Below are positions 1-64,000 of a stretch of DNA of 64,000 bases, piece after piece. Within the stretch, counting starts at the first letter, position 1, and each line of letters starts with the position of its first letter. Where the stretch lies: contig CAZFNL010000137.1 in NCBI GenBank assembly GCA_964520615.1, positions 148,898 through 212,897 on the forward strand. The letters are read 5' to 3'. The DNA is from an uncultured Gammaproteobacteria bacterium. GTDB lineage: Bacteria; Patescibacteriota; Microgenomatia; 2-02-FULL-39-11. A model generated the notes under the pieces. That model made no database searches and was not told the origin of the DNA. It was given only the letters and a program-made list of their open reading frames with translations. The position numbers were made by a program, and so were the translations under genes.

Positions 1-623
1 ATATTTGTCGGCGTCATCTTTTGGGTTATTTTATAAATTAAATATACGTTTAGAAGATATGATAGTAAAAACATCAGCTTGAAATTTAGAAGTGTCGGAA
101 CAAACTTTCCAAATCCCAAAAAAGAAAAAGGTAATGTCACGAGTATCCATATCGGTCCGTACGGGTAGGTCCTGTGTGTCCAATGCATAAATCTGGTCCA
201 AAGGTCATTGGGATAATTGAGTGCTGAGTGGCTATAGGGATTGGCATGATAAAGTGTAATAATTCTGGCGTCAAACATATAATTGAATATATCATACGAA
301 AAAGCCGGGTATGAAAAGAAAAGAAAAACGCATGCTAAAGTAATTATGGTTATTATCTGACGGAAATTTATCTTCTTTTTTCCTATCAAAAACAATGTCA
401 AAGAATACAAAATATATAGACTACCCAATATTACACAATAAACTGCCACTGATATTGGCCTTTGGTAATAACCCAGATATATCAGTTGTTTTTGGAAAAA
501 CTGGTAGATATGGTTTGAGGAAAGCGTAAGGTTTAAGTCTATCTGAGAATATGAATAAACCGACAAAAAAAGAAAAACAGAAATATAAAGTGCGAGGAAA
601 AATAAAAATTTAGCTCGGTTCAT
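1..623 (-). CDS. Polytopic membrane protein, partial. The C-terminus lies beyond the window start. It is missing from the ORF track because it has no in-window stop.
   Basis: Hand translation of the minus frame (forward triplets = 0 mod 3) is open from 650 down to position 1. There is an ATG at 621-623, and it overlaps the upstream GT2 gene by 14 bp. The protein reads MNRAKFLFFLALYISVFLF...YDIFNYMFDARIITLYHANPY...: several hydrophobic helices with membrane-protein composition. Confidence 0.45.
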   Translation of the reverse strand, partial: MNRAKFLFFLALYISVFLFLSVYSYSQIDLNLTLSSNHIYQFFQKQLIYLGYYQRPISVAVYCVILGSLYILYSLTLFLIGKKKINFRQIITIITLACVFLFFSYPAFSYDIFNYMFDARIITLYHANPYSHSALNYPNDLWTRFMHWTHRTYPYGPIWILVTLPFSFLGFGKFVPTLLNFKLMFLLSYLLNVYLIYKITQKMTPTN

Positions 624-1386
624 AATCTTTCTTCTCAATGTAAGTGCCGTTTATACTATTCCACCTGATTCTTAAAAGATCCAAGAAACTTTCAATTGAA
701 TCCTTTATCGGATTAATGTGCCGTGTTTCCTGGTAATGCCACTCAACAGGAACTTCAATAATCTTATATCCCAAAAGCTTTGCCAGATAGAGTACTTCTA
801 CATCAAAACCTGCAGTAACTGTGGACCCGCTGACCCGACGTTTTAGGCTAAAAACTTGCAGCCTAGGAAAAATATCCAAAGCTGCCTTCCGGCTGAAAGC
901 CTTAAAGCCACATTGGGTATCAGAAATTCCCAGATTAAGTATAAAATTGCGTAAAAAAACAAATCCCCTTGCCATGGCCAAACGGAAAATTGGAGCTCCT
1001 TTTCTTTTGTCTTTGCGGGAACCGATGACGATGTCAATTTTTTTTTCAAAGTACGGCAAGAGGCTATTTATCTGACTAATGGGAGTTGCCTGATCCAAAT
1101 CAGAAAATAGAATTACTTTGCCCTTAGCATGCAAAACTCCTGCAGTAACAGCTGCTGCTTTACCTTGGTGTTTTTTTCTTAACAAACTGAATTTTTTATG
1201 GTCTTTGATAAAACTCTTTATAAGTGAAATACTATCATCAATACTACCGTCATCTACCAATATCACCTCATATGAAAAATTCCTTTTCCTCAGAAAATGT
1301 GAGACGCTTTCCAACGCACCCAACCTAATATTTCTTTCTTCGTTATAACAGGGAATAATGACTGATAAAAAAATTTCTTCTTGCAT
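610..1386 (-). CDS. Family 2 glycosyltransferase (dolichol-phosphate/polyprenol-phosphate sugar transferase-like)
   Basis: The N-terminus VIIPCYNEE...ILVDDGSIDDS carries the GT2 DXD-region signature. Size is 258 aa. Confidence 0.8.
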   Translation of the reverse strand: MQEEIFLSVIIPCYNEERNIRLGALESVSHFLRKRNFSYEVILVDDGSIDDSISLIKSFIKDHKKFSLLRKKHQGKAAAVTAGVLHAKGKVILFSDLDQATPISQINSLLPYFEKKIDIVIGSRKDKRKGAPIFRLAMARGFVFLRNFILNLGISDTQCGFKAFSRKAALDIFPRLQVFSLKRRVSGSTVTAGFDVEVLYLAKLLGYKIIEVPVEWHYQETRHINPIKDSIESFLDLLRIRWNSINGTYIEKKDYEPS

Positions 1387-1392
1387 GTCGGA

Positions 1393-2901
1393 TCAACCTT
1401 GATAATGTTTTAACAAAAAAACTCTAACTGTAACAACTTTCCATTCTTTCACTACTTCTGCCCTCCCGAATCCGGCTATCTCCCAAAGAGGATTACCCAG
1501 AGGATTGCACTCTTTATCTTCACATACCACAATGAGTGTATCTGTAACGGTTTTACGTGCAGGATCAACCGATGGAGTCTCAATTACCTGCGGTGGACGC
1601 CCCCACACCTCCAGAAAATATCTGTAAGCCTGGTCAGAGTTCCTCAGTGCAATAAGAGCGAAATTATAAGGTTTTCCGTCTGCCATTTTATAGACAAACC
1701 TGGAAACATCTTCAGTATTTTTGAGCATATTATTTGGAGGAATAAGAAGCGGATTTTTCTGGAGATTAAAAAAGGACAAGGCGATAATTACCAACACAAC
1801 CGCAATCTTACCAATATTCCTATGCTGCCATATGATAGAAAATGCAATACCGGTTATAAGAAACGGTGCGGCAAAAAGAGAACCGAAATAATAATCATAT
1901 ATTACTCCCCTATATATCCCAAAAGCGATAATTCCCGCAATAAACCAAATTCCTAAGATCGAAATGGACGATATTTGTTCTTTTTTCATTCTCACCTTAT
2001 TCCAGTAAAAATAAATTAGAACTGCTAAAAAAAGTATAAAAATTTTAGTCAAGTCAGCATCGGAAATAACAACCAACCTCCAGAAAAGTCTAACAAATAC
2101 ATCTGAAACAGTATTCCAAAAAGAAATTATAAAGGGCACGTTATGCACGTGTTGCTCCTCTACCAAAAACCTAAGGACAGCTTTGGTGTTTACAAAACTG
2201 TGCCGCAGTTCAAATAGAACGAATGGGGAATACGTCAGTAAAAATCCAAAAAAAGAATAGATATAATATTTCAACGGGATCCGAAATCTGATAAGAAAGA
2301 GACACGCTAATATGATTGGTAAAAACATGAATGTCACGTAGTGAAGCTGCAAAAGTATCCCCAAAGACAAAGCTATAATCACTAACCATCGGTTTTCTCG
2401 TCTTATGATAATTTTTAGAAGTCCGTAAATGATAAGAAGGGCAAAAAAAGGCACAACGTTGGGATTCCAAGACGATCTACCGTATGTTATCGTCAATGGA
2501 GATATTGCATAAAGAAAAGACGCTACCACTCCTGTAAACGGATTGAAAAAATCATTGCCTGTTCTGAATAAAAGATAAATCGTAGCTACGCTAAAGAGAG
2601 CCACCATGACAGCCGGACCGACTGGGTTTAACCCCCACAGAAAAAGAAAAGGAACCATCATATAGTAATATATTGGCCCCATATACATGGCTCCAACACT
2701 GGTGATTGGACCCAAAAGAGTCAACTTATGATCCACTATAATCCTTTTGACCACCAACACATCCCGCCCCTCATCTCCTAGAAATGTCATATATTCATTT
2801 ATCCTGTAAAGCCTAAGGAATGCACCCAAAATGAGTATGCCAAAAAGCAGCAAAAGTGGTATATATTTTTTCCAATTGGCGGATTTTTTTGATTTATCCA
2901 T
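1393..2901 (-). CDS. GT-C superfamily membrane glycosyltransferase (ArnT/PMT-like), 502 aa
   Basis: It has >10 predicted TM helices, an N-terminal RLYRINEY...FLGDEGRD loop motif typical of ArnT/PMT_2-type enzymes, and a C-terminal soluble domain. Confidence 0.55.
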   Translation of the reverse strand: MDKSKKSANWKKYIPLLLLFGILILGAFLRLYRINEYMTFLGDEGRDVLVVKRIIVDHKLTLLGPITSVGAMYMGPIYYYMMVPFLFLWGLNPVGPAVMVALFSVATIYLLFRTGNDFFNPFTGVVASFLYAISPLTITYGRSSWNPNVVPFFALLIIYGLLKIIIRRENRWLVIIALSLGILLQLHYVTFMFLPIILACLFLIRFRIPLKYYIYSFFGFLLTYSPFVLFELRHSFVNTKAVLRFLVEEQHVHNVPFIISFWNTVSDVFVRLFWRLVVISDADLTKIFILFLAVLIYFYWNKVRMKKEQISSISILGIWFIAGIIAFGIYRGVIYDYYFGSLFAAPFLITGIAFSIIWQHRNIGKIAVVLVIIALSFFNLQKNPLLIPPNNMLKNTEDVSRFVYKMADGKPYNFALIALRNSDQAYRYFLEVWGRPPQVIETPSVDPARKTVTDTLIVVCEDKECNPLGNPLWEIAGFGRAEVVKEWKVVTVRVFLLKHYQG

Positions 2902-2910
2902 AAACCGGTT

Positions 2911-4044
2911 TTAGCTTTTAATATGGGTTTTCCATATAAAACGGCTGTAAGCAAAATAACTGTAAGGTATAACAAGGAAAACTATTGAAAGCACCATAAA
3001 TACAAACCAGCTGCCCACTCCAAAGAAATGAGTTCCCACCCCGACAACAACTCCTTGAATCAGGATAGCACCGACTGAGACAAGATTAAACTGTATGAAT
3101 TTTGAAACAATACGGTTGTTGTTTATTTTCTTATGGGAAAAGGTCCACAAGTTATTCAGTATGAAATTGGAGATTATTGCACCTTCTGCTCCTACTGATA
3201 CGGAAACACCCGGATTAAAAGACGACAATATAAGAATTTTGGAAACAAATGTCTGAATTAGAAATCCTATACCTCCGACTACAACATATTTGAAAAAACT
3301 GGCCGAACGTTCCAGTCTGATAGAAATACTGTTATTGACATATTCAACAATATCACGAAAATAATAACGGTTAAATCCGATTTTTGACTTTCCAAACCGT
3401 CTTTCCTTAAATACCACCGGCACTTCGCAAAACTTAGCTTCGGTTTTTGACAGTTCATAAAGTATTTGCAGCTGAAAGGAAAAACCGGCATTCTTCATCC
3501 TATCCAAATCCACCTTATCAAGAATCTTTTTTACCCTGATCGCCTTAAAATTACCAGCGTGATCTTTGACTTCACGAACGCCTGCCACAAACCACGCAAG
3601 AAGGGTATTTGATACATCATGATTTAATTTCCTAAACCAATTCCAACCCAACACTTTGCCACCGGCAACGTGACGGGAAGCTACCACCACATCAAATCCT
3701 TCATCAATTTTTTTGACCAGTTTGGGATAATCAGCAGGATCCCATTGGAAATCGGCGTCATTGGGAATGACGATATCCGCCCCCAATTTCGTCATGGCAT
3801 ATTTATATCCAAGGATAAGCGCCTTACCCAATCCTTCCTTTTTTTTCAATAACAATCTTACGTTCTTACTTTTCTCCATATATTTCTTCGCTACATTTGC
3901 TGTACCGTCAGGAGAATGATCGTCAACAACAAGTATCATATTTTCCCATTTAGGATATTTTTTCCCAACGCTGTTTATCATATCGATCATTTTGCCGATA
4001 TTTTCTTTCTCGTTGTACGTGGGAATTATATGAACAATTCTCAT
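2911..4044 (-). CDS. GT2 glycosyltransferase fused to a C-terminal GtrA-like 4-TM domain
   Basis: The N-terminus HIIPTYNEKENI...VVDDHSPDGT is GT2. The C-terminal roughly 120 aa has 4 hydrophobic helices with a GtrA-like pattern. Confidence 0.75.
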   Translation of the reverse strand: MRIVHIIPTYNEKENIGKMIDMINSVGKKYPKWENMILVVDDHSPDGTANVAKKYMEKSKNVRLLLKKKEGLGKALILGYKYAMTKLGADIVIPNDADFQWDPADYPKLVKKIDEGFDVVVASRHVAGGKVLGWNWFRKLNHDVSNTLLAWFVAGVREVKDHAGNFKAIRVKKILDKVDLDRMKNAGFSFQLQILYELSKTEAKFCEVPVVFKERRFGKSKIGFNRYYFRDIVEYVNNSISIRLERSASFFKYVVVGGIGFLIQTFVSKILILSSFNPGVSVSVGAEGAIISNFILNNLWTFSHKKINNNRIVSKFIQFNLVSVGAILIQGVVVGVGTHFFGVGSWFVFMVLSIVFLVIPYSYFAYSRFIWKTHIKS

Positions 4045-5003
4045 ACTTTCTTAAAATAGGTTACTGTTCTGACCAAACCTTCCGAAAGGGGAACCTGCGG
4101 CTGCCACTTTAGAAGTCGTTTAGCTTTTGTGATGTCGGGCTTTCGCCTGTCTGGATCGTCTATCTCCTTATCTTTCACATTTATTAGATGTGACTTTGAT
4201 CTTGTAAGTTTTAGTATATATTCTCCAATTTCTCTTATGGTTTTTTCATCAGGATTACCCATGTTTATTACTTCTCCATCCAATCCTTCTTTCTGTCCTG
4301 CAATAAGCAGTCCTTCAACCATATCGCTAACATAGCAAAAAGATCTCGTCTGAGAACCATCTCCATATATCGTCAAGGGCTTATCCGATAGGACCTGGTT
4401 GATAAAGTTTGAGACAACGCGGCCATCATCAGGTTGCATTCGCGGTCCATAAGTATTAAAAATTCTCACTATCCTTATCGGCAACTTAAACTTTCTGAAA
4501 AACTCCATAGTGAGCGACTCGGCAAAACGTTTCGCCTCGTCATAACATGAACGTGTTCCGACAGTGTTTACATTGCCGTAATATGTCTCCTTTTGTGGGT
4601 GGACATGGGGATTACCGTATACTTCTGAAGTGGATGCTAAAAGAAATTTAGACCCGTTTTGACGGGCTATCTGAAGTATGTTAAAAGTACCCTCAGAATT
4701 GACTCTAAGTGTTTCTATAGAATATCTTCGGTACTGGGGCGGGCTGGCGGGAGAAGCAAGATGATATATACACTTTGTCCCACCAAGTTCTTTTTGGACT
4801 TTTTGTGATAAAGGAGAAATGATATCGTGTTTGATAAAATGAAAAGATGTATTTTTGAAGAGGTGGCTGATGTTCTTCTGGCTTCCGGTCAAAAAGTTAT
4901 CAATACAATACACTTCAAATCCTTGCTCCAGGAGCCTGTCACATAAATTTGATCCTATAAATCCCGCTCCACCTGTAACAATGCATTTGTTTGATTTCTT
5001 CAT
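4041..5003 (-). CDS. UDP-glucuronate decarboxylase (UDP-xylose synthase)
   Basis: GGAGFIGSNL Rossmann motif. HLASPASPP...LLASTSEVYG...YDEAKR...IFNTYGPRM...DGRVVSNF motifs match UXS/ArnA-decarboxylase-type SDRs nearly residue for residue. There is a 4-bp overlap with the upstream gene. Confidence 0.85.
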   Translation of the reverse strand: MKKSNKCIVTGGAGFIGSNLCDRLLEQGFEVYCIDNFLTGSQKNISHLFKNTSFHFIKHDIISPLSQKVQKELGGTKCIYHLASPASPPQYRRYSIETLRVNSEGTFNILQIARQNGSKFLLASTSEVYGNPHVHPQKETYYGNVNTVGTRSCYDEAKRFAESLTMEFFRKFKLPIRIVRIFNTYGPRMQPDDGRVVSNFINQVLSDKPLTIYGDGSQTRSFCYVSDMVEGLLIAGQKEGLDGEVINMGNPDEKTIREIGEYILKLTRSKSHLINVKDKEIDDPDRRKPDITKAKRLLKWQPQVPLSEGLVRTVTYFKKV

Positions 5004-5063
5004 TATTTGACATTTGCTGATAATTTCCTTTTTTTATCTCCCGACTATTCAATAAAATTATTC

Positions 5064-6056
5064 TTATACCCTTGCCCTCCAATAATTCAAAAGATCTTCC
5101 ATTGTCTTTTCAAAAGGGATTTGCGGTTTCCAGCCGGTTTTCTTCATGAATTTTTGTGCGTCTCCCTTGAGTACCTCTACGTCTGACGGCCGCATCCTGC
5201 TTTTATCCTGCATAACTCTGATTTTCTTTTTAGACATCGATAAAAGAAGATCAAGTACATCTCTTATTTTTATTGTTTTTCCTGAGGCTATATTGTAGAC
5301 TTCTCCAGGATCACACTTTTGCACTGAAAGATAATAAGCCTTAACCATATCCCTCACGTCGGTATAATCCCTTTTTGCTTCAAGATTACCAACATACACT
5401 ATCGGCTCCGCCTTACTCTTTTCTATCTCAGCTATCTGCTTGGCAAAAGTTGACTCGGCAAAAACATTTCCCCTTCTAGGACCGGTGTGGTTAAAACCTC
5501 TGGTGCGTATTACCCGCAATTTATAGCTTTCCCAATACTGATACCCCAAATAGTCCATCGCCAGCTTGGATACGGCATAAGGTGATAGTGGCCTGAGCGG
5601 ATTTGTCTCTCTTATGGGCAACTCATTTGCAAAGACACGTCCGTATTCTTCAGATGAACAGGCAATCTGAATAGGTATATCAAGCTGGCTTTTTCTTACA
5701 GCCTCAAAAAGATGTACAGTCCCCGTAATATTAACCTCCAAAGTGTTTGCAGGCGACTGCCAAGATGACTGGACATAAGACTGAGCGGCAAGATGGAAAA
5801 TATAGTTAGGCTTTATCTCATCAACTACCGTATAAAGGGAGTGTGCATCCAGCAGATCTGCTTCATGTAATTTGACCTTATTTTTAATATGGTCAATATT
5901 GTCGCTTTTTGATCTCCAGCGTTGCACTCCATGCACTTCCACTCCCTCGGAAAGCAACAGTTCCGCCAAATGGCTGCCTGCAAATCCGGTAATTCCTGTT
6001 ATTAACGCTATTCTATTCCCTTTCTTAGACATATAGCCCTCCAAATATACGCGCAA
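5064..6056 (-). CDS. GDP-mannose 4,6-dehydratase family SDR (Gmd/Rmd-like)
   Basis: ALITGITGFAGSHLAELLL, HLAAQS, and GNLEAKRDYTDVRDMVKAY are characteristic of Gmd / GDP-4-keto-6-deoxymannose reductase. The true start is likely the MSKKGNR methionine near 6032. Confidence 0.7.
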   Translation of the reverse strand: MRVYLEGYMSKKGNRIALITGITGFAGSHLAELLLSEGVEVHGVQRWRSKSDNIDHIKNKVKLHEADLLDAHSLYTVVDEIKPNYIFHLAAQSYVQSSWQSPANTLEVNITGTVHLFEAVRKSQLDIPIQIACSSEEYGRVFANELPIRETNPLRPLSPYAVSKLAMDYLGYQYWESYKLRVIRTRGFNHTGPRRGNVFAESTFAKQIAEIEKSKAEPIVYVGNLEAKRDYTDVRDMVKAYYLSVQKCDPGEVYNIASGKTIKIRDVLDLLLSMSKKKIRVMQDKSRMRPSDVEVLKGDAQKFMKKTGWKPQIPFEKTMEDLLNYWRARV

Positions 6057-6118
6057 AACCAGTGATGCCAGTAATTAGCGCAACCTTTTTAGCTGATTTT
6101 TTCATAAATTCCTCCTTT

Positions 6119-7414
6119 TTATTCCCTTCCAACGCCTTTATAAGTAAATCCAAGATTTTTAACCTTCTGAGGGTCGTAAATATTGCGCCCGTCAAAAAGA
6201 AAGAAATGTCTCATCACTGATTTCAATGCAGATAGATCTAACTGCTTAAACTCATTCCATTCAGTCAATACCAATACAGCATCAGTTCCCGCTACTGCAT
6301 CCATAGCGCTTTTAGCATAAGTGACATCTTCTGGCAACACTTCACGGGCTTTATCCATAGCTACAGGGTCAAACGTCTTTATATTGGCGCCCTCCTGTTT
6401 CAGTTTTTTTATGACGTCAATTGAAGGAGCCTCTCTCATATCATCAGTATTTGGCTTGAAAGCTAAACCCAATACAGCAATAGTCTTACCTTTTACTCCC
6501 TTTAGAGTCTTTATCACTTTTTCAATAAACCTTTTTTTTGCTTCTTGGTTTATTTTATATACTGCCTTCAGAAGCTCAAAATCATAACCTTTATTCTGGG
6601 AAATGGCAATAAGCGCCTTCACATCTTTTGGAAAACAGCTTCCACCGAAACCCACTCCTGGGTAAAGGAAACTCCTTCCCAACCTTTTGTCTAGCCCCAC
6701 ACCCGTCAAGACCACTTCCACATCCGCCCCTACATGATCACAGATAAAGGCCATTGCATTGGCAAAAGAAATTTTAGTTGAAAGAAGCGAATTTGAAGCG
6801 TATTTGATCATCTCTGCGGATTCAATAGAATTCACAATTCTTTCTCCATCTATCGGTTTATGGAGATCCAGAAGTAAATCTTTGGCTTTCTGGCTATCTG
6901 CACCAATCACTATTCTATCCGGGTTGAGCGTATCCTGTAAGGCTGTCCCTTCACGCAAAAATTCAGGACACGATGCAATGTCATAACTGGATTTTTTGGG
7001 GGCAAACTTTTTCAAAATTTTGGTTACCTCTCTGTTGGTTCCCACAGGCACTGTGCTTTTAGTGGCAACCACAGTATAACCGCTTAGGCTTTTGGCAATT
7101 TCACGGGAAGCTGCAAAGACGCTTGAGAGATCCGCCTCACCGTTTGTCTTGGGTGGTGTACCGACACAAATAAATACTATCTTTGAGGATGGAACTGCTT
7201 CCTTATATTCTAGGGTAAAATGGAGTCTGCCTGCGACAATATTGCGCTTGACCATCTCAGCAAGCCCCGGCTCAAAAAAGGGCATAACACCCTTTTTCAG
7301 CTTCTCAATTTTTTCTTTTGTCCGACCTACTACCCATACATTATTGCCCAGATCGGCAAAAACCGCCGCTGAAACTAGCCCTACGTAACCATGTCCAATT
7401 ACTGCTATTCTCAT
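6119..7414 (-). CDS. ugd: UDP-glucose 6-dehydrogenase
   Basis: MRIAVIGHGYVGLVSAAVFADLG N-terminus, CVGTP, GGSCFPKD catalytic Cys motif, and a C-terminal UDPG_MGDP_dh domain. Size is 431 aa. Confidence 0.85.
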   Translation of the reverse strand: MRIAVIGHGYVGLVSAAVFADLGNNVWVVGRTKEKIEKLKKGVMPFFEPGLAEMVKRNIVAGRLHFTLEYKEAVPSSKIVFICVGTPPKTNGEADLSSVFAASREIAKSLSGYTVVATKSTVPVGTNREVTKILKKFAPKKSSYDIASCPEFLREGTALQDTLNPDRIVIGADSQKAKDLLLDLHKPIDGERIVNSIESAEMIKYASNSLLSTKISFANAMAFICDHVGADVEVVLTGVGLDKRLGRSFLYPGVGFGGSCFPKDVKALIAISQNKGYDFELLKAVYKINQEAKKRFIEKVIKTLKGVKGKTIAVLGLAFKPNTDDMREAPSIDVIKKLKQEGANIKTFDPVAMDKAREVLPEDVTYAKSAMDAVAGTDAVLVLTEWNEFKQLDLSALKSVMRHFFLFDGRNIYDPQKVKNLGFTYKGVGRE

Positions 7415-7530
7415 ATTTCTCTAGGTTTATCTAAAGAGATACCATCTTTTGATTTTTCAGAGGTTTCTCTGACATAAGGTCAATTATGAGCGAAAGTTGT
7501 CATTTCTGTAAAAAGAAGAGACTGTTTTGC

Positions 7531-8475
7531 TTACAGTAATGCTAATTGCCTTTTTACTTCCATCAAACCTTCGCAAAATGTGCGCATTTTAGCACCCAAT
7601 TTGGTTATTTTATCATTTTTCAAAGCCAGCCGACAAGGGCGAAATGCCCTACCTGCAAAATATTTATGACGCGTTACCTTTTCGTATTTTCCGTTCAAAT
7701 TGAAAGTTTTCGCAATCATACCAGTAGCCTCATAAGGAGAAAGGTTTTGGCTGCCCACTACATGAAAAATACCCTGAAATTCCCTTTCTATGAGCATATC
7801 TAGCGCTCCGGCAATATCATCGATAAAAGTGGGTGTGAAAATATGATCAGTAAGAGAAAGAAGTTTTTCGCACTTTGCCATCTTTTCCATAATCCGGCGG
7901 ACAAAATCAGTTCTTTCATCAAAAGAAGACCTATATGGATAAGACAGCCTGACTACCGCATGGGATATACTTGCGCCAAGCACAGTCGTCTCCCCTTCAT
8001 GTTTGGTATATCCGTACCAGTTGACGGGATTAGGTTCATCTTCTTCTGTGTAAAAATCTTTTGTTCCGTCAAAAACAAAATCAGTTGATATGTAAAGTAC
8101 CCTAAGGTTTAATTTTTTGGCGGCATTGACAATGTTTTTTGTCCCTTCCACATTTACCATGTACGCGGGACCGTCTTCCCCGAGTATCTTGTCATCTTCA
8201 CACCCGTCTACATCTGTTTTTGCAGCCATGTGAAGTATAGTTTTTGCTGCCGAGCCTTCACAGACATTAAAAACTTGGTCGTAATCGGTAATATCCACTC
8301 CTGTCTTGAAACTCAAATCGGTAAAATCGTATTTATCTTCCAAAAGCTCCACAACTCGCGTCCCTACGAGTCCCGACAGCCCGGTACCCAAAATAGGAAT
8401 TCTCATAAGTTTTATATATCGCTGTATTGCTCTCTGTAATATTTCTGAAATATCTCGGACTTCAATCTTTTCCAC
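7531..8475 (-). CDS. rmlD: dTDP-4-dehydrorhamnose reductase
   Basis: RmlD-like SDR (ILGTGLSGLVG...YISTDFVFDG). The annotated start overlaps rmlB by 64 bp. The true start is probably the MRIPILGTG methionine at about 8406. Confidence 0.75.
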   Translation of the reverse strand: MEKIEVRDISEILQRAIQRYIKLMRIPILGTGLSGLVGTRVVELLEDKYDFTDLSFKTGVDITDYDQVFNVCEGSAAKTILHMAAKTDVDGCEDDKILGEDGPAYMVNVEGTKNIVNAAKKLNLRVLYISTDFVFDGTKDFYTEEDEPNPVNWYGYTKHEGETTVLGASISHAVVRLSYPYRSSFDERTDFVRRIMEKMAKCEKLLSLTDHIFTPTFIDDIAGALDMLIEREFQGIFHVVGSQNLSPYEATGMIAKTFNLNGKYEKVTRHKYFAGRAFRPCRLALKNDKITKLGAKMRTFCEGLMEVKRQLALL

Positions 8476-9425
8476 CAGTCTTCATTTTTTTGGTACCAGT
8501 TGACAGTTTTCTCCAAAAGGGTATCAAAATCAGTAGCAGGCACCCAACCTAGTTCGTCTTTAATCTTAGACCAGCCCACGGCATATTTCCTGTCATGCCC
8601 AGGACGGTCTTTCACAAAAGTGATAAAACTTTCGTCTTTACCCAATATCCTGAGAATTTTCTTGATAATTCCCAGGTTTGATATATCGCAAGTCAGACCT
8701 CCCACGCAGTAAGTCTCTCCAATTTGGCCATCATGCAATACCAAATCAATAGCTTTGCAATGATCTTCTACATACAACCAATCACGAATATTTTGCCCAT
8801 CCCCGTATACAGGAACCTTCTTTCCTTCAAGAATGTTTGTCACTGCAAGGGGAATAAGCTTCTCGGGATACTGGTAAGGGCCGAAATTATTGGAGCAATT
8901 GGTGATGGTGATAGGCAAACCATATGTATGGAAATATGCCCGTACCAGATGGTCTGAAGCGGCTTTGCTGGCTGCATAGGGACTTCTGGGATTATAGGCA
9001 GTCTCTTCACTAAATTTACTTTTATCATCGAGTTCCAGCGAACCGAAAACTTCGTCTGTTGAAATATGGTGGAATTTTTTGACTTTATTTCTCAGGGCCG
9101 ACTCCAAAAGTACATGGGTACCGATAATATTTGTCTCTATAAAAGCCGAAGGTTTTTTTATCGACCGGTCTACATGGCTTTCTGCGGCAAAATGGCAGAC
9201 AATATCCGTATCACTCATCAATTTATCAACCAGTTCCCTATTGCAAATATCCCCTTTTACAAATTTGTAATTCTTCTCATTTTCGACACTCTTGAGGTTT
9301 TCCTGGTTTCCGGCATAAGTCAACTTATCAAGGTTTATGATCTCATCAGCCGGGTATTTCTTCATCCAATAAAGTATAAAGTTGCTTCCTATAAAACCGG
9401 ATCCACCAGTAACCAAAATAGTCAT
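8412..9425 (-). CDS. rmlB: dTDP-glucose 4,6-dehydratase
   Basis: MTILVTGGSGFIGSNF..., HFAAESHVDRS, and YAASKAASDHLVRAY are a classic RmlB. Confidence 0.9.
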   Translation of the reverse strand: MTILVTGGSGFIGSNFILYWMKKYPADEIINLDKLTYAGNQENLKSVENEKNYKFVKGDICNRELVDKLMSDTDIVCHFAAESHVDRSIKKPSAFIETNIIGTHVLLESALRNKVKKFHHISTDEVFGSLELDDKSKFSEETAYNPRSPYAASKAASDHLVRAYFHTYGLPITITNCSNNFGPYQYPEKLIPLAVTNILEGKKVPVYGDGQNIRDWLYVEDHCKAIDLVLHDGQIGETYCVGGLTCDISNLGIIKKILRILGKDESFITFVKDRPGHDRKYAVGWSKIKDELGWVPATDFDTLLEKTVNWYQKNEDWWKRLKSEIFQKYYREQYSDI

Positions 9426-9459
9426 AAATTATTCATGCTGATTTTATAAAAGTGAGAGC

Positions 9460-9972
9460 TTAAATCTTTTTCCAGTCAAAGCCAATTATTCTGTCGTCCT
9501 CCGGTATCCTTCCCTCCTCATCAATACTGTACGTTCCCGATGTGACATAAAAAAGTTCTGAGTCAGGGGAAATTACCTTGCATCCATGGGCTACTCCTGG
9601 CGGTATCTTTAGGACAACATTTTCCCCTTTTTCGCCAAGTATGAATTCATTTAATACTCCAAATGTCGGAGATCCTTTCCTCTTATCATAAAGGCCGACA
9701 TGTAAAGTTCCTTTTGCCACGTACCACCAGTCAACCTGGGTTTTATGTATATGCCAGGCTTTCACTACCCCTTTGTGCATATAGGAGTGGGACAACTGAC
9801 CGAACCCCTCGGCAAACATATCGTCAGTCACCCGTATCAGTTCTTCAAAATAACCCCGCGCGTCATGATGTCTGACAAGTTTTTTTATTATTATCCCTTC
9901 AATCATTTTTTTATTTTTCATTTGCTCTCCCTTTCTCGGCCCAATATTTATTTGCCTGGTATAAAGTATCAA
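9460..9972 (-). CDS. rmlC: dTDP-4-dehydrorhamnose 3,5-epimerase
   Basis: Cupin with the RmlC His-Lys motifs (GYFEEL...KAWHIHK...DWWYV). The true start is probably the internal Met at about 9921 or 9906, since the listed start overlaps rmlA by 62 bp. Confidence 0.85.
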   Translation of the reverse strand: MILYTRQINIGPRKGEQMKNKKMIEGIIIKKLVRHHDARGYFEELIRVTDDMFAEGFGQLSHSYMHKGVVKAWHIHKTQVDWWYVAKGTLHVGLYDKRKGSPTFGVLNEFILGEKGENVVLKIPPGVAHGCKVISPDSELFYVTSGTYSIDEEGRIPEDDRIIGFDWKKI

Positions 9973-10654
9973 AAGTTCCTGTATCCGACCAAAAACCGTC
10001 CAGCTTCGCCCATCTTAAAGTCGACCGTTTTATATACTGGTTATTTACGTCTGAAATCTCAAGTTCATTTCTCCATGACGGTTCACAATCCCTAATATAA
10101 TCAAATACATTATTATCATATATATAGACTCCAGGGACGACGTAATTACTTTTTGGCTCTTTAGGTTTTTCCTCGATTGCCGCTATTTTACTTGGGTCTT
10201 TGGTATCAAAGACGGGGACTCCAAAACGTCCCAGTTCCTTTTTATCCCCGACTTTCTTAAGAAAGATAAGGGCACCTTCCTTAAATGAGTCCACATCTTT
10301 CTTGATATTAGCATCAGTCGTATTGTCGCCAAGAATCACGGTAATATTACCGTTGTCAGAAAAGTCCTCAGCCAGAAGTAAAGCGTCGGCTATTCCCCCA
10401 TCCGGCCTTTCCTGGTAAGCATATTCCAAATGCTTGACCCCTAACTCTTTCCCGTTTTTCAGGACACTTATAAAGTCACCTGAGTGCGGACCGCTTGTGA
10501 CAAGGATTATTTCGGAAATACCCGCTTCAACCAAAGTCCTTATGGGATAAAAAACCATCGGCTGGTTATAGACCGGCAAAAGATGTTTGTTGGTGGCAAA
10601 TGTCAGAGGATAAAGCCTTGTTCCTAATCCGCCTGCGAGTATGACGCCTTTCAT
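9911..10654 (-). CDS. rmlA: Glucose-1-phosphate thymidylyltransferase (short form)
   Basis: MKGVILAGGLGTRLYPLTFATNKHLLPVYN is the nucleotidyltransferase signature. Size is 247 aa. Confidence 0.9.
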   Translation of the reverse strand: MKGVILAGGLGTRLYPLTFATNKHLLPVYNQPMVFYPIRTLVEAGISEIILVTSGPHSGDFISVLKNGKELGVKHLEYAYQERPDGGIADALLLAEDFSDNGNITVILGDNTTDANIKKDVDSFKEGALIFLKKVGDKKELGRFGVPVFDTKDPSKIAAIEEKPKEPKSNYVVPGVYIYDNNVFDYIRDCEPSWRNELEISDVNNQYIKRSTLRWAKLDGFWSDTGTFDTLYQANKYWAEKGRANEK

Positions 10655-10674
10655 AATTGGTACTTTACACGCTT

Positions 10675-10938
10675 TTAATGATAAATCGCACCTCTCAATA
10701 ATATTACTGCCAAAAGCGAGATGAGTAGATATTCTACCACAATTTTGGGATGCAGGTCATCTTCAGCCTGGTGATGTATGACCCCCCATATAAAGTAAGC
10801 AATACTTGTGCCTATCGCGACCAAAAACTGGCGATCCGGATATCCGGCAAAAAAGGAAAAAGTCAAAAGGCCTATGGCCAGAATAAAAATTAAAATCATA
10901 TAGTGCATCACATGGACATGTGCGTTTGTGCTTTTCAT
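10675..10938 (-). CDS. Small His-rich membrane protein, function unknown
   Basis: 87 aa with 2-3 hydrophobic helices and HVHVMH / HHQAEDDLH motifs. Confidence 0.4.
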   Translation of the reverse strand: MKSTNAHVHVMHYMILIFILAIGLLTFSFFAGYPDRQFLVAIGTSIAYFIWGVIHHQAEDDLHPKIVVEYLLISLLAVILLRGAIYH

Positions 10939-11027
10939 AAGAATACTCCACTAAATTATAACGTAACTCCGATACACGAAGCGCCTAAATATTGCCAACT
11001 GCATAAATAAACAGACTTATCAAAAAA

Positions 11028-11933
11028 TTACAATATTACCCCAATACCGGTAGCACCCATCGCCCCAATAAGAGCTGCCAGAAATATTATGTGAGCGAGA
11101 CTATGGCCTGAAATCCTGGCTGGCTTAAATTTCCACATATAAAGGCTGTCCAGGAAAAGCACGATCAGAAGAACCTCTGCCAGTACTAGTGATACTGATT
11201 TGGAGACAGAGGCAGAAAGGATCAGAGGTTTGTTGCTGACCACGCTTGCTGGCGGTGGATTCTCCGCCTTGGTTTGTGTTGAGACTACAGGTAGGATTGT
11301 TGGAGTAGCTGTCGGTTCAGGCAAAGGATTATTTGAAGCAATATTATTTGTCTGTGGCTGGGATTGGGATCCAAACTCCTCAACCACGAGAGTAGTATCC
11401 TCACCTGTAAGCCTGCCGTTCATGACGGCAATACCGATATCAGTATATTCGGGCTTTAGAATATTTTCCCTGTGTGAGGGAGAATTCATCCATGCATCCA
11501 CCACTTCCTTGGAGGTATTAAAATCCTTGGCCAAGTTTTCACCTGCATAGACATAATGGTAGCCTGAGGCTGTAATAAAAGTCCAAGGAGTTGTCCCCGT
11601 AGGGGAAATATGGGCCCAATAATTTTTGTCAAACATATCTGTTGCTTTTTGTGTTGCGGCCGCGTCCAACTCGGAATTCAGTTTCAGGGATGAAAGCCCC
11701 CTACTGGTGCGCTCCTGATTGACATAGTAGAGTACCCTGTCGATATTTATATCTGTTGCATACCCCAGGACATTACCTCCGCTTCCTTTGTACAAACCGA
11801 TAATCATCTGAAATACGATAAGGAGCATGATGTAATAGACTATTACCCTGTGATGGAGGAGCCGCGCCCGGAAGTTATTGCTCTCATGAGGGAGAAAATA
11901 ATGATGAACGATGCGTCTGAATTTTTTCAGCAT
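11028..11933 (-). CDS. CAP/SCP/PR-1 domain secreted protein with N- and C-terminal TM segments
   Basis: YWAHISPTG...GENLAKDF...AWMNSPSHRENIL matches the CAP (YkwD-like) core. It has a Pro/Thr-rich linker and a C-terminal hydrophobic anchor. Confidence 0.7.
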   Translation of the reverse strand: MLKKFRRIVHHYFLPHESNNFRARLLHHRVIVYYIMLLIVFQMIIGLYKGSGGNVLGYATDINIDRVLYYVNQERTSRGLSSLKLNSELDAAATQKATDMFDKNYWAHISPTGTTPWTFITASGYHYVYAGENLAKDFNTSKEVVDAWMNSPSHRENILKPEYTDIGIAVMNGRLTGEDTTLVVEEFGSQSQPQTNNIASNNPLPEPTATPTILPVVSTQTKAENPPPASVVSNKPLILSASVSKSVSLVLAEVLLIVLFLDSLYMWKFKPARISGHSLAHIIFLAALIGAMGATGIGVIL

Positions 11934-11988
11934 TAATTACCATTTTTGCAGAATTTTCCCTTCAGTTCAAGACAAAGATTAAAGTGGT

Positions 11989-12942
11989 TTAATAATTCGC
12001 AGATTTGGGAGTAGCCAGCTCAATTGCTCCGGAGTCAAGATTTGCTGAACCGGTTGATGTAAACCAGTTTTCGGCAAGTATCCCGTCACCTGGTGGATCA
12101 GCCCTCACCATGGAGCTTTTGGGGTCGATAGAACTACCTTCAAACCAACCTCCGGTATCATTTGCCACATCTATCACCGTATCCTTATAATCTCTAAGCA
12201 CCAACTGTTCCCCGCCATTGGAAAGATTCATAGACGGAAAAATAAAGTCTGGATCAATATCCAGTACAGAATTATCTTTATTGTAATGAGAGATAAGAAA
12301 ATATCCTTTCCCTAATATGGTACTTTCGGGCAAAACCGCATTAAGCGTTGTGGCGTTACCCAAATTTTCCACTGTCCATCCGGTCAAATCTATACTATGT
12401 GTGGTGGTATTTCTCAGCTCTATCCACTCATCTGCAGTGCTTTTACTGCTGCCTCCCCACATCACCTCATTTATGACTACATCTCCCGGTTGGGCCTCCA
12501 TCGTCACTGTAGATGTAGGAGTCGGAGACGGAGTCATCGAGAGTGTCGGAGTTGGAGTAGAAGAAGGAGTCGCTGTCGTTGTGGGAGTAACTGATGGTGT
12601 AACTGTGGGTTCGGGATTTCCTGTTGGAGATGGTGCAACTGTAGGTTCGGGAATGTTTGTTGGAGTCAAAGTCGGCGCAGGAACGTCTCCTGGAAGCCGC
12701 GGGAGCGGTCCTAGCGCCGGCAAAGGACGAAGTGTAGGTAGCGCCCGAAGAGTCGGCAATGGCGCGAATGTAGGAAAAGGATAGAGCCTGATTGTATCAA
12801 AATAATTAGTTGCCGGAGAAAATAAGGAAACAGAACCGGATGGTAAATACTGGGCATTTACAGTCATTACCTGACTAAAAAGTGTAAGCAATCCTAGAAA
12901 GGCTCCGAGTAAAAAATAACCTATTTTTATCTTGGGCAGCAT
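11989..12942 (-). CDS. Secreted lamin-tail-domain (LTD) protein with P/T-rich linker
   Basis: Signal peptide, then a PFPTFAPLPTLRALPTLRPLP repeat module, a long PT-rich linker, and the LTD core GDVVINEVMWGG...DEWIELRN...DLTGW. Confidence 0.7.
   Translation of the reverse strand: MLPKIKIGYFLLGAFLGLLTLFSQVMTVNAQYLPSGSVSLFSPATNYFDTIRLYPFPTFAPLPTLRALPTLRPLPALGPLPRLPGDVPAPTLTPTNIPEPTVAPSPTGNPEPTVTPSVTPTTTATPSSTPTPTLSMTPSPTPTSTVTMEAQPGDVVINEVMWGGSSKSTADEWIELRNTTTHSIDLTGWTVENLGNATTLNAVLPESTILGKGYFLISHYNKDNSVLDIDPDFIFPSMNLSNGGEQLVLRDYKDTVIDVANDTGGWFEGSSIDPKSSMVRADPPGDGILAENWFTSTGSANLDSGAIELATPKSANY
12688..12780 (-). repeat. Second copy of the FPTFAPLPTLR(A/P)LPTLRPLP module at the N-terminus of the LTD protein
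   Basis: 10 identical residues (FPTFAPLPTL) are shared with the C-terminal region of the gene at 13079..13747. Confidence 0.65.
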
Positions 12943-13011
12943 TTTTTCTAATAATCAATTTTAAGGACAGTAATTCCCTACAATACATGAAACAAAAATA
13001 AATATCAGTAA

Positions 13012-13040
13012 CTTATCATACGTAAAAGCAAACGTGACAA
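13012..13040 (-). promoter_or_regulatory. Candidate sigma70-like promoter for the LTD-protein gene
   Basis: On the minus strand, TTGTCA-17nt-GATAAG about 70 nt upstream of the ATG at 12942. Only 4/6 match to -10. Confidence 0.25.
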
Positions 13041-13078
13041 TTATTACAATAGATGGCCAAATCCTATGAAAAAAGGGG

Positions 13079-13747
13079 TTACCTCAGGGAACGGAGAGTG
13101 GGCAGAGGCCGGAGAGTCGGCAGCGGTCTTAGTGTCGGCAAAGTTCGTAATGTCGGCAAGACTGTATTTAATGTAGGCAAAGGTTTGAGTGTCGGCAAAG
13201 GCGCAAATGTCGGAAATGCCCGGTCGGCAGAATCCACTCCCGCAACAATGTCAAAAATTGTGCTTTTATCCTGGTACTGGTTGCCGGCGGCGGGATCCAT
13301 GCTAACCGTAAAAACATATGTTGTCTTTGACCTTTTGGCTACCTTGGACAGCCAGACTGGACCGCCATTATAGAAATCCGAAAGGGTTTTTATCCCCGTC
13401 TCACTGCCTTGTCCGTAAAGGACTGTGCCGTTTTCGGATATGATAATAAAAAGCGCCTGCGACAATTCCGGGGTGCCGGAATCGGAAAAATTGTAAGCCT
13501 CTATCCCCACAGTCCTTGTGTAAAGGTCAGTATTTTCCACCTCAATACTTTTTGTCACTGTTTTACCCGGCAACCAGTTGGTCTCGGAAAACATCGGGGT
13601 GGAAGGGAATGTCACTTTCAGCGGGCCAAAAGCGCGCACTATACTCATCGTATCACGGCTGGTCTGGTAGGCATTTATAGCTATACCCAAAAGTATAATT
13701 GCCAAAAAAAGTGTGATTATCCTTCTTATTATTTTTATTTTATTCAT
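13079..13747 (-). CDS. TasA/camelysin-like secreted protein with C-terminal PTLRPL tandem repeats
   Basis: Signal peptide. NWLPGKTVTKSIEVENTD parallels the TasA NLKPGDxLTKxFxFxNNG motif. The C-terminal 38 aa are PTL(K/R)PL repeats. Confidence 0.55.
   Translation of the reverse strand: MNKIKIIRRIITLFLAIILLGIAINAYQTSRDTMSIVRAFGPLKVTFPSTPMFSETNWLPGKTVTKSIEVENTDLYTRTVGIEAYNFSDSGTPELSQALFIIISENGTVLYGQGSETGIKTLSDFYNGGPVWLSKVAKRSKTTYVFTVSMDPAAGNQYQDKSTIFDIVAGVDSADRAFPTFAPLPTLKPLPTLNTVLPTLRTLPTLRPLPTLRPLPTLRSLR
13082..13195 (-). repeat. 18-bp (6-codon) tandem repeat encoding PTL(K/R)PL, about 6 units
   Basis: C-terminal PTLKPLPTLNTVLPTLRTLPTLRPLPTLRPLPTLRSLR. The DNA shows reiterated ...gtcggcaa(a/g)g... 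units. Confidence 0.7.
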
Positions 13748-13780
13748 GGTTTCTCTTTTCAGCTTCTTTTCCCGCTTTTA

Positions 13781-14095
13781 TTATTGGTTCCCGCTGCCCG
13801 TACTTTCACCTGTAGTATCCGGCAAAAGTCCTGCTGATACTGTAGCGGCATTACTCTCGCTTACTACATTTGGTGTTGGCGTCGGCGCGGATGTTGCAGC
13901 CGGTACTGAAAGATTTCCGGCAGCCAGCGTCCGGACGCTTGTAGTGAGATTTGCCGTCCAAGTGCCTGTGGTAAACACGTTTCCCGTGACTTGCGTATGA
14001 GCGGTAAACTGCGCGTATGACACACCCACAAGCATATCCAAAACCAACCCCAGCATGATTGTCAGAAAAAATATCTTAGGCGAAAACTTTATCAT
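13781..14095 (-). CDS. Small secreted protein with SipW-cognate-type signal peptide
   Basis: AQFTAHTQVTGNVFTTGTW after a hydrophobic segment mirrors the N-terminus of the TasA-like protein at 14697..15182. It overlaps the 3' end of sipW by 20 bp. Confidence 0.5.
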   Translation of the reverse strand: MIKFSPKIFFLTIMLGLVLDMLVGVSYAQFTAHTQVTGNVFTTGTWTANLTTSVRTLAAGNLSVPAATSAPTPTPNVVSESNAATVSAGLLPDTTGESTGSGNQ

Positions 14096-14624
14096 TTTTT
14101 ACTCTTTCCTCCAGACTCCTGATATAGCGAGTCAGTGAATAAAGTTCTGAAAGTATCAGAACTCCCCCGGGCAGCAATATGAAAAGCGCAAATCCCTGCA
14201 ATGTCTTTATAAATGCCACAAGATAACCTATACCGGGGATGACATTTATCATCCTGCCTTTAACTGCCGCAGCCGGCACTTCCCATGTGTCGGCGGCCGT
14301 GTTGGCATCCCCCTTCGTCCGGAAAAACTCTTGATTTCCTTTTTTTTCAAAAGACGCAATTCTATGCGTTATTATCCTGCCCGGAATATTGGGATCGTCA
14401 AAAGCAATAATATCGTTTACTTTAAGAGAAGATACAGGCGTTTTTGCCACCATCACTATATCGCCCGCTTCAAATACCGGACTCATGCTGCCTGAAAGGA
14501 CCACAAAAGATGAAAGCCCCAATATGGGTATCCTTTGCGCGAAAGTGATGAATGTAAAAAAAACCAGAAGGACCATCATCGTCCCGAAAAAGACATCCTT
14601 TATATAGTCAATGATATATTTCAT
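14076..14624 (-). CDS. sipW: Signal peptidase I, SipW (archaeal/ER) type
   Basis: VLSGSMSP (catalytic Ser box) and RTKGDANTAAD match B. subtilis SipW boxes (ILSGSMEP / KTKGDNNAAAD). It has a C-terminal TM helix. Confidence 0.85.
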   Translation of the reverse strand: MKYIIDYIKDVFFGTMMVLLVFFTFITFAQRIPILGLSSFVVLSGSMSPVFEAGDIVMVAKTPVSSLKVNDIIAFDDPNIPGRIITHRIASFEKKGNQEFFRTKGDANTAADTWEVPAAAVKGRMINVIPGIGYLVAFIKTLQGFALFILLPGGVLILSELYSLTRYIRSLEERVKNDKVFA

Positions 14625-14696
14625 AATTTATTTTTTAATTTATCCCTGGTAGGGGATAGACCTCGTACCAATCGTCTATCCCCCACCATCGTCCGC

Positions 14697-15182
14697 TTAC
14701 AACTGACTACCGCTAAAGTTAAATGTTACGTTTGATGTTTGATTCTGTACCGTATTGCCTGCGTCCAGTAACTGAACATGGAAAGTCAATTGATCCTGTA
14801 ACCCATGATTCACATTCCTATTCGGTATTACCAATGAATTTACACCGGTAGGTCCAGCTATTATTGTGCTATTTGATGTATCATAAACACTAACCTCAAG
14901 ATATGGATCCAGTGTGGGATTAGTTCCGGCCGCCGTCCCGTTATATGTCATATTTAATGACCCGCCGTTAATGACGTTTAATGTAGCGTTCACGGTGTCT
15001 CCCGGCTTCATATTTGACGCTGAGATAAAACCGGATGAATTACTTGTTGATAGAACTAGATTTCCTGTTGTAAATACGTTTCCAGAATTTGTTGCTGATG
15101 CTGTAAACGTAGCAAAGGTTGCTGCACCGATAAAAAGACTGACCGCCCCGATAGACAGGACACTTGTAAGTATCCTTTTCAT
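14697..15182 (-). CDS. TasA/camelysin family (peptidase M73-like) secreted protein
   Basis: GAATFATFTASATNSGNVFTTGNLVLS...SNMKPGDTVNATLNVINGGSL aligns with the TasA N-terminal region (AAFNDI...FASGTLDLS...NLKPGD...ENNGSL). Confidence 0.8.
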   Translation of the reverse strand: MKRILTSVLSIGAVSLFIGAATFATFTASATNSGNVFTTGNLVLSTSNSSGFISASNMKPGDTVNATLNVINGGSLNMTYNGTAAGTNPTLDPYLEVSVYDTSNSTIIAGPTGVNSLVIPNRNVNHGLQDQLTFHVQLLDAGNTVQNQTSNVTFNFSGSQL

Positions 15183-15653
15183 TTATTTCTCACCTCCTTC
15201 CCGCAAAAAAATACCACTCCATAAGGAGCGGCTTTCACCATTGATAATTCTATATTTAGTTGTGGAACCGGAGGCGGGCAGAGCCATCGTATAAAATAAA
15301 AAATTTACCTCCGCTGGCGGTCGGCAAGTATTAAACCGTTCCCCATCATAATGTAAAAAAAATGAATGTCAACTGTGAAATAATAGAGAAAAATATGAAA
15401 AAGTATATCAATTTTCAGAACCGATATAGTGTGTTCTTTTTATTTATATTTTGTTCCGTATGATCTTCTACGGACGTTCACAAAGGCACAAAATGGAGCG
15501 CTGTATCCGATTTTATTGAAAAGTTGTGTTATACTTCTTGCACTTGAAATTGCAATCAGCATGTACCCTTCTAGACTGATTTAGTAACATTTTTCTTGCG
15601 AAAAAGTTTCAAAATACAGTAAGAAGGGTATATACTCTATTACTCATATTGAT

Positions 15654-17153
15654 ATGAAAGACTGGATCAAACAGCTTTTTAGCGTATATTTTGTCCGATT
15701 ATTCCCTCTTGCAGTTGTCTTCGTAGGATCACTTTTTAATCCGGCCGATTCGGACCTGGGCTGGCACTTGCGATACGGCGAGTATTTTTTCCGGCACCAT
15801 GCCATCCTCACCAGAAACCTCTTTTCCTCAGAAATGGTAAATTACGACTGGGTCAACCACTCATGGGGGACTGATATCATCACTTACTTTACATACCACC
15901 ATTTCGGCTTTTTCGGCCTCTCTGTACTGGGGGCTCTGGTGGTAGTAGCAACTATGTATTTTTTCTCCAAGGCGGCAAAACTCAACTTTTGGCAACAGGC
16001 AGTACTTTTCCCTATCCTTTTATACCTTGAAGAACCCCTGACAATTATCTCTTTCCGCTCGCAGCTGATGACTCTGGGATTTATTGGACTTGTATATTTT
16101 TTCATCTCCAAATTTGAAGAAAAAAAATACAAATGGCTTTTTGGGGTAGTACCAATGTTTCTTGTCTGGAGTAATCTTCATGGGGAATTCATACTGGGGC
16201 TGGGAGTTTTTGCCGGCTGGATAGGGATATACACATTGAGGCTTCTTTATGACAAATATATCAAAAAGCTGGAAACCGATTTCAGAGAATGGCGGATACT
16301 TACCACATCATTCCTGCTTTCTTTTGCCGCTACATTTATAAATCCTTTTACATGGCGCGTCTACCAGGAAGCGATGCACCACTTTGACAATCCTCTGCAG
16401 AAATATATTGTCGAGTGGACGCCTTTTGATACCGGCAGCACCCTCTGGTGGCGACTGGTCTATTGGGGAATACTCCTTGCCCTAAGCCTTATTATAATTG
16501 CCAAAAAGAAACAGCTAAAAAGACTCTTTCCGTATATAAGCCTCATGCTCCTTCTTTTTGTTTTTTCCTTTTGGATGAGGAGATATACCTGGCCGATGTT
16601 TCTTGTTTCCATCCCTGTTGTCGCTGTATTTGTCAAAGCCATAGAACCGCCAAACAAAAAAATATCGGCAATCTTTGCTACGTTCCTTTTGGCTGCTTAT
16701 TACTTTTATTCCATATTTATACACAACCAGTCAGCACTCCTAAGGTCCATGTCTTGGGATTTTTACTGCAAGATATATATATTCTGTTCACCCAAATCAG
16801 CCCAATATCTTGTGGAACACAAACCTGCCGGCAAAATGCTGACTTTTTACAACTGGGGAGGCTGGCTCATCTGGAATTACCCCGATATAAAACCGTCAAT
16901 GGACGGACGCATGCCTTTCTGGAAAGATGACCACGGCTATAGTGCTTTTGCACATTATTACCCTCTCGAGCAGAATATGGCAAATGTCGACGCTTCCGAA
17001 TATGACGAAATCTATATCCCGCCGACCAAACCCATATACAAACAGATGCTCAAACTTGTAGATGAAGGGCGCTGGAAAATAGTCTACCAGGATATATATG
17101 CGGGTATATTTGTCCGCAACGATATAAAACAAACAATCGGACCCCCGCTTTAG
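15654..17153 (+). CDS. Polytopic membrane protein, putative GT-C-like glycosyltransferase
   Basis: 499 aa with about 11 TM helices. It has an N-terminal DLGWHLRYGEYF loop and a C-terminal soluble domain. No specific family is recognised. Confidence 0.45.
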   Translation: MKDWIKQLFSVYFVRLFPLAVVFVGSLFNPADSDLGWHLRYGEYFFRHHAILTRNLFSSEMVNYDWVNHSWGTDIITYFTYHHFGFFGLSVLGALVVVATMYFFSKAAKLNFWQQAVLFPILLYLEEPLTIISFRSQLMTLGFIGLVYFFISKFEEKKYKWLFGVVPMFLVWSNLHGEFILGLGVFAGWIGIYTLRLLYDKYIKKLETDFREWRILTTSFLLSFAATFINPFTWRVYQEAMHHFDNPLQKYIVEWTPFDTGSTLWWRLVYWGILLALSLIIIAKKKQLKRLFPYISLMLLLFVFSFWMRRYTWPMFLVSIPVVAVFVKAIEPPNKKISAIFATFLLAAYYFYSIFIHNQSALLRSMSWDFYCKIYIFCSPKSAQYLVEHKPAGKMLTFYNWGGWLIWNYPDIKPSMDGRMPFWKDDHGYSAFAHYYPLEQNMANVDASEYDEIYIPPTKPIYKQMLKLVDEGRWKIVYQDIYAGIFVRNDIKQTIGPPL

Positions 17154-18595
17154 AATCTTCCCTTGCAAAAGTTAGGGAATCTTACGCACCAGCGCGCAAA
17201 TGGATTATACGGAGTAGGTGTCGGTGTTGATACTGATGGAGGATTGAAATTCGGTGTCGGAGTAAGTGTTGCAGTCGGTCTGGGAGTCGGAGTCAATGTC
17301 GGTGTAGGTGACGGAGAAGGAGTCGAGGTAGCTGTAGGAATCGGTGTAGCGGTAGGTACAACAATCTGGTTGTCCAATGCTTTTTCTATGCTGGATAAAG
17401 CATCTATCCTGCCGTACTGCCAGTAAAATCCCGTGCCGGGTATGTAGTCGGCCCCGCTTTCAATATCGTTTACCGCCGCTGTATTTGTCATCCCGTTTAT
17501 ACCAAAAAGAAGACCGGCTAGACCGGCCACGTGAGGAGAAGCCATGGAAGTACCGGAAAGATAACCGTAATTTTCCATCCCGATGGCATTTGGATGGTCC
17601 GGAAGAGTCGAGTAGACAGATACGCCGGGTGCGGCAACTGCCACCCAGCGGCCAAAGTTGGAAAATGAAGCACGGGAATCATTAATATCAGTAGCTGCTA
17701 CCGCAATCACATGGGAATAATAGGCCGGATAGAAAGGATAGGGTGAATTGTTGTTTCCTGCTGCAGCCACTACCACCACACCTTTATTCCAGGCATAATT
17801 TACCGCATTCTCAAGAGTCTGTGATGGATAAGGCCCGCCCAGGCTCATGTTTATCACGCTGGCTCCGTTATCGGCAGACCAGATGATACAATTTGCCAAC
17901 CACGAATAATATCCTGAACCGTCATCTCCTAGAGCTTTGGCGTTTATAAGAGAGGCATTGTAACCAACTCCCGCCACACCCACGCCATTGTTTGTTTCGG
18001 AAGCAGCGATTCCTGCCACATGCGTTCCATGTCCGAAAAGGTCATCCACTGTAGGACTATCAGTGCAATTGTGATTGGCGACAATCTTTCCCTTCAAGTC
18101 TTCATTGCTTTGGTCGATACCCGTATCCACTATGGCAATTCCCACTGAAGGACTACTTTTAACCAGACTCCAGGCGCTTCTACCCCTTCCGGCAGCATTT
18201 ATTTTATACATCCCCCACTGTAATCCCTGCAAAATCCCCGGATCATTGGTTTCCTCAGCTGTATATACCTTGTAGTCCGGCTCTGCATAAGCGACTCTGG
18301 GATCTTTACCCAATAATCCAACTGCTTTTTCCGGCGTCTGGCCGGAGGATAACCTGACCACTTCGGCGTCAAGCTTGGCTATATCTCCTTTTATTCTTTG
18401 GACTCTAATAAGCCGGTGGACGGAAAGTCTCTCATCTGAAGATAAATTCCTCTTGTATTTGATGATTACCGAATCAGTCTGTTCGTGCAAGTTGGGAGGA
18501 GATGGTAATTCCAAAGCGGTCAGTTTTGCCGGAAAAAAAAGGAAAACCAATAAACAGGATAAAAAGGCAAAAAGGAATATGGGCAGTTTCCTCAT
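17150..18595 (-). CDS. Subtilisin-like serine protease (peptidase S8) with I9 propeptide and C-terminal PT-rich tail
   Basis: Catalytic D (VDTGID), H (HGTHVAG) and S (GTSMASPHVAG) boxes. Signal peptide. C-terminal PTATPIPTATSTPSPSPTPTLTP linker. Confidence 0.9.
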   Translation of the reverse strand: MRKLPIFLFAFLSCLLVFLFFPAKLTALELPSPPNLHEQTDSVIIKYKRNLSSDERLSVHRLIRVQRIKGDIAKLDAEVVRLSSGQTPEKAVGLLGKDPRVAYAEPDYKVYTAEETNDPGILQGLQWGMYKINAAGRGRSAWSLVKSSPSVGIAIVDTGIDQSNEDLKGKIVANHNCTDSPTVDDLFGHGTHVAGIAASETNNGVGVAGVGYNASLINAKALGDDGSGYYSWLANCIIWSADNGASVINMSLGGPYPSQTLENAVNYAWNKGVVVVAAAGNNNSPYPFYPAYYSHVIAVAATDINDSRASFSNFGRWVAVAAPGVSVYSTLPDHPNAIGMENYGYLSGTSMASPHVAGLAGLLFGINGMTNTAAVNDIESGADYIPGTGFYWQYGRIDALSSIEKALDNQIVVPTATPIPTATSTPSPSPTPTLTPTPRPTATLTPTPNFNPPSVSTPTPTPYNPFARWCVRFPNFCKGRF

Positions 18596-18659
18596 GCTTT
18601 CTAAAGCGTACTACCTCACAAAACTCTTGTCAAACTGATAGGAAATTAGGACCTGATTG

Positions 18660-18980
18660 TCACTCGTAAACCGGCTCTACTTGAGAATCTTTACCCCCAT
18701 TGACCGGTATAACCAACAATTTGCCCAGAGCGTTTGCTACCGCGACCCCCACACGCAGTCCCGTGAAGGACCCGGGCCCGCGTACCACTTCAATTGCGTC
18801 TATATCCATTGGCTTAAGTTTATGCTGTTGAAGAATATTTCGTAAAAGAGGAAGAAGTGATTGCGATACCCAAAAGTCTTTCGTTTCCTGTGATATCTGA
18901 AATTTCTTTCCGCCGGTCACAAGGCTGACTGCAGTTTTTTTATTGTCGCTGGTATCAATATAAAGAATATTTTTTAGCAT
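18660..18980 (-). CDS. tsaB: tRNA t6A biosynthesis protein TsaB, short form (N-terminal domain only)
   Basis: GPGSFTGLRVGVAVANAL is the YeaZ/TsaB signature. It is only 106 aa. Confidence 0.6.
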   Translation of the reverse strand: MLKNILYIDTSDNKKTAVSLVTGGKKFQISQETKDFWVSQSLLPLLRNILQQHKLKPMDIDAIEVVRGPGSFTGLRVGVAVANALGKLLVIPVNGGKDSQVEPVYE

Positions 18981-18982
18981 GA

Positions 18983-19588
18983 CTAACTTTTTTCAAATAT
19001 GTCGGCATACCTGTAACGTACGTCTACCGCGCCCTGCCTTATAATTTTCCATTTTTCGCCTGAACAGTCAACAACAGTAGAAACATTACCCCCACTGCAT
19101 TTGCCATTTATCACATAATCAACCTTTCTAATCAATAAACTATCAATATCCTCAAAACGATAGGGAGTAGGCTGTCCGTGAAAATTGGCGGAAGGACCCA
19201 AAACCGGTACTCCCGCTCCGGAAATTAATTTCAGAGCTATTTTATGATCCGGTATTCTCAGACCTATATTTTCCCCGTTGCCCCGCACTGACGGGGGAAT
19301 GCGGTCAGTTTTCCCGGGCAAGACTATAGTGAGCGCACCCGGCCAATAATCATTTATCATATGTCGCACAATATCCGAGATGGGGTAGAGCAGGTAGTCT
19401 TGAGCCATCCTAACGCTATTAACAAGAACCGGTGTTGCTTGTGTCAGCGGACGCTCCCGCAGCTTAAACAGTCTTGAAACAGAGTCAGGAAGATCTATCC
19501 TGCAACCTATACCATACGCCGTATCTGTTGGATATATTACTATCCCGCCCTGCTTGAGTATTTTTATTGCTTTTTTTATTTCTTCCAT
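18983..19588 (-). CDS. tsaC: L-threonylcarbamoyladenylate synthase (YrdC/Sua5 family)
   Basis: YPTDTAYGIGC...RLFKLRERP matches the YrdC domain. Confidence 0.8.
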   Translation of the reverse strand: MEEIKKAIKILKQGGIVIYPTDTAYGIGCRIDLPDSVSRLFKLRERPLTQATPVLVNSVRMAQDYLLYPISDIVRHMINDYWPGALTIVLPGKTDRIPPSVRGNGENIGLRIPDHKIALKLISGAGVPVLGPSANFHGQPTPYRFEDIDSLLIRKVDYVINGKCSGGNVSTVVDCSGEKWKIIRQGAVDVRYRYADIFEKS

Positions 19589-20007
19589 CCGCTTATTTCA
19601 AAAAATCTTTTATTATCCTTCGTCTCTATATGAATATCTATCCTTTTCTGGGGCAAAAACCCTCCCAGCCTGCCGGCCCATTCGATGATATAGACTTTAT
19701 CTTTATTTTTCAACATATCCGGCAAACCCAATCCTTTTATCTCAGATTCATTGTTTATCCTATATAAGTCTATATGCAATATCTCTTTTATTTGACTTTT
19801 TTGTGGATAATAATGTCGCACAATGATGAAGGTAGGGGAGAGGACGCGTTTTCCGGGAAGAAAATAATTGATCACGCTTGAGGCAAAAACAGTTTTACCC
19901 GCGCCCAAATCGCCATAAAGACAGACCACTTCTCCACCGGAAAGCGTGGCGGCAAATTCTGCCGCCAGTTTTCTTGTCTTCTCTTCCCTATTTGTCTGAA
20001 TGTTCAT
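19576..20007 (-). CDS. tsaE: tRNA t6A biosynthesis ATPase TsaE (YjeE)
   Basis: LYGDLGAGKTVF P-loop in TsaE context. 143 aa. It overlaps tsaC by 13 bp. Confidence 0.8.
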   Translation of the reverse strand: MNIQTNREEKTRKLAAEFAATLSGGEVVCLYGDLGAGKTVFASSVINYFLPGKRVLSPTFIIVRHYYPQKSQIKEILHIDLYRINNESEIKGLGLPDMLKNKDKVYIIEWAGRLGGFLPQKRIDIHIETKDNKRFFEISGWKK

Positions 20008-20185
20008 AAATTCAATTTGTATGCAAAAAAAGCATTTTTTACGAAAAGGGTGATATTTTATGATACCAGAAGATGTGAAGTAAACGCATCAATAAGATTT
20101 CCCATCCTCACGAGCTTAGAAATTTGCACTACGAGTATCTTTTCCTGTCAGAATCAACAAGTATGATCAGTGTATAATATAATTC

Positions 20186-20665
20186 ATGCGTATACGCCAC
20201 GCAACTATTGCTGACACTCCCAATATCGTCAAACTTGGCCGACAACTCTTGGAATTGCACACCGGTTTTGACTTTGAATATTACCAACTGGAACCTGACT
20301 TTGACACCCAGTTTGCGCGATGGGTACACCAGCAACTTGGTACCCCTTACCAATTTATATTTGTATCGGAGGAAGAAAATGGCGGACAACCGATCATTTC
20401 CGGTTTCATCTCAGGTTTTATGAAGGCTTTGTATCCCTGGTTTAAAACCAAAAGTGTTGGCCACATCTCATACCTTATCATCAACCCAGCATATAGGAAA
20501 AAAGGCGTAGGCAAATCCCTGGAAAAGATGGCAAACGCATGGTTTAAGGAAAAAAATGTCCGGTATGTTGAGCTTTATGTCGAGGAAAAAAATCCAGTCG
20601 GCCAGAGGGCCTGGAAGTCTTATGGCTATATGCCTTTTAAGAAATTCCTGAGGAAAATGATTTGA
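20186..20665 (+). CDS. GNAT family N-acetyltransferase
   Basis: INPAYRKKGVGKSLE acetyl-CoA binding motif. 159 aa. Confidence 0.8.
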   Translation: MRIRHATIADTPNIVKLGRQLLELHTGFDFEYYQLEPDFDTQFARWVHQQLGTPYQFIFVSEEENGGQPIISGFISGFMKALYPWFKTKSVGHISYLIINPAYRKKGVGKSLEKMANAWFKEKNVRYVELYVEEKNPVGQRAWKSYGYMPFKKFLRKMI

Positions 20666-21559
20666 CTATTCCACTTGCGGTTTTTTAATTTTTTTCAGAC
20701 TTACAAACGCCGCGCTTCCCATAAAAAGTCCGCCTAAGGCCAGAAATATTGCGGGGAAATTTATATCAGCCTTTAGATCACCTATTTTCTCCATCTTTCC
20801 ACTTACTGAAACCTCTTTCCCACTTTTGGTAGAAACAAAACCTGAAGATAATGTCGACACGACACTGGTGGAATCACCCGTTTCAGCAGCGGCCTCATTT
20901 TCTAAGGATAAGACTTCCCCATCATCATTGAACATTTCCGCAGTGGGAAAAATAGATTTTTCTGTGGCCTTTGGCAAAGGAGTGTCTGTTGGCCGAGGGA
21001 TAGACTTTGTAACTGAAGGTTTGTCGTTGATTGGGGTAATACTTGGCGGCACGGCTGTAGGAGGAATTTTAACATTTACAGAGAGCATATTCTGATTGTC
21101 AAAACTGGAGGAACCAGATTGGGTATACCGCTGGATCTTAAAATTGTAGACACCATTCCTTTGACAGCGGGAGTCATCCGAGTCAAGTTTGGCTTTCAGA
21201 TTGACTGAGGCTGATGAAGACGACATGGTGACAGCCATTAGTTTTGTCCAACCCTCCCCTGATGTATATGGACCATTATACCAGTCTGAACCATTCCAAG
21301 TGTAACCGCAGTACCGGCTAGTATCCGGCTCGAAAAATACGCCTCTTAAGTAGTACTTGGTACCATCTGCAGAATTAATATCTATTCTGACACCTACTTC
21401 ATATTCATCTTCATACCCTTCAATTTCCGAATCGCCGTAGTTATCTATAATGATGTTAGCAGAAATTACTTGGGATCCCGTCAAAAAAAGACAGGCAGAA
21501 AAAACAAACAGTAAAGAAATTATTGCCCTGAAAATAAACATGCTGCCACCATCTATCAA
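20666..21559 (-). CDS. Secreted hypothetical protein with C-terminal TM anchor and basic tail
   Basis: Signal peptide, then a Ser/Thr/Pro-rich central region, then a C-terminal FPAIFLALGGLFMGSAAFVSLKKIKK. Confidence 0.4.
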   Translation of the reverse strand: MIDGGSMFIFRAIISLLFVFSACLFLTGSQVISANIIIDNYGDSEIEGYEDEYEVGVRIDINSADGTKYYLRGVFFEPDTSRYCGYTWNGSDWYNGPYTSGEGWTKLMAVTMSSSSASVNLKAKLDSDDSRCQRNGVYNFKIQRYTQSGSSSFDNQNMLSVNVKIPPTAVPPSITPINDKPSVTKSIPRPTDTPLPKATEKSIFPTAEMFNDDGEVLSLENEAAAETGDSTSVVSTLSSGFVSTKSGKEVSVSGKMEKIGDLKADINFPAIFLALGGLFMGSAAFVSLKKIKKPQVE

Positions 21560-22773
21560 TTGGCTAGATGCCAGTATAATGTCATTTTTCCATTGGGATG
21601 GAATATAAATACTCCATTTCCGGCAGTCTGGCCACCGTGATAATAATATGCGTCGCCCGAATCCACTGCCCTTATGAGCGTATCTGAATCATCATACATA
21701 TCCACTCCGCTATGGATACCCGATTGGTATCTCCATGAATAGGGTGTATGTCCGAAACATTGGGATATGATTGGGTCACTAAGAGGCCAATCCCATGACC
21801 CGCTGCCTATAGGCTTTACAATTCTGCCAGTTGCCGACACATCATCACATGAATTTGGCTCAAATATAAGCGGTCTGGTAACAAGATCGTTCAAGGGGTT
21901 TTCGTACCCGCTCTCAAAATTGAATTTATTCAAATCTGCCTCGTTCAGATTATATACGGCAAAGTGAAGATGCGGACCCGTAGAAAAACCGGTATTACCC
22001 ATTATACCTATCACATCTCCTTTGGAAACATATCTGGGTACACCAGCTTGGGACAATATAGAGGCAGCCTGCTGGATGCTCTCAGCCTCCTTTTGTGCAG
22101 CTTCAAGTTCGCTTCTATAGATATTTTCGTTGTTTTGGGTTGTCTCCAGAAAAAGTTCCTTTTCTTTTTTCTGTACTGCTAATGTCGCCTGTTCTGCCTG
22201 CAATGTGGTTTGAGCCCGGTTCAATTCCACTTTTTTTTCTTCCCGCAGCTGCTTTTGGTCCTGATAGTTTATCTTGCTGTTTTGCAACTGAAAAAGAAGC
22301 CTCCTGTCATGGGCTTGAACTATCTGGACATATTTATACCTATTGAAGAAATCTGAAAATTGGTTACTTTCCAAAAGCAGATTGAAGAAAGAAAAGCCAC
22401 CGTATTTATATGTTGCCACCACCCGATCAATAAACATGGATGATATAGTAGTCAACGAATTCTCTAATTGGCTAATTTTACTGTCTAAGTCAGCTATCTG
22501 CTGTTCCAACTGATTGATATTGTCTTGTGTTGCGGCAATTTTGGCATTGGTTAATTCAATTCTCGTTGTCAGGTAAACTATTTGCGATGCCATACTCTCC
22601 CTTTGACTCGCACAGGCATTAACCACATCCGTATAACAGGATACTCTTTCATTTGGATCAGTCCTTATTGAACAAGGATCTGTTTGCGGACATGATGAAG
22701 CTTTTAAGCTTTTAACATTCAGGAAAAGAAAAAGGGGAATGCAAAGAAGTATTGGTAACCAGAATTTCCTCAT
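21556..22773 (-). CDS. M23 family metallopeptidase with N-terminal coiled-coil (EnvC/PcsB-like)
   Basis: GNTGFSTGPHLHFAVY is the M23 motif. About 200 aa of coiled-coil sit upstream. It is located immediately downstream of ftsEX. Confidence 0.8.
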   Translation of the reverse strand: MRKFWLPILLCIPLFLFLNVKSLKASSCPQTDPCSIRTDPNERVSCYTDVVNACASQRESMASQIVYLTTRIELTNAKIAATQDNINQLEQQIADLDSKISQLENSLTTISSMFIDRVVATYKYGGFSFFNLLLESNQFSDFFNRYKYVQIVQAHDRRLLFQLQNSKINYQDQKQLREEKKVELNRAQTTLQAEQATLAVQKKEKELFLETTQNNENIYRSELEAAQKEAESIQQAASILSQAGVPRYVSKGDVIGIMGNTGFSTGPHLHFAVYNLNEADLNKFNFESGYENPLNDLVTRPLIFEPNSCDDVSATGRIVKPIGSGSWDWPLSDPIISQCFGHTPYSWRYQSGIHSGVDMYDDSDTLIRAVDSGDAYYYHGGQTAGNGVFIFHPNGKMTLYWHLAN

Positions 22774-22820
22774 ACATAAGGAGGTGTATCACATTATTAC
22801 TGCGCGATATCCAATCTTGA

Positions 22821-23774
22821 TTAATATCTCAAATATCTGGACACTGCTACCAAACTGCTAAAAAGTCCGATAATAAGACCTGACAAAAGCAGTACCACCC
22901 AAAGAAGAAGAAAGATTGCCCCAGAAAACGGCCATATTTGCAGGGTAAATCCTGACATTTCCAAAAGCGGCAGGGCTGGGATGCCTTTCAAAAATGAGGT
23001 AATAAAAGGAGATAAATAAAGCATTATGACAGAAACTATCACCCATGCGCCCGTGGCACCCATAAGTCCGTAAGTTACGCCTTCATAAATGAAAGGTTTT
23101 CTGATGTACCAGGGAGTTGCCCCAACAAGTTTCAGTATCTCTATTTCTTCTTTTTTCAGCGCTATCTTCATGCCTATGCTGGTAAAGAGTATAAAAAATG
23201 TGGATATAAAAAGGAAAAATATAAAGACTATACCAATCTTTCTAACCGTTGAAGTCCAAGATACTAATGTATCAACAACATCTTTCTGGAAAACTACCTC
23301 ATCTATACCGGGTTCTTTTTTTACTATATCTGCAAGGCCTGACAGATACTCTGGAGAGGTAGCTGATATTTCAAGGGATGCCGGAAGTATATCCGCTGTC
23401 ACCATCTCCAATAGAAGCGGGTCATTCTTGTTCTGTTCACGATATATGGCAAGCGCCTGATCTTTTGATATATATTTGTAAGTAGCAACCCTACCGGTTG
23501 CTTTTAATTTATCAATTAAAGCATCTATCGAAGCTTTATCTTTCTCATCTTTGAAAAATACGGTCAGTTGCGGCTTTGACTCAAAATAAGTCAATATACC
23601 CGAAAGTCCTCCAGCAATAAATAGAAATACTCCCATCACAAAAAGCGTGACAAAAATCATAAATATCGCGGCAATAGACTGGTATGGCGTGCGACGCAAT
23701 CTTTGAAAGAAAGAAATAGATGATATTGAACGGCTTTTGGGCATATTAAGAATATTTTCCCTTATGTTCATCAC
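22821..23774 (-). CDS. ftsX: Cell division permease FtsX
   Basis: 317 aa with an N-terminal TM, a periplasmic domain and a C-terminal 3-TM FtsX-like permease domain. It is downstream of and overlapping ftsE. Confidence 0.8.
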   Translation of the reverse strand: MMNIRENILNMPKSRSISSISFFQRLRRTPYQSIAAIFMIFVTLFVMGVFLFIAGGLSGILTYFESKPQLTVFFKDEKDKASIDALIDKLKATGRVATYKYISKDQALAIYREQNKNDPLLLEMVTADILPASLEISATSPEYLSGLADIVKKEPGIDEVVFQKDVVDTLVSWTSTVRKIGIVFIFFLFISTFFILFTSIGMKIALKKEEIEILKLVGATPWYIRKPFIYEGVTYGLMGATGAWVIVSVIMLYLSPFITSFLKGIPALPLLEMSGFTLQIWPFSGAIFLLLWVVLLLSGLIIGLFSSLVAVSRYLRY

Positions 23775-24423
23775 GAATTATTTTTCCAGACGATAATACA
23801 ACAACTCTTTTTTTTAGACTGTTTACTATATCCACGTTATGGGTAGCCATCACTACAGTCGTTCCGCTTTTGTTTATATCGCTTATGATTTTAAGAATTT
23901 CCCACGATGTTTTTGGGTCCAGATTACCTGTAGGCTCGTCAGCCAGAAGTATTTTTGCCTCCCCAGCTATTGCACGACCGATTGCAACCCTCTGCTGTTC
24001 TCCATACGATAATTGCCCTATAAAATGGTTTTCCTTACTATCAAGATGAACAATTTTAAGTACCTCGTCAATTCTCCTGTCTATATCGCTTCGGGATTTA
24101 CCCAATATCTCCAAAGATACGGCTATATTTTCTGCTACAGTCCGATCCGATAAAAGCTTAAAATCCTGAAAGACAAATCCAACTTTTCGGCGCAGGTATG
24201 GCAATTTCCTCACTGGCAACTTATTTATCTCCCAATCATCCAAGAGAATAGTCCCATGGTTTGGTAATATATCCCGTATCAATAGACGCAATATGGTAGT
24301 CTTACCTGCTCCGGATGGACCTACCAGAAAAACATACTCACCATTTTCAACTTTCAAATTGATATCATCCAAAGCGGTAGTACTCCTGGAGTATTTTTTG
24401 CTGACAGAGTCAAAAAGAATCAT
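23746..24423 (-). CDS. ftsE: Cell division ATP-binding protein FtsE
   Basis: ABC ATPase with Walker A GPSGAGKTT, signature LSYGEQQRVAIGRA and Walker B LLADEPTGNLD. 225 aa. Confidence 0.9.
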   Translation of the reverse strand: MILFDSVSKKYSRSTTALDDINLKVENGEYVFLVGPSGAGKTTILRLLIRDILPNHGTILLDDWEINKLPVRKLPYLRRKVGFVFQDFKLLSDRTVAENIAVSLEILGKSRSDIDRRIDEVLKIVHLDSKENHFIGQLSYGEQQRVAIGRAIAGEAKILLADEPTGNLDPKTSWEILKIISDINKSGTTVVMATHNVDIVNSLKKRVVVLSSGKIIRDEHKGKYS

Positions 24424-24548
24424 AAAAGAGGAAAATATATATAGTCAAAAAACGAGTTTTCTACAATCAAAACTTTCTGTTTAATCTTCTACTTCCACTT
24501 TTCCTATAGCCGTTAATCAGCCGGCTTTTGCAAGTTTAACTCACTATT

Positions 24549-25031
24549 TTAATTTTCTACCTCTAACTTACCAACATCCATAAACCATCCAGCTTGTTGT
24601 GCTGCAAAAGTCTCACCCCACACCTTCACTTTCTTCCCTACAAACTGATTTAGATCAAGTACAGAAGAAGTCAGGTAGACGTTTTGACTGGGACCGCCCG
24701 GCCTGACCAGATGATGTGTCCCTTCTCCATCTACACCACCGGCTTCAAGCGTACCCTCTGCAGAATCCTTGAAGTTTTTGGCATTACTTGATCCCACTAC
24801 CACTTTACCCCCGCTGACAGATCCTCCTGAAGAACCTCCAATTATAGCATTTCTTGATACTGCTCTTGATAATAGATAGCCTGTCAATCCACCCGCAAAC
24901 ACAATAGTCAAAAGTACTACAAGAGACTTTCTGGTAAGAGTTTTGCTTGCAGAACTGGATAATTCATGTACCAAAGGCTTACTGGGAATATCATTCACAC
25001 TTATCCTTTTGGAACCGAATAATCTTTTCAT
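24549..25031 (-). CDS. Hypothetical membrane-anchored protein
   Basis: 160 aa with an N-terminal TM and Gly/Ser-rich linker. No recognisable domain. Confidence 0.35.
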   Translation of the reverse strand: MKRLFGSKRISVNDIPSKPLVHELSSSASKTLTRKSLVVLLTIVFAGGLTGYLLSRAVSRNAIIGGSSGGSVSGGKVVVGSSNAKNFKDSAEGTLEAGGVDGEGTHHLVRPGGPSQNVYLTSSVLDLNQFVGKKVKVWGETFAAQQAGWFMDVGKLEVEN

Positions 25032-25041
25032 ATAATCTATA

Positions 25042-26058
25042 CTATACGACAGTGGCGTATTTTTTCAAGTAGTTTATTATAAAATCCTCAATTTGTCCGT
25101 CAAGCACTCTTTTACTATCAGAAGTCTCATACCCTGTTCGCAAATCTTTCACCAGATGGTAAGGATGAAGCACGTATGAGCGGATTTGGTTACCCCACGA
25201 AGCCATCTTGAATTTCCCCCTAAGTTCCGATAGATGTTTTACTTTTTGCTCTTCCATTATTTGCCATAGTTTTCCCCGTAGTATACGAAGGGCAGTTTCC
25301 CGATTTTGTCCCTGATAGCGCTGCTCCTGACATTCAACAATAATGCCGGTAGGTTTATGTTTCAATCTCACAGCGGTTGAAACTTTATTTACATTTTGCC
25401 CTCCTTTACCACCGCTTCGGAAAAACTCCCATTCCAATTCATCGTCTTTTATTTCCACCTCTCCCGTATTTTCGAGTATGGGAATAACCTCAACGAGTGC
25501 AAATGAAGTCTGCCGCAATTTGTCTGCGTTAAAAGGAGATTGTCTAACAAGCCTATGCACTCCCGCCTCCCCTTTCAGAAATCCGTATGCCAAATATTCA
25601 CCGACCGAAAAAGTCACGCTTTTTATACCTGCTTCATCTCCCGCTACGGAATCAATAATCTCGTAACTCCAACCTTTGGATTCGATAAAGCGCATATACA
25701 TTCTCATAAGCATCTCAGTCCAATCCATTGCTTCTGTCCCACCCTGCCCGGCATGTATGGACACTATTGCTCCCTCTCCATCATGAAGCCCTGAGAAATA
25801 AAGTTCCATCTCTAGAGATGACAATTTTTCATTGGCTTCATCTAGCTTGCCCCCACTTAGTAACCCGCGAACTTCGTCTATTTCTTTTACTTGCTTAGTA
25901 AGATGGGTCAGCCTCTTCATCTTCTTGGTAGAGTTTTCCCTATCCTGCCAAAAAGCAGGGTTTCCTGATGCCGTTTCAATCTCTATAATCTGCTTTTTTT
26001 TCTCTTCAAGATTCATTTTTAGGATGATATCCTGAAGTCTTTTCTCCAAGTCTTCCAT
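25042..26058 (-). CDS. prfB: Peptide chain release factor 2
   Basis: GGQ motif ([12 protein letters not shown]) and the RF2-specific SPF motif (VRQSPFN). The ORF is continuous, with no programmed +1 frameshift. Confidence 0.9.
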
Positions 26059-26267
26059 AGCTCACAATTTTCTCATAAAAAATTCAAATAGTAAACTCAT
26101 ATCTTGAAATCTGGCTGAAAAAGAGTTAAATATACACGTTTTGTATAAAAATAACTGATACAATTACACCTTCCTATTGCATTAGGCAAAAAGCTGAGAG
26201 TAGACTGAAAATATATTAACAATCAGTAATTATTAGATAGAATAACAAGATTCAAATAATTATTGAT

Positions 26268-27542
26268 ATGAGAAAATTTCTTAATTCAATCAAAAATAAA
26301 CTTACCAAACTGGGGCCTGGCTTTATCACTGGTGCTGCCGATGACGACCCTTCTGGAATTGCCACCTACTCTATCGCCGGAGCGCAATTTGGATACCGTC
26401 TGAATTTCCTCTCCCTTTTCCTCACTCCAATGATGATAGCAGTCCAGGAAATGTGCGGAAGGATCGGTATGGTCTCTGGTATGGGACTGGCAGGAACTAT
26501 AAGAAAATACTATTCCAAGAAACTTCTTTTTTTTTCAATCATACTTCTTTTTATAGCCAATACTGTAAATATCGGAGCAGACCTTGGTATTATGGCTGCT
26601 TCCCTTGAAATGCTTCTGGGAGTTCCTTTTGTATTCTGGCTTTTTACGGTAACAATTTTCACCATACTAATGGAAGTTTTTGTCCCCTATGATAAATACT
26701 CACGATATCTTAAATGGATGGGACTGACTCTTCTTGTATACGGTATTACGGCAATTCTGGTAAAACAAAATTGGCTGGATGTAATTAAATTTACACTTAT
26801 ACCTCACATCGAATTAAACATGACTTATCTTATGACTATGGTCGGATTCTTGGGCACCACTATATCCCCTTACCTCTTTTTCTGGCAGGCGGCAGAAGAG
26901 GTGGAAGAAGAAATAAAAGAAGGCAAGATACAGGAATTTGAAGAAACCCCGGCTGTAATTGAAACTGAGGTAAACCGGATGAAAAAAGATACCATCGCAG
27001 GCATGATCTTTTCAAATCTCATTACAGTTTCAATTATACTCACTACAACCGCCACTCTTTATAACCACGGCCTACATGATATCCAAACTCCCCAACAGGC
27101 AGCTTTTGCGCTCAAACCTCTTGCCGGAAACTTTGCCTATATACTCTTTGCTTTTGGAATCATCGGCATCGGGCTGCAAACTGTCCCTATATTAGCCGGA
27201 AGCGTAGCCTATGCATTTTCTGAGGCTTTTGGTTTCAAGGAAGGTCTGGCCAAAAAACTAGCAGAAGCCAAAGTATTTTACGGTACCATCGGTCTTGCAA
27301 CCATCATCGGGGCGCTTATGAATATTATTGGTATAAACGCAATTAAAGCACTTTATTACACTGCAATATTAAATGGCATTATTGCCGTACCACTTATTGC
27401 CATAATCATTAGATTAGCTGATGACGAAAGGATTGTAGGCAGATATAAAAGCGGAAAATGGTCCAGAATTATTGCCTGGATTACTTTTGCCTTTATGGCT
27501 ATTGCTTCAGCCCTCATGATCTATTTCCTTATCAGGGCTTAA
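26268..27542 (+). CDS. Nramp-family divalent metal cation transporter
   Basis: 424 aa with about 11 TM helices. N-terminal GPGFITGAADDDPSGIATYSIAGAQFGY resembles the Nramp TM1 region. Confidence 0.6.
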   Translation: MRKFLNSIKNKLTKLGPGFITGAADDDPSGIATYSIAGAQFGYRLNFLSLFLTPMMIAVQEMCGRIGMVSGMGLAGTIRKYYSKKLLFFSIILLFIANTVNIGADLGIMAASLEMLLGVPFVFWLFTVTIFTILMEVFVPYDKYSRYLKWMGLTLLVYGITAILVKQNWLDVIKFTLIPHIELNMTYLMTMVGFLGTTISPYLFFWQAAEEVEEEIKEGKIQEFEETPAVIETEVNRMKKDTIAGMIFSNLITVSIILTTTATLYNHGLHDIQTPQQAAFALKPLAGNFAYILFAFGIIGIGLQTVPILAGSVAYAFSEAFGFKEGLAKKLAEAKVFYGTIGLATIIGALMNIIGINAIKALYYTAILNGIIAVPLIAIIIRLADDERIVGRYKSGKWSRIIAWITFAFMAIASALMIYFLIRA

Positions 27543-27544
27543 TC

Positions 27545-28864
27545 TTATAATATCAAATTCTTTATCCATTCCCCCAACTGGCTCGGCTTTTCAACTACTC
27601 TATCTTTAGTTTCTATTCGAGATATTTCTGCATCTTCACTTTTGACAAAATGTTCGCTCCGGCGGGAAAAGATGAATTCTCCTTTTTCAAGTAAATAAGG
27701 TTCGTATTCATCCCGTAAATACACTGCCGTCTTACCCTCCATCCTGAAAACTCCAAAATTTCTTCCCGAAATATATTTTGGTTGAACCGAAGAATTACGA
27801 AGGATAAGCTGTGAAGCGGACAAATTTTCATTTTGTGAATAGTGAAATGGATAATCTCTGCCTAAAAAAGTCGCCAGGTGAAAAGAGACCATTGGTACTA
27901 GACCAGCTTCAGCTTCAAGCCTGCTAAAAAAAGCAGATGATGCAGTAAACCTGGCGTTGCATTCCGAAATATATATTTTACCGGAGTTTTTTTCCACCAT
28001 AAAATCCAATCCGAAAAAACCTCTGAAACCATCTATAAACATTAATTTCCCTACTTTTTCAGTTATTTCCTTTATCAGCTTATTCTGATCAGCCTCAATA
28101 AAACCAACCAGCCACTGTCTGCCGCAGGTCACACCTTTCTTTTCCCGCAGCTCGGGAATATCGCTTATTTGCAGTGCAACAGGACTCACTAGAATATTTC
28201 CGTCACTCAAAACACAAACATTATTCAATAATGTATAACCATCGATATATTTATTTACTTTAACTGTTGTATAAGGAAATCTGTCTGCTATCTTTTCAAA
28301 GTCATCCTCCGAGCTGATAAAGAAAGTCGTCTTACCAGCCCATCCGTGGGCAAACTGCACTACAAAGGGAAGATTCAATTCCTTGGCCATCATTTCAAAC
28401 TTCAGATCATTTAACTTACCAGTTAATCCCGGAATACTATTTTCTACTATTTTGTCTCTAACCAATTCATAAAAAAGCACCTTATCTTCAAACCGATCGT
28501 TTAGTTCTCTTGTGTTCACCAAAGGTCTATAACCCCTTTTGCTGCATAAGAATTCCACTTTCTTTGACGGCTTAAAAACCAAAATATTTGGACGTTTGCT
28601 GTGTATTTCAATATATTGGGAGACTAAAGGATGTGCCAGAAGGCCTCCGGATGTGGCATAAGATCCCAATTTAACCAATTCTTCATTTTCAGAAAGACAA
28701 AATATATTGGCTCCTTTTTTTCTCAACAGTGGAATTATAGGGTCCGGATACAAACATACTATATGATAATTTGACAATACAGTGTCCAATCCTATACCCC
28801 TTTTTACATCAGGAGTGATGTAAAAAATTTGTTCACCTGAGAAGCTATCTTGCCATTTATTCAT
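27545..28864 (-). CDS. ATP-grasp domain protein (carbamoyl-phosphate-synthase-like subgroup), substrate unknown
   Basis: C-terminal ISECNARFTASSAF parallels the CPSase/biotin-carboxylase motif IEVNPRxSRSSAL. GLDFMVE is upstream of it. 439 aa. Confidence 0.55.
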   Translation of the reverse strand: MNKWQDSFSGEQIFYITPDVKRGIGLDTVLSNYHIVCLYPDPIIPLLRKKGANIFCLSENEELVKLGSYATSGGLLAHPLVSQYIEIHSKRPNILVFKPSKKVEFLCSKRGYRPLVNTRELNDRFEDKVLFYELVRDKIVENSIPGLTGKLNDLKFEMMAKELNLPFVVQFAHGWAGKTTFFISSEDDFEKIADRFPYTTVKVNKYIDGYTLLNNVCVLSDGNILVSPVALQISDIPELREKKGVTCGRQWLVGFIEADQNKLIKEITEKVGKLMFIDGFRGFFGLDFMVEKNSGKIYISECNARFTASSAFFSRLEAEAGLVPMVSFHLATFLGRDYPFHYSQNENLSASQLILRNSSVQPKYISGRNFGVFRMEGKTAVYLRDEYEPYLLEKGEFIFSRRSEHFVKSEDAEISRIETKDRVVEKPSQLGEWIKNLIL

Positions 28865-28877
28865 AACAACCAGAATA

Positions 28878-29798
28878 TTAGTAATTTTTCCCCGTCAAGA
28901 TGCACAAAGGATTCTTATATTTATAACCATTCTTTGCTGCTTTCCTCACCGCCCCCAAAGTAAGACCGCCTTCTATGGAACAGTTATAACCTTTGCCCAA
29001 AAGGTATCTACATTCTCCTTCCGCCTCTTCATCGGATATAACCCAACCAAAACCTTTACTCCTTTCTACAATATCTGATACCTGAAGTTGTCTTGGAGTA
29101 AAACGAGCGACAATCGCATCCACAACACTTTTTTTACGCTCAATAAAATCTCTGTCATATAATCCGGCCAAAGGATGAATAGATTGCGATTGGACAAAAT
29201 GAATGGCAGGATGGTAACCCCACTTCTTGCATCCCATCGAAAAACCAACAAGAGTCGTACCGCTACTGACAGGCAGAAATACAGCGTCCGGCTTTTCCTC
29301 GAAATTGCCTTCTGTAAACAGTTCATAAGCTAAAGTTTCATATCCGAAAAGCGCATTTTCGTCTTTGGATTGTCTGAGATTATATACATTATTCTCCTTT
29401 GCAAACTTAAAAGCATTACTGACTGGTTTATCACTTATCTCCAACCTACATTCTGATTTTTTCAATACTTCAAGTTTTCTTTTGTTTATATTGGGAGAAA
29501 CGAAAACCGTTAACTTGATCCCATGAAGATTGCAATAACAGGCTGCAGATATGGCTGCATTTCCAGATGATGAGATAACTGCAGAATTTATGCCTTTCTC
29601 TTCCAACACTGCCGTTTGATAAGCAAGACTTCTGTCCTTTACGGAACCAGTAGGATTTTCGTATTCGCACTTAAAATAAGTACTATTATCCCTTTTTAGA
29701 GATGTACTTCCCTCACCCAATGTCTTTTGAAAATTCCTCTCTACTTTTGGAAGTAATTTTTGGTATTCCCAAATCCCTTTTTTCACTTGTCTGTCCAT
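28878..29798 (-). CDS. PLP-dependent enzyme, tryptophan-synthase-beta superfamily (cysteine synthase/threonine synthase-like)
   Basis: NPTGSVKDRSL carries the PLP lysine. SSGNAAISAACY is the Gly-rich PLP phosphate loop. Confidence 0.75.
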   Translation of the reverse strand: MDRQVKKGIWEYQKLLPKVERNFQKTLGEGSTSLKRDNSTYFKCEYENPTGSVKDRSLAYQTAVLEEKGINSAVISSSGNAAISAACYCNLHGIKLTVFVSPNINKRKLEVLKKSECRLEISDKPVSNAFKFAKENNVYNLRQSKDENALFGYETLAYELFTEGNFEEKPDAVFLPVSSGTTLVGFSMGCKKWGYHPAIHFVQSQSIHPLAGLYDRDFIERKKSVVDAIVARFTPRQLQVSDIVERSKGFGWVISDEEAEGECRYLLGKGYNCSIEGGLTLGAVRKAAKNGYKYKNPLCILTGKNY

Positions 29799-29821
29799 AT
29801 AAAATATGATTTAATTATAAT

Positions 29822-29998
29822 ATGGATAACCCTTCGGACAAAGACATCAGTGCAAAATGTCCTGAATGTGACACGCCTCTTACCCTTCTTCAAGATACAA
29901 AAGCCGGGCAGGTAGTGGAATGCCCTGCTTGCGGCACTGAAAGCGAAGTTGTTAGCCTCGAGCCTCTGCAGCTCTCCCCTTTGGAGGAAGAGAAATAA
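29822..29998 (+). CDS. LysW-like zinc-ribbon protein (amino-group carrier protein family), 58 aa. Absent from the ORF track because it is <60 aa.
   Basis: MDNPSDKDISAKCPECDTPLTLLQDTKAGQVVECPACGTESEVVSLEPLQLSPLEEEK has two CxxC pairs. Its overall pattern matches Thermus LysW (CPECGAEL...VVxCxxCGAELEVVxLDPLRLEP...EE), but it ends in EEEK rather than EDWGE. Confidence 0.6.
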   Translation: MDNPSDKDISAKCPECDTPLTLLQDTKAGQVVECPACGTESEVVSLEPLQLSPLEEEK

Positions 29999-31388
29999 TT
30001 ATATCTTTCAGCGACTTTTTCCCTTTTATAAATTTTGTATAGAAAAATGCTGCTGCCGGAGAGACAAGAATTGAATCTCCATTTTGCGATTGTAGGAAGC
30101 AATTTCTGAGTGCTGATTCTAAATTATTTTCAATTATCAAATAATCATCGTCTAAACCCTTATTTTTCAAAAAATCCGATAATTGGCTTGACAAAGCGAA
30201 TATTTTTTTAATATTTCCTTTCATTTTTTTAATCCTTTCAAAAAATGCCAGATAATCTATACCTTTTGTATTACCCCCAACAATTAGGAATATACCGTTA
30301 GAAATTCTCTCCAAGGCCGCCATAGTCGCCCAGGGTGTAGTACTTTTGATATCATCATAGATTCCTATACCAGACACTGTATCAATCAATTGAAGCCTCG
30401 CTGGTAATGATTGAGTTTTTCCTAATGACTTTAATATCTCCTTATTTGGAATATTCAATAAATTTGCTACAGTTGATGCAGCAAGTATATTCCCAAAATA
30501 TTGATCACTATTTATATTCTTTAGTATATGGAATGAATTTTGAATACTTATATTGTTCTTATCTTGAGATTTAACGCTGTAATATATGATTTGTGATTTA
30601 ATTTGAGCATCAATATTCCTCAATTCTAAATTGTCATAGTTTAATACGACATAATCACTTTCTGTTTGACGCGATAAAAGAGATAGTTTTAATTGCTTGT
30701 ATCTATCCCAACTCACTTCATCTTGATGATTGGGAAAAAGATTGGTGACTACCGCAATATGGGGACAACGACTTATTCCATCCTGAAGCTGACGGTGGGA
30801 AACTTCAAGCACAAGATAGTCATCTTTTGTCATACCGTCAAGCTTCTCGGCTATCTGAGTCATCCAGGTATCATTCCCTGCAAAATAGACACTTTTACCT
30901 GCTGACTGTAATATGTTAACTATTAAATTTACAACACTACCTTTCCCGACTGTTCCTGTCACGCCTATTATGATTGCCTGGGTCAACTCAAGATAGAGCC
31001 TGGTGAGAGAAAAGAAAGGAATTCTTTTTTTTATTGCCTGCCATAAAGGTGCGTTTTCTTTAGGATAAAGCCTCCAGGACTGGGGAACAAAAATAATATC
31101 GGCTTCCAATACATCTGATAAATAATCTTTTCCGAATCTGCCTTTAACAAGATTAAGATCAGACATGAATTGACTAAACATTCTCTTTCTTTCATCCTTT
31201 GAGACACCCTTATGCCAAAGTTTGTAACTTTTTTCCAATGTCTCAGAAGTTGAAAAATCGTGAACTGTAATATTTCGCACCTCATTCTTCTGAAGAAAAC
31301 GTAGTATTCCACTACCTTCAGAACCCGTAACACCAACAATATGTATTTTTTTACTGTGTAGAGAATCAATAAATTCCGTTACGGCCAT
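29952..31388 (-). CDS. murD: Mur ligase family protein, MurD-like (UDP-MurNAc-L-Ala:D-Glu ligase-like)
   Basis: N-terminal Rossmann IHIVGVTGSEGSGILRFL, Mur P-loop IIGVTGTVGKGS, central LVLEVSHRQL (compare MurD VLELSSFQLE) and VTNLFPNHQD. Its 3' end overlaps the lysW-like gene convergently by 47 bp. Confidence 0.6.
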   Translation of the reverse strand: MAVTEFIDSLHSKKIHIVGVTGSEGSGILRFLQKNEVRNITVHDFSTSETLEKSYKLWHKGVSKDERKRMFSQFMSDLNLVKGRFGKDYLSDVLEADIIFVPQSWRLYPKENAPLWQAIKKRIPFFSLTRLYLELTQAIIIGVTGTVGKGSVVNLIVNILQSAGKSVYFAGNDTWMTQIAEKLDGMTKDDYLVLEVSHRQLQDGISRCPHIAVVTNLFPNHQDEVSWDRYKQLKLSLLSRQTESDYVVLNYDNLELRNIDAQIKSQIIYYSVKSQDKNNISIQNSFHILKNINSDQYFGNILAASTVANLLNIPNKEILKSLGKTQSLPARLQLIDTVSGIGIYDDIKSTTPWATMAALERISNGIFLIVGGNTKGIDYLAFFERIKKMKGNIKKIFALSSQLSDFLKNKGLDDDYLIIENNLESALRNCFLQSQNGDSILVSPAAAFFYTKFIKGKKSLKDIIISLPPKGRAAEARG

Positions 31389-31390
31389 AC

Positions 31391-32119
31391 TTAGGAGAAA
31401 ATTCTTAAACGATAGATTCCGTCTTTTGACTCAGGATGGAAATATTTTCTTCCAAAGTTTTCACCTTTTCGAGTGATTTCTTGCCATTTTTGCTTTTCAA
31501 GAGATTTTGACCAATCCTTTATTTTTATTATCCCTTCATGAACACCATAAATTTCGGTCGATTTAGATGAATGGATATATTTTATTTCCGTGCTATTTTT
31601 TGCAAGTATGACAAGCATGTGCTTTCCTCTCATCATGCGTATGATATCACCCAATTTAACTTCTGAAATCTTTTCTACTGGAACGGCATATTCACTACTT
31701 GTAAACCTGATCACATTGGTTCTATCGATTCCCCCGGAAAATACTTCATCTAAAGAAAATCCCGGCATTGTCTCTTTTGCATAACCCATATCCGAAAGCT
31801 TATCCAATATTCTGTATGATAATCCTGAACAGTCAATACCTATTCTTTCTCTTTTAGCCAGCTTGTATAAACTGTTTTTATCATCCATATATGCTTGCAA
31901 ATCTTTAATATTCCTTAGAATCTCTTCTTTTATTTCACCTGCCGTTCCCTTTCCGTTGGCAAATCCCCTCAGTACCACCTTTCCTTCTCTTATCTTATTC
32001 ATCCAGTAAGGACATGCTATTTCTATTCCATTAATTTCCATCCTCAGATATTCGTCCAAAAAAGGCCTGATTAAACTATAATAGTCATTCATATTCTTAC
32101 CAGAAACTGAGTGAAGCAA
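31391..32119 (-). CDS. Putative NlpC/P60-family cysteine peptidase/amidase
   Basis: IGIDCSGLSYRIL (Cys box) followed by GDIIRM...GKHMLVIL (His box). 242 aa. Confidence 0.4.
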   Translation of the reverse strand: MLHSVSGKNMNDYYSLIRPFLDEYLRMEINGIEIACPYWMNKIREGKVVLRGFANGKGTAGEIKEEILRNIKDLQAYMDDKNSLYKLAKRERIGIDCSGLSYRILDKLSDMGYAKETMPGFSLDEVFSGGIDRTNVIRFTSSEYAVPVEKISEVKLGDIIRMMRGKHMLVILAKNSTEIKYIHSSKSTEIYGVHEGIIKIKDWSKSLEKQKWQEITRKGENFGRKYFHPESKDGIYRLRIFS

Positions 32120-32735
32120 AAGCTATTCCTGTCCCTAAAAGCGTCCCTCCCAATACATCTGATGTCCAGTGCTCAGCAAGATAAATCCTACTGATAAACA
32201 TCAGAATAATAAAAGAAAATATTAATAAAGCTATTATTTTCTTAGTTCTCTTACTCCACCCAGACGTAAAAACTATAAAAAAGGCGATAATAGCGATAAA
32301 GGAAGTTCGAGCCATATGCCCCGAAGGATAGGAAAAATTTGTATCAATTATCGAACCGCTTGGCAAGCTGAAACTCAAGGCGTATCTATGGAACACTTCA
32401 GGAGTGACGGGATGGTTTATATACATTTTGCCAAAAACCTCAAAGACGAAAATAAGAAAATAAAGAGCAAGTCCGATAAAAATATGATGCCTTTTGAATA
32501 GGAAATAAAAAAACAACAATATTAAAATTAAAATTGTCGCTTCCGTTGAACCTGCTAGCGAAAACAAAGAAAAGGGCATATCAAATAATCTACTCAAGTG
32601 ATTTTGAAGAATAAGAAGAAAATTGTAATCAAAAGCGCGGAAAATATCTCTGTTTACAAGTATGCTTAGAGAGAGAAAGCACAGTATAAGGATTAATGCC
32701 AATCTGATAAAAACCCATCTCAGCCTGTCAGTCAT
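32097..32735 (-). CDS. PAP2-family membrane phosphatase (undecaprenyl-diphosphatase/BcrC-like)
   Basis: PSGH and SRx5Hx3D-like motifs (YPSGHMARTS, AEHWTSDVLGG). 6 TM. Confidence 0.7.
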   Translation of the reverse strand: MTDRLRWVFIRLALILILCFLSLSILVNRDIFRAFDYNFLLILQNHLSRLFDMPFSLFSLAGSTEATILILILLFFYFLFKRHHIFIGLALYFLIFVFEVFGKMYINHPVTPEVFHRYALSFSLPSGSIIDTNFSYPSGHMARTSFIAIIAFFIVFTSGWSKRTKKIIALLIFSFIILMFISRIYLAEHWTSDVLGGTLLGTGIAFASLSFW

Positions 32736-32795
32736 AATTTAATCAAAATTACTATGTAGTACACCACGTTATTCTATTTTAAGTTATGGGGAAGT

Positions 32796-33404
32796 TTATT
32801 TCCAATTATAGTGACCATCTTTAATTTCCAATATGGTAAAAGCAGCGGTTTTTAGGTAATTATCCTTTTTATATTTCCAGGTGAAAGGAGTATGGTTGAT
32901 TTCTGCCTTTAATATTACAATCGGATCACCATGGGAAACCACAAGAATTTCTTGACCATTGTGTCTTTTTTCAATCATTTTCAAGAATTTTCTCATTCTT
33001 TCTGTGATTGACTCCACACTTTCCTGACCTTTAAGGTAATATTTGTTATCATATAGACTAGGCTGGATTTTTGCCTTATATTCCACAAGGGGCATCCCTT
33101 CAAAAATAAGTTTGACTTCGTTTAAGAAACTTGAGATCTTAACTTTAATTCCCAATTCTTCTGAAAGTATTTTTGCGGATTGTCTTGTTCTAAGCATTGA
33201 ACTGGCATAAATAAAACTAATCTTTTTCTTTTTCAGATTTTCAGCCTGAAGCCTAACGCTTTCTCTACCATACTCTGATAATCTAAAACCGGGCATCCGC
33301 CCGTATAAAATTCTTTTTGGGTTGCGGACTTCACCGTGCCTCATAAAATAAATTTTAGTTTTCATATAGAGTTCAATTTGCTCCGAATTTTTTATAAACT
33401 TCAA
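32796..33404 (-). CDS. Histidine phosphatase family protein (phosphoglycerate-mutase-like)
   Basis: FMRHGE catalytic RHG motif. 202 aa. Confidence 0.75.
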   Translation of the reverse strand: MKFIKNSEQIELYMKTKIYFMRHGEVRNPKRILYGRMPGFRLSEYGRESVRLQAENLKKKKISFIYASSMLRTRQSAKILSEELGIKVKISSFLNEVKLIFEGMPLVEYKAKIQPSLYDNKYYLKGQESVESITERMRKFLKMIEKRHNGQEILVVSHGDPIVILKAEINHTPFTWKYKKDNYLKTAAFTILEIKDGHYNWK

Positions 33405-34572
33405 CCACCTTTTGCGACTGCTTATCCCAGCAATAATTTAGGCTTTCCCCTACTGCATTTTTCCCCAATTCTAGACGATATTTTTTGTCGTGTAATAATT
33501 CCCAAAGCACCGACGAAAGTTCTTTCATATCGTTATTTCTGAAAAATCTTCCGCTTTCACCATCTCTGATGATATACTTCATACCTCCCGTCTTTGAAGC
33601 TATGACCGCGCATCCACATGCCATGGCTTCAAGTATCACAAGACCAAAAGACTCATATAAAGAAGGTAAAACAGTTATATCAGCAGCCGAATAATAATAG
33701 GGTAATTTAGAATGAGGTTTGCTACCTATGAAATGAATACAGCATTCCAGTTCCTTCTCTTTAATCAATTGTCTTATTTTTTTTACTTCGGTATTTTCCC
33801 AAAATTTACGATTTTCTATATCTCCTCCTATAAGAAGCACTCGGAATTTCTTTGAAAAAGATGAGTATAATCTAGTCAATTTTCCAATCGCCTCAATTAG
33901 AACACTTAAGCCCTTGATAGGATCGATTCTTCCCACAAACAATATAATTTTCTTTTTCAGGGGTAATTTTAATTTCAGTCTAGAAAATATTTTATTTCTG
34001 GGAAAAAAAAGGTGATGATTTACACCCGGCGGCACAATAAATATTTTATGATTATATGCACCATAAGTTTTTATCAGATCTACTTTTTCCAACTCTGTTG
34101 ATGCAATAATTCCGTCACTTTTTTCTACTACTTTCCGTTCGTTTTTTTTCCTAAAATTATTCTTTTGTCCGACATATACTTCTTTTGCAATTTCCAGACT
34201 GTGAAAGGTAGTTATAAAAGGAATTTTCAACTTGTTTTTGATCTGAATTGCTACTAAACCTGAAAAATAATAATGCGCATGTATAATGTCGTAATTTATG
34301 TCTTCCTTTTTAATAAATTTTTCGATTTTTAAGGCAAACTGCTTATAATTCCCCAACTTTCCCGAATCAAGATGAATAATTCTGATATTCTTATTTCCTG
34401 TAAGTATCTTTTCATCTTTTTGGGAATGTACTCTGGTATAGACATCAACGTTGTGACCCAATTTACCTAGGTTATTTACCAGGTTTATCACGTATATGTT
34501 CATTCCACCTGCAGTCAAGACACCTGTGGGAGTAAGAGGACAAGACCAATATGATATTATGCATATATTCAT
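33373..34572 (-). CDS. Family 4 glycosyltransferase
   Basis: GT4 C-terminal E-x7-E region ESFGLVILEAMACGCAVIAS and FVGRIDPIKG. Confidence 0.8.
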   Translation of the reverse strand: MNICIISYWSCPLTPTGVLTAGGMNIYVINLVNNLGKLGHNVDVYTRVHSQKDEKILTGNKNIRIIHLDSGKLGNYKQFALKIEKFIKKEDINYDIIHAHYYFSGLVAIQIKNKLKIPFITTFHSLEIAKEVYVGQKNNFRKKNERKVVEKSDGIIASTELEKVDLIKTYGAYNHKIFIVPPGVNHHLFFPRNKIFSRLKLKLPLKKKIILFVGRIDPIKGLSVLIEAIGKLTRLYSSFSKKFRVLLIGGDIENRKFWENTEVKKIRQLIKEKELECCIHFIGSKPHSKLPYYYSAADITVLPSLYESFGLVILEAMACGCAVIASKTGGMKYIIRDGESGRFFRNNDMKELSSVLWELLHDKKYRLELGKNAVGESLNYCWDKQSQKVVEVYKKFGAN

Positions 34573-34714
34573 AACTTACCAGTACTTTATACTCTTGGGT
34601 TTTGACTTTTCCTCAATGTTTGATCCAGAGGATAACATTTTGTAACTAACTACTAGTTGAAGTCAAAAATATAAACCATATAATATCAGAAAAGCGCTAA
34701 AATTTATATCAATC

Positions 34715-35419
34715 ATGAAAAAAACCTCGTTGGTAAGTATTATTTTACCCACATACAATGAATCAGGAAATATCGTTCCCCTGATTTCACAAATCATAAC
34801 ACAAATGAAATCAAATACTTTTGAGATATGGGTTGTTGACGACAACAGTCCTGATGGTACTGCAGAAAAGGTAAAGGAAAAATATAGAATGGATAAAAGA
34901 GTACATATTCTGGTCAAAAAAAACGAAAGGGGTTTAGCCCGCGCAATAAGAAGCGGCTTAGAAATAGCATCCGGCAAGTTGATTATCGTGATGGATACTG
35001 ATTTTAATCACAATCCTTCAGATATCCCATTATTTCTTGAAAATAAAGATAAATACGATTTAATCGTCGGTTCAAGATACATAAGCGGAGGCGGGATGGA
35101 TGATCGGTTGAGATATTTTCTCAGTTATCTTTATAACCGGGCAGTGAGAATTATTCTAAAATTGAATACTACAGATAATCTCAGTGGTTTTTTTCTTATA
35201 AATAAGCAAAAACTGTCTCTGTTGAATTATGATAAAATATTTTTCGGATACGGAGATTATTTCATCAGACTTCTTTACAATGCGCATCAATTCAAATTTA
35301 AGATCAAGGAAATTCCTTCATATTACAAGAATCGTCCAAGCGGATTAAGCAAGTCACAATTCATTCCCATGTTTATCGATTATTCCAAATCAGTCTTGAA
35401 AATTGCTTCCGGCAAATGA
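34715..35419 (+). CDS. Family 2 glycosyltransferase (polyprenol-phosphate sugar transferase-like)
   Basis: IILPTYNESGNI...VVDDNSPDGT. Confidence 0.8.
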   Translation: MKKTSLVSIILPTYNESGNIVPLISQIITQMKSNTFEIWVVDDNSPDGTAEKVKEKYRMDKRVHILVKKNERGLARAIRSGLEIASGKLIIVMDTDFNHNPSDIPLFLENKDKYDLIVGSRYISGGGMDDRLRYFLSYLYNRAVRIILKLNTTDNLSGFFLINKQKLSLLNYDKIFFGYGDYFIRLLYNAHQFKFKIKEIPSYYKNRPSGLSKSQFIPMFIDYSKSVLKIASGK

Positions 35420-36990
35420 CCAAAATAAAAATTAAATTCCCTTTTTACTTAGGGATAACCATCACTCTTTTATATCTTGCAGTTAATCTAATGGTAATAA
35501 ATCACTACGGCGTCACCTGGGATTATACTTACCATTTTAACGCCGGTTTGTGGCATCTGCATCTTCCGCAAACTGATCCCGGCTTTATCATGGGCCCCTC
35601 CCCTCCATTGTCTGATACTTTACCTGTTGTTTCGTACGAAATTTTCTCGCGGCTTTTTCATTTACTGCCTTGGGACAGTGCCTACAACTTGTACTCTGTG
35701 ATATTAGGATCCCTTGGTATCGGATTGCTGTATTTCATGGTTAAAAGGCTTCTGAACTGGCAAATAGCTCTTTTCTCCGCAATCAGTTTGGCTCTTCTTC
35801 CTCGCTATTTTGGTCATCTTCACAATAATATGAAAGACATCCCTCAAGCGGTATTTTTCACCCTTGCCATATTTAGCTTTTGGCTTTTCTATAAAAAAAC
35901 AAACTGGAAAACACTGCTTTTCTCAACTTTTACCGTAGCGCTATCGTTTAACAGCAAAGTCAATGCAATTTTTATCCCCATAATCGCATTTTCATTTCTT
36001 TTTTGCGTCTTTGTCAGAGATAGATACTATGGTAAATTCAGCCTTAAACCCAAAATAAAAATGGTAATTCTTTACTTTATTCTCTCGCCTGTTTTTTCCT
36101 TCATAGTCTGGGCTCCTTTCTGGCCTCATCCCGTTAGCCGACTGATTGAGGCAAGCCATTCTTATACCACTTCCACTATGAATATGCCCATTCTATACTT
36201 TAGTGATATCGTTTTCTCGGGGCAAAATGTCCCCTGGCATTATCCATTCGGTATCCTAGCTGTTACCACTCCGGTAGTGATGCTTATTTTTTCCCTGATT
36301 GGACTTCTCACTATACTTTCTTGGAATAAAATCCGGTTTGAAGAAAAAGTTTTTATACTACTGTGGTTTGTCATACCTGTCTCCCGATATTTCAAACCTC
36401 ATATGATTGTCATTGATGATATAAGACATTTTATGGAAGTCATTTTCCCTTTTGCAGCTCTCTCTGGATTGGGTGTCTACTCTTTTTTTTATTTTGTTAC
36501 AAATAAGCTTAAAAACAAAATAACTATAAAAAACAAGATGTCTATATTTATATGCCTATCATTGATCTACTTTGCTTATCTTTCCTATCAGATAATCACA
36601 TATCACCCATATGAAACGAGTTATTTTGGAGAATTAATAGGTGGAATACAAAAAGCTTCACATAAATTTGATATCGAATTTTGGGCCTCGGCATACAAAC
36701 ATGCCATGGGCTACATCAATAAAAACGCGCCTAAAAACGCGCGAATCATAATTCCGATGGCTCCTGATATCGCCAAGCTTTATCTCAGAGATGACCTAAC
36801 CGCAAAACTTAATACCGCCAATATGGCCGGTGCCCAAAGTTATTTATATTCACAAAGCGACTATACGGTCGTATTAAACCGTGAATCATTCTTCTCCTGG
36901 TATGGGATTTACCCGTATATTCAAACTCATAAACCAATTTACACCTTGTCTGTTCAAAATGTCCCTCTCGTCTCTATTTACAAAAACTGA
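35416..36990 (+). CDS. GT-C superfamily membrane glycosyltransferase (ArnT/PMT-like)
   Basis: 524 aa with about 12 TM. It sits between two GT2 genes that presumably supply the lipid-linked donor. It overlaps the upstream GT2 by 4 bp. Confidence 0.55.
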   Translation: MTKIKIKFPFYLGITITLLYLAVNLMVINHYGVTWDYTYHFNAGLWHLHLPQTDPGFIMGPSPPLSDTLPVVSYEIFSRLFHLLPWDSAYNLYSVILGSLGIGLLYFMVKRLLNWQIALFSAISLALLPRYFGHLHNNMKDIPQAVFFTLAIFSFWLFYKKTNWKTLLFSTFTVALSFNSKVNAIFIPIIAFSFLFCVFVRDRYYGKFSLKPKIKMVILYFILSPVFSFIVWAPFWPHPVSRLIEASHSYTTSTMNMPILYFSDIVFSGQNVPWHYPFGILAVTTPVVMLIFSLIGLLTILSWNKIRFEEKVFILLWFVIPVSRYFKPHMIVIDDIRHFMEVIFPFAALSGLGVYSFFYFVTNKLKNKITIKNKMSIFICLSLIYFAYLSYQIITYHPYETSYFGELIGGIQKASHKFDIEFWASAYKHAMGYINKNAPKNARIIIPMAPDIAKLYLRDDLTAKLNTANMAGAQSYLYSQSDYTVVLNRESFFSWYGIYPYIQTHKPIYTLSVQNVPLVSIYKN

Positions 36991-37012
36991 TTTACCGATA
37001 AAATAATGGTAT

Positions 37013-37798
37013 TTGAAAATGCTCAAAAACCTATCCATAATAATCCCTGCCAGGAATGAAGAACATAACTTAGCCAAAATTATTCCTCTTATAGTCAAAA
37101 AATACCATCAGTACATACTCGAAATTATCATAGTAGACGATAACTCAACAGATGGTACATATTTAAGCGCGCGGGAGCTAAGGAAGCAATATAAAAAGAT
37201 AAAAATAGTCAGAAGAATACGAAATCCAGGAGTTGGTCTAGCAATAAAAGAGGGAATAAAAAATCTCTCTCCAAAATCGGAATATGTCCTTTTTATGGAT
37301 TGTGATTTTTTGACAAACGTTTCCGATATTGCCAAATTCATCAAAAAGATCGACGGCTTTGACGGTATTGCCGGTTCCAGATTTATTACCCGCGGCTCTC
37401 TCAAAAACTATCCATTCATAAAACTGCTTGCAAATCGCTCCTTCCACTTCCTATCCCACCTGATTATCGGTATTCCCCACTCTGATTTGACTAATAATTT
37501 CAAACTTTATAGAAAAAACCTTGTCGACAAGCTTTATCCAATTTTACGCAGCCCGAACTTTGCTATAAACGCTGAATTGGGATATTATCCTGTTATAGCA
37601 GGTGCCTCAATAGGACAAATTCCTGTAAGTTGGAAGGAAAGGACAGAACTTATGGGACTATCCAAATTCAAAATCTTTCGAGTAGGTCCCTCCTATTTTC
37701 TTGTTTTTCTAAGACTAATTGGTATGAAACTCCAACCGGCTATGATTAAAACAATCGCCGCACATCCTAAAAGTGATAGTTTACCCCCGAAAAAGTAA
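37013..37798 (+). CDS. Family 2 glycosyltransferase
   Basis: IIIPARNEEHNL...IIVDDNSTDGT. Its 3' end overlaps the convergent YfhO-like gene by about 106 bp. Confidence 0.75.
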   Translation: MKMLKNLSIIIPARNEEHNLAKIIPLIVKKYHQYILEIIIVDDNSTDGTYLSARELRKQYKKIKIVRRIRNPGVGLAIKEGIKNLSPKSEYVLFMDCDFLTNVSDIAKFIKKIDGFDGIAGSRFITRGSLKNYPFIKLLANRSFHFLSHLIIGIPHSDLTNNFKLYRKNLVDKLYPILRSPNFAINAELGYYPVIAGASIGQIPVSWKERTELMGLSKFKIFRVGPSYFLVFLRLIGMKLQPAMIKTIAAHPKSDSLPPKK

Positions 37799-39900
37799 AT
37801 ATCCGGCTGGTAATAAAATCTGACCGTATGTTTACCTGCTGGCAAATAAATTGCTCTGAAAGCAGTATTGATTAACAGAATCGGTACATTACTACCGTCA
37901 ATTGATGCCTTCCAACCGGGATAGTAGATTTCGCTTGTAGCAAGAATTCCGTTACACTTTGTCTCCGTGGTTAAAACTATTTTGCCTGGAGTATATACAT
38001 CATCATAGATATCAGCACTCGGATAGTTGCCGCAGTCATATACTGCCTTTTGCGGCAGTTTGCTTTGTTCATCTTTTGTTATATATACATTCCTGCGAAA
38101 ATCATCCGATTGGGCAGTAAGAAGTTTTTCTTTGACTGCCGCCGTATTTGTTAAAGCTACAAATCGTGATACAAGAAAAAAACGGGGTAAAACATTATTA
38201 TTCCTGTATATTACATATTTGTCTGAGGAAAGAAGTGTGGAAAATTTTACCGGGCGGCCGCTTTTTTGCCAGTTACGATCCGCTTCAGTCATAATAAATC
38301 CTATATTGAGGAAATCAAAAGCGGAAGAATACGGAGATAGAGGAGGAACTTCCACATTATAATACTCTTGGGACGAACTTCTGTTGCCATTGGCAATATC
38401 AATAAAATCGAAATAATTTCTCAAAATCATCGGGTCATAACCTGTAGTTGATTGTATTGTGTATTCTTCGGTCGAATTGAAATTTAATAATTTTTCCGGC
38501 GCACTTATCACTCCGAAGTCTGGCAGGAAACGTGTTATTTGAGTAGTGGATTTAAGTGTTTTTACCAGATTCTGATCATATTTAATCTCAGGAATATTAG
38601 TATTTATGAAAAATTGCCGGCTGAAGGGTAAAAGTTCTATAACAACCAATATCATAATCAACCAGCTAAACAGTTTATTTTTCACTGATGAAACTGCCAT
38701 ACCAAATATGAGCGGTAAGAGAAATGAAACCATGATAAGATGCTGGGTAGGAATACGAATATTTCTGTAAAAGGGAATTAGAGTATAAAATAAATGATGC
38801 AGGCTATACTTCAACTCCCCACCAGTAGACAACCATATAAAGATACATATCATAAAAAGGTAAAACCAAAAATCATGGTCAATATTGAGAATCTTTTTCC
38901 CAAACATATTCCCTGTAAATAATTTCAACAATTTTAAGATAATAAATACAATTGCTATCAGGAGCACTATCCGGCCGGGATAATAATCAAAAAAGTCCGG
39001 AAGAATAAATCCGGCAAAAGTGTAAGGAAATTTGGCCAACTCCGATACATTGTAAGGGTCTATGAACAACTTCAAAGCTGATGGAGGAAATGATCCCCAT
39101 GAAACCATAGAATAAGGCAATCCTCCACCTCTTATTGATAGATTGATAAACTGCAACGTAGGATACCACTGGATTGCCGTCAAGGCAGCTGCTACGGTAA
39201 ACGACAGGAAAACAAGTAAAAATTTACCTATTTTAATCCGGCGGTATAGCCATAAATCAATAACAAAAGTAAAAACCAAATATGCCGTTACCACCTCAAC
39301 AGTAAAAAGCACAATTGCGGTATACGATGCTAATATCTCCAAAGAGATACTTGCAACCAAAAAAAGGAAATTCTTCGTTGACGGATCTGAAAGCAGTTGA
39401 CGATCCGACCATAACACCCATGGAATCCAAACAGCTGTAGAGATAATATCCACATGCCCAGCGTAGACTCTTGCACCGATAAACCCGGATAGCATAAACG
39501 CGGCAGAAGCTGCAAGCGCGGATAATTCATCTGCTTTATACGAACGCAATAGCAAATACATTCCTAAACCGGCAATTAAAATATGAATGGCATAATTCAC
39601 TGAAAAGGCTATATTTAGAGGAAGGAGAACAAACAGCAAAGTCAGGGGATAAAATGCAGCTGTTGCAGGATGTGCCAGATATGGAGTCCCAGAAAAGTTA
39701 TAAGAATTCCAAAAAGGCACTGTTGCGCTTCGCAAGCTCTGAGCTAAATATCCTTTCCAGAAATAAAACTGGGTAAGTAGATCTCCACCGTATATCACTT
39801 TTCCTTCAGATGGAATTAAAGTTTGTCCGAATTGTAAAAGAATTAGCAGGAGAAGGAATAAAAGTGGTAAAAGTCTGAAAAGAAATGTGTTTTTCTTCAT
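37693..39900 (-). CDS. YfhO-family polytopic membrane protein (GT-C-like)
   Basis: 735 aa. The N-terminus GGDLLTQFYFWKGYLAQSL...FWNSYNFSGTPYLA matches the YfhO family start. It has about 14 TM and a C-terminal TM. Confidence 0.65.
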   Translation of the reverse strand: MKKNTFLFRLLPLLFLLLLILLQFGQTLIPSEGKVIYGGDLLTQFYFWKGYLAQSLRSATVPFWNSYNFSGTPYLAHPATAAFYPLTLLFVLLPLNIAFSVNYAIHILIAGLGMYLLLRSYKADELSALAASAAFMLSGFIGARVYAGHVDIISTAVWIPWVLWSDRQLLSDPSTKNFLFLVASISLEILASYTAIVLFTVEVVTAYLVFTFVIDLWLYRRIKIGKFLLVFLSFTVAAALTAIQWYPTLQFINLSIRGGGLPYSMVSWGSFPPSALKLFIDPYNVSELAKFPYTFAGFILPDFFDYYPGRIVLLIAIVFIILKLLKLFTGNMFGKKILNIDHDFWFYLFMICIFIWLSTGGELKYSLHHLFYTLIPFYRNIRIPTQHLIMVSFLLPLIFGMAVSSVKNKLFSWLIMILVVIELLPFSRQFFINTNIPEIKYDQNLVKTLKSTTQITRFLPDFGVISAPEKLLNFNSTEEYTIQSTTGYDPMILRNYFDFIDIANGNRSSSQEYYNVEVPPLSPYSSAFDFLNIGFIMTEADRNWQKSGRPVKFSTLLSSDKYVIYRNNNVLPRFFLVSRFVALTNTAAVKEKLLTAQSDDFRRNVYITKDEQSKLPQKAVYDCGNYPSADIYDDVYTPGKIVLTTETKCNGILATSEIYYPGWKASIDGSNVPILLINTAFRAIYLPAGKHTVRFYYQPDIYFFGGKLSLLGCAAIVLIIAGWSFIPISLRKTRK

Positions 39901-41270
39901 CTCTTGTTTAACTGATCTATTAAATCGTTTGCCTGTGCTGCCAGTTGCGGATCATCGGATATCATTTTCTTCTGGGCATCTGTCAACCACTGATTAGCTT
40001 GCATCCTTGCAAATATTATTTTAGCATTACTAAGCCTGGTATTTAATATATTTAATAGCTGGTCCAGTTTTGATTGGTTTACGGCTTCTGCACCCTTTGC
40101 GCTTTCCCACGACGGCAATACCTTCTCAATATTCTCAATAAGCGATTGCCAACTGCCAATTTCCTTCTGTGTATAGCTGGGAGGAACATATCCTCCAAGA
40201 TGAGCCACAATTACCTGCGTAGGACAACTGTTTATTTCTCCTAGAACGGGTGCAATACCTATATCCTGATATTCTGAAGAAAAAAGGATTTTCTTCGTAT
40301 CCGGAAACTCAAGAAAATTATCCACCAATTCTTGCGCATCATAATAACCACGGGTATAAACTTCGGCAAAGATAATATTCTCATAACCGGATTCCAATAT
40401 TGATTTTGCCAGAGTCATGCCGCTTCTTGTCGCTTCTGTCGAAAAATCATCAGTCCTTATCATGGCATCCCCCCTAATCTTACCGGAATTTGTCAAAAGG
40501 ACATTGTATTTCAAAGGTGCTATCCCGTCTGCTGCCTGTCTTTTTTCATTCAGAAGTTTTATAAACTCCGAAGCATCCAGTGTCGGAGTATTTGCCAAAA
40601 GCGCATCATCTTTTGTATCCCGCCAAAGTTTATGATAAGTCTCCTGATCGTTCCAAGGCAAAACAAAATGGATATCGGAAATATCGATAAGTCCCAATTC
40701 ATACCTTGAATCCAAGCTTGCTTTTCTATTGTCTCCCATGACAAACACGCGGCCAGCTGGAATTTTCAGGTTAGTACAGTCGGCTAAAAAATCGCCTCCA
40801 TAAGTGGATCTGGGTTTGGCTGTATAAGGTTCATCAATCCTCTCACCGTTTAAGTAAACAAAACCGTCACGCAAATCGATGGTATCACCGGGTAAAGCGA
40901 TAATCCTTTTTACAAAACCGGCGGTATCACCGTATTTCTCCTTTGAAATCCGGTCTGTCTTTTTATTCTCAAATTCCACGATATCCCCATGCTGGAGTTG
41001 GTAGGAAAAAAAATGAAAACCAAATATATTTATCCCTGAGGGATAAACTCTCATCTTTGGCCAGGCAACTGTTTCTTGAGCGCGGACTACGTCAGTTTTG
41101 CCGTTGCCTTTGGGAAAAGTCGGGTACATCGAACCTGTCCCTGCAATAAGTATCTCCTCCTTCACCACTCCTGACTGCAAAAGAAGTTGACGCGCATAAG
41201 GAGTAACATTTACCGAAATTGTCGCAACAATAATAACAAAGAGTATTGTGGTAATAATTTTTCGCAGCAT
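39897..41270 (-). CDS. lepB: Signal peptidase I (S26) with roughly 230-aa C-terminal extension
   Basis: GTGSMYPTF (Ser box), VKRIIALPGDT, and GDNRKASLDSR (box E). Confidence 0.8.
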   Translation of the reverse strand: MLRKIITTILFVIIVATISVNVTPYARQLLLQSGVVKEEILIAGTGSMYPTFPKGNGKTDVVRAQETVAWPKMRVYPSGINIFGFHFFSYQLQHGDIVEFENKKTDRISKEKYGDTAGFVKRIIALPGDTIDLRDGFVYLNGERIDEPYTAKPRSTYGGDFLADCTNLKIPAGRVFVMGDNRKASLDSRYELGLIDISDIHFVLPWNDQETYHKLWRDTKDDALLANTPTLDASEFIKLLNEKRQAADGIAPLKYNVLLTNSGKIRGDAMIRTDDFSTEATRSGMTLAKSILESGYENIIFAEVYTRGYYDAQELVDNFLEFPDTKKILFSSEYQDIGIAPVLGEINSCPTQVIVAHLGGYVPPSYTQKEIGSWQSLIENIEKVLPSWESAKGAEAVNQSKLDQLLNILNTRLSNAKIIFARMQANQWLTDAQKKMISDDPQLAAQANDLIDQLNKR

Positions 41271-41324
41271 GATTTTTCTGGTTTTAGTATATGAGAAAAA
41301 GTAAAAAAAGTGAACAACAAATAA

Positions 41325-41355
41325 GTCGTTAGTTTGTGGTTAGTCTTTGGTCGTT
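41325..41355 (+). repeat. GTTAGT/GGTTGG-like repeat copy in the lepB to giant-gene intergenic spacer
   Basis: gtcgttagtttgtggttagtctttggtcgtt. Confidence 0.35.
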
Positions 41356-41417
41356 ATTCTATCGTCTAATAATTCTTCTTACAACAGTCTTGAATCTGAA
41401 TTTGGTTTAACCTTACA

Positions 41418-44400
41418 CTATTCAATATTCTCTGTTATTTGTTCATCAAATTTCTTCGTCTCAGGATAAAATATCACAAATAATATGCCAAAACCCAACA
41501 ATATAAACCCTATATACTCCAGATATTGTGGTAAATAAACGATAATTATTGTCGCTTGTTGCTGATCGCTGGTCGCTGGTTGTTGAAGCTGCCAACCATT
41601 TTCCCAATTGTTTACCAAAACATGATTTTTCAACTCTGTCCCAAACCAGAACGGGAAAGCTTCTAAAAGAAAACCCTTAATTCCTGATTCTTTATTCTTT
41701 ATTCCTACGCTATACGCTTTCCATCCATCATCATAACTTTGTGAAAATGCTAAGATCGTGTTTTTTTCTACCATATTTGAATTAATTTGAACAGAGTAAT
41801 CTGAAATATTATTCTTAGTGAATTGCAGAATTATTTTATTTTCATTTTTCATTTCTGAGGTAGAAGAAGTCAAACTAATTTCCGTAAGGTATTTATAAGG
41901 TATTGGATCTAAAGAGATATCTTTTATTTCATTTACCGAGGGTATCTGATTGAAAGAGCTATCTGTAAATTGTATTCTAACTCCATCATCAAACTGATAA
42001 ATAGGCGGCAAAATATATCTTGAAATGTCGAAGTTTGTACTTCTCGACATAAGAGTATACACATAAGTGGTATCGTTTTTTACAGTAGTAGTCTTCAGAG
42101 TTAGCGGAAATCCGTTAATTAACTTAGTACTTATTGATAACAAATATCCTACGCCGGAAGGTAAATTATTTTGTTCAAATAAATAATTTAACAAATAATT
42201 TTTGGAATATAATAGTAGACTTTTATCATTGTCCGGATAAATATGTTCTGACAGGTAGAAGTCCCCATCAACAGGATTATATTCCCGAGGGTTCCTTCTA
42301 TACTGGTTGTCGTTTATAAGATTACTCCACTCATAACTTCCAGAGATTTTAGGTACATCCACTTTAATTATGGAATCTTTATCCAAGTTAAGTTTAAATC
42401 CTCTTACCGGATTGCTATTTATCGATGTCGTATCGAAATTAAACGATGATATATAAGGGTACGAAAAAACTTCTATATTTTGATAAGATATTGCTTTCTC
42501 TTCAAGTGCTGATTTATCATACCCCGGTTCAAGAATAAATGAAAAAGTATTCGTATTGTTTACTCCGCCGCTATTCTCAAAAAATTCATTATTCCTGAGA
42601 AAATTTGAGGAAAAACTCACTTTGTTATTATTTGACTGGTTTATACAATTACCTGAGGATAAATTTCTTAGGCAGAATTTTGGAAATTCATCGTATTTGG
42701 ATTTATAGATAAAGCTTACCCTATCCAAGCTTTTGGTCGGCAAGGTGGTTAATGGAAAGCTGTATGGTACACAAGTAGGAGTACCTTGCGCAGCTATTGT
42801 CAGTATGTTATCCGATACTTCTGCCGAGTTGAACTTGCCTGGCTTTCCCGAATCGCAATCAACCGCAGTACTGAATGCTTGCGGTTCCAAATCCTGAATC
42901 GTAGGATTGCTTCCCGAATATAGAGATACGGAATTACCAATTAGACTATTAATTAAATATGCATCACCAATAAACCCGTAATTATAAGAAGGGTTTATTA
43001 TGCTTAAAAAGTCCCTATTATTTATACTAAGTAAATAATAGTTCCCGCTAAATTGTACCGGAATAGGAATTGCGAATTGCTTGGATATAGGATTATTATT
43101 GACTTCCACATTGTCTACGTATACTTCCGGATTTTTCAATTGAAAGTTTAAAATTAAGCTGCCACCTTCTATCTTCGCGTAAATAGCAAAAGGCAAAATT
43201 TTTTCTTCATTTATTAAAGAGGGGATATTCAAATAATAATTACCTTTTGGTATTTCCTTCGTAAAACTGGTATCATTGGCTGTGTCCGAAACCGAAAATT
43301 TGACCTCATCCTGGAATCGATTTGTAAATAATGACTCAAAAGGATAAATGTAATCAATTTTTGGACTAGTTTTATCTTGATAATAATTTTCTACGGATCT
43401 ATACAAATTGTCCGTATTACTAAACCTTTCGGTCTTTGCGGTCTGGGGAATGTTATTGAAAAGGCTAAGTGTCCCGGATTCGGAATTATTATTTAGTTTA
43501 TATATGCTTACTGTGCCAAAATTAGCTACCTTAACAAATAGCGGATTATTGACCAGTAGCTCTTTCTGCTGATTTATCCATTTTAAGCTATTGTAATCAG
43601 ACGGAATATAACTTTCATCATACAATATATAAGTAATACCGTATTTTTTTATTGTTGAATTAAATAGACTTTGGTCTCTAGTTCTCAAATCATAAATTAA
43701 TTCCCAATAATACTGCTCCAGGTAATTACTCCAGACGTCAAAGGCTCTATCCATAATCGGCTGTTCTATTCCATACCAAAGAAATCCTGATCCTGTTAGT
43801 CCCCATTTATATGAACCCCATCCCCAATAAGTATCCTGAGGAAGATTCATTATTCTGGCGTTGGTGTCTCTTGTCTTAAAGTAATCAAATACCTGAAAAT
43901 AATAATCAGGAATTTTGATTCTTAACCGATCGGAGAATAAATGTCCGGTAAATACCGGTAATCCGTATATCAATACCATCAATAGGAACAGGAGGAATAT
44001 TGCTTTCTCTATTCTTGTTTTTGTTCGACCGATAAATTCGAAAATAACCGATAAACCAAATCCCAAAAGAAGCGTAAATACTACAGTTGTGGGGACAATG
44101 AATTTGGTAAATGGATTGCGGATTATCTGGTTTATAAGGGGTGCTTGCCGTAATAAAAAGTTAGCCGTGGAAATAATTGGAGTATCACTTAAAAAAACTA
44201 CCGCACTCAAGATCGACATTCCGGCAAAATATTTGCTCTTCTTTCCCCGCAACACTCCCAATAGCATCAAGAGAAAAAATATTATTCCTTCTATTCTAAC
44301 TGGTAAAAGTGAATAATAATCCCTCCATACCTGCATCATATAGACGGGTTTTCCAGGAGTCTGTGTATCATCCTGAGTATCCAGATTAAATCCTTTCAGA

Positions 44401-45251
44401 AATATAAAATCACTTATGTGGCCTCTTTTAAGATTCGTTTCAAAAAACCTGTCATTGTTCATTCTGTTATTCATGGCATTTTGAGTTACTGAAACACTGG
44501 TAAAAATAAAGTAAGCATTCGGAAGAAGCCAGAAGGAATTAATAAGGAAAATAGTTCCGGCAATCACAAAAATTTTCTTTAAAGTCAAAAAGCTCTTATT
44601 TGTGAAGAAATAAATCAGAAATATAATCGAAATAAAAAGCAAATATACAAGAAATATTGTTTCCACATACGCTTGAGGAATCGCTAGTATATTTACCAAG
44701 ACAAACCATATAAAAGCTTTTTTGTTTGGTTTACTTAAATAATTAAATAATCCCCATAACTCCCATGGAAAGAACCCCCAAAAAGTACTGAAAGGTTCAA
44801 AGGGAAAGAAAAAATTCTGTATGGTCCCCAGATTTAACAGATAGAATAAACTGCAAAGCAGCGCTATCTTTCTTACTGATGAGTCTTTTAATCTATCGCT
44901 AAGAAAGAATGTTACGAGTTTGTAGATTCCCAACACACCGATAATAAGCATCAGATATTGATAAAAATATCTTAAAAAGTTTACCGGAATAATTATTGAA
45001 AAAACCGACAATAATAATTGTCTTGGCAGGTCTGCAGCATGAGCCATTCCGCCAAGAAGTCCCAATCCCTGATATTCCTGCCAGACAGCAAAAATAGACC
45101 TGTTTATATTCATGGAAAAATTAAATTCAGGGTGCAAATTATCCCAACCGGCCAGCCATGTCCCCGGCTTATAGTTGGTAAAACAGATTACAGTAACAAC
45201 TGATATGAGGAATAATAAATAAAAAAAATGTTTATTCTTAATAATTGACAT
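41418..45251 (-). CDS. Giant (1277 aa) polytopic membrane protein, putative GT-C/AftD-like glycosyltransferase with large extracytoplasmic domain
   Basis: About 450-aa N-terminal multi-TM block, then about 750 aa of beta-rich Asn/Ser/Tyr-rich sequence, then a C-terminal TM. The architecture resembles DUF3367/AftD-type proteins. Confidence 0.4.
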   Translation of the reverse strand: MSIIKNKHFFYLLFLISVVTVICFTNYKPGTWLAGWDNLHPEFNFSMNINRSIFAVWQEYQGLGLLGGMAHAADLPRQLLLSVFSIIIPVNFLRYFYQYLMLIIGVLGIYKLVTFFLSDRLKDSSVRKIALLCSLFYLLNLGTIQNFFFPFEPFSTFWGFFPWELWGLFNYLSKPNKKAFIWFVLVNILAIPQAYVETIFLVYLLFISIIFLIYFFTNKSFLTLKKIFVIAGTIFLINSFWLLPNAYFIFTSVSVTQNAMNNRMNNDRFFETNLKRGHISDFIFLKGFNLDTQDDTQTPGKPVYMMQVWRDYYSLLPVRIEGIIFFLLMLLGVLRGKKSKYFAGMSILSAVVFLSDTPIISTANFLLRQAPLINQIIRNPFTKFIVPTTVVFTLLLGFGLSVIFEFIGRTKTRIEKAIFLLFLLMVLIYGLPVFTGHLFSDRLRIKIPDYYFQVFDYFKTRDTNARIMNLPQDTYWGWGSYKWGLTGSGFLWYGIEQPIMDRAFDVWSNYLEQYYWELIYDLRTRDQSLFNSTIKKYGITYILYDESYIPSDYNSLKWINQQKELLVNNPLFVKVANFGTVSIYKLNNNSESGTLSLFNNIPQTAKTERFSNTDNLYRSVENYYQDKTSPKIDYIYPFESLFTNRFQDEVKFSVSDTANDTSFTKEIPKGNYYLNIPSLINEEKILPFAIYAKIEGGSLILNFQLKNPEVYVDNVEVNNNPISKQFAIPIPVQFSGNYYLLSINNRDFLSIINPSYNYGFIGDAYLINSLIGNSVSLYSGSNPTIQDLEPQAFSTAVDCDSGKPGKFNSAEVSDNILTIAAQGTPTCVPYSFPLTTLPTKSLDRVSFIYKSKYDEFPKFCLRNLSSGNCINQSNNNKVSFSSNFLRNNEFFENSGGVNNTNTFSFILEPGYDKSALEEKAISYQNIEVFSYPYISSFNFDTTSINSNPVRGFKLNLDKDSIIKVDVPKISGSYEWSNLINDNQYRRNPREYNPVDGDFYLSEHIYPDNDKSLLLYSKNYLLNYLFEQNNLPSGVGYLLSISTKLINGFPLTLKTTTVKNDTTYVYTLMSRSTNFDISRYILPPIYQFDDGVRIQFTDSSFNQIPSVNEIKDISLDPIPYKYLTEISLTSSTSEMKNENKIILQFTKNNISDYSVQINSNMVEKNTILAFSQSYDDGWKAYSVGIKNKESGIKGFLLEAFPFWFGTELKNHVLVNNWENGWQLQQPATSDQQQATIIIVYLPQYLEYIGFILLGFGILFVIFYPETKKFDEQITENIE

Positions 45252-46725
45252 AGATTCCTTGATAAGGATCTAACGCTTTCAGTCCGGCGATAATCAATTT
45301 TTTTTGTTCAACCGGGATATAACCGCACTGATTTACAAGATTATTAAGTTCGCCTGATAAAACATATGCTTTGGTACAATATCCTCTGTATTTATAAAAC
45401 CCTGATGTCGGGTGATCCAGATCAGTCTGATTAGTCCTATCAACAAATATCTCCGGGGTTGGGGTATATAAGGAAGGAAAATTGTCCAAAATATACCCGG
45501 CATAGTAATTATTCCTCAACGAATTTCTGAAGTCCGGATTTACCCACCCGTTCATATTCATGGATAAAGTTTGCAAACCCAAGAGAATAAATAATGTAAT
45601 AGAAGTAATAATATTCAGCTTTCGTTCGTGAAGAAAATAAATAGCAAAAGCTATAAAAAGGGGAAGTATGTAAACAATATGTCTAGTAGGACCGTAACCT
45701 GCAGTACCATAATTCCACGCGGGATTAGTCTGGTAAAAAAAGGCAGTTATAAAATAAATTGCACTTAGAAATATGGCTTTATTGTCAATAATAATCCTTT
45801 TAATCAAATAATAAAATCCGGTCACAAGCGTAAACGGCGCGTACCAAAAAAGTCCCATATTCAAATCAAAAAACTGTTCATAAAGTTTCCGCAAACTAAT
45901 GTTCTGCAGCCCGAATCCGTTAATCTCAGTCCAGCCATTTTGTATATTTGTCCATGGAGTCAACAATCCAAACTGGATATAGCTCAGAAAATAAGGAATC
46001 AGTATAAGAATAAAAACTAGTAAAGGCCTGAATAACCATTCATACCTTCTGAAATTTATCTCCTGTACCGGATTCTTTCGATGCTTCAAAAGATAATCAG
46101 CTACCATATAAATGGTTAACGCAAAGGAAATAATAATTAACGGTTGGCTTTGCCAGGAAGAGAGAGCGGATAAAAAGGCAGAAAGAAAATACTCTTTATG
46201 TAAAAATGCAAATATACTGAGAAATATTAAGCAAATATAGTAAATCTCAGGACCCGGCCAGCCAAGAAAAAAAATCAGCGGGGAAAAGTATACAAGAAAT
46301 AACAAAAAAAGCCTTTCACCCGGCTCTTTCACATATTTTTTGAAAATAAAAATAAGCGCTGCCGCCAATATGATTATATTTGTCACGGGAAATGAAACCA
46401 GAGGATTTATACCAAATATTGAGAGAAGTATTCTGGAAGGAATAAGAAGGTAAGAGTAAAAAACAAAATGGACAGGATACCTGACGTTGTTTTTTCCTGT
46501 CATATAATACTGCGGATCTGAAAAGTAAGTTGCCGGCAAATATTTTTCTATCTCTACTTTATCGTTATTTCTTAGGGAAACATCTCCGTGATTGAGGATT
46601 GACACGGTCATCCCGTAATATTCCGCAACATCACCTGCTATCTGCGCTTTCGCAAAAACGATAAAATAGAATCCTAACAACAAAATTGATGCAATAAGAA
46701 TCAACCAGGGAATTTTCGCGGACAT
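45238..46725 (-). CDS. Polytopic membrane protein, function unknown (possible GT-C)
   Basis: 495 aa with about 12 TM. It overlaps the giant gene by 14 bp, so they are co-transcribed. Confidence 0.4.
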   Translation of the reverse strand: MSAKIPWLILIASILLLGFYFIVFAKAQIAGDVAEYYGMTVSILNHGDVSLRNNDKVEIEKYLPATYFSDPQYYMTGKNNVRYPVHFVFYSYLLIPSRILLSIFGINPLVSFPVTNIIILAAALIFIFKKYVKEPGERLFLLFLVYFSPLIFFLGWPGPEIYYICLIFLSIFAFLHKEYFLSAFLSALSSWQSQPLIIISFALTIYMVADYLLKHRKNPVQEINFRRYEWLFRPLLVFILILIPYFLSYIQFGLLTPWTNIQNGWTEINGFGLQNISLRKLYEQFFDLNMGLFWYAPFTLVTGFYYLIKRIIIDNKAIFLSAIYFITAFFYQTNPAWNYGTAGYGPTRHIVYILPLFIAFAIYFLHERKLNIITSITLFILLGLQTLSMNMNGWVNPDFRNSLRNNYYAGYILDNFPSLYTPTPEIFVDRTNQTDLDHPTSGFYKYRGYCTKAYVLSGELNNLVNQCGYIPVEQKKLIIAGLKALDPYQGIYVNY

Positions 46726-46729
46726 AGTC

Positions 46730-48055
46730 TCAATTTTGAGTATAACCTAGAGTCTGCGGTTTATGAAGAGAGAAGTGATCGTGCGGTGATATTATGCTGT
46801 CGAATATCATTGCCGTATTTCTATATGACCTCTTTTCCCTGATTATACCCGCCATTTTAGTCATTTTGCCTTTCAAACCATTCACCAGCACATTTTCAGC
46901 CGTTGACAAACATGATTTGCTATCAAGCGCAAAAACCATATCGGAAATCTTCAATCCGGACATCTCAAGAGCTTGACGAAAATCATCAGAATCAAACATA
47001 CTCTTCAACTCTTCAGAAATAATAAACGGTTTCCTGTAGGAAAAAACCAAGGATAGCACTCCTGAAGCTGTCATAAAATGCCTGTATGGCAGAACGATAA
47101 GGTCTGCCGCGGAAAAATAGGTCGCCAAGTCTTTTTGCGGTATATATCCGGTCACCTCAACTTTATGAGACCGGCCAGCATTATCCATGATTTTCCCGTA
47201 GTAATCGCGGTAATGCGGCCTGTCTATCATTGTCGGGCTTTCACCGCCCGCCAGTATAAACCTGGTTTTTTTGTTTAATACTTTTTGTACATTTCCGAAT
47301 GCCTCGACAAAGAAATCGGCTCCCTTAAACCAGTTGATATACCCGAAAAACATAACCACATATTCATCTTTCCCGATCCTGAGTTTTTTGCGTGACTCTT
47401 CCTTTTCCGGATTTTGTATTTCCGTATCGACTCCATGCGGGATAGTCAAGATCTTATTCTCATCAACAATTTTCCCTAAATTCTGCCTCAAGGCATCTTC
47501 AAGAACTACTGTTTTGTCTGATAAGCGGCCTGCCAGACGGTAGAATAGGTGAAATATCACATTGTATAAATTTCCCTTTATCCGGCCGGCAAAGTTATCC
47601 TTCAACCCGATATGCCCTTTAAGTTTGAAAGCATCCAATACGACGTGATGCATGACTACCGAAACCTGTCTTCCCAAAAGTTTCAGCACTCCCAGAAAAA
47701 AGATTACGGAGAAAGTAGGGATATTCCCCCCAAAAACGGCAAAATCAAACTGGATAAGTATGTTTTTGGCAGATGAGAAGAGTAATAATTTCTTCAGTAT
47801 TTGAAACCAGAGAAACGGATTATTTCTTTCAAAGCAGCGCAGGACAAGTACCCCTTTCTCTTCATAAATTTCTTCTTTTTTGCCACTTTTATCAGCAAGG
47901 ACCACTACCCGGTGCCGCATATGGGTCACGATGTTTTTGGCATATGAAGCCAATCCGGACGTGCCGGATGAGTAGAGCTCCCCTTTTTTGGGATATAAGG
48001 AAACCACAAGGAGAGTATCCCTGTGGTTATAAGCACGTATCAGTCTTTTCTTCAT
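46730..48055 (-). CDS. Glycosyltransferase, GT4-like
   Basis: 441 aa with two Rossmann-like halves. Assignment rests on the FGYINWFKGADFFVEAF and TGYIPQKDLATYFSAADLIVLPY patterns. Confidence 0.55.
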   Translation of the reverse strand: MKKRLIRAYNHRDTLLVVSLYPKKGELYSSGTSGLASYAKNIVTHMRHRVVVLADKSGKKEEIYEEKGVLVLRCFERNNPFLWFQILKKLLLFSSAKNILIQFDFAVFGGNIPTFSVIFFLGVLKLLGRQVSVVMHHVVLDAFKLKGHIGLKDNFAGRIKGNLYNVIFHLFYRLAGRLSDKTVVLEDALRQNLGKIVDENKILTIPHGVDTEIQNPEKEESRKKLRIGKDEYVVMFFGYINWFKGADFFVEAFGNVQKVLNKKTRFILAGGESPTMIDRPHYRDYYGKIMDNAGRSHKVEVTGYIPQKDLATYFSAADLIVLPYRHFMTASGVLSLVFSYRKPFIISEELKSMFDSDDFRQALEMSGLKISDMVFALDSKSCLSTAENVLVNGLKGKMTKMAGIIREKRSYRNTAMIFDSIISPHDHFSLHKPQTLGYTQN

Positions 48056-48347
48056 ATTTCAAAAATTACTTACTCTACTGTCATGCTGAACTTGTTTCAG
48101 CATCTCATCTCATAAAATATTTATTCTTCTGACCTCAAGTTTCCTTCAGATCAAAAGAACAACCAGAAACGCAAGAAAGAGAAAAAGTGTGACAAAAAGC
48201 CACGACTTGACAGCTTTCGCCGTCTTTCCCTTCCCTATTGGTTGTTTATAGTTTTGTGCCCCTGGCACTTCATCCGGGTGGTATTTTCCCAGAATGGTTG
48301 AACTACTCAACCTTTTTCTCCCCCGGGGAGAAGCGGAGTCGCCTGTA

Positions 48348-48388
48348 AAGGCGGCCCCGCTTGTTGTCCCTTTCGGGGGGGCCGCCTT
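48348..48388 (-). other. GC-rich stem-loop (11-bp perfect stem AAGGCGGCCCC/GGGGCCGCCTT) 25 nt downstream of the high-GC gene. No U-tract follows.
   Basis: Read directly from the sequence. The loop contains a nested ccc-ttt-cggg element. Confidence 0.4.
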
Positions 48389-48412
48389 GTGCGCGTTGCG
48401 ACGTTGCCGGAA

Positions 48413-48976
48413 CTAGTTGTTGGGGGCAATCGGGTGAAACCCGACGCCATCCGCAGAAAAGGTAGCGCCCGGCAAAGGGCACTGCACCGTTCGCGTAGTC
48501 CCATCCCAGCGATCGGATTTCTTCGGGATCTGCACCCAGCAGCCGCGCGCGTTTTGCGGTTCGGCGAATCCAGACCAATAGGTCAACATGCTGTTTTGAC
48601 CCGGGTGCTTAAAGGTAACCGGATGATCCGGGTCCCAATAACCCCACATGGTATGTTCGTCGTTACGCGACGTCCATTTTTCGGGTGAACCACCAATGTT
48701 GGTGCTGAGCCACTTCTGGGCATCAGCCACCGACATGGTATTCAAGCCCCACGGATCTGACTTCGCGACCGGCGCGACGGGCTGAACGGGCGCGACGGGC
48801 GCGGGCGGGTTGACGCTCTGAGTGATCGGCGCGGGTGTCCGCGGCCAGATCACATACGCCACCCCAGCTGTTACCACGCATCCCGCAACCAAGATCAAAA
48901 GGCATCCGCATTCCAAGCACCCGGTCAAAAGCTTGCCCCAATTGCGTTGGAGCCAGCCTTGCTGTTGCTCTTCCAT
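48413..48976 (-). CDS. Membrane-anchored hypothetical protein encoded in an anomalously high-GC segment
   Basis: Strong SD GGGAGG 5 nt before the ATG. N-terminal TM (LLILVAGCVVTAGVAYVIW), a PAPVAPVQPVAPV linker, and a 120-aa Trp-rich domain. Codon third positions are strongly G/C, unlike all neighbours. Confidence 0.5.
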   Translation of the reverse strand: MEEQQQGWLQRNWGKLLTGCLECGCLLILVAGCVVTAGVAYVIWPRTPAPITQSVNPPAPVAPVQPVAPVAKSDPWGLNTMSVADAQKWLSTNIGGSPEKWTSRNDEHTMWGYWDPDHPVTFKHPGQNSMLTYWSGFAEPQNARGCWVQIPKKSDRWDGTTRTVQCPLPGATFSADGVGFHPIAPNN

Positions 48977-48987
48977 TATTACCTCCC

Positions 48988-49009
48988 AAGCCGTTTGAGA
49001 AAACGGCTT
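48988..49009 (-). promoter_or_regulatory. 5'UTR stem-loop (9-bp stem, 4-nt loop) abutting the SD of the high-GC gene
   Basis: aagccgttt-gaga-aaacggctt. On the mRNA strand it ends 2 nt before GGGAGG. Confidence 0.4.
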
Positions 49010-49017
49010 GTGATTGT

Positions 49018-49033
49018 CCCAAAGGCCTTTGGG
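49018..49033. promoter_or_regulatory. Perfect 16-bp palindrome CCCAAAGGCCTTTGGG upstream of the high-GC gene
   Basis: It equals its own reverse complement exactly. It lies about 42-57 nt upstream of the ATG at 48976 on the transcribed strand. Confidence 0.45.
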
Positions 49034-49426
49034 GTCTTTGAGACACTAAGAACTTGACTTTGTCTGCCTCCCTCATCCGGCGCCGGAGCTACAGACACAA
49101 TGATCCCGGGATTGCAGAGAGCAAAAAGCCTCTCTGAATAGGCTAATATTTTTGACCTCCTCAGCCTATACTTTGATTAACCCCAAGATACCGGAAAACT
49201 GTAAATAAGAGCTATAAAAACTACCAACCAGTCTTATTCACATTTTTCCGGCATCAAGAGGATTTCCCTGAAAACTATGTCTGTAAATTTTAACAACCAA
49301 TTTTTTATTGCCCTTCTCCGGCAAAGCCGGATCAGGACAATTTTGCGTAATTCCAAAATTTACATTTTGGAAACGCAATATTGCGTTTCTGGTTTTTAAG
49401 GTGCGATTCCGATGAAACATCGGAAT

Positions 49427-49459
49427 AGTTGATAGTTAATAGTTTATGGTTGGCAGTTG
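49427..49459 (+). repeat. GTTAGT/GGTTGG degenerate repeat, copy (forward type)
   Basis: agttgatagttaatagtttatggttggcagttg, immediately after a 9-bp-stem hairpin at 49406-49426. Confidence 0.5.
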
Positions 49460-49771
49460 CACTTCACTGCGTTTGGTGTAAACAACTGCGCCAAAAACTA
49501 AAACTTCCAACTTTTCAGTCTTTGAGAGTCTGCAATCGCGATAGACTGCTTATCTTCCAGACTGACTCGGGCTTAAACCCAAGATGAAAAGAAATTGTTG
49601 TGGCGGGTTATGATCACACGTCACCCATAACCAATTTCCCTTCATCCTGGATATAATCTCTATTTAATTGTCAATACAGCTCTTACAAAAATATCCTCTC
49701 GCCTGTCGGAGGGGAGGAAACCTTTTACTCCATCCCGTTCCGGGCAGAACAAGAAAAGAGGACAAATTATT

Positions 49772-49848
49772 TTAGTTAGCAGTTGATGGTTGGCCGTTGA
49801 TGGTTCTTTTATTATGTTTCTAACTACTAACCACTAACTATTAACTAG
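49772..49848 (+). repeat. Pair of GTTAGT/GGTTGG repeat copies in inverted orientation (imperfect palindrome) abutting the stop of the gene at 49841..50509
   Basis: ttagttagcagttgatggttggccgttgatgg ... ctaactactaaccactaactattaactag. A 12-mer, tagttaatagtt, is shared with the copy at 49427. Confidence 0.5.
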
Positions 49849-50509
49849 TTACCGCTTTTTTTCTCAGATACAAACCTGATACAAGCGCTGATCCCAAACC
49901 GGCTAGTGACAATAACCAATGTTCGGGTCCGGCTTTAGGAGCGCTAGTGACAGTGATCTGTTTTTCTATACAAAACTGGCTTTCATCGTGGTCACTCTCT
50001 CCACCTGATGCGGCATCAACCGTATTTACCAAACAAACTACATTTTTATCAGACGGCAGGACTGCCGGGTGTACCGTCCTGACTTTTACTTCATACTGCT
50101 GGTCGGTACCTCCGGCAAGATTGTTTACCGTGAATGTTAAAACCCTTGAATTGCTATCATAACTGCCTGGACCCGACATAAAGTCCACATAGGACGGTAA
50201 AGCGTCTTTTACCGTGACGGTATCCAGTGTCTGGTCGCCGGAATTTTGTACATCGATATGGAAAGTGACTACCTGTTCAGGACGATATTTGGGGTCTGCC
50301 GGACCCAGGTTGTCCACAAAAACCCCTGTTGCAGGATTTTGTACAGTCTTGTTTACCAAAACCTGTCCGACCCGCGGACACTGTACTCCTCCACCGTAAA
50401 CTGGAGTACAACCTGTGCCGTATGCGCCGTCAGCAAAAATTGACTGGGGTAAAAATAAAGTTACCGAAAATAAGGTCAAAAAAAATACTGCCTGTTTCAG
50501 ACTTTTCAT
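49841..50509 (-). CDS. Secreted protein with C-terminal TM anchor and basic tail
   Basis: Signal peptide. VTFHIDVQNSGDQTLDTVTVKDALP resembles a DUF11-like repeat domain. C-terminus GPEHWLLSLAGLGSALVSGLYLRKKAVTS. Confidence 0.5.
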   Translation of the reverse strand: MKSLKQAVFFLTLFSVTLFLPQSIFADGAYGTGCTPVYGGGVQCPRVGQVLVNKTVQNPATGVFVDNLGPADPKYRPEQVVTFHIDVQNSGDQTLDTVTVKDALPSYVDFMSGPGSYDSNSRVLTFTVNNLAGGTDQQYEVKVRTVHPAVLPSDKNVVCLVNTVDAASGGESDHDESQFCIEKQITVTSAPKAGPEHWLLSLAGLGSALVSGLYLRKKAVTS

Positions 50510-50583
50510 AAAACTCCTTTTTTTGGGCAGATTAATAAGTTGCGGGGGATTATATCACGCTAAAAAGTAGTTGTCAAGTACTA

Positions 50584-50635
50584 TAGGTCAAAATTAGTTA
50601 GTGGTTGGTCGTTGGTGGTTGATAGTTAGAATTTA
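50584..50635 (+). repeat. GTTAGT/GGTTGG degenerate repeat, copy upstream of the four-helix-bundle gene
   Basis: ttagttagtggttggtcgttggtggttgatagttagaatttatagttgttag. Confidence 0.5.
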
Positions 50636-50673
50636 TAGTTGTTAGAAATAAAAAGTTATTCTAATATACGACT

Positions 50674-51054
50674 ATGGGAAAGATTACAAAACTGGGTGAT
50701 ATTGAAGTCTATAAAGAGGCTTTAACCTTAACTTCAGAGATTTATGCGCTTACAAGGAGCTACAAATTAAGAAAGGATTTTGCGTTAGTCGATCAGGTAC
50801 GACGCGCATCAATTTCAATTGCGGCAAATATAGCAGAAGGGTATGGCAGGAAATCCAAAGGTGATTTCTGCCGATTTCTTTCCATATCCTTAGGTTCAGT
50901 AAATGAAGTCATCACATATCTTGATTTTATAAGCTTTGAATATAAACTCGATACAAAACTGCTAACTGAAAAATTCAATAAACTGGCCAGCAGAGTCGCT
51001 TCATTTCGCAAATATTTAACTACTAACTACAAACTACCAACTGCTAACCAATAA
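50674..51054 (+). CDS. Four-helix-bundle protein (23S rRNA intervening-sequence protein / Avd-like family)
   Basis: ALTLTSEIYALTRSY...QVRRASISIAANIAEGYGRKSKGDFCRFLSISLGSVNEV matches the TIGR02436/PF05635 signature closely. Confidence 0.8.
   Translation: MGKITKLGDIEVYKEALTLTSEIYALTRSYKLRKDFALVDQVRRASISIAANIAEGYGRKSKGDFCRFLSISLGSVNEVITYLDFISFEYKLDTKLLTEKFNKLASRVASFRKYLTTNYKLPTANQ
51017..51051 (+). repeat. Inverted copy of the GTTAGT/GGTTGG repeat forming the last 12 codons of the four-helix-bundle gene
   Basis: taactactaactacaaactaccaactgctaaccaa. Its reverse complement is ttggttagcagttggtagtttgtagttagtagtta (compare 49772 ttagttagcagttg). Confidence 0.45.
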
Positions 51055-51057
51055 ATT

Positions 51058-52293
51058 ATGAAACCGAAGTACCATCCTTTTTTAGCCTTACAATTCCGAG
51101 ATTTCAGACTATTGTGGCTGGGGATGCTCATATCCAGAATAGGATCTGAAATGCAGGTGGTTGCCCTAAACTGGCAGATTTATCTTATCACCGGTTCCGC
51201 TCTTTCCCTTGGACTTATAGGGTTATCAAGATTTTTACCGATTATCTTTTTTTCACTGGCGGGAGGAATGATAGCGGATATCGCGGACCGAAAAAAACTG
51301 ATGATTGCGGCACAAACCGTATCTATGGCCACCGCTTTTATTTTCGCGATCACCACGTTTACCCACAATATCAGTCCCCTCCTCATCTATTTTCTCCTGG
51401 CGATAAACTCCATTGCTACTTCTTTTGAGACTCCCGCACGCCAGTCACTAGTACCCGCGCTCGTGCCTGAAAAATATTTCATCAACGCTGTCAGTCTCAA
51501 TACCATCATGTGGCAATCAGCCATGGTAATTGGCCCTACTATTGCGGGATTTATTATCGCTTTACACGGAGTCGGCGCGGTTTACACTCTCAATGCCTTT
51601 TCTTTTCTGGCGGTAATTTTTTCCCTTTTTGCCATATGTCCTCCGAAATCACCCCGGCCAATCAAGGTTGACTTTAATCTTGATACTGTAAGAGATGGAA
51701 TAAGATTTGTCAAAAACACTCCCATTATCTATTCCACTATGCTTTTGGACTTTTTTGCCACATTTTTTGCCTCAGCCACTGTCCTTTTGCCAATATTTGC
51801 CAAAGATATACTCAAAGTCGGACCCCAAGGGATGGGCATACTTTATGCGTCTGCCTCAATAGGAGCAGTTACCGCCGGTCTCTTTGTCTCCTCTTTGGGC
51901 CACATAAAACACCAGGGGAAAATACTACTTTTAGCAGTTTCAGTTTATGGCCTGGCCACGATTCTTTTTGGCATATCAAAATCATTTTATCTCTCGATAC
52001 TATTCCTCTTTCTGACCGGAGCAGGCGACGTCATCAGTACAATAATAAGAAATACGATTAGACAACTGGCTACACCTGACCATATAAGAGGCAGAATGGT
52101 TTCAATTAATATGATATTTTTTATGGGCGGGCCGCAGCTGGGTGAAACAGAAGCCGGAATTACGGCAGCGATGCTGGGCGCTCCTCTCTCTGTCGTCCTG
52201 GGAGGAGCGGGAACTCTGACCGCAGTGGGGCTTTTAGCTTTGCTTATTCCAAAACTGAGAAATTATCAGGGAGATGAGTTAATTACAAAATAG
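51058..52293 (+). CDS. MFS transporter
   Basis: 411 aa with 12 TM and a DRKKLM motif after TM2 (MFS signature). Confidence 0.8.
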   Translation: MKPKYHPFLALQFRDFRLLWLGMLISRIGSEMQVVALNWQIYLITGSALSLGLIGLSRFLPIIFFSLAGGMIADIADRKKLMIAAQTVSMATAFIFAITTFTHNISPLLIYFLLAINSIATSFETPARQSLVPALVPEKYFINAVSLNTIMWQSAMVIGPTIAGFIIALHGVGAVYTLNAFSFLAVIFSLFAICPPKSPRPIKVDFNLDTVRDGIRFVKNTPIIYSTMLLDFFATFFASATVLLPIFAKDILKVGPQGMGILYASASIGAVTAGLFVSSLGHIKHQGKILLLAVSVYGLATILFGISKSFYLSILFLFLTGAGDVISTIIRNTIRQLATPDHIRGRMVSINMIFFMGGPQLGETEAGITAAMLGAPLSVVLGGAGTLTAVGLLALLIPKLRNYQGDELITK

Positions 52294-52363
52294 TAAAAAA
52301 GTGGCGGGCGGTGTGCTAAAAACAGATAGATGTAATTCATTAGTTGATAATTGTTATTAGTAT

Positions 52364-53872
52364 ATGCCTGATTCTGAAAAAGAAAAATTAATTCTTGAAG
52401 AGTCTGTCTATGACCTCCGGGAGGATTTTGAAGAATTGGAGTATATTGCCCGGTCCGGAATAACTCAACTGAATAGATTTGAACTAAAGCTGAAACAAGT
52501 TAGAAAATCCATTATCCCCGAGATACTAATTGACACAAAGGATAATGTTAATCTTCTTCTCTCTCAATATAATAATCTCCTTCAAAGTTTATCTACCGCC
52601 AAAAAAGACCTAAATAAAGCAAATAAAAGTCAGAAAGCTATATTTGAGGCTTCTTTTCATAAAAGAGTCAACTTTGAAAAATTAAGGACCCTTTATAACC
52701 AAACCGCTGCAGCCCTTACAAGTCTTGACTGGCAATCTCCCACCGCTTCCCACACGCTTTTCTCCCAGGCAGGAAGCCAAACCGGCAAAATAAAAGCCAC
52801 TCTGGTTGATTACAAGCGTGACGCACATCTTGATGAAGCGGAATATGAGAAGAAATTCCTTAATCAATATATCGATTCTATGATAAAAATAGGCATAAAT
52901 ACCTACATGACCGCCAGCGGGATGGCAGCTTTCACCACCATTCTGAACTTTCTTCTGGGAGAAAAAAAAGTTTATGGAAAATTGCTTTTAGGAAGATCAT
53001 CCTACTTCCAATATAAGGATATACTGTTGAAACTATTAAATAACAAAATTATAGAATTTGATGAAACTGACACAGAGAAATTAAAAGCGTTAATCAATAA
53101 GATCAGGCCATCCGCCATATTTATCGACTCGCTTTGCAATGCTAAAAATATACCTGTTCCGGATATGAAAAGGTTGATGGATTATCTGCAAAAAAGATGC
53201 AACTGGGAGTTGTTTCTTGTCATTGACAATACCTGCCTTGCTACATCCTGCCAACCGTTTGACCTCCTTTCCCCTCTAAAAAGAAATATCGGCCTCATCG
53301 TCTTTGAAAGCCTGATGAAATACCACCATTTCGGCCTGGATAGGATAACAGGCGGTATAATTGCCGCAAGAGGAAAAGATATTGGTAAACTTTATGACTG
53401 GAGGAAAAACTCCGGCACCAACATCACTGATATGGGAGTTTATCAATTCCCTATTCCCCACCGGAAAATGCTGGACAGGCGGCTGAGGAGATTCTCAAGA
53501 AACGCCAGCATATTGACCCAAAAACTTCAACAATTTATAGACACTACAAACGGTAAATATGTAAATTCGATAATATGCCCTGCCCAAAAACCTACATTTA
53601 CAGGTAGTTTTTTCAATATCGGCTTCACTAAACCTGATATCAAATTGTATAAACATTTTATCAAAAGCGTCATGGAAGAAACCAAAAGGGCAAAAGCGGA
53701 ACTTCACCATGGAACAAGTTTTGGCCTTAATCACACCAGAATTTACCTTACTTCCTACTGGACCAGGTATGGCGATCCTTTTGTCCGTATCTCAGTTGGT
53801 ACCGAAAACCGGCTGGAGATGGAAAAAATATTGCATGTATTTAAGGAAGTAATCAGAAAGATGAATGATTAA
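52364..53872 (+). CDS. Cys/Met-metabolism-family PLP-dependent enzyme with roughly 170-aa N-terminal coiled extension
   Basis: ASGMAAF, VIDNTCLATSCQPFDLL and FESLMKYHHFGLDRITGGI correspond to SGMAAI / VDNTFATP / SATKYIGGHSD of the cystathionine gamma-synthase/lyase family. Confidence 0.65.
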   Translation: MPDSEKEKLILEESVYDLREDFEELEYIARSGITQLNRFELKLKQVRKSIIPEILIDTKDNVNLLLSQYNNLLQSLSTAKKDLNKANKSQKAIFEASFHKRVNFEKLRTLYNQTAAALTSLDWQSPTASHTLFSQAGSQTGKIKATLVDYKRDAHLDEAEYEKKFLNQYIDSMIKIGINTYMTASGMAAFTTILNFLLGEKKVYGKLLLGRSSYFQYKDILLKLLNNKIIEFDETDTEKLKALINKIRPSAIFIDSLCNAKNIPVPDMKRLMDYLQKRCNWELFLVIDNTCLATSCQPFDLLSPLKRNIGLIVFESLMKYHHFGLDRITGGIIAARGKDIGKLYDWRKNSGTNITDMGVYQFPIPHRKMLDRRLRRFSRNASILTQKLQQFIDTTNGKYVNSIICPAQKPTFTGSFFNIGFTKPDIKLYKHFIKSVMEETKRAKAELHHGTSFGLNHTRIYLTSYWTRYGDPFVRISVGTENRLEMEKILHVFKEVIRKMND

Positions 53873-53946
53873 TACAAGCTAAATCTCAAAGCTCAAATCA
53901 AAATGTAATTAGCGTAAATCTTGCAATCGAACATTTGAGATAAAAA

Positions 53947-54804
53947 ATGAAATCCGTTGCTCTTGTCACCTGGAAAGGTTATCCAAAACTATTTGACGGT
54001 GACAAACTGCTCATTGAACCGTTTCAAAAAAGCGGGTTTGCTCCTGCAGCTATTGCGTGGGATAAGAAAGGTATTGACTGGACCGATTTTGATATTGTGA
54101 TTCTGCGCTCAACCTGGGATTACCATACAAGACTGAAGGAATTCTATAATTGGATCGATCAGTGTATTGAGAAAAAGGTAAACCTTTGGAATCCTCCGGA
54201 AATAATCAGGTGGAATACTGATAAAAGGTACCTTTTTGATCTGCAGAAAATGGGCATCCATATTGTACCTACACTTTTGTGTACCAAAGATTCTATTGAT
54301 GACGCCAGAAATAATGCAATTTTAGCCGGATGGAAAAATATCATCATCAAACCAATTCATGGAGCCTCAAGCTATAAAACACTTAGGATAAATACTGCTG
54401 AATTTACTACTGGTAGTCCTTCTTTTACGAATCTGTCTTCAAAAGAAAACTTATTGATACAACCATTTATGGAAGAGATTATGACTGAAGGCGAATACTC
54501 TTTTGTCTTCATCAACAAAGAATATAGTCACGCCGTCTTAAAGGTTCCCCGAAAAAACGAATTCCGTTCCCAGAGGGAATTTGGCGGAAAGGAAATTGCG
54601 GTCAATCCGACTCAATCACTTATTTTTCAAGCACAAAAAGTACTCGATCACATTCCTTCTACTCTTTTATACGCACGGGTAGACGGAATCAATATAAAAG
54701 AACAATTCCATCTGATGGAACTTGAACTGACCGAGCCGTATCTCTTTTTTGAGAAAAAAGAAGGTTCGGCACAAAAGTTTGTCAAGGCCGCCATCGGTTT
54801 ATAG
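53947..54804 (+). CDS. ATP-grasp ligase, RimK/GshB-like (LysX-sized, 285 aa)
   Basis: RSTWDY...WNTDKRYLFDLQKMGIHIVPT is the pre-ATP-grasp plus grasp N-lobe pattern. C-terminal ARVDGI...MELELTEP. Confidence 0.6.
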   Translation: MKSVALVTWKGYPKLFDGDKLLIEPFQKSGFAPAAIAWDKKGIDWTDFDIVILRSTWDYHTRLKEFYNWIDQCIEKKVNLWNPPEIIRWNTDKRYLFDLQKMGIHIVPTLLCTKDSIDDARNNAILAGWKNIIIKPIHGASSYKTLRINTAEFTTGSPSFTNLSSKENLLIQPFMEEIMTEGEYSFVFINKEYSHAVLKVPRKNEFRSQREFGGKEIAVNPTQSLIFQAQKVLDHIPSTLLYARVDGINIKEQFHLMELELTEPYLFFEKKEGSAQKFVKAAIGL

Positions 54805-55068
54805 CAGATCCTTTTTCATATCCTGGAATTGTCTTTTGGTGATTTCACCCTTGGCATAACGCTCACGCAAAATCTCAACCGCTGTATCCTCTTCTGTTTC
54901 TCTGTTATTTGCCTCTTCACTTCCTGATTTATCCCCTTTATCATGAGAGCCAAGAAGGAGAACGAGTATTAATCCTGCCAGAAATACAATAAAAAGTATC
55001 CAGAAAAGTGAAGGAAAACCCCAACCCATTCCCCCTCCATATCCATAATGCAACCACATATTTGTCAC
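54799..55068 (-). CDS. SHOCT-domain small membrane protein
   Basis: C-terminal LRERYAKGEITKRQFQDMKKDL is the SHOCT motif. N-terminal TM. Confidence 0.6.
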   Translation of the reverse strand: MTNMWLHYGYGGGMGWGFPSLFWILFIVFLAGLILVLLLGSHDKGDKSGSEEANNRETEEDTAVEILRERYAKGEITKRQFQDMKKDLL

Positions 55069-55158
55069 CTTCTTTCTTGCTCCTGTAAATTAAAAACATA
55101 CCCAATATATAACCGGAAGCTGAAAAATTGCTGAAAGAAAAGTTATTGTGGCGTAAAT

Positions 55159-57619
<2,461 letters not shown>

Positions 57620-57621
57620 AT

Positions 57622-59082
57622 TTATTCCTTCAAAAGAATCTCTTTTTTGAAATCTTCGATTATGTCTTTTATCTGACTCTTGACACCGTCATCAAACACT
57701 CCGCTTCCTATCTTCTCCAAAATATGGGGATACTTATTCCTAAGTATTTCCAATAGTTCCCCCTTAAACCTAACCCACTGTTCAGCCTTTAAATCATCCA
57801 GCATTCCTTCTTCTACGGCATAAAAAAGCACTACTTGCTCCTTCCAGGATACATTCTGATGTTTCTCCTGTTTCAAAAGCTCAAGAGTCAACTCTCCCCT
57901 GTATATTTTCTTTTTTGATTCCTGGCTTACCACAGTCTCAAGTTGAGTCAGTTTTTGCAGTTCGTTTTGCTGGGAAAGCACCAATCTTAACCCTGCAGTC
58001 ACCTGTCTTAAAAGCGGAGGTTGAGCCTTCCCGCCGACGCGGGAAACGGATAATCCGACGTTTATGGCCGGTATGAACCCCTTCTGGTATAATCCCCTTT
58101 CAAGATAAATCTGACCGTCGGTGATGGAAATAATATTGGTCGGGATAAAAGAAGTGACGTCACCCTCCTGTGTTTCAACAATTGGAAGCGCCGTAAGCGA
58201 ACCGCCGCCTTTCTCATCTGAAAGTTTGGCAGCCCGTTCCAAAAGCGAAGCGTGAAGGGAAAACACATCTCCCGGATATGCCTCCCGTCCCGGAGCCCTC
58301 TCTAGAAGAAGAGAAACATCACGGTAACACTTTGCATGTTCTGAAAGATCATCATAGACAACAAGTGCATGTTTACCCCTGTCTCTAAAATATTCACCTA
58401 TTGTCACACCGACGAATGGCGACAGATATTTTTCCGCAAAAGCGCTGTTACTGGTAGCTGCTACGACAGTTGTATACAAAAAAGCTCCATATTCTTTTAA
58501 CGTAGAAACTAGATGATTCATATATCTAGTCTTTTTTCCGCATAGGACATAAATGCAATATACGGCTGGATCAGCATTTTTCTGGTTTAACACCGTATCA
58601 AGAGCTATTGTGCTTTTACCCAAATTCCTGTCACCGATAATGAGTTCCCGCTGACCCTTTCCTAATGGCAAAGTAGCATCTATTATCTTAATACCTGTAG
58701 TAATAGGCTCATGCACCTCCTGACGGTCGATTATCCCCGGAGCAGTTGTGAAAACCGGAATTTTATCACCTGACAGAACGGTCTCTTCGTCAAGCGGTTG
58801 ACCCAGACCGTCAATTACCCTACCTACTATTCCATCTGAAATGGGTATGGAAAATCTACGGTGGCTGCGGTATAGGGGATTCTCCAACAAAATATCATCG
58901 TCAAACAAAAGTACCTCGACATTTTTCTCGTCAAAACCAATTACAATCCCTGTTTCTTTTCCAGCTTCGTCAAGAAGGACTTCATGCAAAAAAACATGGG
59001 TAAGTCCATGGACTTTGGCAACTCCTGAAAAGCAGGACACAATATAACCTATTTCAGTGAAATTACTTTCTTCTGGCGGCAT
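57622..59082 (-). CDS. atpA: ATP synthase alpha subunit
   Basis: GDRNLGKST P-loop. 486 aa. Confidence 0.95.
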   Translation of the reverse strand: MPPEESNFTEIGYIVSCFSGVAKVHGLTHVFLHEVLLDEAGKETGIVIGFDEKNVEVLLFDDDILLENPLYRSHRRFSIPISDGIVGRVIDGLGQPLDEETVLSGDKIPVFTTAPGIIDRQEVHEPITTGIKIIDATLPLGKGQRELIIGDRNLGKSTIALDTVLNQKNADPAVYCIYVLCGKKTRYMNHLVSTLKEYGAFLYTTVVAATSNSAFAEKYLSPFVGVTIGEYFRDRGKHALVVYDDLSEHAKCYRDVSLLLERAPGREAYPGDVFSLHASLLERAAKLSDEKGGGSLTALPIVETQEGDVTSFIPTNIISITDGQIYLERGLYQKGFIPAINVGLSVSRVGGKAQPPLLRQVTAGLRLVLSQQNELQKLTQLETVVSQESKKKIYRGELTLELLKQEKHQNVSWKEQVVLFYAVEEGMLDDLKAEQWVRFKGELLEILRNKYPHILEKIGSGVFDDGVKSQIKDIIEDFKKEILLKE

Positions 59083-59084
59083 GG

Positions 59085-59900
59085 TTATTTTTTTACTGCA
59101 GTTTCGATATCATGAAAAAAATTTTCTTCAATAAGTATTCCTCCCAACATCAATCTGAAACCGGCAACTAGATCTTTTTTTTCTCTGACCGTAAACTGAA
59201 TCCCCCTTAACCCGAATTTCTCTTCTATCATCTTCCTCAAATTTCCAACATCATCTTCCGCCAAAGGCCTTGCGTGTTCAAGAGTCAGAATTGGGCCATT
59301 TGCCGCCTCCTGTTTATCCATTCCATTCTGCTCTTCACTTTTTTGAGTTGTCAATCCGGTATAATCTCCAGCCAGAAGCGAAGACGACAATTTTCCTAGT
59401 GCTTCCTGTAATTTGATAAAATACATCGTCTGGAGAGACTTTTTCCTCTCCTCATCCAAAGAAACAATCATTTCCGACGCCACGCCATTAATGACTTTTT
59501 CCATTAAACTATATTTTATCTCCTCCCGTAGATGTTCCTCTGCTCCATTCAAATGTTCTTTAGCTTGCTCTGTCAGTTTTGATACATCTTCTTCTCCTAT
59601 CTTTTGTGCATCTTTTCTTATTTTCTGGGCTATTGTTTGGGCTTCAACCAATATCGTCTGTGATTCTTCCCTCAATTTGGAAAGCTCTCTTTCTTTCTCT
59701 TTATCAAAACTCTTTTTTTCTTTTTCCAGGTCATCTTTTTCTTTTCTGGCTTCACTTAATTCTTTTTCCTCCTTCTCAACTTTTTCTACCATCGGTTTGT
59801 AAAGAAATTTACCAAGTATCAAAAGAAGCAGCGTAAAATTTATTATTTGCGCTGCTAAAAGTTTCAGATCTATACCAATGTTACCCAAAAATCCGGTCAT
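59085..59900 (-). CDS. atpFH: ATP synthase subunit b fused to delta (OSCP) C-terminal domain
   Basis: N-terminal TM plus charged coiled coil (b-like). The C-terminus LAEDDVGNLRKMIEEKFG...LVAGFRLMLGGILIEENF resembles the delta C-domain. There is no separate atpH between atpE and atpA. Confidence 0.6.
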   Translation of the reverse strand: MTGFLGNIGIDLKLLAAQIINFTLLLLILGKFLYKPMVEKVEKEEKELSEARKEKDDLEKEKKSFDKEKERELSKLREESQTILVEAQTIAQKIRKDAQKIGEEDVSKLTEQAKEHLNGAEEHLREEIKYSLMEKVINGVASEMIVSLDEERKKSLQTMYFIKLQEALGKLSSSLLAGDYTGLTTQKSEEQNGMDKQEAANGPILTLEHARPLAEDDVGNLRKMIEEKFGLRGIQFTVREKKDLVAGFRLMLGGILIEENFFHDIETAVKK

Positions 59901-59905
59901 AATTT

Positions 59906-60118
59906 TTATGCCACAAATTTGAGAATTAACGCCACGACCAATGCGTAAATTGCTATAGCTTCCGCAAAAGCGATGGCTATTATCATGGTAATACGAATAT
60001 TATCCGAGTTTTGCGGGTTTCTAGCCATTCCTATTAAACCTGCTGCCCCTACTATCCCTATAGCCAGTGCCGGACCGATAGTGCCTATCGCCATGGTAAA
60101 TGCTGATGGATTTTGCAT
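59906..60118 (-). CDS. atpE: ATP synthase subunit c
   Basis: 70-aa hairpin proteolipid with the loop ARNPQ and a conserved acidic residue in helix 2 (AFAEAIAIYAL). Confidence 0.9.
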   Translation of the reverse strand: MQNPSAFTMAIGTIGPALAIGIVGAAGLIGMARNPQNSDNIRITMIIAIAFAEAIAIYALVVALILKFVA

Positions 60119-60157
60119 ATGATCTCCTTCCTCTTAAAACGTTTGTAAAATCTTGCG

Positions 60158-60889
60158 CTATATTTCAGTTGTAATCGTGGAAGTTTTAATAAATGTCAGT
60201 GTCAAAACGGCAAAAATAAACGCCTGGATTATACCGACAAATATCTCCATAAACATAAATGGTATGGGAATGATATAAGGCACTAGAAATGCTATAACAA
60301 GAAGCAGGATCTCTCCCGCAAATATATTGCCGAAAAGCCTGAAGGAAAAAGAAAGTACTTTAGCTGCTTCACTCAATATCTCAAAAAAACCCAATAATAA
60401 TGATAGAGGAGAAGTGATATTTAAGAACCTGCTTATATATTTTTTTGCGCCAAGTCTTTGAAGTGAAAAATATTGAGTGGCCAATACGGAAAATATTGCC
60501 AGTGCAAATGTTGTATTTACGTCGCTGTTGGGAGAGCGCAAAAGTGCAATCTTATGTCCCCCGGAATAGATATAAAATGACCCCAAAAAACCCGGCAGAA
60601 GCGCAATCAGGTTAGCAGTAACAATATATATAAAGAACGTACAAATTACTGGAAGTATCGTCTTTGTCATTTTTCTATCTCCAGTCACCCTATCAGTCAA
60701 CCTCATAAGTTCATAGATGGTAATTTTCAGTATAGAAAGGGGTAGAATTTTTCTATTTCTGTTGCGGTAAAAAATAAAAGAAAGGACAACCAGGATTAAG
60801 CTGACCACGAATGAAGTCAGGAGGGTATTGGAGAAATAAATTCCCCCAGTTTGGAAAATATATTCAGGCTGCAAGCTAATGTTTATCAT
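60158..60889 (-). CDS. atpB: ATP synthase subunit a
   Basis: FSFRLFGNIFAGE carries the essential Arg. 243 aa, 5-6 TM. Confidence 0.85.
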   Translation of the reverse strand: MINISLQPEYIFQTGGIYFSNTLLTSFVVSLILVVLSFIFYRNRNRKILPLSILKITIYELMRLTDRVTGDRKMTKTILPVICTFFIYIVTANLIALLPGFLGSFYIYSGGHKIALLRSPNSDVNTTFALAIFSVLATQYFSLQRLGAKKYISRFLNITSPLSLLLGFFEILSEAAKVLSFSFRLFGNIFAGEILLLVIAFLVPYIIPIPFMFMEIFVGIIQAFIFAVLTLTFIKTSTITTEI

Positions 60890-61151
60890 GGTTTTTAGTT
60901 AATAATTCAAGCTGATGATAGACATCAAAAATACTAGTTGTTATCCCAGCAACAATCCCAACGACAAGTAATAATGGTGCCGTATGGAAAACATCATCCA
61001 GCCATTTACCCAAAAAAAGGAAACCTACCAAAGGAACAACAATCAAAAAACCCAGTTGTAAGGCAAAAGAAATAGCATACCACAACCTAAATTCATAGCG
61101 CATATAAATATTGCCTGAATTTAGTGTAGATGAATTACCAAAAGTCCGCAA
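60876..61151 (-). CDS. ATP synthase protein I-like (AtpZ/AtpI) small membrane protein
   Basis: 91 aa, 2 TM, immediately upstream of atpB. Confidence 0.5.
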   Translation of the reverse strand: MRTFGNSSTLNSGNIYMRYEFRLWYAISFALQLGFLIVVPLVGFLFLGKWLDDVFHTAPLLLVVGIVAGITTSIFDVYHQLELLTKNHDKH

Positions 61152-61178
61152 GAATGACGATTTGGGGAAATATTTAAT

Positions 61179-63866
61179 CTATCCTGTCTGAGGATAATGA
61201 CATTTTTTCCATTTTTTCCCAGATCCACACCAGCACGGATCATTCCTTCCCAATTTCCTTTTCTGTTCTTCGTTATTTGCTGTTTGTTCCTTGCTTACCT
61301 GTTTTTGAGCTTCCTTTTGGATTGAGGTTTGCTGCTTTATCTGCAGTGCCGCCATCTGGTCCGGCGCAAGTTGAACTTGAATCTTAAAAATCCTGTGTGT
61401 TATCTCATAATCGACTGTAGAAACAAGACGCTCGAACATGGAATAAGCTTCATTTTTATATTCGACAAGCGGATCAAGCTGTCCGTAGCCACGCAAACCT
61501 ATGCCTTCGCGCAAATCATCTATTGCATCCAGGTGATCCATCCACATATTATCTACTACTGACAATCCGGCCCATTTTTCAATCTGGCGCATAATCTCTC
61601 TACCCAGATTTTTCTCCCGCTGTTCATAAACATCATTTACCACTTTTATGAGAAATTCCTCTACCTCCCCCGGAGTGTTACTAACCCCTAATTGTGTCAA
61701 TATCTGCTTCTCAGAGTTGGGATCAAAAGGAACAATCGTAACAAATTCCTTTAATATTTTCTCCTTATCACCCTGATTTACTACGTTGTCGGAAGCGTAC
61801 AAATTTACAAAAGTCCTTATTTGTCCGGCAATCTTTTCCTGCATCATCTCTTTCAGGTTTTGCCCCACGACAATCTGGCGTCTGAGTTGGTATATAATTT
61901 CTCTTTGTTTATTTAAGACATCATCATACTCGACAAGATGTTTCCTGCTGTCAAAATGAAACCCTTCCACCTTCACTTGGGCCTGCTCTATAGCCCGGCT
62001 TACCATGGCATGCTCAAGAGGCACATCCTCCGGCAGCTTAAAGACAGTCATCAGCTTTGCTACCTGGTCGCCGCCGAAAAGGCGCATAATCTCATCATCC
62101 AAAGCGACAAAAAAGCGGCTGGACCCCGGGTCTCCCTGGCGGCCGGATCGGCCCCGAAGCTGATTATCAATTCTTCTTGACTCATGTCTTTCCGTCCCTA
62201 TAACATGAAGTCCGCCCAGCTTCAACACTTCATCATGATTTTTCTTCCATTCTTCCCTCAGCTTGTCATATTCCTTTTTACCCAATTCTGACAGTTCCTT
62301 GTCACTAGGAGGCTGACCGCCAAGTATAATATCCACCCCGCGTCCAGCCATATTGGTTGCAACGGTTACTGCTCCAGCCCGACCAGCATTTGAAATGATA
62401 GTCGCCTCGCTCACATGGTTTTTGGCGTTAAGCACTTCATGAGGTATGCCTTTTCTCCGGAGGAATTCTGAAAGTATCTCGTTTTTCTCTATAGATGTGG
62501 TACCAACAAGGACTGGTTGTCCTCTTTTGTGACATTCTTCAATATCGGCTACAACTGCAGCCAGCTTGGCCCTTGTTGTCTTATAGACAGCATCCGGATG
62601 GTCTATCCTTACCATGGGCCTGTTGGTAGGGATGATAATGACGTCCAGTTTGTAAATCTTGTGGAATTCTTCTGCTTCTGTAGCCGCAGTCCCTGTCATT
62701 CCCGCCAACTTCTCATACATTCTGAAATAATTCTGTAAAGATACTGTAGCCAGAGTCCTCGACTCCTGCTGTATAGGTACCCTTTCTTTTGCTTCTATAG
62801 CCTGGTGCAACCCTTCGGAAAAACGCCTGCCGACAAGAAGCCTGCCGGTAAACTCATCAACTATAATTACCTGATTATCCTTTACCACATAATCCTTATC
62901 CCGCAAAAATAGAGTCCTGGCTTTCAAAGCCGCCTCAATATGATGAACTGAAGCAAAATCTTTCTCATAAAGATTGTCCACCCCCATCATTTTTTCCACT
63001 TTCAGAACTCCGTGCTCAGTCAGGTGGGCAGTCCTTAATTTCTCATCTATTTCAAAGTCAGTTTCTTTATTGAGTTTATCTATCATCTTGGCATACTCAT
63101 AGTATTTCTGGGTAGGCTCAGTATCGGGAGCGGAAATAATATGAGGAGTCCTGGCCTCATCAATGAGAACTGAGTCCACCTCATCCACAATGGCATAGTG
63201 GAAGCCGCGCTGCACCATCTGGGAGGCCTCAGAAACCATATTGTCACGTAGATAGTCAAAACCGAACTCGCTGTTTATACCATAGGTGACGTCTGCCAGA
63301 TACGCTTCTTTGCGCGATATGGGACGAAGGTTTCCCAATCTCCAGTCAATGGCTGATTTATCTGCATATTGCGGGTCAAAAATAAAAGACTGTTCACCAA
63401 TAATTGCCGACACTGACATCCCCAACATGGCAAAAATCGGCCCCATCCAGCCGGCGTCCCTTCTGGCCAAATAGTCGTTGACCGTCACAAGATGTACTCC
63501 CCTTCCACTTAAAGCATTCAAGTATAACGCCGGAATGGCGGAAAGTGTTTTCCCTTCTCCGGTTTTTTGCTCGGCAACAGCCCCGCGGTGCAGCACTATG
63601 GCGGCTATAAGCTGTACATCAAAGTGCCTCTCGCCTATCCTTCTTTTGGCAGCCTCACGCACCAGGGCAAACGCTTCCGGCAAGAGATCGTCAAGATTCT
63701 CTCCTCGGCTAAGTCTTTCCTTAAACTCCGCCGTCTTGGATGAGAATTTATTGTCGGCTAATTTCCTAACCGTCTCCTCCTGTGAGTTTACTTTCTCTAC
63801 TACCGTGCGAATCTTGACTAACTCCCTTTCATTGGCATCCAGAAATTTGGAAAGGAACTTCAACAT
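61179..63866 (-). CDS. secA: Preprotein translocase ATPase SecA
   Basis: The N-terminus FDVQLIAAIVLHRGAVAEQKTGEGKTL is DEAD-motor SecA. The C-terminal Zn finger is CWCGSGKKWKKCH. 895 aa. Confidence 0.95.
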   Translation of the reverse strand: MLKFLSKFLDANERELVKIRTVVEKVNSQEETVRKLADNKFSSKTAEFKERLSRGENLDDLLPEAFALVREAAKRRIGERHFDVQLIAAIVLHRGAVAEQKTGEGKTLSAIPALYLNALSGRGVHLVTVNDYLARRDAGWMGPIFAMLGMSVSAIIGEQSFIFDPQYADKSAIDWRLGNLRPISRKEAYLADVTYGINSEFGFDYLRDNMVSEASQMVQRGFHYAIVDEVDSVLIDEARTPHIISAPDTEPTQKYYEYAKMIDKLNKETDFEIDEKLRTAHLTEHGVLKVEKMMGVDNLYEKDFASVHHIEAALKARTLFLRDKDYVVKDNQVIIVDEFTGRLLVGRRFSEGLHQAIEAKERVPIQQESRTLATVSLQNYFRMYEKLAGMTGTAATEAEEFHKIYKLDVIIIPTNRPMVRIDHPDAVYKTTRAKLAAVVADIEECHKRGQPVLVGTTSIEKNEILSEFLRRKGIPHEVLNAKNHVSEATIISNAGRAGAVTVATNMAGRGVDIILGGQPPSDKELSELGKKEYDKLREEWKKNHDEVLKLGGLHVIGTERHESRRIDNQLRGRSGRQGDPGSSRFFVALDDEIMRLFGGDQVAKLMTVFKLPEDVPLEHAMVSRAIEQAQVKVEGFHFDSRKHLVEYDDVLNKQREIIYQLRRQIVVGQNLKEMMQEKIAGQIRTFVNLYASDNVVNQGDKEKILKEFVTIVPFDPNSEKQILTQLGVSNTPGEVEEFLIKVVNDVYEQREKNLGREIMRQIEKWAGLSVVDNMWMDHLDAIDDLREGIGLRGYGQLDPLVEYKNEAYSMFERLVSTVDYEITHRIFKIQVQLAPDQMAALQIKQQTSIQKEAQKQVSKEQTANNEEQKRKLGRNDPCWCGSGKKWKKCHYPQTG

Positions 63867-64000
63867 AGGTATCTAATTATAGAATTTCAAAACTCAAAGC
63901 TCAAATGCCAAAACCGCAGTTAAAGTCCATAAATCTTTTTAAGGATAAATAGTTTTAAGTCGTGGATTTGGGTAAAGTTACAACCCCAGTTCAGGAGAGA

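Follow-up and report, generated by a model that had tools for sequence, protein, structure and literature searches.

A SipW–TasA-type locus in a patescibacterial genome and the donor-strand-exchange fibre that it is predicted to encode

The window, by which we mean the whole stretch of 64,000 nucleotides analysed here, comes from a MAG of a tiny-genome member of the Patescibacteria. On its minus strand lie six co-oriented genes (outlined in table 1), which encode, in 5′–3′ operon order, a TasA/camelysin-like protein (A), a SipW-type signal peptidase, the proteins B and C, a secreted lamin-tail-domain (LTD) protein and a CAP-domain protein. The locus had been proposed from its letters alone as a SipW–TasA surface-fibre operon in what might be a small-genome bacterium; the source organism bears out the latter guess, an ORF check recovers all six genes where they had been placed, and the motifs VLSGSMSP, RTKGDANTAAD, NMKPGD...NGGSL and NWLPGKTVTKSIEVENTD are all present. 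The same types of gene are found together and co-oriented in relatives, whose loci are given L numbers below. No relative was found when the genome-contig collection was scanned with the A-family and C-family profiles, and a metagenome scan recovered a single locus, L015. The whole window yielded no tRNA genes and no Rfam matches at gathering thresholds.

Table 1. Features of the locus, in operon order, with positions counted from the first nucleotide of the window.
Feature	Position	Strand	Details
Sigma-70-like promoter candidate	15345..15372	-	TTGACA-16-TATGAT; 11/12 matches; consensus match only
Variable cassette (A, sipW, B, C)	13049..15172	.	blastn vs L011/L014
Gene A, TasA/camelysin-like, predicted major subunit	14697-15182	-	161 aa; PF12389, TIGR04088
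15-bp intercistronic hairpin between gene A and sipW	14647..14688	-	dG -28.4 kcal/mol, z -4.8
SipW-type (archaeal/ER-type) signal peptidase I	14076-14624	-	182 aa; TIGR02228
Gene B, predicted donor-strand-only minor subunit	13781-14095	-	104 aa; TasA-like HMM
Gene C, TasA-fold domain and LPTLxP repeat tail	13079-13747	-	222 aa
FPTFAP/LPTLxP hexapeptide repeats (x7), tail of C	13088..13216	-	
Secreted lamin-tail-domain protein	11989-12942	-	317 aa; PF00932
LPTLxP repeats near N-terminus of LTD protein	12706..12777	-	common to C tail
Membrane-anchored CAP/YkwD-domain protein	11028-11933	-	301 aa; PF00188, TIGR02909

The signal peptidase matches TIGR02228 over residues 8–159 at 96.8 bits (cutoff 51.85), in agreement with its original assignment to the archaeal/ER type. 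Its conserved boxes are identical throughout 13 family members, and S46 (GSM), H87 (THR), D106 (GDAN) and D112 are invariant in the alignment of these sequences; from prior knowledge of SipW, we take S46, H87 and D106 to be the catalytic residues, rather than a Ser–Lys dyad. The Bacillus SipW equivalog NF046067 scores 99.9 bits on the protein, under its cutoff of 190, and on these profile scores the window SipW belongs to the same broad family but falls outside the Bacillus orthologue group. The related loci L015 and L016 contain A, B and C genes without an adjacent sipW, and both are adjoined by a sortase. A sortase-assembled pilus is ruled out for the window itself: a search for a sortase or LPXTG signal found none there, no window ORF has an LPxTG+TM motif, and the sole TLxTC match is an 81-residue ORF (2015–2257, plus strand) that is too short for a sortase.

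Gene A is preceded by a strong ribosome-binding site (GGAGGTG) and encodes a SipW-type signal, the donor-strand motif FTASATNSGNVFTTG and then a predicted jellyroll. The protein matches PF12389 at 34.4 bits (GA 22.5) and TIGR04088 at 21.2 (cutoff 19), spans positions 1–176 of the TasA-like HMM and belongs to a family whose profile matches TasA (5of1/8aur) with an E-value of 2e-4; together with TIGR02228 on the peptidase, these matches make the proposed SipW and TasA relationships significant. The TasA equivalog NF046066 gives 31.9 bits on A, under its cutoff of 450. N-glycosylation sequons number 8 in A against 4.7 expected, which is not significant (p about 0.06). The promoter candidate lies approximately 160 nt upstream of gene A in a region conserved with L011. 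The hairpin 3′ of gene A has equally strong counterparts of unrelated sequence at the same position in L011, L005, L008 and L017, and probably keeps the level of A above those of SipW, B and C.

When the 431 ORFs of the window were scanned with a TasA-like HMM that includes A, the only matches were A, B and C. A second TasA-like HMM was built without any window sequence, with the same 431 ORFs as its search space, and matches B with an E-value of 5e-5 over positions 4–49 only. The start of gene B overlaps the 3′ end of sipW by 20 nt and follows the ribosome-binding site GGAGGA; its product consists of a SipW-type signal, QFTAHTQVTGNVFTTG and a low-complexity Pro/Thr/Ser-rich tail of approximately 60 aa. 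HMM coverage ends at position 49, and a jellyroll acceptor domain is absent from B. The donor motif of A is repeated in B (11/21 residues identical). Whether the two donor strands of a locus vary in concert was assessed by permutation; the signal is marginal, with 42/720 permutations reaching or exceeding the observed score, and it is given no weight here.

C matches the second HMM far more strongly (E 8e-16) and spans positions 28–170, but 10 residues are deleted where the donor motif should lie. Its domain is a jellyroll fold homologous to TasA that, judged from the alignment, appears to lack the N-terminal donor strand and SipW-cognate motif; TIGR04088 has no match on C. B and C both fall under curated cutoffs, as TIGR04088 gives 13.7 on B (<19; 19.6 on the L010 orthologue) and PF12389 gives 13.2 on C (<22.5). 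Were the signal of C cut at INA/YQ instead of the conserved VRA/FG, a non-conserved 13-residue extension would stay on the protein. The spacer of C is not conserved in close homologues; a tail of the same hexapeptide kind is found in them. The locus had been described as holding three TasA/camelysin paralogues, a description that fits A in full, B only in its signal and donor strand, and C in its jellyroll but not as a SipW-cognate protein.

A reading in which the three proteins, once processed by SipW, are secreted or cell-surface beta-sandwich proteins with no capacity to polymerise, such as camelysin-like proteases or wall-associated proteins, is highly improbable. PF12389 bears a metallopeptidase family name (Peptidase_M73), but HExxH is absent from all the proteins, which rules out the metalloprotease reading. 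The TasA-type donor motif, kept in A and copied in B, also argues against a non-polymerising role, and strand exchange alone accounts for donor-only and acceptor-only architectures that complement each other.

In Bacillus subtilis, the tapA-sipW-tasA operon likewise places a dedicated ER/archaeal-type signal peptidase beside a jellyroll subunit of the TasA family that bears its donor strand at the N-terminus. Each operon also encodes a minor protein with an N-terminus resembling this strand, namely TapA in B. subtilis and B in the window. The donor strand of TasA comprises mature residues 28–38, and N-terminal residues 44–57 of TapA suffice for function (PMC9674648, PMC10151520). The original prediction described the Bacillus fibres as amyloid-like, but TasA fibres are polymers formed by donor-strand exchange and not amyloid (PMC9674648). 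The two operons differ in several respects: the order here is tasA-like, sipW, B, C; A has 161 aa, while TasA has 261 aa; and an acceptor-only TasA-fold protein such as C has not been described for B. subtilis. B is too short to hold the Ig-like domain of TapA, and homology between the two proteins probably does not extend beyond the strand; the likeness is functional only, that of a donor-strand mimic (PMC10151520).

The model for the haloarchaeal Tat-fimbriae (Tafi) comprises TafC (donor strand and LamG) as tip, TafE as adapter, TafA as shaft, TafF (acceptor and C-terminal TM) as anchor and TafD as signal peptidase (PMC11821415). The window genes predict the same architecture of donor-strand tip or initiator, shaft pilin, acceptor-type anchor and dedicated signal peptidase I. 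The LamG-like domain of the Tafi tip is matched by the B-type proteins of L015 and L016, and the C-terminal membrane segment of its anchor by most members of the C family. In contrast to Tafi, the window system is bacterial and has no identified adapter; its tip subunit is without globular domains, the LTD being encoded separately, and its anchor has a proline-rich repeat tail and no TM helix. There is also no twin-arginine signal, so export is presumably via Sec: A and B are without an RR motif, and the RR in C is not kept in its homologues.

We consider it probable that the locus encodes a Sec/SipW-dependent TasA-superfamily donor-strand-exchange fibre of the form B-(A)n-C, anchored by C. 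The proposal builds on computed features, namely the family assignments, the fold of C, the way in which B and C cover different parts of the HMM, gene fusions, the anchors of C relatives and cassette replacement. Assembly would begin when SipW cuts the signal peptides of A and B and thereby exposes their N-terminal donor strands. B, with a donor strand and no acceptor, is predicted to insert its strand into the first A, comparable to TapA for TasA and to the role predicted for TafC in Tafi; the shaft would then grow as every complemented A passes its strand on to a further A. C is the predicted terminator and anchor: possessing an acceptor jellyroll and no donor strand, it would take the last strand and so end the chain. 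Attachment of the fibre to the cell would also fall to C, either by its proline-rich LPTLxP tail or by an N-terminal anchor left uncleaved, where its relatives would use a C-terminal TM helix or LPxTG signal.

The C family comprises 1187 representative clusters at 50% identity, has no Pfam match to its N-terminal domain and is labelled in databases only by fn3 or other C-terminal modules. Searches with its profile against PDB sequences gave borderline matches only: FctB (E 0.012), and fn3 domains that correspond to the C-terminal extensions. The Gram-positive basal pilin FctB, in which a beta-sandwich is joined to a proline-rich tail that anchors it in the wall, is a functional analogy only. 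Among the 150 best members, 84 have a C-terminal TM with a K/R tail, and LPxTG-like signals occur in 4; C-type domains are elsewhere fused to LTD (6/60 members) or to SipW (two members).

Extensions in this family also include fn3, LTD, RTX, TIG and DUF11 modules, which would fit a reversed polarity, with C as a FimH-like distal tip that bears variable adhesive modules and recruits the LTD protein through its LPTLxP tail, and with B as the cell-proximal base. In chaperone-usher pili (FimH/FimA), the tip adhesin is an acceptor-only two-domain subunit, and the LPTLxP repeats are common to the C tail and the N-region of the LTD protein. The analogy is one of function alone, in that polymer ends are subunits without a donor strand or without an acceptor; the usher and chaperone components have no homologous counterpart here. 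We regard reversed polarity as very unlikely, because the C-terminus of 82/123 long members of the C family is a TM helix followed by a basic tail and so belongs at the membrane, and because B has no recognisable anchor and its relatives bear LamG/LTD, like the tip protein TafC (PMC11821415).

The domain calls made originally for the two downstream genes stand: PF00932 gives 56.9 bits on the LTD protein (vs 34.3), and the CAP protein scores 76.9 bits with PF00188 (vs 21.1) and 120 bits with TIGR02909. Their proposed membership of the system fares differently in the two cases. The LTD protein, which consists of a signal peptide, four FPTFAP/LPTLxP repeats, a PT-rich linker and the LTD, appears to be tied to the fibre system, a link supported by LTD fusions elsewhere, since L008, L015 and L016 encode B-type N-termini joined to LTD or LamG+LTD. 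It would be a functionally linked surface or adhesive module that is fused to the B-type tip in relatives and encoded by a separate gene here. The CAP gene directly follows the fibre genes in four lineages (the window, L011, L015 and L016) and overlaps the stop of C in L015; being 92% identical to that of L011, its product lies outside the variable cassette. CAP is no more than a conserved neighbour, and its membership of the system is uncertain.

The extent of this cassette is apparent from blastn comparison of the window with L011 and L014, in which two flanks at 85–93% identity, bounded by 15173 and 13048, enclose a segment devoid of nucleotide similarity. The entire fibre cassette has been exchanged for a different one in a syntenic relative, and such replacement among genomes that elsewhere share about 90% identity points to strong diversifying pressure acting on a surface structure. 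The trio of full, donor-only and acceptor-only proteins recurs in several other examined loci.

A rather unlikely alternative is that A forms free TasA-like matrix fibres for biofilm formation or aggregation, with B as a TapA-like nucleator only, and that C, LTD and CAP are independent surface proteins sharing the operon. In its favour, the fibre known from Bacillus belongs to the matrix (PMC9674648), C of the window carries neither a TM nor an LPxTG anchor, and the position of CAP outside the cassette would also fit. Against it, C has the TasA fold without the donor motif, and C-type genes co-occur with A-type genes in many loci; most relatives of C have a membrane or sortase anchor or a SipW fusion, a pattern with no ready explanation other than contact between C and the fibre at the cell.

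Archaeal bundling pili and the products of AbpX-type TasA-superfamily loci are jellyroll fibres complemented by donor strands, as is predicted for the window; the loci that encode them include minor subunits, tip proteins, LPXTG/SLH anchors and a signal peptidase I, and PF12389 homologues in Patescibacteria have already been noted by Wang et al. (PMC9245690; bioRxiv 10.64898/2026.01.04.697558). These loci involve other subfamilies, the AbpX peptidase has ten TM helices against two hydrophobic segments in SipW, and LTD/CAP partners and LPTLxP tails are not reported there. Our literature search found no work joining SipW with CPR, or Peptidase_M73 with LTD. Since the architecture has already been proposed for Tafi/AbpX and TasA homologues were already noted in Patescibacteria, the B-(A)n-C fibre would extend known biology rather than establish a new principle.

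The CPR/Patescibacteria are mostly uncultivated episymbionts, and to our knowledge little is known of their attachment to hosts or surfaces beyond type IV pili. Host attachment is a candidate role for this locus. In a broader and distinctly unlikely version, a modular, cassette-exchangeable TasA-type pilus would serve Patescibacteria in host or surface attachment: B, a donor peptide without a domain, would prime it, C-type acceptor-only proteins would be a new, very large and hitherto unannotated family of anchors, the LTD protein would be recruited non-covalently by way of the LPTLxP polyproline repeats that it has in common with C, in place of a fusion, and strains would swap whole cassettes together with their signal peptidase, thereby altering specificity or evading recognition by phage or host. 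The locus itself is a candidate for a donor-strand fibre that is small and needs no chaperone, and whose starter, shaft and anchor may be read from sequence.

All six open reading frames that the original prediction had read as a surface-fibre locus, namely a SipW-type signal peptidase, three TasA/camelysin-like substrates (A, B and C), a lamin-tail-domain (LTD) protein and a CAP-domain protein, are found on the minus strand at the positions proposed (see table), and the overall reading of the locus is supported with refinements. Curated HMMs assign SipW to TIGR02228 (96.8 bits, cutoff 51.85), A to both PF12389 (34.4 against 22.5) and TIGR04088 (21.2 against 19), the LTD protein to PF00932 (56.9 bits) and the CAP protein to PF00188 (76.9 bits) and YkwD TIGR02909 (120 bits); B and C fall under the curated cutoffs, with 13.7 on TIGR04088 and 13.2 on PF12389, respectively. 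The SipW boxes, with Ser46, His87 and Asp106, are invariant in a 13-sequence alignment. For this gene the NCBI record has a 166-aa product starting at an internal Met, and Logan assemblies have the 182-aa ORF. The source organism is a Patescibacteria (CPR) MAG; its CAP protein falls in a cluster (90% identity or more) with NCBI proteins that bear the name 'Patescibacteria group bacterium', and Patescibacteria homologues of PF12389 were noted earlier by Wang et al. (PMC9245690).

Features of the putative fibre locus and its surroundings in the window
Feature	Position	Strand	Description
A	14697-15182	-	161 aa
Hairpin after A stop codon	14647-14688	-	15 bp, dG -28.4, z -4.8
SipW	14076-14624	-	182 aa
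B	13781-14095	-	104 aa; start overlaps sipW 3' end by 20 nt
B peptide (candidate donor segment)			QFTAHTQVTGNVFTTGTW
C	13079-13747	-	222 aa
LTD protein	11989-12942	-	317 aa
CAP protein	11028-11933	-	301 aa
Polytopic membrane protein	15654-17153	+	499 aa; divergent from A promoter region; conserved in L011, L012 and L014
S8 subtilase	17150-18595	-	fervidolysin-like N-terminal prodomain, PT-rich C-terminal region; adjoins locus

The claim of three substrates holds in that A, B and C all match a custom HMM of TasA-like subunits, and they are the only matches among 431 window ORFs of at least 50 aa when the profile includes A; it fails in that the three are not equivalent. A spans HMM positions 1-176. 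On the version of the profile built without any window sequence, B covers positions 4-49 only, corresponding to the signal peptide and the 'A.F(T/S)..A....N.F..G' motif, and C covers positions 28-170 and has 10 residues deleted precisely at that motif. This complementary coverage divides the substrates into a complete protein (A), a donor-strand-only protein (B) and an acceptor-only protein (C). The profile built from A and its two nearest homologues matches TasA in the structures 5of1 and 8aur (E 2e-4). In TasA fibres, the donor strand is formed by the first 11 mature residues (28-38), which complete the next subunit, and residues 39-47 act as a linker (PMC9674648). TapA has an N-terminus similar to this donor strand, and its residues 44-57 suffice in vivo (PMC10151520). 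The N-termini of A (TFATFTASATNSGNVFTTGNL) and B (SYAQFTAHTQVTGNVFTTGTW) have 11 of 21 residues in common, and the donor-type N-terminus of B is followed by approximately 60 Pro/Thr/Ser-rich residues and no domain. A test for co-variation between A and B had a marginal outcome.

C belongs to a large family, with 1187 representative clusters at E <= 1e-3 and 313 at E <= 1e-10 in an exhaustive phmmer search using the core of C as query, in which an N-terminal domain of approximately 170 aa is followed by variable C-terminal extensions. The N-terminal domain matches no Pfam family at cutoff, with PF12389 touched weakly in 8/60 members, and the three members that have a specific NCBI name, one of them from Minisyncoccales, are annotated as 'fibronectin type III domain-containing protein'. 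Profile-profile comparison of the family with 11 TasA-like proteins gives a probability of 99% and E 4e-18, in an alignment that begins at the NxxPG motif, and AF2 models C with a pLDDT of 93.4 and a pTM of 0.86 (127-sequence alignment); C is thus predicted to be a TasA-fold domain. The family consensus places a VxA/AxA signal-peptidase site immediately ahead of the 'G.L.V.F' strand. Between the hydrophobic core and the PG motif, C-family members have a median of 31 residues (25-27 in many long forms), compared with 33-51 residues in A-type proteins (38 or more in seven of the eight measured). Close homologues do not conserve the spacer of window C, QTSRDTMSIVRA, so C would either be cleaved at VRA|FG or stay uncut and serve as an N-terminal anchor, and in neither form should it be able to donate a TasA-type strand. 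An alternative cut at INA|YQ, which is possible, would leave 13 non-conserved residues. Domains attached to C-family proteins include fn3-like domains (31/60), LTD (6/60), RTX repeats (5/60) and an S24/S26 peptidase fusion (2-3/60). Of the top 150 members, 84 (among them 82 of the 123 long forms) have a C-terminal hydrophobic helix with a K/R-rich tail behind it, and four have LPxTG-like signals.

A-, B- and C-type genes and SipW recur together across related loci. The locus with the closest A homologue (L005; 49%) encodes a C-like protein with an LPTL tail, then an A-like protein, then SipW, and in L010 a B-like protein (107 aa; TIGR04088 19.6, a pass) precedes a C-like protein 53% identical to C. 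The order in L008 is TasA-like, SipW, B-type/LTD protein and C-type with RTX repeats; here the LTD protein, whose gene overlaps the sipW stop, consists of a B-type N-terminus, a PT linker and the LTD domain. L015 and L016 (the latter from NCBI GCA_040960315.1) share the order sortase, A-like, B-type fusion, C-type with a proline-rich tail, CAP and rml genes, the fusion joining a B-type N-terminus and PT linker to Laminin_G_3 and LTD; no LPXTG signal is seen on their C-type proteins. In L015, CAP overlaps the C stop, and a small membrane protein is seen between CAP and the rml genes. These two clusters, each adjoined by its sortase gene (L015 102-758 and L016 4150-4812), have no adjacent sipW. 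L017 has a TasA-like gene followed by a 450-aa SipW::C-type fusion (7001-8353) that ends in LPITG plus a TM segment. By tying LTD, SipW and the membrane to B- or C-type proteins, these fusions indicate that C-type proteins would sit at the cell and B-type proteins would carry distal modules. A further locus, L004, encodes at 781-1755 a SipW of 324 aa with an extra, extracellular C-terminal domain. Both scans of GTDB representatives found no relative; how widely the exact arrangement is spread taxonomically can be judged only from a handful of metagenomic loci.

Three of the loci compared (L011, L012 and L014; NCBI GCA_023379265.1 and GCA_023487465.1) show synteny with the window on either side. 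By blastn, the window flank is 85-93% identical up to 15173, nine bases inside A, and identity is back from 13048, 31 nt past the C stop; between these points there is no nucleotide similarity to L011 or L014. The replaced block thus comprises window 13049-15172 (A-sipW-B-C) versus L011 6938-8641 (A'-sipW'-B'), with one breakpoint at the start of A and the other in the spacer that precedes the LTD gene. A' (178 aa) is 22% identical to A, SipW' is 28% identical to SipW, B' (193 aa) carries PT and LPTL repeats, and there is no C gene in the L011-type block; outside it, CAP is 92% and the LTD gene 72.5% identical. Replaced as a block while the flanks are conserved, the fibre genes and their private peptidase thus behave as an exchangeable cassette, of which only two alleles are seen.

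FPTFAP/LPTLxP hexapeptide repeats occur seven times in the C tail (13088-13216) and four times in the N-region of the LTD protein (12706-12777), and the same repeats are present in the B' tail of L011 (8065-8646); they may form a shared anchoring or interaction module. The hairpin after the A stop codon has equally strong counterparts at the same position in L011 (7460-7535), L005 (1428-1495), L008 (6920-7005) and L017 (6930-7005). Across the five loci, this stem-loop between the major-subunit gene and sipW has 14-17 bp, a dG of -22 to -31 kcal/mol and a z of -4.8 to -6.3, with no common sequence, and in the window no U-tract follows the stem. It may be a conserved attenuator or an element that stabilises the transcript, and its recurrence at this position would fit a surplus of the major subunit. 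A separate terminator-like hairpin followed by a T-run (15213-15232, minus strand) lies within the approximately 160-nt 5' leader of A, between a promoter-like site and the ribosome-binding site, and may represent a regulatory leader or have arisen by chance.

CAP lies immediately downstream of the fibre genes in four lineages and its product is membrane-anchored at both ends; it is a neighbour of these genes, and nothing in the comparisons ties it mechanistically to the fibre. The conserved flanks also hold the divergent polytopic membrane protein, which has no Pfam or NCBIfam match, the S8 subtilase, for which a processing role is possible, and downstream rhamnose/glycosyltransferase genes. 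In L009, an S8 peptidase is likewise found downstream of a SipW cluster. A sugar gene block (window 610-10654, minus strand) follows CAP in the window and L011, as rml genes do in L015 and L016. By eye, window ORFs 7531-10654 (minus strand) look like dTDP-rhamnose synthesis genes. The L011 block that is 92-94% identical to window 940-10667 contains rml genes, UDP-glucose dehydrogenase, epimerases, a GT2/GtrA protein and a PMT_2 protein. A has eight N-x-S/T sequons versus 4.7 expected (p about 0.06), and the fibre might be glycosylated, a possibility that these data do not support.

In the assembly pathway proposed here, SipW would expose the donor strands of A and B, B would prime A, strand exchange would chain A subunits, and C would take the last strand, ending the fibre and attaching it to the cell. 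In the window the predicted tip subunit, B, has no globular domain, and LTD is a separate secreted protein. AbpX loci, of the TasA superfamily, have been reported with tip, minor and LPXTG/SLH anchor proteins (bioRxiv 10.64898/2026.01.04.697558). For haloarchaeal Tafi, TafC (donor strand plus LamG) is predicted to form the tip, TafA the shaft and TafF (acceptor plus C-terminal TM) the anchor, with TafD the signal peptidase (PMC11821415). The Patescibacteria locus would share with Tafi the same predicted architecture of tip, shaft, anchor and signal peptidase, as inferred here from sequence.

What the first reader, a model, noticed from the sequence alone, without database searches (positions are those of the whole stretch)
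27545..32735. Unlisted LysW-like carrier-type zinc-ribbon gene embedded between ATP-grasp, PLP-enzyme, MurD-like ligase and NlpC/P60 genes
A 58-aa ORF at 29822..29998 (+), below the ORF-track cutoff, encodes CPECDTPL...VVECPACGTESEVVSLEPLQLSPLEEEK. Its two CxxC pairs, the EVV-x-L-(D/E)PL-x-L-x-P spacing and the acidic tail closely track the LysW/ArgW amino-group carrier protein of the AAA-lysine and arginine pathways. None of the canonical partners (LysX/Z/Y/J/K) is present. Instead it is wedged between four genes. These are a CPSase-like ATP-grasp enzyme, a cysteine-synthase/threonine-synthase-family PLP enzyme (22 bp away, divergent), a MurD-like Mur ligase whose 3' end overlaps it convergently by 47 bp, and a putative NlpC/P60 gamma-glutamyl-type hydrolase. 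In LysW systems an ATP-dependent ligase attaches the substrate to the carrier's C-terminal Glu, and enzymes then act on the tethered substrate. A ligase, a PLP beta-replacement enzyme and an isopeptide-cleaving hydrolase would make a coherent non-canonical carrier-protein pathway. This is hypothetical. The carrier ends in ...EEEK rather than ...EDWGE, so the attachment chemistry would have to differ (penultimate Glu or side-chain). A duller alternative is that MurD, the P60 hydrolase and the PAP2 phosphatase are ordinary peptidoglycan genes and the LysW-like ORF is an unrelated zinc ribbon.
Basis: partly seen in the sequence, partly recalled or inferred. Interest (0 to 1): 0.6.

Follow-up and report, generated by a model that had tools for sequence, protein, structure and literature searches.

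The report
LysW-like carrier module coupled to MurD
The tiny unlisted gene is real: it encodes a LysW-type zinc-ribbon carrier ending in an invariant ...EEK, which travels with an ATP-grasp ligase, a PLP enzyme, an NlpC/P60 hydrolase and the cell-wall ligase MurD in ultrasmall bacteria and Dormibacteria, and probably supplies MurD's D-glutamate by an undescribed route.

Summary
The 58-aa ORF at 29822..29998 (+) passes Pfam's LysW zinc-ribbon model and matches solved LysW proteins.

- **Conservation.** In 66 of 66 species-level Microgenomates genomes with enough flank, it lies antisense next to the same ThrC-like PLP enzyme and ATP-grasp ligase. A cytoplasmic NlpC/P60-like hydrolase is present in 60 of 66.
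- **Not canonical LysW.** 71 of 74 distinct copies end in -EEK, with a terminal Lys rather than Glu. No LysX/Z/Y/J/K gene is nearby, and the ATP-grasp resembles PurK and biotin carboxylase, not RimK/LysX.
- **Link to MurD.** In some relatives the module sits in the dcw cluster between mraY and ftsW, with or without murD. P60–MurD and ATP-grasp–P60 fusions exist. Contigs of 76% G+C, apparently Dormibacteria, carry the same five genes in the same order. An orthologous murD in a related genome is followed by glutamate racemase murI instead.

Best reading (inferred, not shown): a carrier-protein route that supplies D-glutamate to MurD in place of MurI. L-Glu would be tethered to the terminal Lys, inverted by the PLP enzyme and released by the P60 hydrolase. 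I found nothing published on it. New variant of a known kind; interest is high.

The parts
29822..29998 (+). LysW-like zinc-ribbon carrier protein, 58 aa, of the 'EEK' subfamily: CPxC...CxxC, an acidic tail, invariant C-terminal Lys
   Evidence: PF21344 scores 51.7 bits against GA 27. TIGR01206 lysW scores 41.5, below its 53.2 cut-off. A family profile hits solved LysW at E 7e-9. 71 of 74 distinct homologues end in xEEK and the median pI is 4.2. dN/dS is about 0.27-0.29. The gene is present and antisense in 66 of 66 loci.
28878..29798 (-). Fold-type II PLP enzyme, distantly threonine-synthase-like, 306 aa. PLP lysine K54 lies in GSVKDR; the SSSGNAA loop and R142/S144 are invariant.
   Evidence: PF00291 at E 9e-43. 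The best NCBIfam hits are ThrC models, far below their cut-offs. The family profile hits ThrC 2zsj at E 4e-25, followed by Ser dehydratases, Ser/Asp racemases, CysK and SbnA. It is adjacent to the carrier in 66 of 66 loci.
27545..28864 (-). ATP-grasp ligase, 439 aa, with an ExNxR core motif. Structurally nearest PurK, biotin carboxylase and PurT, not RimK/LysX.
   Evidence: PF02655 at E 5e-7 and PRK06524-like at 117 bits. No PDB sequence relative. The AF2 model has pLDDT 91. The best Foldseek matches are PurK, BC and PurT at TM 0.55-0.63. The family is spread over Gottesman-, Roizman- and Shapirobacteria and CPR3.
29952..31388 (-). [quoted passage not shown] Its 3' end overlaps the carrier gene by 47 bp.
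   Evidence: TIGR01087 scores 185.7, below its 211.95 cut-off. Orthologues pass the cut-off: L094, inside a dcw cluster, at 258.7, and L090, next to murI, at 278.5. The N-terminal domain is shared by all of them. Natural P60–MurD fusions exist: P0159, P0169 and P0207. It is the only Mur ligase in the window.
31391..32092 (-). Cytoplasmic, divergent NlpC/P60-type cysteine hydrolase. Probable start is the ATG at 32092; the mechanical ORF extends to the TTG at 32119. Catalytic Cys97 lies in GIDCSG, with His167 and His183.
   Evidence: The window protein has only a weak Pfam hit (E 0.08). 27 of 39 family members hit PF00877, best E 2.6e-6. Cys and His are invariant in the alignment, and the third position is H, D or E. 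hhalign against the canonical P60 domain of the L091 fusion gives 86% probability, E 5e-6. The equivalent genes in L093 and L094 pass Pfam. It is present in 60 of 66 loci.
32097..32735 (-). PAP2-family phosphatase, undecaprenyl-diphosphatase-like. A lineage-specific neighbour, not part of the conserved core.
   Evidence: PF01569 at E 1.8e-12, with a weak SepP-like hit. It is adjacent only in Gottesmanbacteria-type loci and absent from the module in Shapirobacteria-type, L089, L091, L093 and L094 contexts.

Best explanation
The small ORF encodes a carrier protein that shares LysW's zinc-ribbon domain but belongs to a separate subfamily. This subfamily has a short acidic tail that ends in an invariant lysine (-EEK-COOH).

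**The module.** The carrier works with a divergently transcribed PLP enzyme and an ATP-grasp ligase, which are always present. An intracellular NlpC/P60 hydrolase is usually present. MurD is adjacent in some lineages and fused to the hydrolase in a few proteins. The module belongs to peptidoglycan-precursor synthesis. Its ancestral place is the murD slot of the dcw cluster, and in the window's lineage it has moved out together with murD.

**Most likely function.** It supplies MurD's amino-acid substrate, D-glutamate, in place of glutamate racemase.

**Proposed steps (all inferred).**
1. The ATP-grasp activates the side-chain carboxyl of L-Glu and joins it to the epsilon-amino group of the carrier's terminal Lys.
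2. The PLP enzyme binds the free alpha-amino-acid end of the tethered Glu and inverts C-alpha.
3. The P60 hydrolase, whose family typically cleaves gamma-D-glutamyl amide bonds, releases D-Glu for MurD. Alternatively it cleaves after MurD has added UDP-MurNAc-L-Ala to the tethered D-Glu.

ATP hydrolysis and a D-specific hydrolase would make the inversion one-directional.

**What is shown:** homology of each part, the conserved gene set, the fusions, the dcw/murD context and the murI alternative. **What is inferred:** the substrate, the attachment site and each reaction.
For: **A fixed gene set, recovered from three independent seeds.**
- Seeded with the ATP-grasp, 66 species-representative loci had enough flank. 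PALP was present in 66 of 66, the LysW-like gene in 66 of 66 (always on the opposite strand), P60-like in 60 of 66 and MurD adjacent in 11 of 66.
- Seeded with the carrier, the partners were again present in L003 and in the 76%-GC loci L092 and L093.
- Seeded with MurD, they were present in L091, L094 and L095.
- The set survives rearrangement: in L089 the P60 gene lies after the ATP-grasp.
- Fusions link the parts: P60–MurD in P0159, P0169 and P0207, and ATP-grasp–P60 in L091.

**Link to murD and peptidoglycan.**
- In Shapirobacteria-type genomes the module lies between mraY and ftsW. The local Mur ligases classify as MurE, MurC and MurF, so MurD is the one missing locally.
- In L094 and L095 the order is mraY ... 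P60–MurD–LysW–PALP–ATP-grasp–ftsW–murG–murC, and that MurD passes the TIGR01087 cut-off.

**In-place alternative.**
- In L090 the orthologous MurD is followed by an overlapping murI. Its product carries the ACNTSS and GCTHYP motifs of a glutamate racemase. This MurD is 42.8% identical to the module-linked MurD of L094, the closest pair compared.
- No murI homologue occurs in 1.5 Mb of module-bearing loci or in the window.

**Carrier features.** 71 of 74 distinct copies end in xEEK. The carrier is acidic (pI 4.2), while PALP, MurD and P60 are basic (pI 9.0-9.3).

**Precedents.**
- PLP enzymes act on Glu or Asp tethered to a carrier protein through the side-chain carboxyl, as in BtrI/J/K (PMC11350588).
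- A murD-linked, ATP-driven, one-directional alternative to MurI is known: MurD2/MurL (PMC8788868).
- Fold-type II PLP enzymes include Ser and Asp racemases, which the family profile hits at E 1e-20 or better.
Against: - No reaction, substrate or attachment site has been observed.
- The PLP enzyme's closest relatives are threonine synthases, not racemases. A beta- or gamma-replacement role with a phosphorylated substrate is at least as natural.
- I could not scan whole genomes. It is therefore unknown whether module-bearing genomes really lack murI or D-amino-acid transaminase, and whether Shapirobacteria-type genomes carry murD elsewhere.
- The murD–murI adjacency rests on one locus (L090).
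- Six of 66 loci lack a nearby P60 gene, so release may work differently there.
- L094 carries an extra Amidohydro_3 gene next to P60. From my own memory, its best-matching family (PRK09061) includes N-acyl-D-glutamate deacylases. That would suggest an N-linked rather than side-chain-linked Glu, which a PLP enzyme could not process.
- The ATP-grasp's structural neighbours (PurK, biotin carboxylase, PurT) activate bicarbonate or formate, not amino acids.
- It is not obvious why a five-protein route would be kept in place of a single racemase.
Confidence: 0.42

Rival explanations
1. The same carrier module makes or processes a different peptidoglycan building block. Candidates are a diamino acid for position 3 (a DAP, lanthionine or cystathionine-type product of PLP beta/gamma-replacement on a tethered residue), a modified glutamate, or a short peptide assembled on the carrier tail. 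The encoded terminal Lys would then mimic the product-loaded carrier and be trimmed off by the hydrolase, much as Mec matures MetO.
For: The PLP enzyme is most similar to threonine synthases and also hits SbnA and CysK/CysM, which are replacement enzymes. The module lies in the dcw cluster with murE, murF and murC nearby. Carriers whose terminus needs maturing by the releasing hydrolase are known for MetO/Mec (bioRxiv 10.1101/2024.10.14.618325). The MurE of L084 best matches the DAP-type model NF001126, the only specific MurE model whose cut-off it reaches, while these organisms are generally thought to have little amino-acid biosynthesis (my own knowledge).
Against: The specific and repeated partner is MurD, not MurE. 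This shows in the adjacency in four unrelated contexts, in the P60–MurD fusions and in the murD slot. The in-place alternative next to the orthologous murD is murI, which points to D-Glu. No kinase, reductase or aminotransferase is present to build a diamino acid.
Confidence: 0.2
2. The module is a regulatory modification cycle rather than a biosynthetic one. The ATP-grasp adds a group to the tail of the small acidic protein and the P60 amidase removes it, like glutathionylspermidine synthetase/amidase. The modified or unmodified protein then tunes MurD, and with it cell-wall precursor flux.
For: An ATP-grasp–P60 fusion (L091) has the same domain pairing as E. coli Gsp synthetase/amidase. Gsp amidase is also the top, though weak, structural match of the P60-like model (E 0.03). 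P60–MurD fusions exist. The antisense orientation of the carrier gene is strictly conserved (66 of 66).
Against: This gives no role to the PLP enzyme, which is present in every locus (66 of 66). All known LysW homologues are covalent substrate carriers, not regulators (my own knowledge of the LysW/ArgW/AmCP literature). The murI alternative suggests a metabolic function rather than a regulatory one.
Confidence: 0.1
3. The carrier is a sulfur carrier, functionally like CysO or MetO. The ATP-grasp would activate the C-terminal carboxylate so that it becomes a thiocarboxylate. The ThrC-like PLP enzyme would use it with O-phosphoserine or O-phosphohomoserine to make cysteine or homocysteine on the carrier, and the P60 peptidase would release it, as Mec does.
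For: ThrC-like MetM together with the carrier MetO and the hydrolase Mec is an established pathway, and MetM is often misannotated as threonine synthase (bioRxiv 10.1101/2024.10.14.618325). The part list maps one to one: activator, PLP enzyme, carrier, hydrolase.
Against: The carrier is a zinc ribbon ending in Lys, not a beta-grasp protein ending in Gly-Gly. No E1-like, rhodanese or desulfurase gene appears in any of the contexts examined. The link to MurD and the dcw cluster, and the fusions, would have no explanation. I know of no ATP-grasp enzyme that forms a protein thiocarboxylate.
Confidence: 0.06
4. It is an ordinary LysW/ArgW of the alpha-aminoadipate lysine or arginine pathway, as public annotation says ('lysine biosynthesis protein LysW').
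For: NCBI names the 86%-identical homologue and the Dormibacteria homologues LysW. The globular domain is homologous to LysW.
Against: The score is below the TIGR01206 equivalog cut-off (41.5 against 53.2) and far below NF041070 (37.8 against 75). The C-terminus is -EEK, not a terminal Glu. No LysX/RimK-type ligase, LysZ, LysY, LysJ or LysK is present in the 64-kb window or in the Pfam-annotated neighbourhoods of relatives.
Confidence: 0.02
5. It is a chance ORF, or an unrelated zinc ribbon that merely lies between cell-wall genes.
For: The ORF is short and overlaps the 3' end of murD by 47 bp. Promoter-like matches in the region are no more frequent than in shuffled sequence.
Against: The ORF is intact in 74 distinct versions whose synonymous sites are mostly saturated. 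dN/dS is about 0.27. The cysteines and the C-terminus are invariant. It sits in the same position and orientation in 66 of 66 loci and in 76%-GC genomes.
Confidence: 0.01

Closest known systems
LysW/ArgW amino-group carrier proteins with LysX/ArgX, LysZ, LysY, LysJ and LysK (Thermus, Sulfolobus, Thermococcus; AmCP systems of Streptomyces)
   Same: The zinc-ribbon globular domain is homologous (PF21344; PDB 3wwl and 5k2m). Both have an acidic flexible C-terminal tail. The logic is shared: an ATP-grasp ligase loads the carrier, enzymes act on the tethered substrate and a hydrolase releases the product.
   Different: The tail is shorter and ends in an invariant Lys rather than Glu. The ATP-grasp is PurK/biotin-carboxylase-like, not RimK/LysX-like. 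The modifying enzyme is a fold-type II PLP enzyme, in place of kinase, reductase and aminotransferase. The hydrolase is an NlpC/P60 cysteine enzyme, not the M20 metallopeptidase LysK. The context is the dcw cluster and MurD, not lysine or arginine genes.
MurD2/MurL alternative route to the D-Glu residue of peptidoglycan (Xanthomonas, Micromonospora; PMC8788868)
   Same: The genes are linked to a murD-type ligase. ATP is used. The role is that of a replacement for glutamate racemase in organisms lacking it, as proposed here.
   Different: In that route MurD2 adds L-Glu to the nucleotide precursor and MurL epimerises it there. No carrier protein, PLP enzyme or hydrolase is involved. I did not test for MurL homologues here.
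Butirosin AHBA pathway BtrI/BtrJ/BtrK (also CtaD-F, FlvL-O; PMC11350588)
   Same: Glu is ligated through its side-chain carboxyl to a small carrier protein, and a PLP enzyme then works on the free alpha-amino-acid end of the tethered Glu.
   Different: That carrier is a phosphopantetheinyl ACP, giving a thioester rather than an amide to Lys. The PLP enzyme is a decarboxylase of a different fold. It belongs to secondary metabolism, not cell-wall synthesis.
CysO/CysM/Mec and MetO/MetM/Mec/MoeZ thiocarboxylate pathways (bioRxiv 10.1101/2024.10.14.618325)
   Same: A small carrier protein, a fold-type II (ThrC/CysM-like) PLP enzyme and a hydrolase that frees the amino acid from the carrier's C-terminus.
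   Different: Those carriers are beta-grasp proteins ending in Gly-Gly. Activation is by an E1-like adenylating enzyme and the chemistry is sulfur transfer. None of this is seen here.
Glutathionylspermidine synthetase/amidase (E. coli GspSA)
   Same: An ATP-grasp ligase is paired, and in L091 fused, with a CHAP/NlpC-P60-type cysteine amidase acting on the amide that the ligase makes.
   Different: The domain order is reversed. The substrates are small molecules, and there is no carrier protein and no PLP enzyme.

Membership tests
LysW/ArgW amino-group carrier protein (TIGR01206, NF041070, PF21344) | Zinc-ribbon globular domain with two CxxC pairs, homologous to LysW | tested here: met
   PF21344 scores 51.7 bits against GA 27. 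A profile hits 3wwl_A at E 7e-9 and 5k2m_E at E 5e-8. The four Cys are conserved in nearly all of the 74 homologues.
LysW/ArgW amino-group carrier protein (TIGR01206, NF041070, PF21344) | Score above the curated equivalog cut-off | tested here: not met
   TIGR01206 scores 41.5 against a 53.2 cut-off, and NF041070 scores 37.8 against 75.
LysW/ArgW amino-group carrier protein (TIGR01206, NF041070, PF21344) | C-terminal Glu (EDWGE-type tail) whose gamma-carboxyl takes the substrate's amino group | tested here: not met
   71 of 74 distinct homologues end in xEEK, and the other three in EQK, ETK or EEKG. The Thermus LysW alignment stops 6 residues before its own C-terminus.
LysW/ArgW amino-group carrier protein (TIGR01206, NF041070, PF21344) | Partner genes lysX/argX (RimK-type ATP-grasp), lysZ, lysY, lysJ and lysK | tested here: not met
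   None is present in the 64-kb window or in the Pfam-annotated neighbourhoods of relatives. Whole genomes could not be scanned.
LysW/ArgW amino-group carrier protein (TIGR01206, NF041070, PF21344) | Covalent loading of a substrate on the C-terminal residue | not testable with these tools
   Needs intact-protein mass spectrometry of the carrier after incubation with the ATP-grasp, ATP and candidate amino acids.
[quoted passage not shown] | Score above the equivalog cut-off of 211.95 bits | tested here: inconclusive
   The window protein scores 185.7 and the L093 protein 199.1, both below the cut-off. Orthologues pass it: L094 at 258.7 and L090 at 278.5. All share one N-terminal domain type.
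[quoted passage not shown] | Position in the dcw cluster between mraY and ftsW | tested here: inconclusive
   Met for the orthologue in L094 and L095. Not met in the window, which has no other dcw gene. In Shapirobacteria-type clusters the slot holds the module without murD.
[quoted passage not shown] | Specificity for D-Glu. The discriminating residues are Asp182 and Lys348 of E. coli MurD versus Glu and Arg in MurD2 (PMC8788868). | tested here: inconclusive
   By eye against E. coli motifs recalled from memory, the Lys348-equivalent position appears to be K in the window, N in L093, A in L091 and Q in L090. The Asp182-equivalent appears to be Asn in all four. No inference is possible.
NlpC/P60 cysteine hydrolases (PF00877) | Catalytic Cys-His-(His/Asp/Glu) triad in the conserved order | tested here: met
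   C97 (in GIDCSG) and H167 are invariant, and the third position is H, D or E across 39 sequences. Cys and His align with those of a canonical P60 domain (hhalign 86% probability, E 5e-6).
NlpC/P60 cysteine hydrolases (PF00877) | Score above Pfam's gathering score | tested here: not met
   The window protein scores 13.4 bits against GA 23. 27 of 39 family members hit at E below 0.1, best 2.6e-6. The positional equivalent in L093 scores 62.2 bits, and those in L091 and L094 carry unmarked precomputed PF00877 hits.
NlpC/P60 cysteine hydrolases (PF00877) | Papain-like alpha+beta fold | tested here: inconclusive
   The AF2 model rests on only 4 sequences, with mean pLDDT 71. The top Foldseek matches are Gsp amidase and CHAP endolysins, but at E 0.03 or worse and TM below 0.3.
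Threonine synthase (ThrC) | Fold-type II PLP enzyme with the PLP lysine in S-x-K-D-R | tested here: met
   PF00291 at E 9e-43. K54, D55 and R56 are invariant.
Threonine synthase (ThrC) | Score above the ThrC equivalog cut-offs, and ThrC's phosphate-binding residues | tested here: not met
   The best hit, PRK08329, scores 107 bits against a 358 cut-off, and TIGR00260 scores 38 against 167. In the alignment to 2zsj the residues I recall (from memory) as ThrC's phosphate-binding N-S and Arg are replaced. An invariant R142 sits two positions away.
RimK/LysX-type ATP-grasp ligases | Sequence or fold closest to RimK/LysX (PF08443) | tested here: not met
   No PF08443 hit for the window protein. The structural neighbours are PurK, biotin carboxylase and PurT.
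CysO/MetO/ThiS-type sulfur carriers | Beta-grasp fold, C-terminal Gly-Gly and an E1-like activating enzyme nearby | tested here: not met
   The protein is a zinc ribbon ending in Lys. No ThiF/MoeB-family gene appears in any annotated neighbourhood.

The most novel reading that the evidence does not exclude
This would be a third, previously unrecognised way to make the D-glutamate of peptidoglycan, after MurI/D-amino-acid transaminase and MurD2/MurL. In it a 'reverse-polarity' LysW holds the carboxyl group of L-Glu on its terminal lysine while a PLP enzyme inverts it. A D-specific NlpC/P60 amidase then hands the product to MurD. ATP drives the process in one direction. The route would be shared by Microgenomates (CPR) and Dormibacteria and would be ancestral to the murD slot of their dcw cluster.
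Probability: 0.35. Interest if true: 0.9.

Novelty: new variant of a known kind. Interest (0 to 1): 0.78.

Why it matters
- **Carrier chemistry.** LysW-type carriers are known only from lysine, arginine and a few secondary-metabolite pathways. They always use a terminal glutamate to protect an amino group. A widespread subfamily with an invariant terminal lysine, different partner enzymes and a home in the cell-division/cell-wall cluster would extend carrier-protein chemistry to peptidoglycan synthesis.
- **An open question about ultrasmall bacteria.** It is unclear how these organisms, with their minimal metabolism, obtain the non-protein amino acids of their walls. This module offers a concrete, testable answer.
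- **Annotation.** These genes are now annotated as 'lysine biosynthesis protein LysW', which suggests a lysine pathway that the contexts examined do not support.
- **Evolution.** Sharing of the five-gene cluster between Microgenomates and 76%-GC contigs, apparently Dormibacteria, may bear on proposals that the two groups are related (my own recollection of published phylogenies, not tested here).
- **Drug targets.** As with MurD2/MurL, a lineage-specific step in wall synthesis is a potential selective target.

Tried and rejected
**Readings rejected**
- Canonical LysW pathway: below the equivalog cut-off, wrong C-terminus, no partner genes.
- 'MurD-like ligase loads the carrier because its N-terminal domain is aberrant.' I considered this when TIGR01087 failed to cover the N-terminus of the window and L093 proteins. 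I rejected it because the murI-linked, cut-off-passing MurD of L090 has the same N-terminal domain, 40% identical over 150 aa.
- Reading D- versus L-Glu specificity from the MurD/MurD2 discriminating residues: the positions vary within this subfamily, so they are uninformative.

**Searches that gave little or nothing**
- Looking for a dcw cluster or a second Mur ligase in the window: none found.
- Sequence search of the ATP-grasp against PDB: no hits with the single sequence, and only weak core-motif hits with a profile.
- The structure of the P60-like protein rested on a 4-sequence alignment. The model was mediocre and the fold search non-significant.
- Promoter and terminator scan: not above shuffled expectation.
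- Literature: no paper in the library links LysW-like proteins with CPR, MurD or D-Glu.

**Failed or unavailable calls**
- Two look-ups of window proteins, meant to annotate the window flanks, found no exact record. Pfam scans replaced them.
- The first metagenome query alignment was too diverse to use.
- The paper on Saccharimonas MurI is not held.

**Not attempted.** Co-folding of the carrier with its partners, because chimeric or locus-derived sequences are not accepted by the structure tool.

Full report
**1.
Its neighbours are as described:
- a divergent PLP-enzyme gene (28878..29798, -) 23 bp away;
- an ATP-grasp gene (27545..28864, -);
- a MurD-like gene (29952..31388, -) whose 3' end overlaps the small ORF by 47 bp;
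- a P60-like ORF (31391..32119, -);
- a PAP2 gene (32097..32735, -).

The small protein passes Pfam's Zn_ribbon_LysW model, at 51.7 bits against a gathering score of 27. A profile of its family finds the solved LysW proteins of Thermus (3wwl_A, E 7e-9), Thermococcus (5k2m_E, E 5e-8) and, weakly, Sulfolobus (3vpb_E, E 0.016). It falls short of NCBI's LysW equivalog cut-offs: TIGR01206 scores 41.5 against 53.2, and NF041070 scores 37.8 against 75.

**2. It is a real gene under selection.**
The organism is a member of the Patescibacteria (CPR), Microgenomates group. An 86%-identical homologue lies in a 'Patescibacteria group bacterium' assembly, GCA_023379265.1, with the same gene order.

I fetched 80 loci from species-representative genomes, seeded with the ATP-grasp protein. 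From these and three loci fetched earlier I extracted 74 distinct versions of the small ORF. The cysteines of the two CxxC pairs are conserved in nearly all of them. Synonymous sites are mostly saturated. Against the closest relative dN/dS is 0.29, and the median is 0.27 over 160 pairs with unsaturated dS.

**3. It is not a canonical LysW.**
- 71 of the 74 sequences end in xEEK, and the other three in EQK, ETK or EEKG. The terminal residue is therefore a conserved lysine. In LysW/ArgW the attachment point is a terminal glutamate (my knowledge of that literature).
- The tail is also shorter: the alignment with Thermus LysW ends six residues before that protein's C-terminus.
- No RimK/LysX-type ligase, amino-acid kinase, semialdehyde dehydrogenase, class-III aminotransferase or M20 peptidase occurs in the window. 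None occurs in the Pfam-annotated neighbourhoods of relatives either.
- An exhaustive profile search of 1.84 billion representatives gave 1052 hits at E of 1e-3 or better. Of the best 150, 36 end in EEK and a separate set ends in the canonical ...EDWGE. EEK is thus a distinct subfamily, not noise.

**4. The conserved gene set.**
Sixty-six loci of the species-representative scan had at least 2.6 kb of flank upstream of the ATP-grasp gene. Among them:

| Neighbour | Loci |
|---|---|
| PLP enzyme | 66 |
| LysW-like gene (always on the opposite strand) | 66 |
| P60-like gene | 60 |
| MurD orthologue adjacent | 11 |

In the six loci without P60, the carrier gene abuts genes whose sizes fit mraY upstream and ftsW and murG downstream (size and position only).

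Two other seeds converge on the same set:
- **Seeded with the carrier:** L003 and two contigs of 76% G+C, L092 and L093.
- **Seeded with MurD:** L091, L094 and L095.

L089 keeps the four genes in a different order, with P60 after the ATP-grasp, among unrelated neighbours.

L093 reproduces the window's arrangement exactly: P60 (PF00877, 62 bits), MurD-like, LysW(+) ending EEEK, PALP, ATP-grasp. Its flanks are DnaJ and VWA/MoxR genes. Related high-GC EEK-type carriers (P0380 and P0381 and their cluster members) are named Candidatus Dormibacteria in public records. The carrier nearest to L092 (P0347) is instead labelled as a Micrarchaeia archaeon, which looks like a binning error at 77% G+C.

**5. 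The individual enzymes.**
- **ATP-grasp.** It has no sequence relative in the PDB. A confident AlphaFold model (pLDDT 91) is closest to PurK, biotin carboxylase and PurT, at TM 0.55-0.63. It carries the ExNxR core motif typical of that branch (plus my knowledge of those enzymes). It is not RimK/LysX-like.
- **PLP enzyme.** It is fold-type II, with an invariant S-x-K-D-R lysine. Its profile is closest to threonine synthases (2zsj, E 4e-25). Serine dehydratases, serine and aspartate racemases, cysteine synthases and SbnA follow. It is far below every ThrC equivalog cut-off.
- **P60-like protein.** It has no evident signal peptide (by inspection of the N-terminus). It has an invariant GIDCSG cysteine, an invariant histidine, and H, D or E at the third triad position. 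27 of 39 members hit PF00877. Its profile aligns the catalytic residues with the canonical P60 domain of the L091 fusion (hhalign 86%, E 5e-6). A structure built on four sequences was too weak to add more than a hint, with Gsp amidase and CHAP domains on top at E 0.03. The alignment and the sequence indicate that the gene starts at the ATG at 32092, five bases after the PAP2 stop.

**6. The link to MurD and the cell-wall cluster.**
- **Shapirobacteria-type genomes.** The four-gene module lies inside the dcw cluster between mraY and ftsW-murG. The Mur ligases around it classify as MurE, MurC and MurF, so the gene missing from its usual slot is murD.
- **L094 and L095.** The slot holds the whole set: mraY, two extra genes, P60, MurD, LysW(-), PALP, ATP-grasp, ftsW, murG, murC. 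That MurD passes the TIGR01087 cut-off at 258.7 bits.
- **The window's lineage (Gottesmanbacteria type).** The same five genes, plus PAP2, have left the dcw cluster. The window contains no other dcw gene or Mur ligase.
- **Fusions.** Three database proteins of 680-711 aa are in-frame P60–MurD fusions. In L091 the ATP-grasp is fused to a canonical P60 domain.
- **N-terminal domain.** The divergent N-terminal domain of the window's MurD is shared by all these MurDs, including one that passes the cut-off and sits next to murI. It is therefore a lineage trait and not a sign of a new substrate.

**7. The clue to function.**
In L090 the orthologous MurD scores 278.5 bits. It is 42.8% identical to the module-linked MurD of L094, which is the closest pair among those compared. 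It is followed, with overlapping stop and start codons, by a typical glutamate racemase gene whose product carries the ACNTSS and GCTHYP motifs. No murI homologue occurs in the 1.5 Mb of module-bearing loci or in the window.

Next to the same ligase, some genomes therefore have murI and others have the carrier module. This is the pattern expected for non-orthologous displacement, and it points to D-glutamate, MurD's substrate, as the product.

A murD-linked, ATP-dependent, one-directional alternative to MurI already exists in other bacteria: MurD2/MurL (PMC8788868). Such replacements are therefore not without precedent.

**8. Proposed mechanism (inferred).**
1. The ATP-grasp joins the gamma-carboxyl of L-Glu to the epsilon-amino group of the terminal Lys.
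2. The PLP enzyme acts on the free alpha-amino-acid end and inverts C-alpha.
3. The P60 hydrolase releases D-Glu to MurD. Its relatives typically cleave gamma-D-glutamyl amide bonds (my knowledge of the family). Alternatively it cleaves after MurD has acylated the tethered D-Glu.

Points in favour:
- This explains why the lysine is invariant.
- It explains why a PLP enzyme, which needs a free amine, can act on a tethered substrate.
- It explains why ligase and hydrolase, and hydrolase and MurD, are found fused.
- PLP enzymes working on Glu tethered through its side chain to a carrier protein are documented for BtrI/J/K (PMC11350588).
- The carrier is acidic (median pI 4.2) and PALP, MurD and P60 are basic (pI 9.0-9.3). 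This resembles LysW systems but is weak evidence in an AT-rich genome.

**9. What speaks against this, and the rivals.**
Weaknesses of the main model:
- Nothing biochemical is shown.
- The PLP enzyme looks more like a replacement enzyme than a racemase.
- The murI alternative rests on one locus.
- I could not scan whole genomes for murI, dat or a second murD.
- Six loci lack P60.
- L094 has an additional Amidohydro_3 gene whose best family is PRK09061. I recall that family as containing N-acyl-D-glutamate deacylases. That fits D-Glu as product but suggests an N-linked intermediate.

Rivals:
- The module makes another wall-specific amino acid, with the encoded Lys acting as a product mimic. This is comparable to MetO maturation by Mec (10.1101/2024.10.14.618325).
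- It is a regulatory modification cycle on MurD.
- It is a thiocarboxylate-type sulfur carrier.

The last two explain fewer of the observations. A canonical LysW role and a chance ORF are excluded.

**10. Novelty.**
Six searches of the paper library found nothing that links LysW-like proteins to CPR bacteria, MurD, the dcw cluster or D-glutamate. Public annotation calls these genes 'lysine biosynthesis protein LysW', which the contexts contradict.

The system uses the known carrier-protein logic, but with a different attachment residue, different enzyme families and a different biological role. I rate it a new variant of a known kind, and of high interest because it is widespread, sharply defined and directly testable.

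Noticed in passing
window 51058..54804: A second PLP plus ATP-grasp pair, unrelated to the module. An MFS transporter (51058..52293) is followed by a 502-aa protein with a partial cystathionine-gamma-synthase-family match (52364..53872). Next comes a 285-aa GshB-type ATP-grasp whose best NCBIfam match is D-cycloserine synthetase DcsG, at 157.6 bits against a 360 cut-off (53947..54804). It may be a small amino-acid-ligating or antimetabolite cassette.
   Followed up: partly
L084:1366-2151, L086:5537-6133, L087:430-1212: In Shapirobacteria-type dcw clusters, a 200-260-aa arginyltransferase-like (ATE_C, GNAT-fold) gene sits between murE and murC. It might be a Fem-like aminoacyl-tRNA transferase that adds a branch to the stem peptide.
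   Followed up: no
L094:2530-5252 (also L095:1052-3773): Between mraY and the P60–MurD–LysW–PALP–ATP-grasp set lie a 378-aa protein with no family match and a 524-aa Amidohydro_3 protein. The latter's best match is PRK09061, at 195 bits, below cut-off. From memory, that family includes N-acyl-D-glutamate deacylases. It may be an accessory hydrolase of the module.
   Followed up: partly
window 31391..32119: The mechanical ORF starts at the TTG at 32119 and overlaps PAP2. Homologues start at the residue aligned with Met10. An ATG lies at 32092, five bases after the PAP2 stop codon (32099..32097). The P60-like protein is therefore probably 233 aa.
   Followed up: yes
proteins P0250-P0397: Many LysW-like hits are 115-190-aa proteins with two or three tandem zinc ribbons and long basic or acidic tails, for example P0267-P0273. 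They belong neither to the EEK type nor to the EDWGE type. Their function and context are unknown.
   Followed up: no
window 29782..29841: The carrier gene and the PLP-enzyme gene are only 23 bp apart and divergent. The best promoter-like matches for each lie inside the other's first codons: minus strand 29841..29814 (TTGTCC-16-TATAAT) and plus strand 29782..29810. The scan as a whole is not above shuffled expectation. The carrier gene is antisense to its partners in 66 of 66 loci, and in the window and several relatives its 3' end overlaps the converging gene. This may matter for expression balance.
   Followed up: partly
loci L008, L009, L012 and others; protein P0347: Several public MAGs that carry this CPR-type locus are titled 'uncultured Gammaproteobacteria bacterium'. 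A carrier found on 77%-GC contigs is labelled 'Candidatus Micrarchaeia archaeon'. These are probably labelling or binning errors.
   Followed up: no
window 41418..46725: Two large adjacent ORFs on the minus strand, 1277 aa (41418..45251) and 495 aa (45238..46725), have no Pfam match at E 1e-5 or better. They lie between a signal-peptidase-like gene and a glycosyltransferase.
   Followed up: no
L088:5575-9596: A distant paralogue of the ATP-grasp (P0126, Beckwithbacteria, 27% identity) lies in a different context. It sits beside a 7TM_transglut protein and an ATPgrasp_ST/RimK-like ligase, with no LysW-like, PALP or P60 gene. It belongs to another system.
   Followed up: partly

Follow-up and report, generated by a model that had tools for sequence, protein, structure and literature searches.

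The GC-rich island described here, located in a window of 64,000 nucleotides (the whole stretch of DNA that was analysed), is a single-gene cassette in a Patescibacteria (CPR) genome, where it heads a cell-envelope glycosylation operon. At its fixed locus the cassette behaves as an allele-exchange hot spot, and its high GC is not the fading remnant of a transfer; an active force maintains GC3 at ~0.6-0.75. Taken jointly, an old single acquisition, allele exchange at the same locus, actively maintained GC and a surface ligand-binding product form a reading which we consider moderately probable. Feature coordinates are collected in Table 1; related loci and contigs are referred to by L numbers.

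Table 1. Features of the GC-rich island and its downstream flank (positions in the window)
Feature	Position	Strand	Basis or remark
GC-rich island: gene plus ~110 nt of GC-rich UTR per side	~48250..49100	.	GC profile
CDS, 187 aa (P0001), membrane-anchored, C-terminal Trp-rich domain	48413..48976	-	ORF list, homologues, low dN/dS
N-terminal signal-anchor / TM helix, aa 16-44, R11 and K15 ahead	48845..48931	-	Kyte-Doolittle
Pro/Ala/Val-rich stalk, aa 45-72	48761..48844	-	Not alignable across lineages, P/A/T-rich in all
Conserved ~115-aa domain, aa 73-187, one helix and eight strands	48416..48760	-	Alignment, AF2
Shine-Dalgarno GGGAGG, 5 nt before ATG	48982..48987	-	TTGGAGG-like SD common to orthologues
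5'UTR hairpin AAGCCGTTT/AAACGGCTT	48988-49009	-	Inverted repeat
5'UTR hairpin GACCCCAAAGG/CCTTTGGGAC	49016-49036	-	Partly conserved in L001
Perfect 12-nt palindrome TCCGGCGCCGGA, 5' island edge	49076..49087	.	Not conserved in L001
3'UTR GC hairpin P1 AAGGCGGCCCC ... GGGGCCGCCTT	48348..48388	-	Conserved in L001, L002
3'UTR hairpin P2 AAGCGGGGCCGCC / GGCGACTCCGCTT	48331..48362	-	Pairing in window, L001, L002
Small palindromic hairpin CTTCTCCCCGGGGGAGAA, 3' island edge	48316-48333	-	Inverted repeat
Small palindromic hairpin GGTTGAGTAGTTCAACC, 3' island edge	48296-48312	-	Inverted repeat
52-nt block, 100% identical to L001, between island and GT4 start	48148..48199	-	Not GC-rich, flank
GT4 glycosyltransferase, first gene of the downstream envelope-glycosylation operon	46730..48055	-	Pfam; constant flank in all lineages

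Base composition

In 200-bp windows, GC content was 0.55-0.65 from ~48200 to ~49100 and 0.35-0.45 on either side, with all 1-kb bins elsewhere in the 64-kb window at or below 0.483. The top 800-bp window (start 48301) had a GC content of 0.588, compared to a mean of 0.394 (sd 0.037; z = 5.2) and a maximum of 0.501 outside the island, and the tetranucleotide distance of the island gave z = 8.6. By the sliding-GC and tetranucleotide checks proposed in the original prediction, the island is thus the compositional outlier it was claimed to be, and its description as a self-contained, compositionally foreign gene module is supported. The quoted GC of over 60% was slightly generous, applying to the peak 200-bp windows (62-65%) and not to the 187-aa ORF as a whole (59.6%); likewise, low GC does resume on both sides, but the drop takes ~100 bp each and not a few tens of bp.

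The reported G/C bias of third codon positions was borne out by a GC3 of 0.697 for 48413..48976(-), as compared to 0.382±0.048 (maximum 0.498) across the 53 remaining ORFs that reach 120 aa or more. GC enrichment extends into the UTRs, with 0.52 in the 120 nt 5' of the ATG and 0.62 in the 120 nt 3' of the stop. Amino-acid composition was ruled out as the source of the high GC, as GC3 and GC4 are both high here and the GC3 of relatives elsewhere is 0.35-0.56. The overlapping ORFs in other frames that had been named along with the gene are present in the ORF list; conservation at the protein level is that of the 187-aa frame.

The 187-aa protein

The minus-strand ORF is a real protein-coding gene of an undescribed family, genuine by its conservation and low dN/dS. 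Both the N-terminal TM helix and the PAPVAPV linker that had been read from it were found, with the hydrophobicity maximum at aa 25-43 (19-residue Kyte-Doolittle mean 2.58). In homologues, this N-terminal position is taken by a TM helix or a lipobox, and a P/T-rich linker is found family-wide. In the domain, 29 alignment columns are invariant; in domain numbering, these include the Cys pair C74/C94, W29, W39, Y41, W42, H52 and W62, as well as E67, N70, R90, D104 and H109. The domain has a dN/dS of ~0.06-0.08, similar to that of the flanks; raised dN/dS or diversifying selection was not seen on it, and only anchor and stalk are unalignable.

The AF2 model had a pLDDT of 93.6. No family for the Trp-rich domain emerged from scans of Pfam and NCBIfam or from searches of PDB sequences by single sequence and by profile. 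Among 5.8 billion proteins, 12 homologues were found, and with 52 cluster representatives among 1.84 billion the family, which carries no annotation, is very small; its fold is without a solved relative. In the literature searched, neither this protein family nor persistent GC islands in CPR were described.

The protein is predicted to be type-II (N-in, C-out) and membrane-anchored, with the domain held outside the cell on the Pro/Ala-rich stalk. Surface exposure is predicted because R/K residues precede the TM helix, a P/A stalk follows it, the Cys pair is invariant and homologues have lipobox variants; the Cys pair of the compact, Trp-rich beta domain is probably disulfide-bonded. The domain may bind a conserved extracellular ligand, such as a glycan, some component of the cell wall or a partner cell's surface, as suggested by the invariant aromatic and His/Glu/Asp/Arg residues and by the neighbourhood of glycosylation genes. 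Judged by architecture, with a fold that has no known relative, binding is the most likely function.

Signals and flanking non-coding DNA

The regulatory elements of the original prediction, namely the Shine-Dalgarno sequence at a spacing of five nucleotides, the palindrome, the 5'UTR hairpin and the downstream GC hairpin, were all recovered (Table 1). The arms of P1 are 11 nt long (48348-48358 / 48378-48388) and 100% complementary. For P2, 12 pairs, two of them compensatory, were 100% paired in the window, L001 and L002, compared to 31-53% in slid controls, which for these three sequences only is suggestive of conserved pairing. P1 and P2 are mutually exclusive, because P2 overlaps bases of the P1 3' arm. 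Common to most CPR cassettes are the 3'UTR motif CGGYARCGTC and a TTGGAGG SD. The 52-nt block, around which the genes are 80-88% identical to L001, is probably the promoter or leader of the GT4 operon. A 54-aa ORF crossing this block (48146..48310(-)) was rejected as a second module gene, being frame-broken in L001.

The locus across lineages

Over ~10 kb, the window is 81-86% identical at the nucleotide level to a Patescibacteria group bacterium MAG, which identifies the host as CPR. The genes neighbouring the cassette encode GT4, a weakly GT-C/AftD-like 1277-aa protein, an S26 peptidase, YfhO, GT2, PMT_2 and a DUF11/CLIPPER protein. The proposed search for the same module in other genomes yielded an orthologue at the same place upstream of GT4 in at least six independently assembled Patescibacteria lineages. 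In L001, L002/3, L005 and L006/7, the gene precedes those for GT4, for a membrane protein of 475-495 aa and for a protein of ~1250 aa, and in L009 it lies upstream of GT4; L017 was assigned to the locus by a homologous 3' spacer and an SH3-like upstream gene. The search covered lineages that carry the gene, and in every related one recovered (L001, L002/3/4, L005, L006/7/8, L009 and, as just described, L017) the gene occupies the same locus. In L008, an IS and a toxin-antitoxin pair lie upstream of the gene.

The GC island is present in every lineage. In L001, L002/3, L005, L006/7 and L009, gene GC is 0.57-0.65 (flanks 0.34-0.39) and GC3 is 0.58-0.73; over all seven CPR copies, GC3 is 0.58-0.77, compared to 0.29-0.46 in their neighbours. 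These seven CPR loci with DNA fall into three or four lineage groups, with GT4 identities of 55-61% between the three main ones.

These data bear on the original interpretation of a recent transfer from a high-GC donor, too young to have ameliorated, which we now regard as highly improbable. It would account for the atypical composition, for relatives in another phylum and for the mobile element and toxin-antitoxin pair beside the L008 gene, but a syntenic orthologue with its GC island occurs in at least six lineages, with flanking GT4 proteins only 55-60% identical between the three main groups, synonymous sites are saturated between copies, and the window's island has none of the expected marks of entry: a tRNA/tmRNA search of the 64-kb window found none, and no integrase and no convincing direct or inverted repeats or target-site duplications were found at or bracketing the island.

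An assembly chimera or contaminant, as had also been considered, or a GC-rich structured RNA with a spurious ORF, is a practically negligible alternative. The compositional change is sharp, and high GC does yield long spurious ORFs; however, assemblies of different samples, made with different pipelines (NCBI MAGs, Logan assemblies and metagenome records), repeat the same junctions, which answers the question of a chimera. As for a structured RNA, Rfam returned no match in the window at gathering score (only sub-threshold noise with E<1 in 47900-49900), and the protein has strong conservation, low dN/dS and a confidently predicted fold.

Allele divergence and exchange

Between L005 and L006, the flanks are mostly 85-100% identical at the nucleotide level (73% in one 100-nt window), compared to 49-73% in the cassette. 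The corresponding dS values are 0.20-0.26 for the flanks and 2.2 for the cassette, which thus diverges ~10 times faster; dS and dN are both up ~7-10-fold, with dN/dS unchanged. Between the window and L001, dS is 2.3 for the cassette and 0.87-1.39 for the flanks. The flanks of L009 are of the L005/L006 type, with a spacer closely matching L006 and a GT4 5' end ~89-90% identical, yet its allele groups with the window subfamily and joins the L005/L006 alleles in 5 of 100 bootstraps. It is this combination of ~10-fold faster cassette divergence and conflict between allele and flank trees which marks the locus as an allele-exchange hot spot: conserved flanks carry cassettes of much deeper divergence, and the allele of L009 comes from another subfamily than that of its closest genomic relatives.

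A parallel rise of dS and dN at unchanged dN/dS would also result if a mutagenic or repair process acted on the ~0.8-kb tract, raising its rate and pushing AT to GC. Such locus-specific, GC-biased hypermutation would fit the fairly sharp compositional edges and the GC enrichment of UTRs and unconstrained stalk as well, but we hold it to be very unlikely. The presence of an other-subfamily allele in L005/L006-type flanks in L009 indicates replacement and not mutation in place, 4-fold sites have a strand asymmetry like that of the flanks, and we know of no bacterial mechanism that fits. In a search for a DGR, no island segment was repeated elsewhere in the window, as a template copy would be, and no reverse transcriptase was found there, a single FIDD being the only Y/F-x-DD match within a long ORF.

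Life attached to hosts is generally ascribed to CPR bacteria. Each CPR lineage, or each allele class, could have replaced its copy recently from an unsampled high-GC reservoir, such as host bacteria, and if this happened repeatedly no maintenance of GC would be needed. Replacement of the cassette faster than its flanks, the incongruence of alleles with flanks and the occurrence of the family in high-GC organisms would all be expected from such re-import. Even so, it is distinctly unlikely: the CPR-type sequences all cluster together, the clade members with DNA or gene context (8 of 10) are all in a CPR-type context, identity over the domain reaches only ~45-63% with the nearest proteins from outside CPR, and the 3'UTR motif and SD sequence common to most CPR cassettes point the same way. 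With its 52 cluster representatives, the family also offers little of a reservoir; searches for phage, plasmid and viral-contig copies found none, and a JGI metagenome scan gave no family contig beyond one already recovered.

Maintenance of high GC

Identity at 4-fold sites between CPR copies is 0.18-0.48, near chance, and G<->C changes are common there; of the seven CPR copies, six nevertheless have a GC4 of ~0.6-0.8, and that of L002, whose genome has the lowest GC, is 0.4-0.57. In a two-state relaxation model, GC3 would have fallen to at most 0.37-0.42 at a flank-scaled dS of 4 and to 0.44-0.55 at a dS of 2, where the dS of the deep splits is extrapolated, as direct estimates saturate. As synonymous sites are saturated and GC is still high, neutral amelioration is rejected. 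Parts that are non-coding or unconstrained are enriched as well, with a GC of 0.50-0.62 in the 3'UTR and a GC3 of 0.64-0.82 in the unalignable stalk.

As the candidate force, GC-biased fixation tied to frequent recombination at the locus (gBGC-like) is most likely. GC3 is raised in the recombining tract and GC in the adjoining non-coding DNA, as expected under gBGC. The GC3 excess of the cassette amounts to +0.25 to +0.40 over 0.8 kb; an effect of bacterial gBGC would by our own expectation be far smaller, and gBGC alone may be insufficient. An association of recombination with GC3 in bacteria has been described (Lassalle et al. 2015; PMC4450053). Our best reading is that either recombination-linked bias or selection keeps the GC of the cassette high.

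Selection on the nucleic acid by itself, with recombination incidental, is an unlikely explanation of the composition. It could act through a very stable or strongly structured mRNA, through rare GC-ending codons that slow the translation of a secreted, disulfide-bonded domain, or through a DNA-level barrier before the GT4 operon. The cassette is GC-rich in every lineage whichever allele is present, the 3'UTR hairpins are conserved with two compensatory pairs, and for three lineages the island RNA gave better folds than its dinucleotide shuffles (z = -3.35, -5.20 and -2.27; 0 of 20 shuffles as good). These z-scores are modest, however, being obtained with 20 shuffles and mostly carried by the UTR hairpins, and conservation of RNA pairing is known from those hairpins and not from the coding region. 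The family also works at a GC3 of 0.35-0.56 elsewhere (L015, L013, L010), so that GC-rich codons are not needed by the protein, and the ~ten-fold higher dS would be left unexplained.

With considerable doubt, we put forward a bolder reading, in which a locus-specific process of this Patescibacteria clade, either unusually strong recombination-linked GC-biased conversion or a targeted GC-biased mutator, would hold the 0.8-kb cassette at a GC3 of ~0.7 in genomes with a GC3 of ~0.35, and would have done so over a period in which synonymous sites were saturated many times. The product of the cassette would then serve host recognition or attachment, would stem from Chloroflexota-like partners and would have a fold without counterpart among solved structures.

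Origin of the gene

Outside the Patescibacteria clade, relatives were found only in Litorilinea aerophila (Chloroflexota) and on uniformly high-GC contigs, including L014 (0.625) and L010 (0.595). The Litorilinea copy is itself atypical, with a GC of 0.50 within a region otherwise at ~0.6-0.67. In an NJ tree, all ten CPR-type proteins formed one clade nested among non-CPR members, which suggests one old cross-phylum acquisition by the CPR clade; as the bootstrap for CPR monophyly is only 64%, a second entry is possible. By this reading, a high-GC bacterium, plausibly of Chloroflexota type, would have passed the gene to the ancestor of the CPR clade in a single ancient event, where the assignment of the donor phylum rests on one named genome. 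The distant high-GC origin envisaged originally is therefore plausible, although nothing points to an actinobacterium or a proteobacterium, the examples given.

Discussion

Where GC is atypical, contamination or a recent transfer is routinely assumed; in this case the signal belongs to an old, syntenic gene with fast turnover. The cassette is a concrete counter-example to the amelioration clock and could serve as a natural system in which to test biased gene conversion or base-composition selection in bacteria. CPR bacteria are poorly understood symbionts that depend on their cell surface, and a conserved, rapidly exchanged, predicted surface protein, also found in Chloroflexota, whose gene heads an envelope-glycosylation operon and whose fold lacks a solved relative, is a reasonable candidate for a cell-cell interaction factor.

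Several known systems resemble the cassette in part. Lawrence and Ochman, in 1997, are said to have recognised horizontally acquired genes by their atypical composition and to have described its amelioration. Like such compositional islands, the cassette is an outlier in GC, GC3 and tetranucleotides, has its nearest outside relatives in another phylum, and comes as a self-contained module, SD and hairpins included. Unlike them, it keeps to a single locus in lineages of deep divergence, in a window without mobility genes, tRNA or direct repeats, and its synonymous turnover has proceeded without the GC3 decay that amelioration predicts.

It resembles integron gene cassettes in consisting of one short ORF with a palindromic GC-rich element behind it, in its non-host composition and in being replaceable at a fixed site, but it has its own 5'UTR and SD and is single and not arrayed. 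Around the 3' element, which consists of simple hairpins, no attC-type RYYYAAC/GTTRRRY core pair was seen by eye, and no IntI integrase or tyrosine recombinase was present among the genes examined in the window or related loci.

Bacterial gBGC (PMC4450053) is similar in that GC3 is higher where recombination is frequent, with a weaker spread into non-coding DNA; the 25-40 GC3 points gained over 0.8 kb here are, by the expectation given above, seemingly far more than gBGC would give. Membrane-anchored surface proteins of Chloroflexota with a PT linker, such as a trio of paralogues in Litorilinea aerophila (L013, 3240-6408), are a protein-level counterpart, with the same C-terminal domain (42% identity) and the same succession of anchor, P/T-rich linker and globular domain. 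The Litorilinea protein differs by an extra PKD-like domain (weak Pfam match), and its gene lies in a lower-GC patch of a high-GC genome, with no adjoining glycosyltransferases.

Hypervariable surface loci, such as those for O-antigen, capsule, pilin and adhesin alleles, are exchanged by homologous recombination in conserved flanks. The cassette differs from these in being one small gene, in being GC-rich and not AT-rich as is usual, and in having a domain dN/dS of ~0.07, with its excess divergence mostly synonymous or in the stalk. It resembles them in its divergent alleles within conserved flanks, in an allele tree incongruent with the flank tree, and in a predicted surface product encoded next to envelope-glycosylation genes.

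Composition of the island

In 200-bp windows, GC content was 0.55-0.65 over approximately 48200-49100 and 0.35-0.45 on both sides, while the maximum of any 1-kb bin elsewhere in the 64-kb window was 0.483. The best 800-bp window had a GC content of 0.588 against a mean of 0.394 (sd 0.037; z=5.2), the tetranucleotide distance of the island reached z=8.6, and GC3 of the island ORF was 0.697, compared to 0.382±0.048 (maximum 0.498) in the other 53 ORFs of at least 120 aa. These values bear out the single sharp GC-rich patch of the original prediction. Its "over 60%" GC was slightly high, the mean being closer to 59%, and the compositional change at the edges of the patch fades over ~100 bp. The minus-strand ORF with its GGGAGG-N5-ATG ribosome-binding site, the hydrophobic N-terminal helix and PAPVAPV stalk of its product, the perfect palindrome and the 5' and 3' hairpins were all found where claimed. 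Coordinates are listed in the table.

Coordinates of features in the window and in related loci (handles beginning with L)
Feature	Sequence	Position	Remarks
Envelope-glycosylation run	window	35416-48055	downstream of cassette; PMT_2, GT2, YfhO, S26 signal peptidase, 1277-aa protein, 495-aa protein, GT4
GT4 glycosyltransferase gene	window	46730..48055(-)	first of operon
54-aa ORF	window	48146..48310(-)	overlaps T-rich block; rejected as a gene, frame-broken in L001
T-rich block, 52 nt	window	48148-48199(-)	between island and GT4 start
Helix P2	window	48331-48362	3'UTR; 12 pairs, 100% paired in three sequences
Hairpin P1	window	48348-48388	3'UTR; conserved in L001 and L002
Island ORF, 187 aa	window	48413..48976(-)	
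865-nt stretch	window	48977-49840	between island gene and DUF11/CLIPPER gene; no credible ORF
Long inverted repeat	window	49187-49210/49232-49255	within 865-nt stretch
Strong palindrome, then T-run	window	49367-49392	within 865-nt stretch
Long inverted repeat	window	49433-49458/49822-49847	865-nt stretch
23S rRNA intervening-sequence protein gene	window	50674-51054(+)	free-standing; four-helix-bundle family PF05635, E=9e-28
Non-coding cassette-GT4 spacer, ~430 nt	L005	8643-9071	
	L006	1213-1638	
	L009	1323-1779	
Gene for SH3-like domain and TM helix	L005	7597-7998	immediately upstream of domain gene
	L017	3-362	immediately upstream of domain gene
P0006, domain protein	L009	396-1322	fused to N-terminal SH3-like domain
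IS-type integrase (rve), DUF433/DUF5615 toxin-antitoxin pair	L008	133-1873	directly upstream of cassette
Three tandem membrane-anchored paralogues	L013, Litorilinea aerophila	3240-6408	common PKD-like N-terminal domain, different C-terminal domains

The protein and its family

Only 12 homologues of the 187-aa protein were found among 5.8 billion clustered proteins, and a profile of its Trp-rich C-terminal domain (aa 73-187) matched 52 cluster representatives among 1.84 billion; Pfam and NCBIfam gave no match for the domain. All family members share one architecture, in which an N-terminal transmembrane helix or lipoprotein signal is followed by a non-alignable Pro/Thr/Ala-rich linker and a C-terminal domain of ~110-115 aa. 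The domain has 29 invariant columns, including a Cys pair, several Trp/Tyr/Phe, and His, Glu, Asn, Arg and Asp, and its dN/dS of ~0.06-0.08 places the reading frame under purifying selection. An AlphaFold2 model, built on an alignment of 12 sequences, comprises one helix and eight strands (mean pLDDT 93.6, pTM 0.85). The ORF is a real, conserved gene, and its membrane-anchored product represents an undescribed family. From the positive charges ahead of the helix, the stalk and Cys pair, and the lipobox variants of relatives, the domain is predicted to lie outside the cell, where it may bind a conserved ligand such as a glycan, a component of the cell wall or the surface of a partner cell.

An SH3-like domain occurs either fused to the domain protein or encoded by a separate neighbouring gene, a Rosetta-stone style link between both proteins. 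The separate upstream genes are likewise raised in GC (0.50-0.6).

A conserved locus in Patescibacteria

Within a clade of Patescibacteria (CPR), the cassette always occupies the same place, heading an envelope-glycosylation operon. Directly downstream of it, homologous loci carry GT4, a polytopic membrane protein of 475-495 aa and a protein of ~1250 aa, then S26 signal peptidase and YfhO; the opposite flank is a DUF11/CLIPPER gene, a 23S-IVP gene or FtsZ, depending on the locus. In the window, the 1277-aa protein has a weak AftD/GT-C match, and neither it nor the 495-aa protein has a confident family assignment. The window is 81-86% identical over ~10 kb to L012, from a Patescibacteria MAG of the same species as L001. 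The GT4 gene downstream of the L009 cassette is partial, L017 has the same 3' spacer as related loci, and the locus of the homologous protein P0025 shares the gene order MFS / CLIPPER / gap / gene / glycosyltransferase.

Seven CPR loci from three or four lineage groups were available as DNA. In every one of them, GC was 0.565-0.67 in the cassette gene versus 0.34-0.39 in the remaining locus, and GC3 was 0.58-0.77 versus 0.29-0.46 in adjoining genes; the cassette thus forms a GC island in each lineage examined. GT4 proteins are 86% identical between the window and L001 and 95% between L005 and L006, but just 55-61% between the three groups, which makes the cassette older than this deep split and contradicts the recent arrival originally proposed. 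The alternative that the island is an assembly chimera also falls, as the same junctions recur in loci from different samples and assemblers and are therefore physical.

The content upstream of the cassette varies, with a 23S-IVP gene in L002, FtsZ, an 82-aa ORF and the SH3-like gene in L005, and DUF11 and a long spacer in the window, which marks the region before the GT4 operon as a plasticity zone. A homologue of the window's 23S rRNA intervening-sequence protein adjoins the cassette in L002, L003 and L004, and another lies a few genes off at the P0025 locus.

Cassette turnover

The downstream operons of L005 and L006 are mostly 85-100% identical at the nucleotide level (one 100-nt window, 73%), whereas their cassettes are only 49-73% identical, with the transition lying within ~250 nt past the stop codon; L006 lacks the extra upstream SH3-like gene of L005. 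Between the two loci, the domain has dS=2.2 and dN=0.17, compared to dS=0.26 and dN=0.025 for GT4 and dS=0.20 and dN=0.032 for the membrane protein. Between the window and L001, domain dS is 2.3 versus 0.87-1.39 in three flanking genes, and the N-terminal third of the protein is practically unalignable. The clearest incongruence is seen in L009, whose spacer closely matches that of L006 and whose GT4 5' end is ~89-90% identical to L005 and L006, while its SH3-fused allele is of the window-type subfamily and joins the L005/L006 alleles in 5/100 bootstraps. Divergence of the cassette far exceeds that of its flanks, with which one allele is incongruent; this points to cross-lineage allele exchange within conserved flanks or to the persistence of very old alleles. 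As dN/dS is not raised, the excess divergence does not reflect classical positive selection on the domain.

Origin

In a collection of species-representative genomes, the family occurred in just two, a Patescibacteria MAG and Litorilinea aerophila (Chloroflexota, 42% identity). Distant members reside on uniformly high-GC contigs (L014, 0.625; L010, 0.595) or mid-GC contigs (L015/L016, 0.46-0.47; L011, 0.49), and outside CPR gene GC equals or falls below that of the surroundings. A neighbour-joining tree of 48 domains groups the ten CPR-type proteins in a single clade nested within the other members, with a moderate bootstrap of 64% and a sister group including the protein of high-GC L014. The simplest history would be a single ancient cross-phylum acquisition from a high-GC bacterium by the ancestor of the clade; Chloroflexota are a plausible donor, based on one named genome. 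In Litorilinea aerophila, the third of the tandem paralogues bears this domain. All three occupy a patch lower in GC (0.47-0.53) than the surrounding genome (~0.6-0.67), so the family is compositionally atypical in Chloroflexota too, in the opposite direction.

Maintenance of high GC

Identity between CPR copies at 4-fold degenerate sites was 0.18-0.48, roughly that of two random draws from the observed composition. Six of the seven copies nevertheless had a GC4 of ~0.6-0.8, and L002, the lowest-GC genome, one of 0.4-0.57. G<->C differences in the cassette were about as frequent as compositional stationarity predicts; the flanks show mostly W<->S and A<->T differences. A two-state relaxation model toward a host GC3 of ~0.35 predicts a GC3 of 0.37-0.42 at the flank-scaled dS of ~4 for the deep groups (deep dS values being saturated and partly extrapolated), and of 0.44-0.55 at dS=2 from a start of 0.75-0.95; the observed range is 0.58-0.77. 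As the cassette's substitution rate exceeds that of its flanks, neutral decay should have been even faster. Synonymous sites are saturated without amelioration, and some non-neutral force keeps the tract GC-rich. The amino-acid sequence does not impose high GC, since GC3 of non-CPR members is 0.35-0.69. The enrichment extends to non-coding sequence and to unconstrained segments: the 3'UTRs of CPR cassettes have a GC of 0.50-0.62, and the unalignable anchor and stalk, still rich in Pro, Ala and Thr, have a GC3 of 0.64-0.82.

We infer that recombination-linked biased fixation maintains the GC content. For bacteria, PMC4450053 reports an association of recombination with GC3. Effect size is the main weakness of this GC-biased gene conversion idea. 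Selection on the nucleic acid itself is a live rival, modestly favoured by island transcripts folding more stably than shuffled sequences (z = -3.35, -5.20 and -2.27), although the UTR hairpins supply much of this signal. Biased fixation has two further live rivals: recurrent import from a high-GC reservoir not yet sampled, and a GC-biased mutator acting locally.

Regulatory elements and spacers

P2 reuses the 3' arm of P1, so the two are mutually exclusive. Two compensatory changes in P2, with 31-53% pairing in slid controls, are suggestive, coming from three sequences only; a terminator/antiterminator-like switch preceding the GT4 operon is speculative. The island had no match in Rfam.

The T-rich block is 100% identical to L001, with the genes around it just 80-88% identical, and probably serves the GT4 operon as promoter or leader. 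The cassette-GT4 spacer is highly conserved among L005, L006 and L009 despite radically different cassettes, its GT4-proximal ~200 nt being identical in L005 and L006. With its long potential stems, it could act as a structured leader RNA for the operon. The 865-nt stretch without a credible ORF is atypical of compact CPR genomes. Its conservation with L001 is 60-70%, and Rfam gave no match.

Comparison with known systems

Neither an integron cassette, a DGR target nor a known RNA fits the island, and its protein belongs to no named family. With compositional HGT islands the cassette has only its composition in common; it fails the tests for recency, for mobility signatures and for amelioration. 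It behaves like a hypervariable surface locus exchanged by recombination, except that it is GC-rich, consists of a single gene and has a dN/dS that is not raised.
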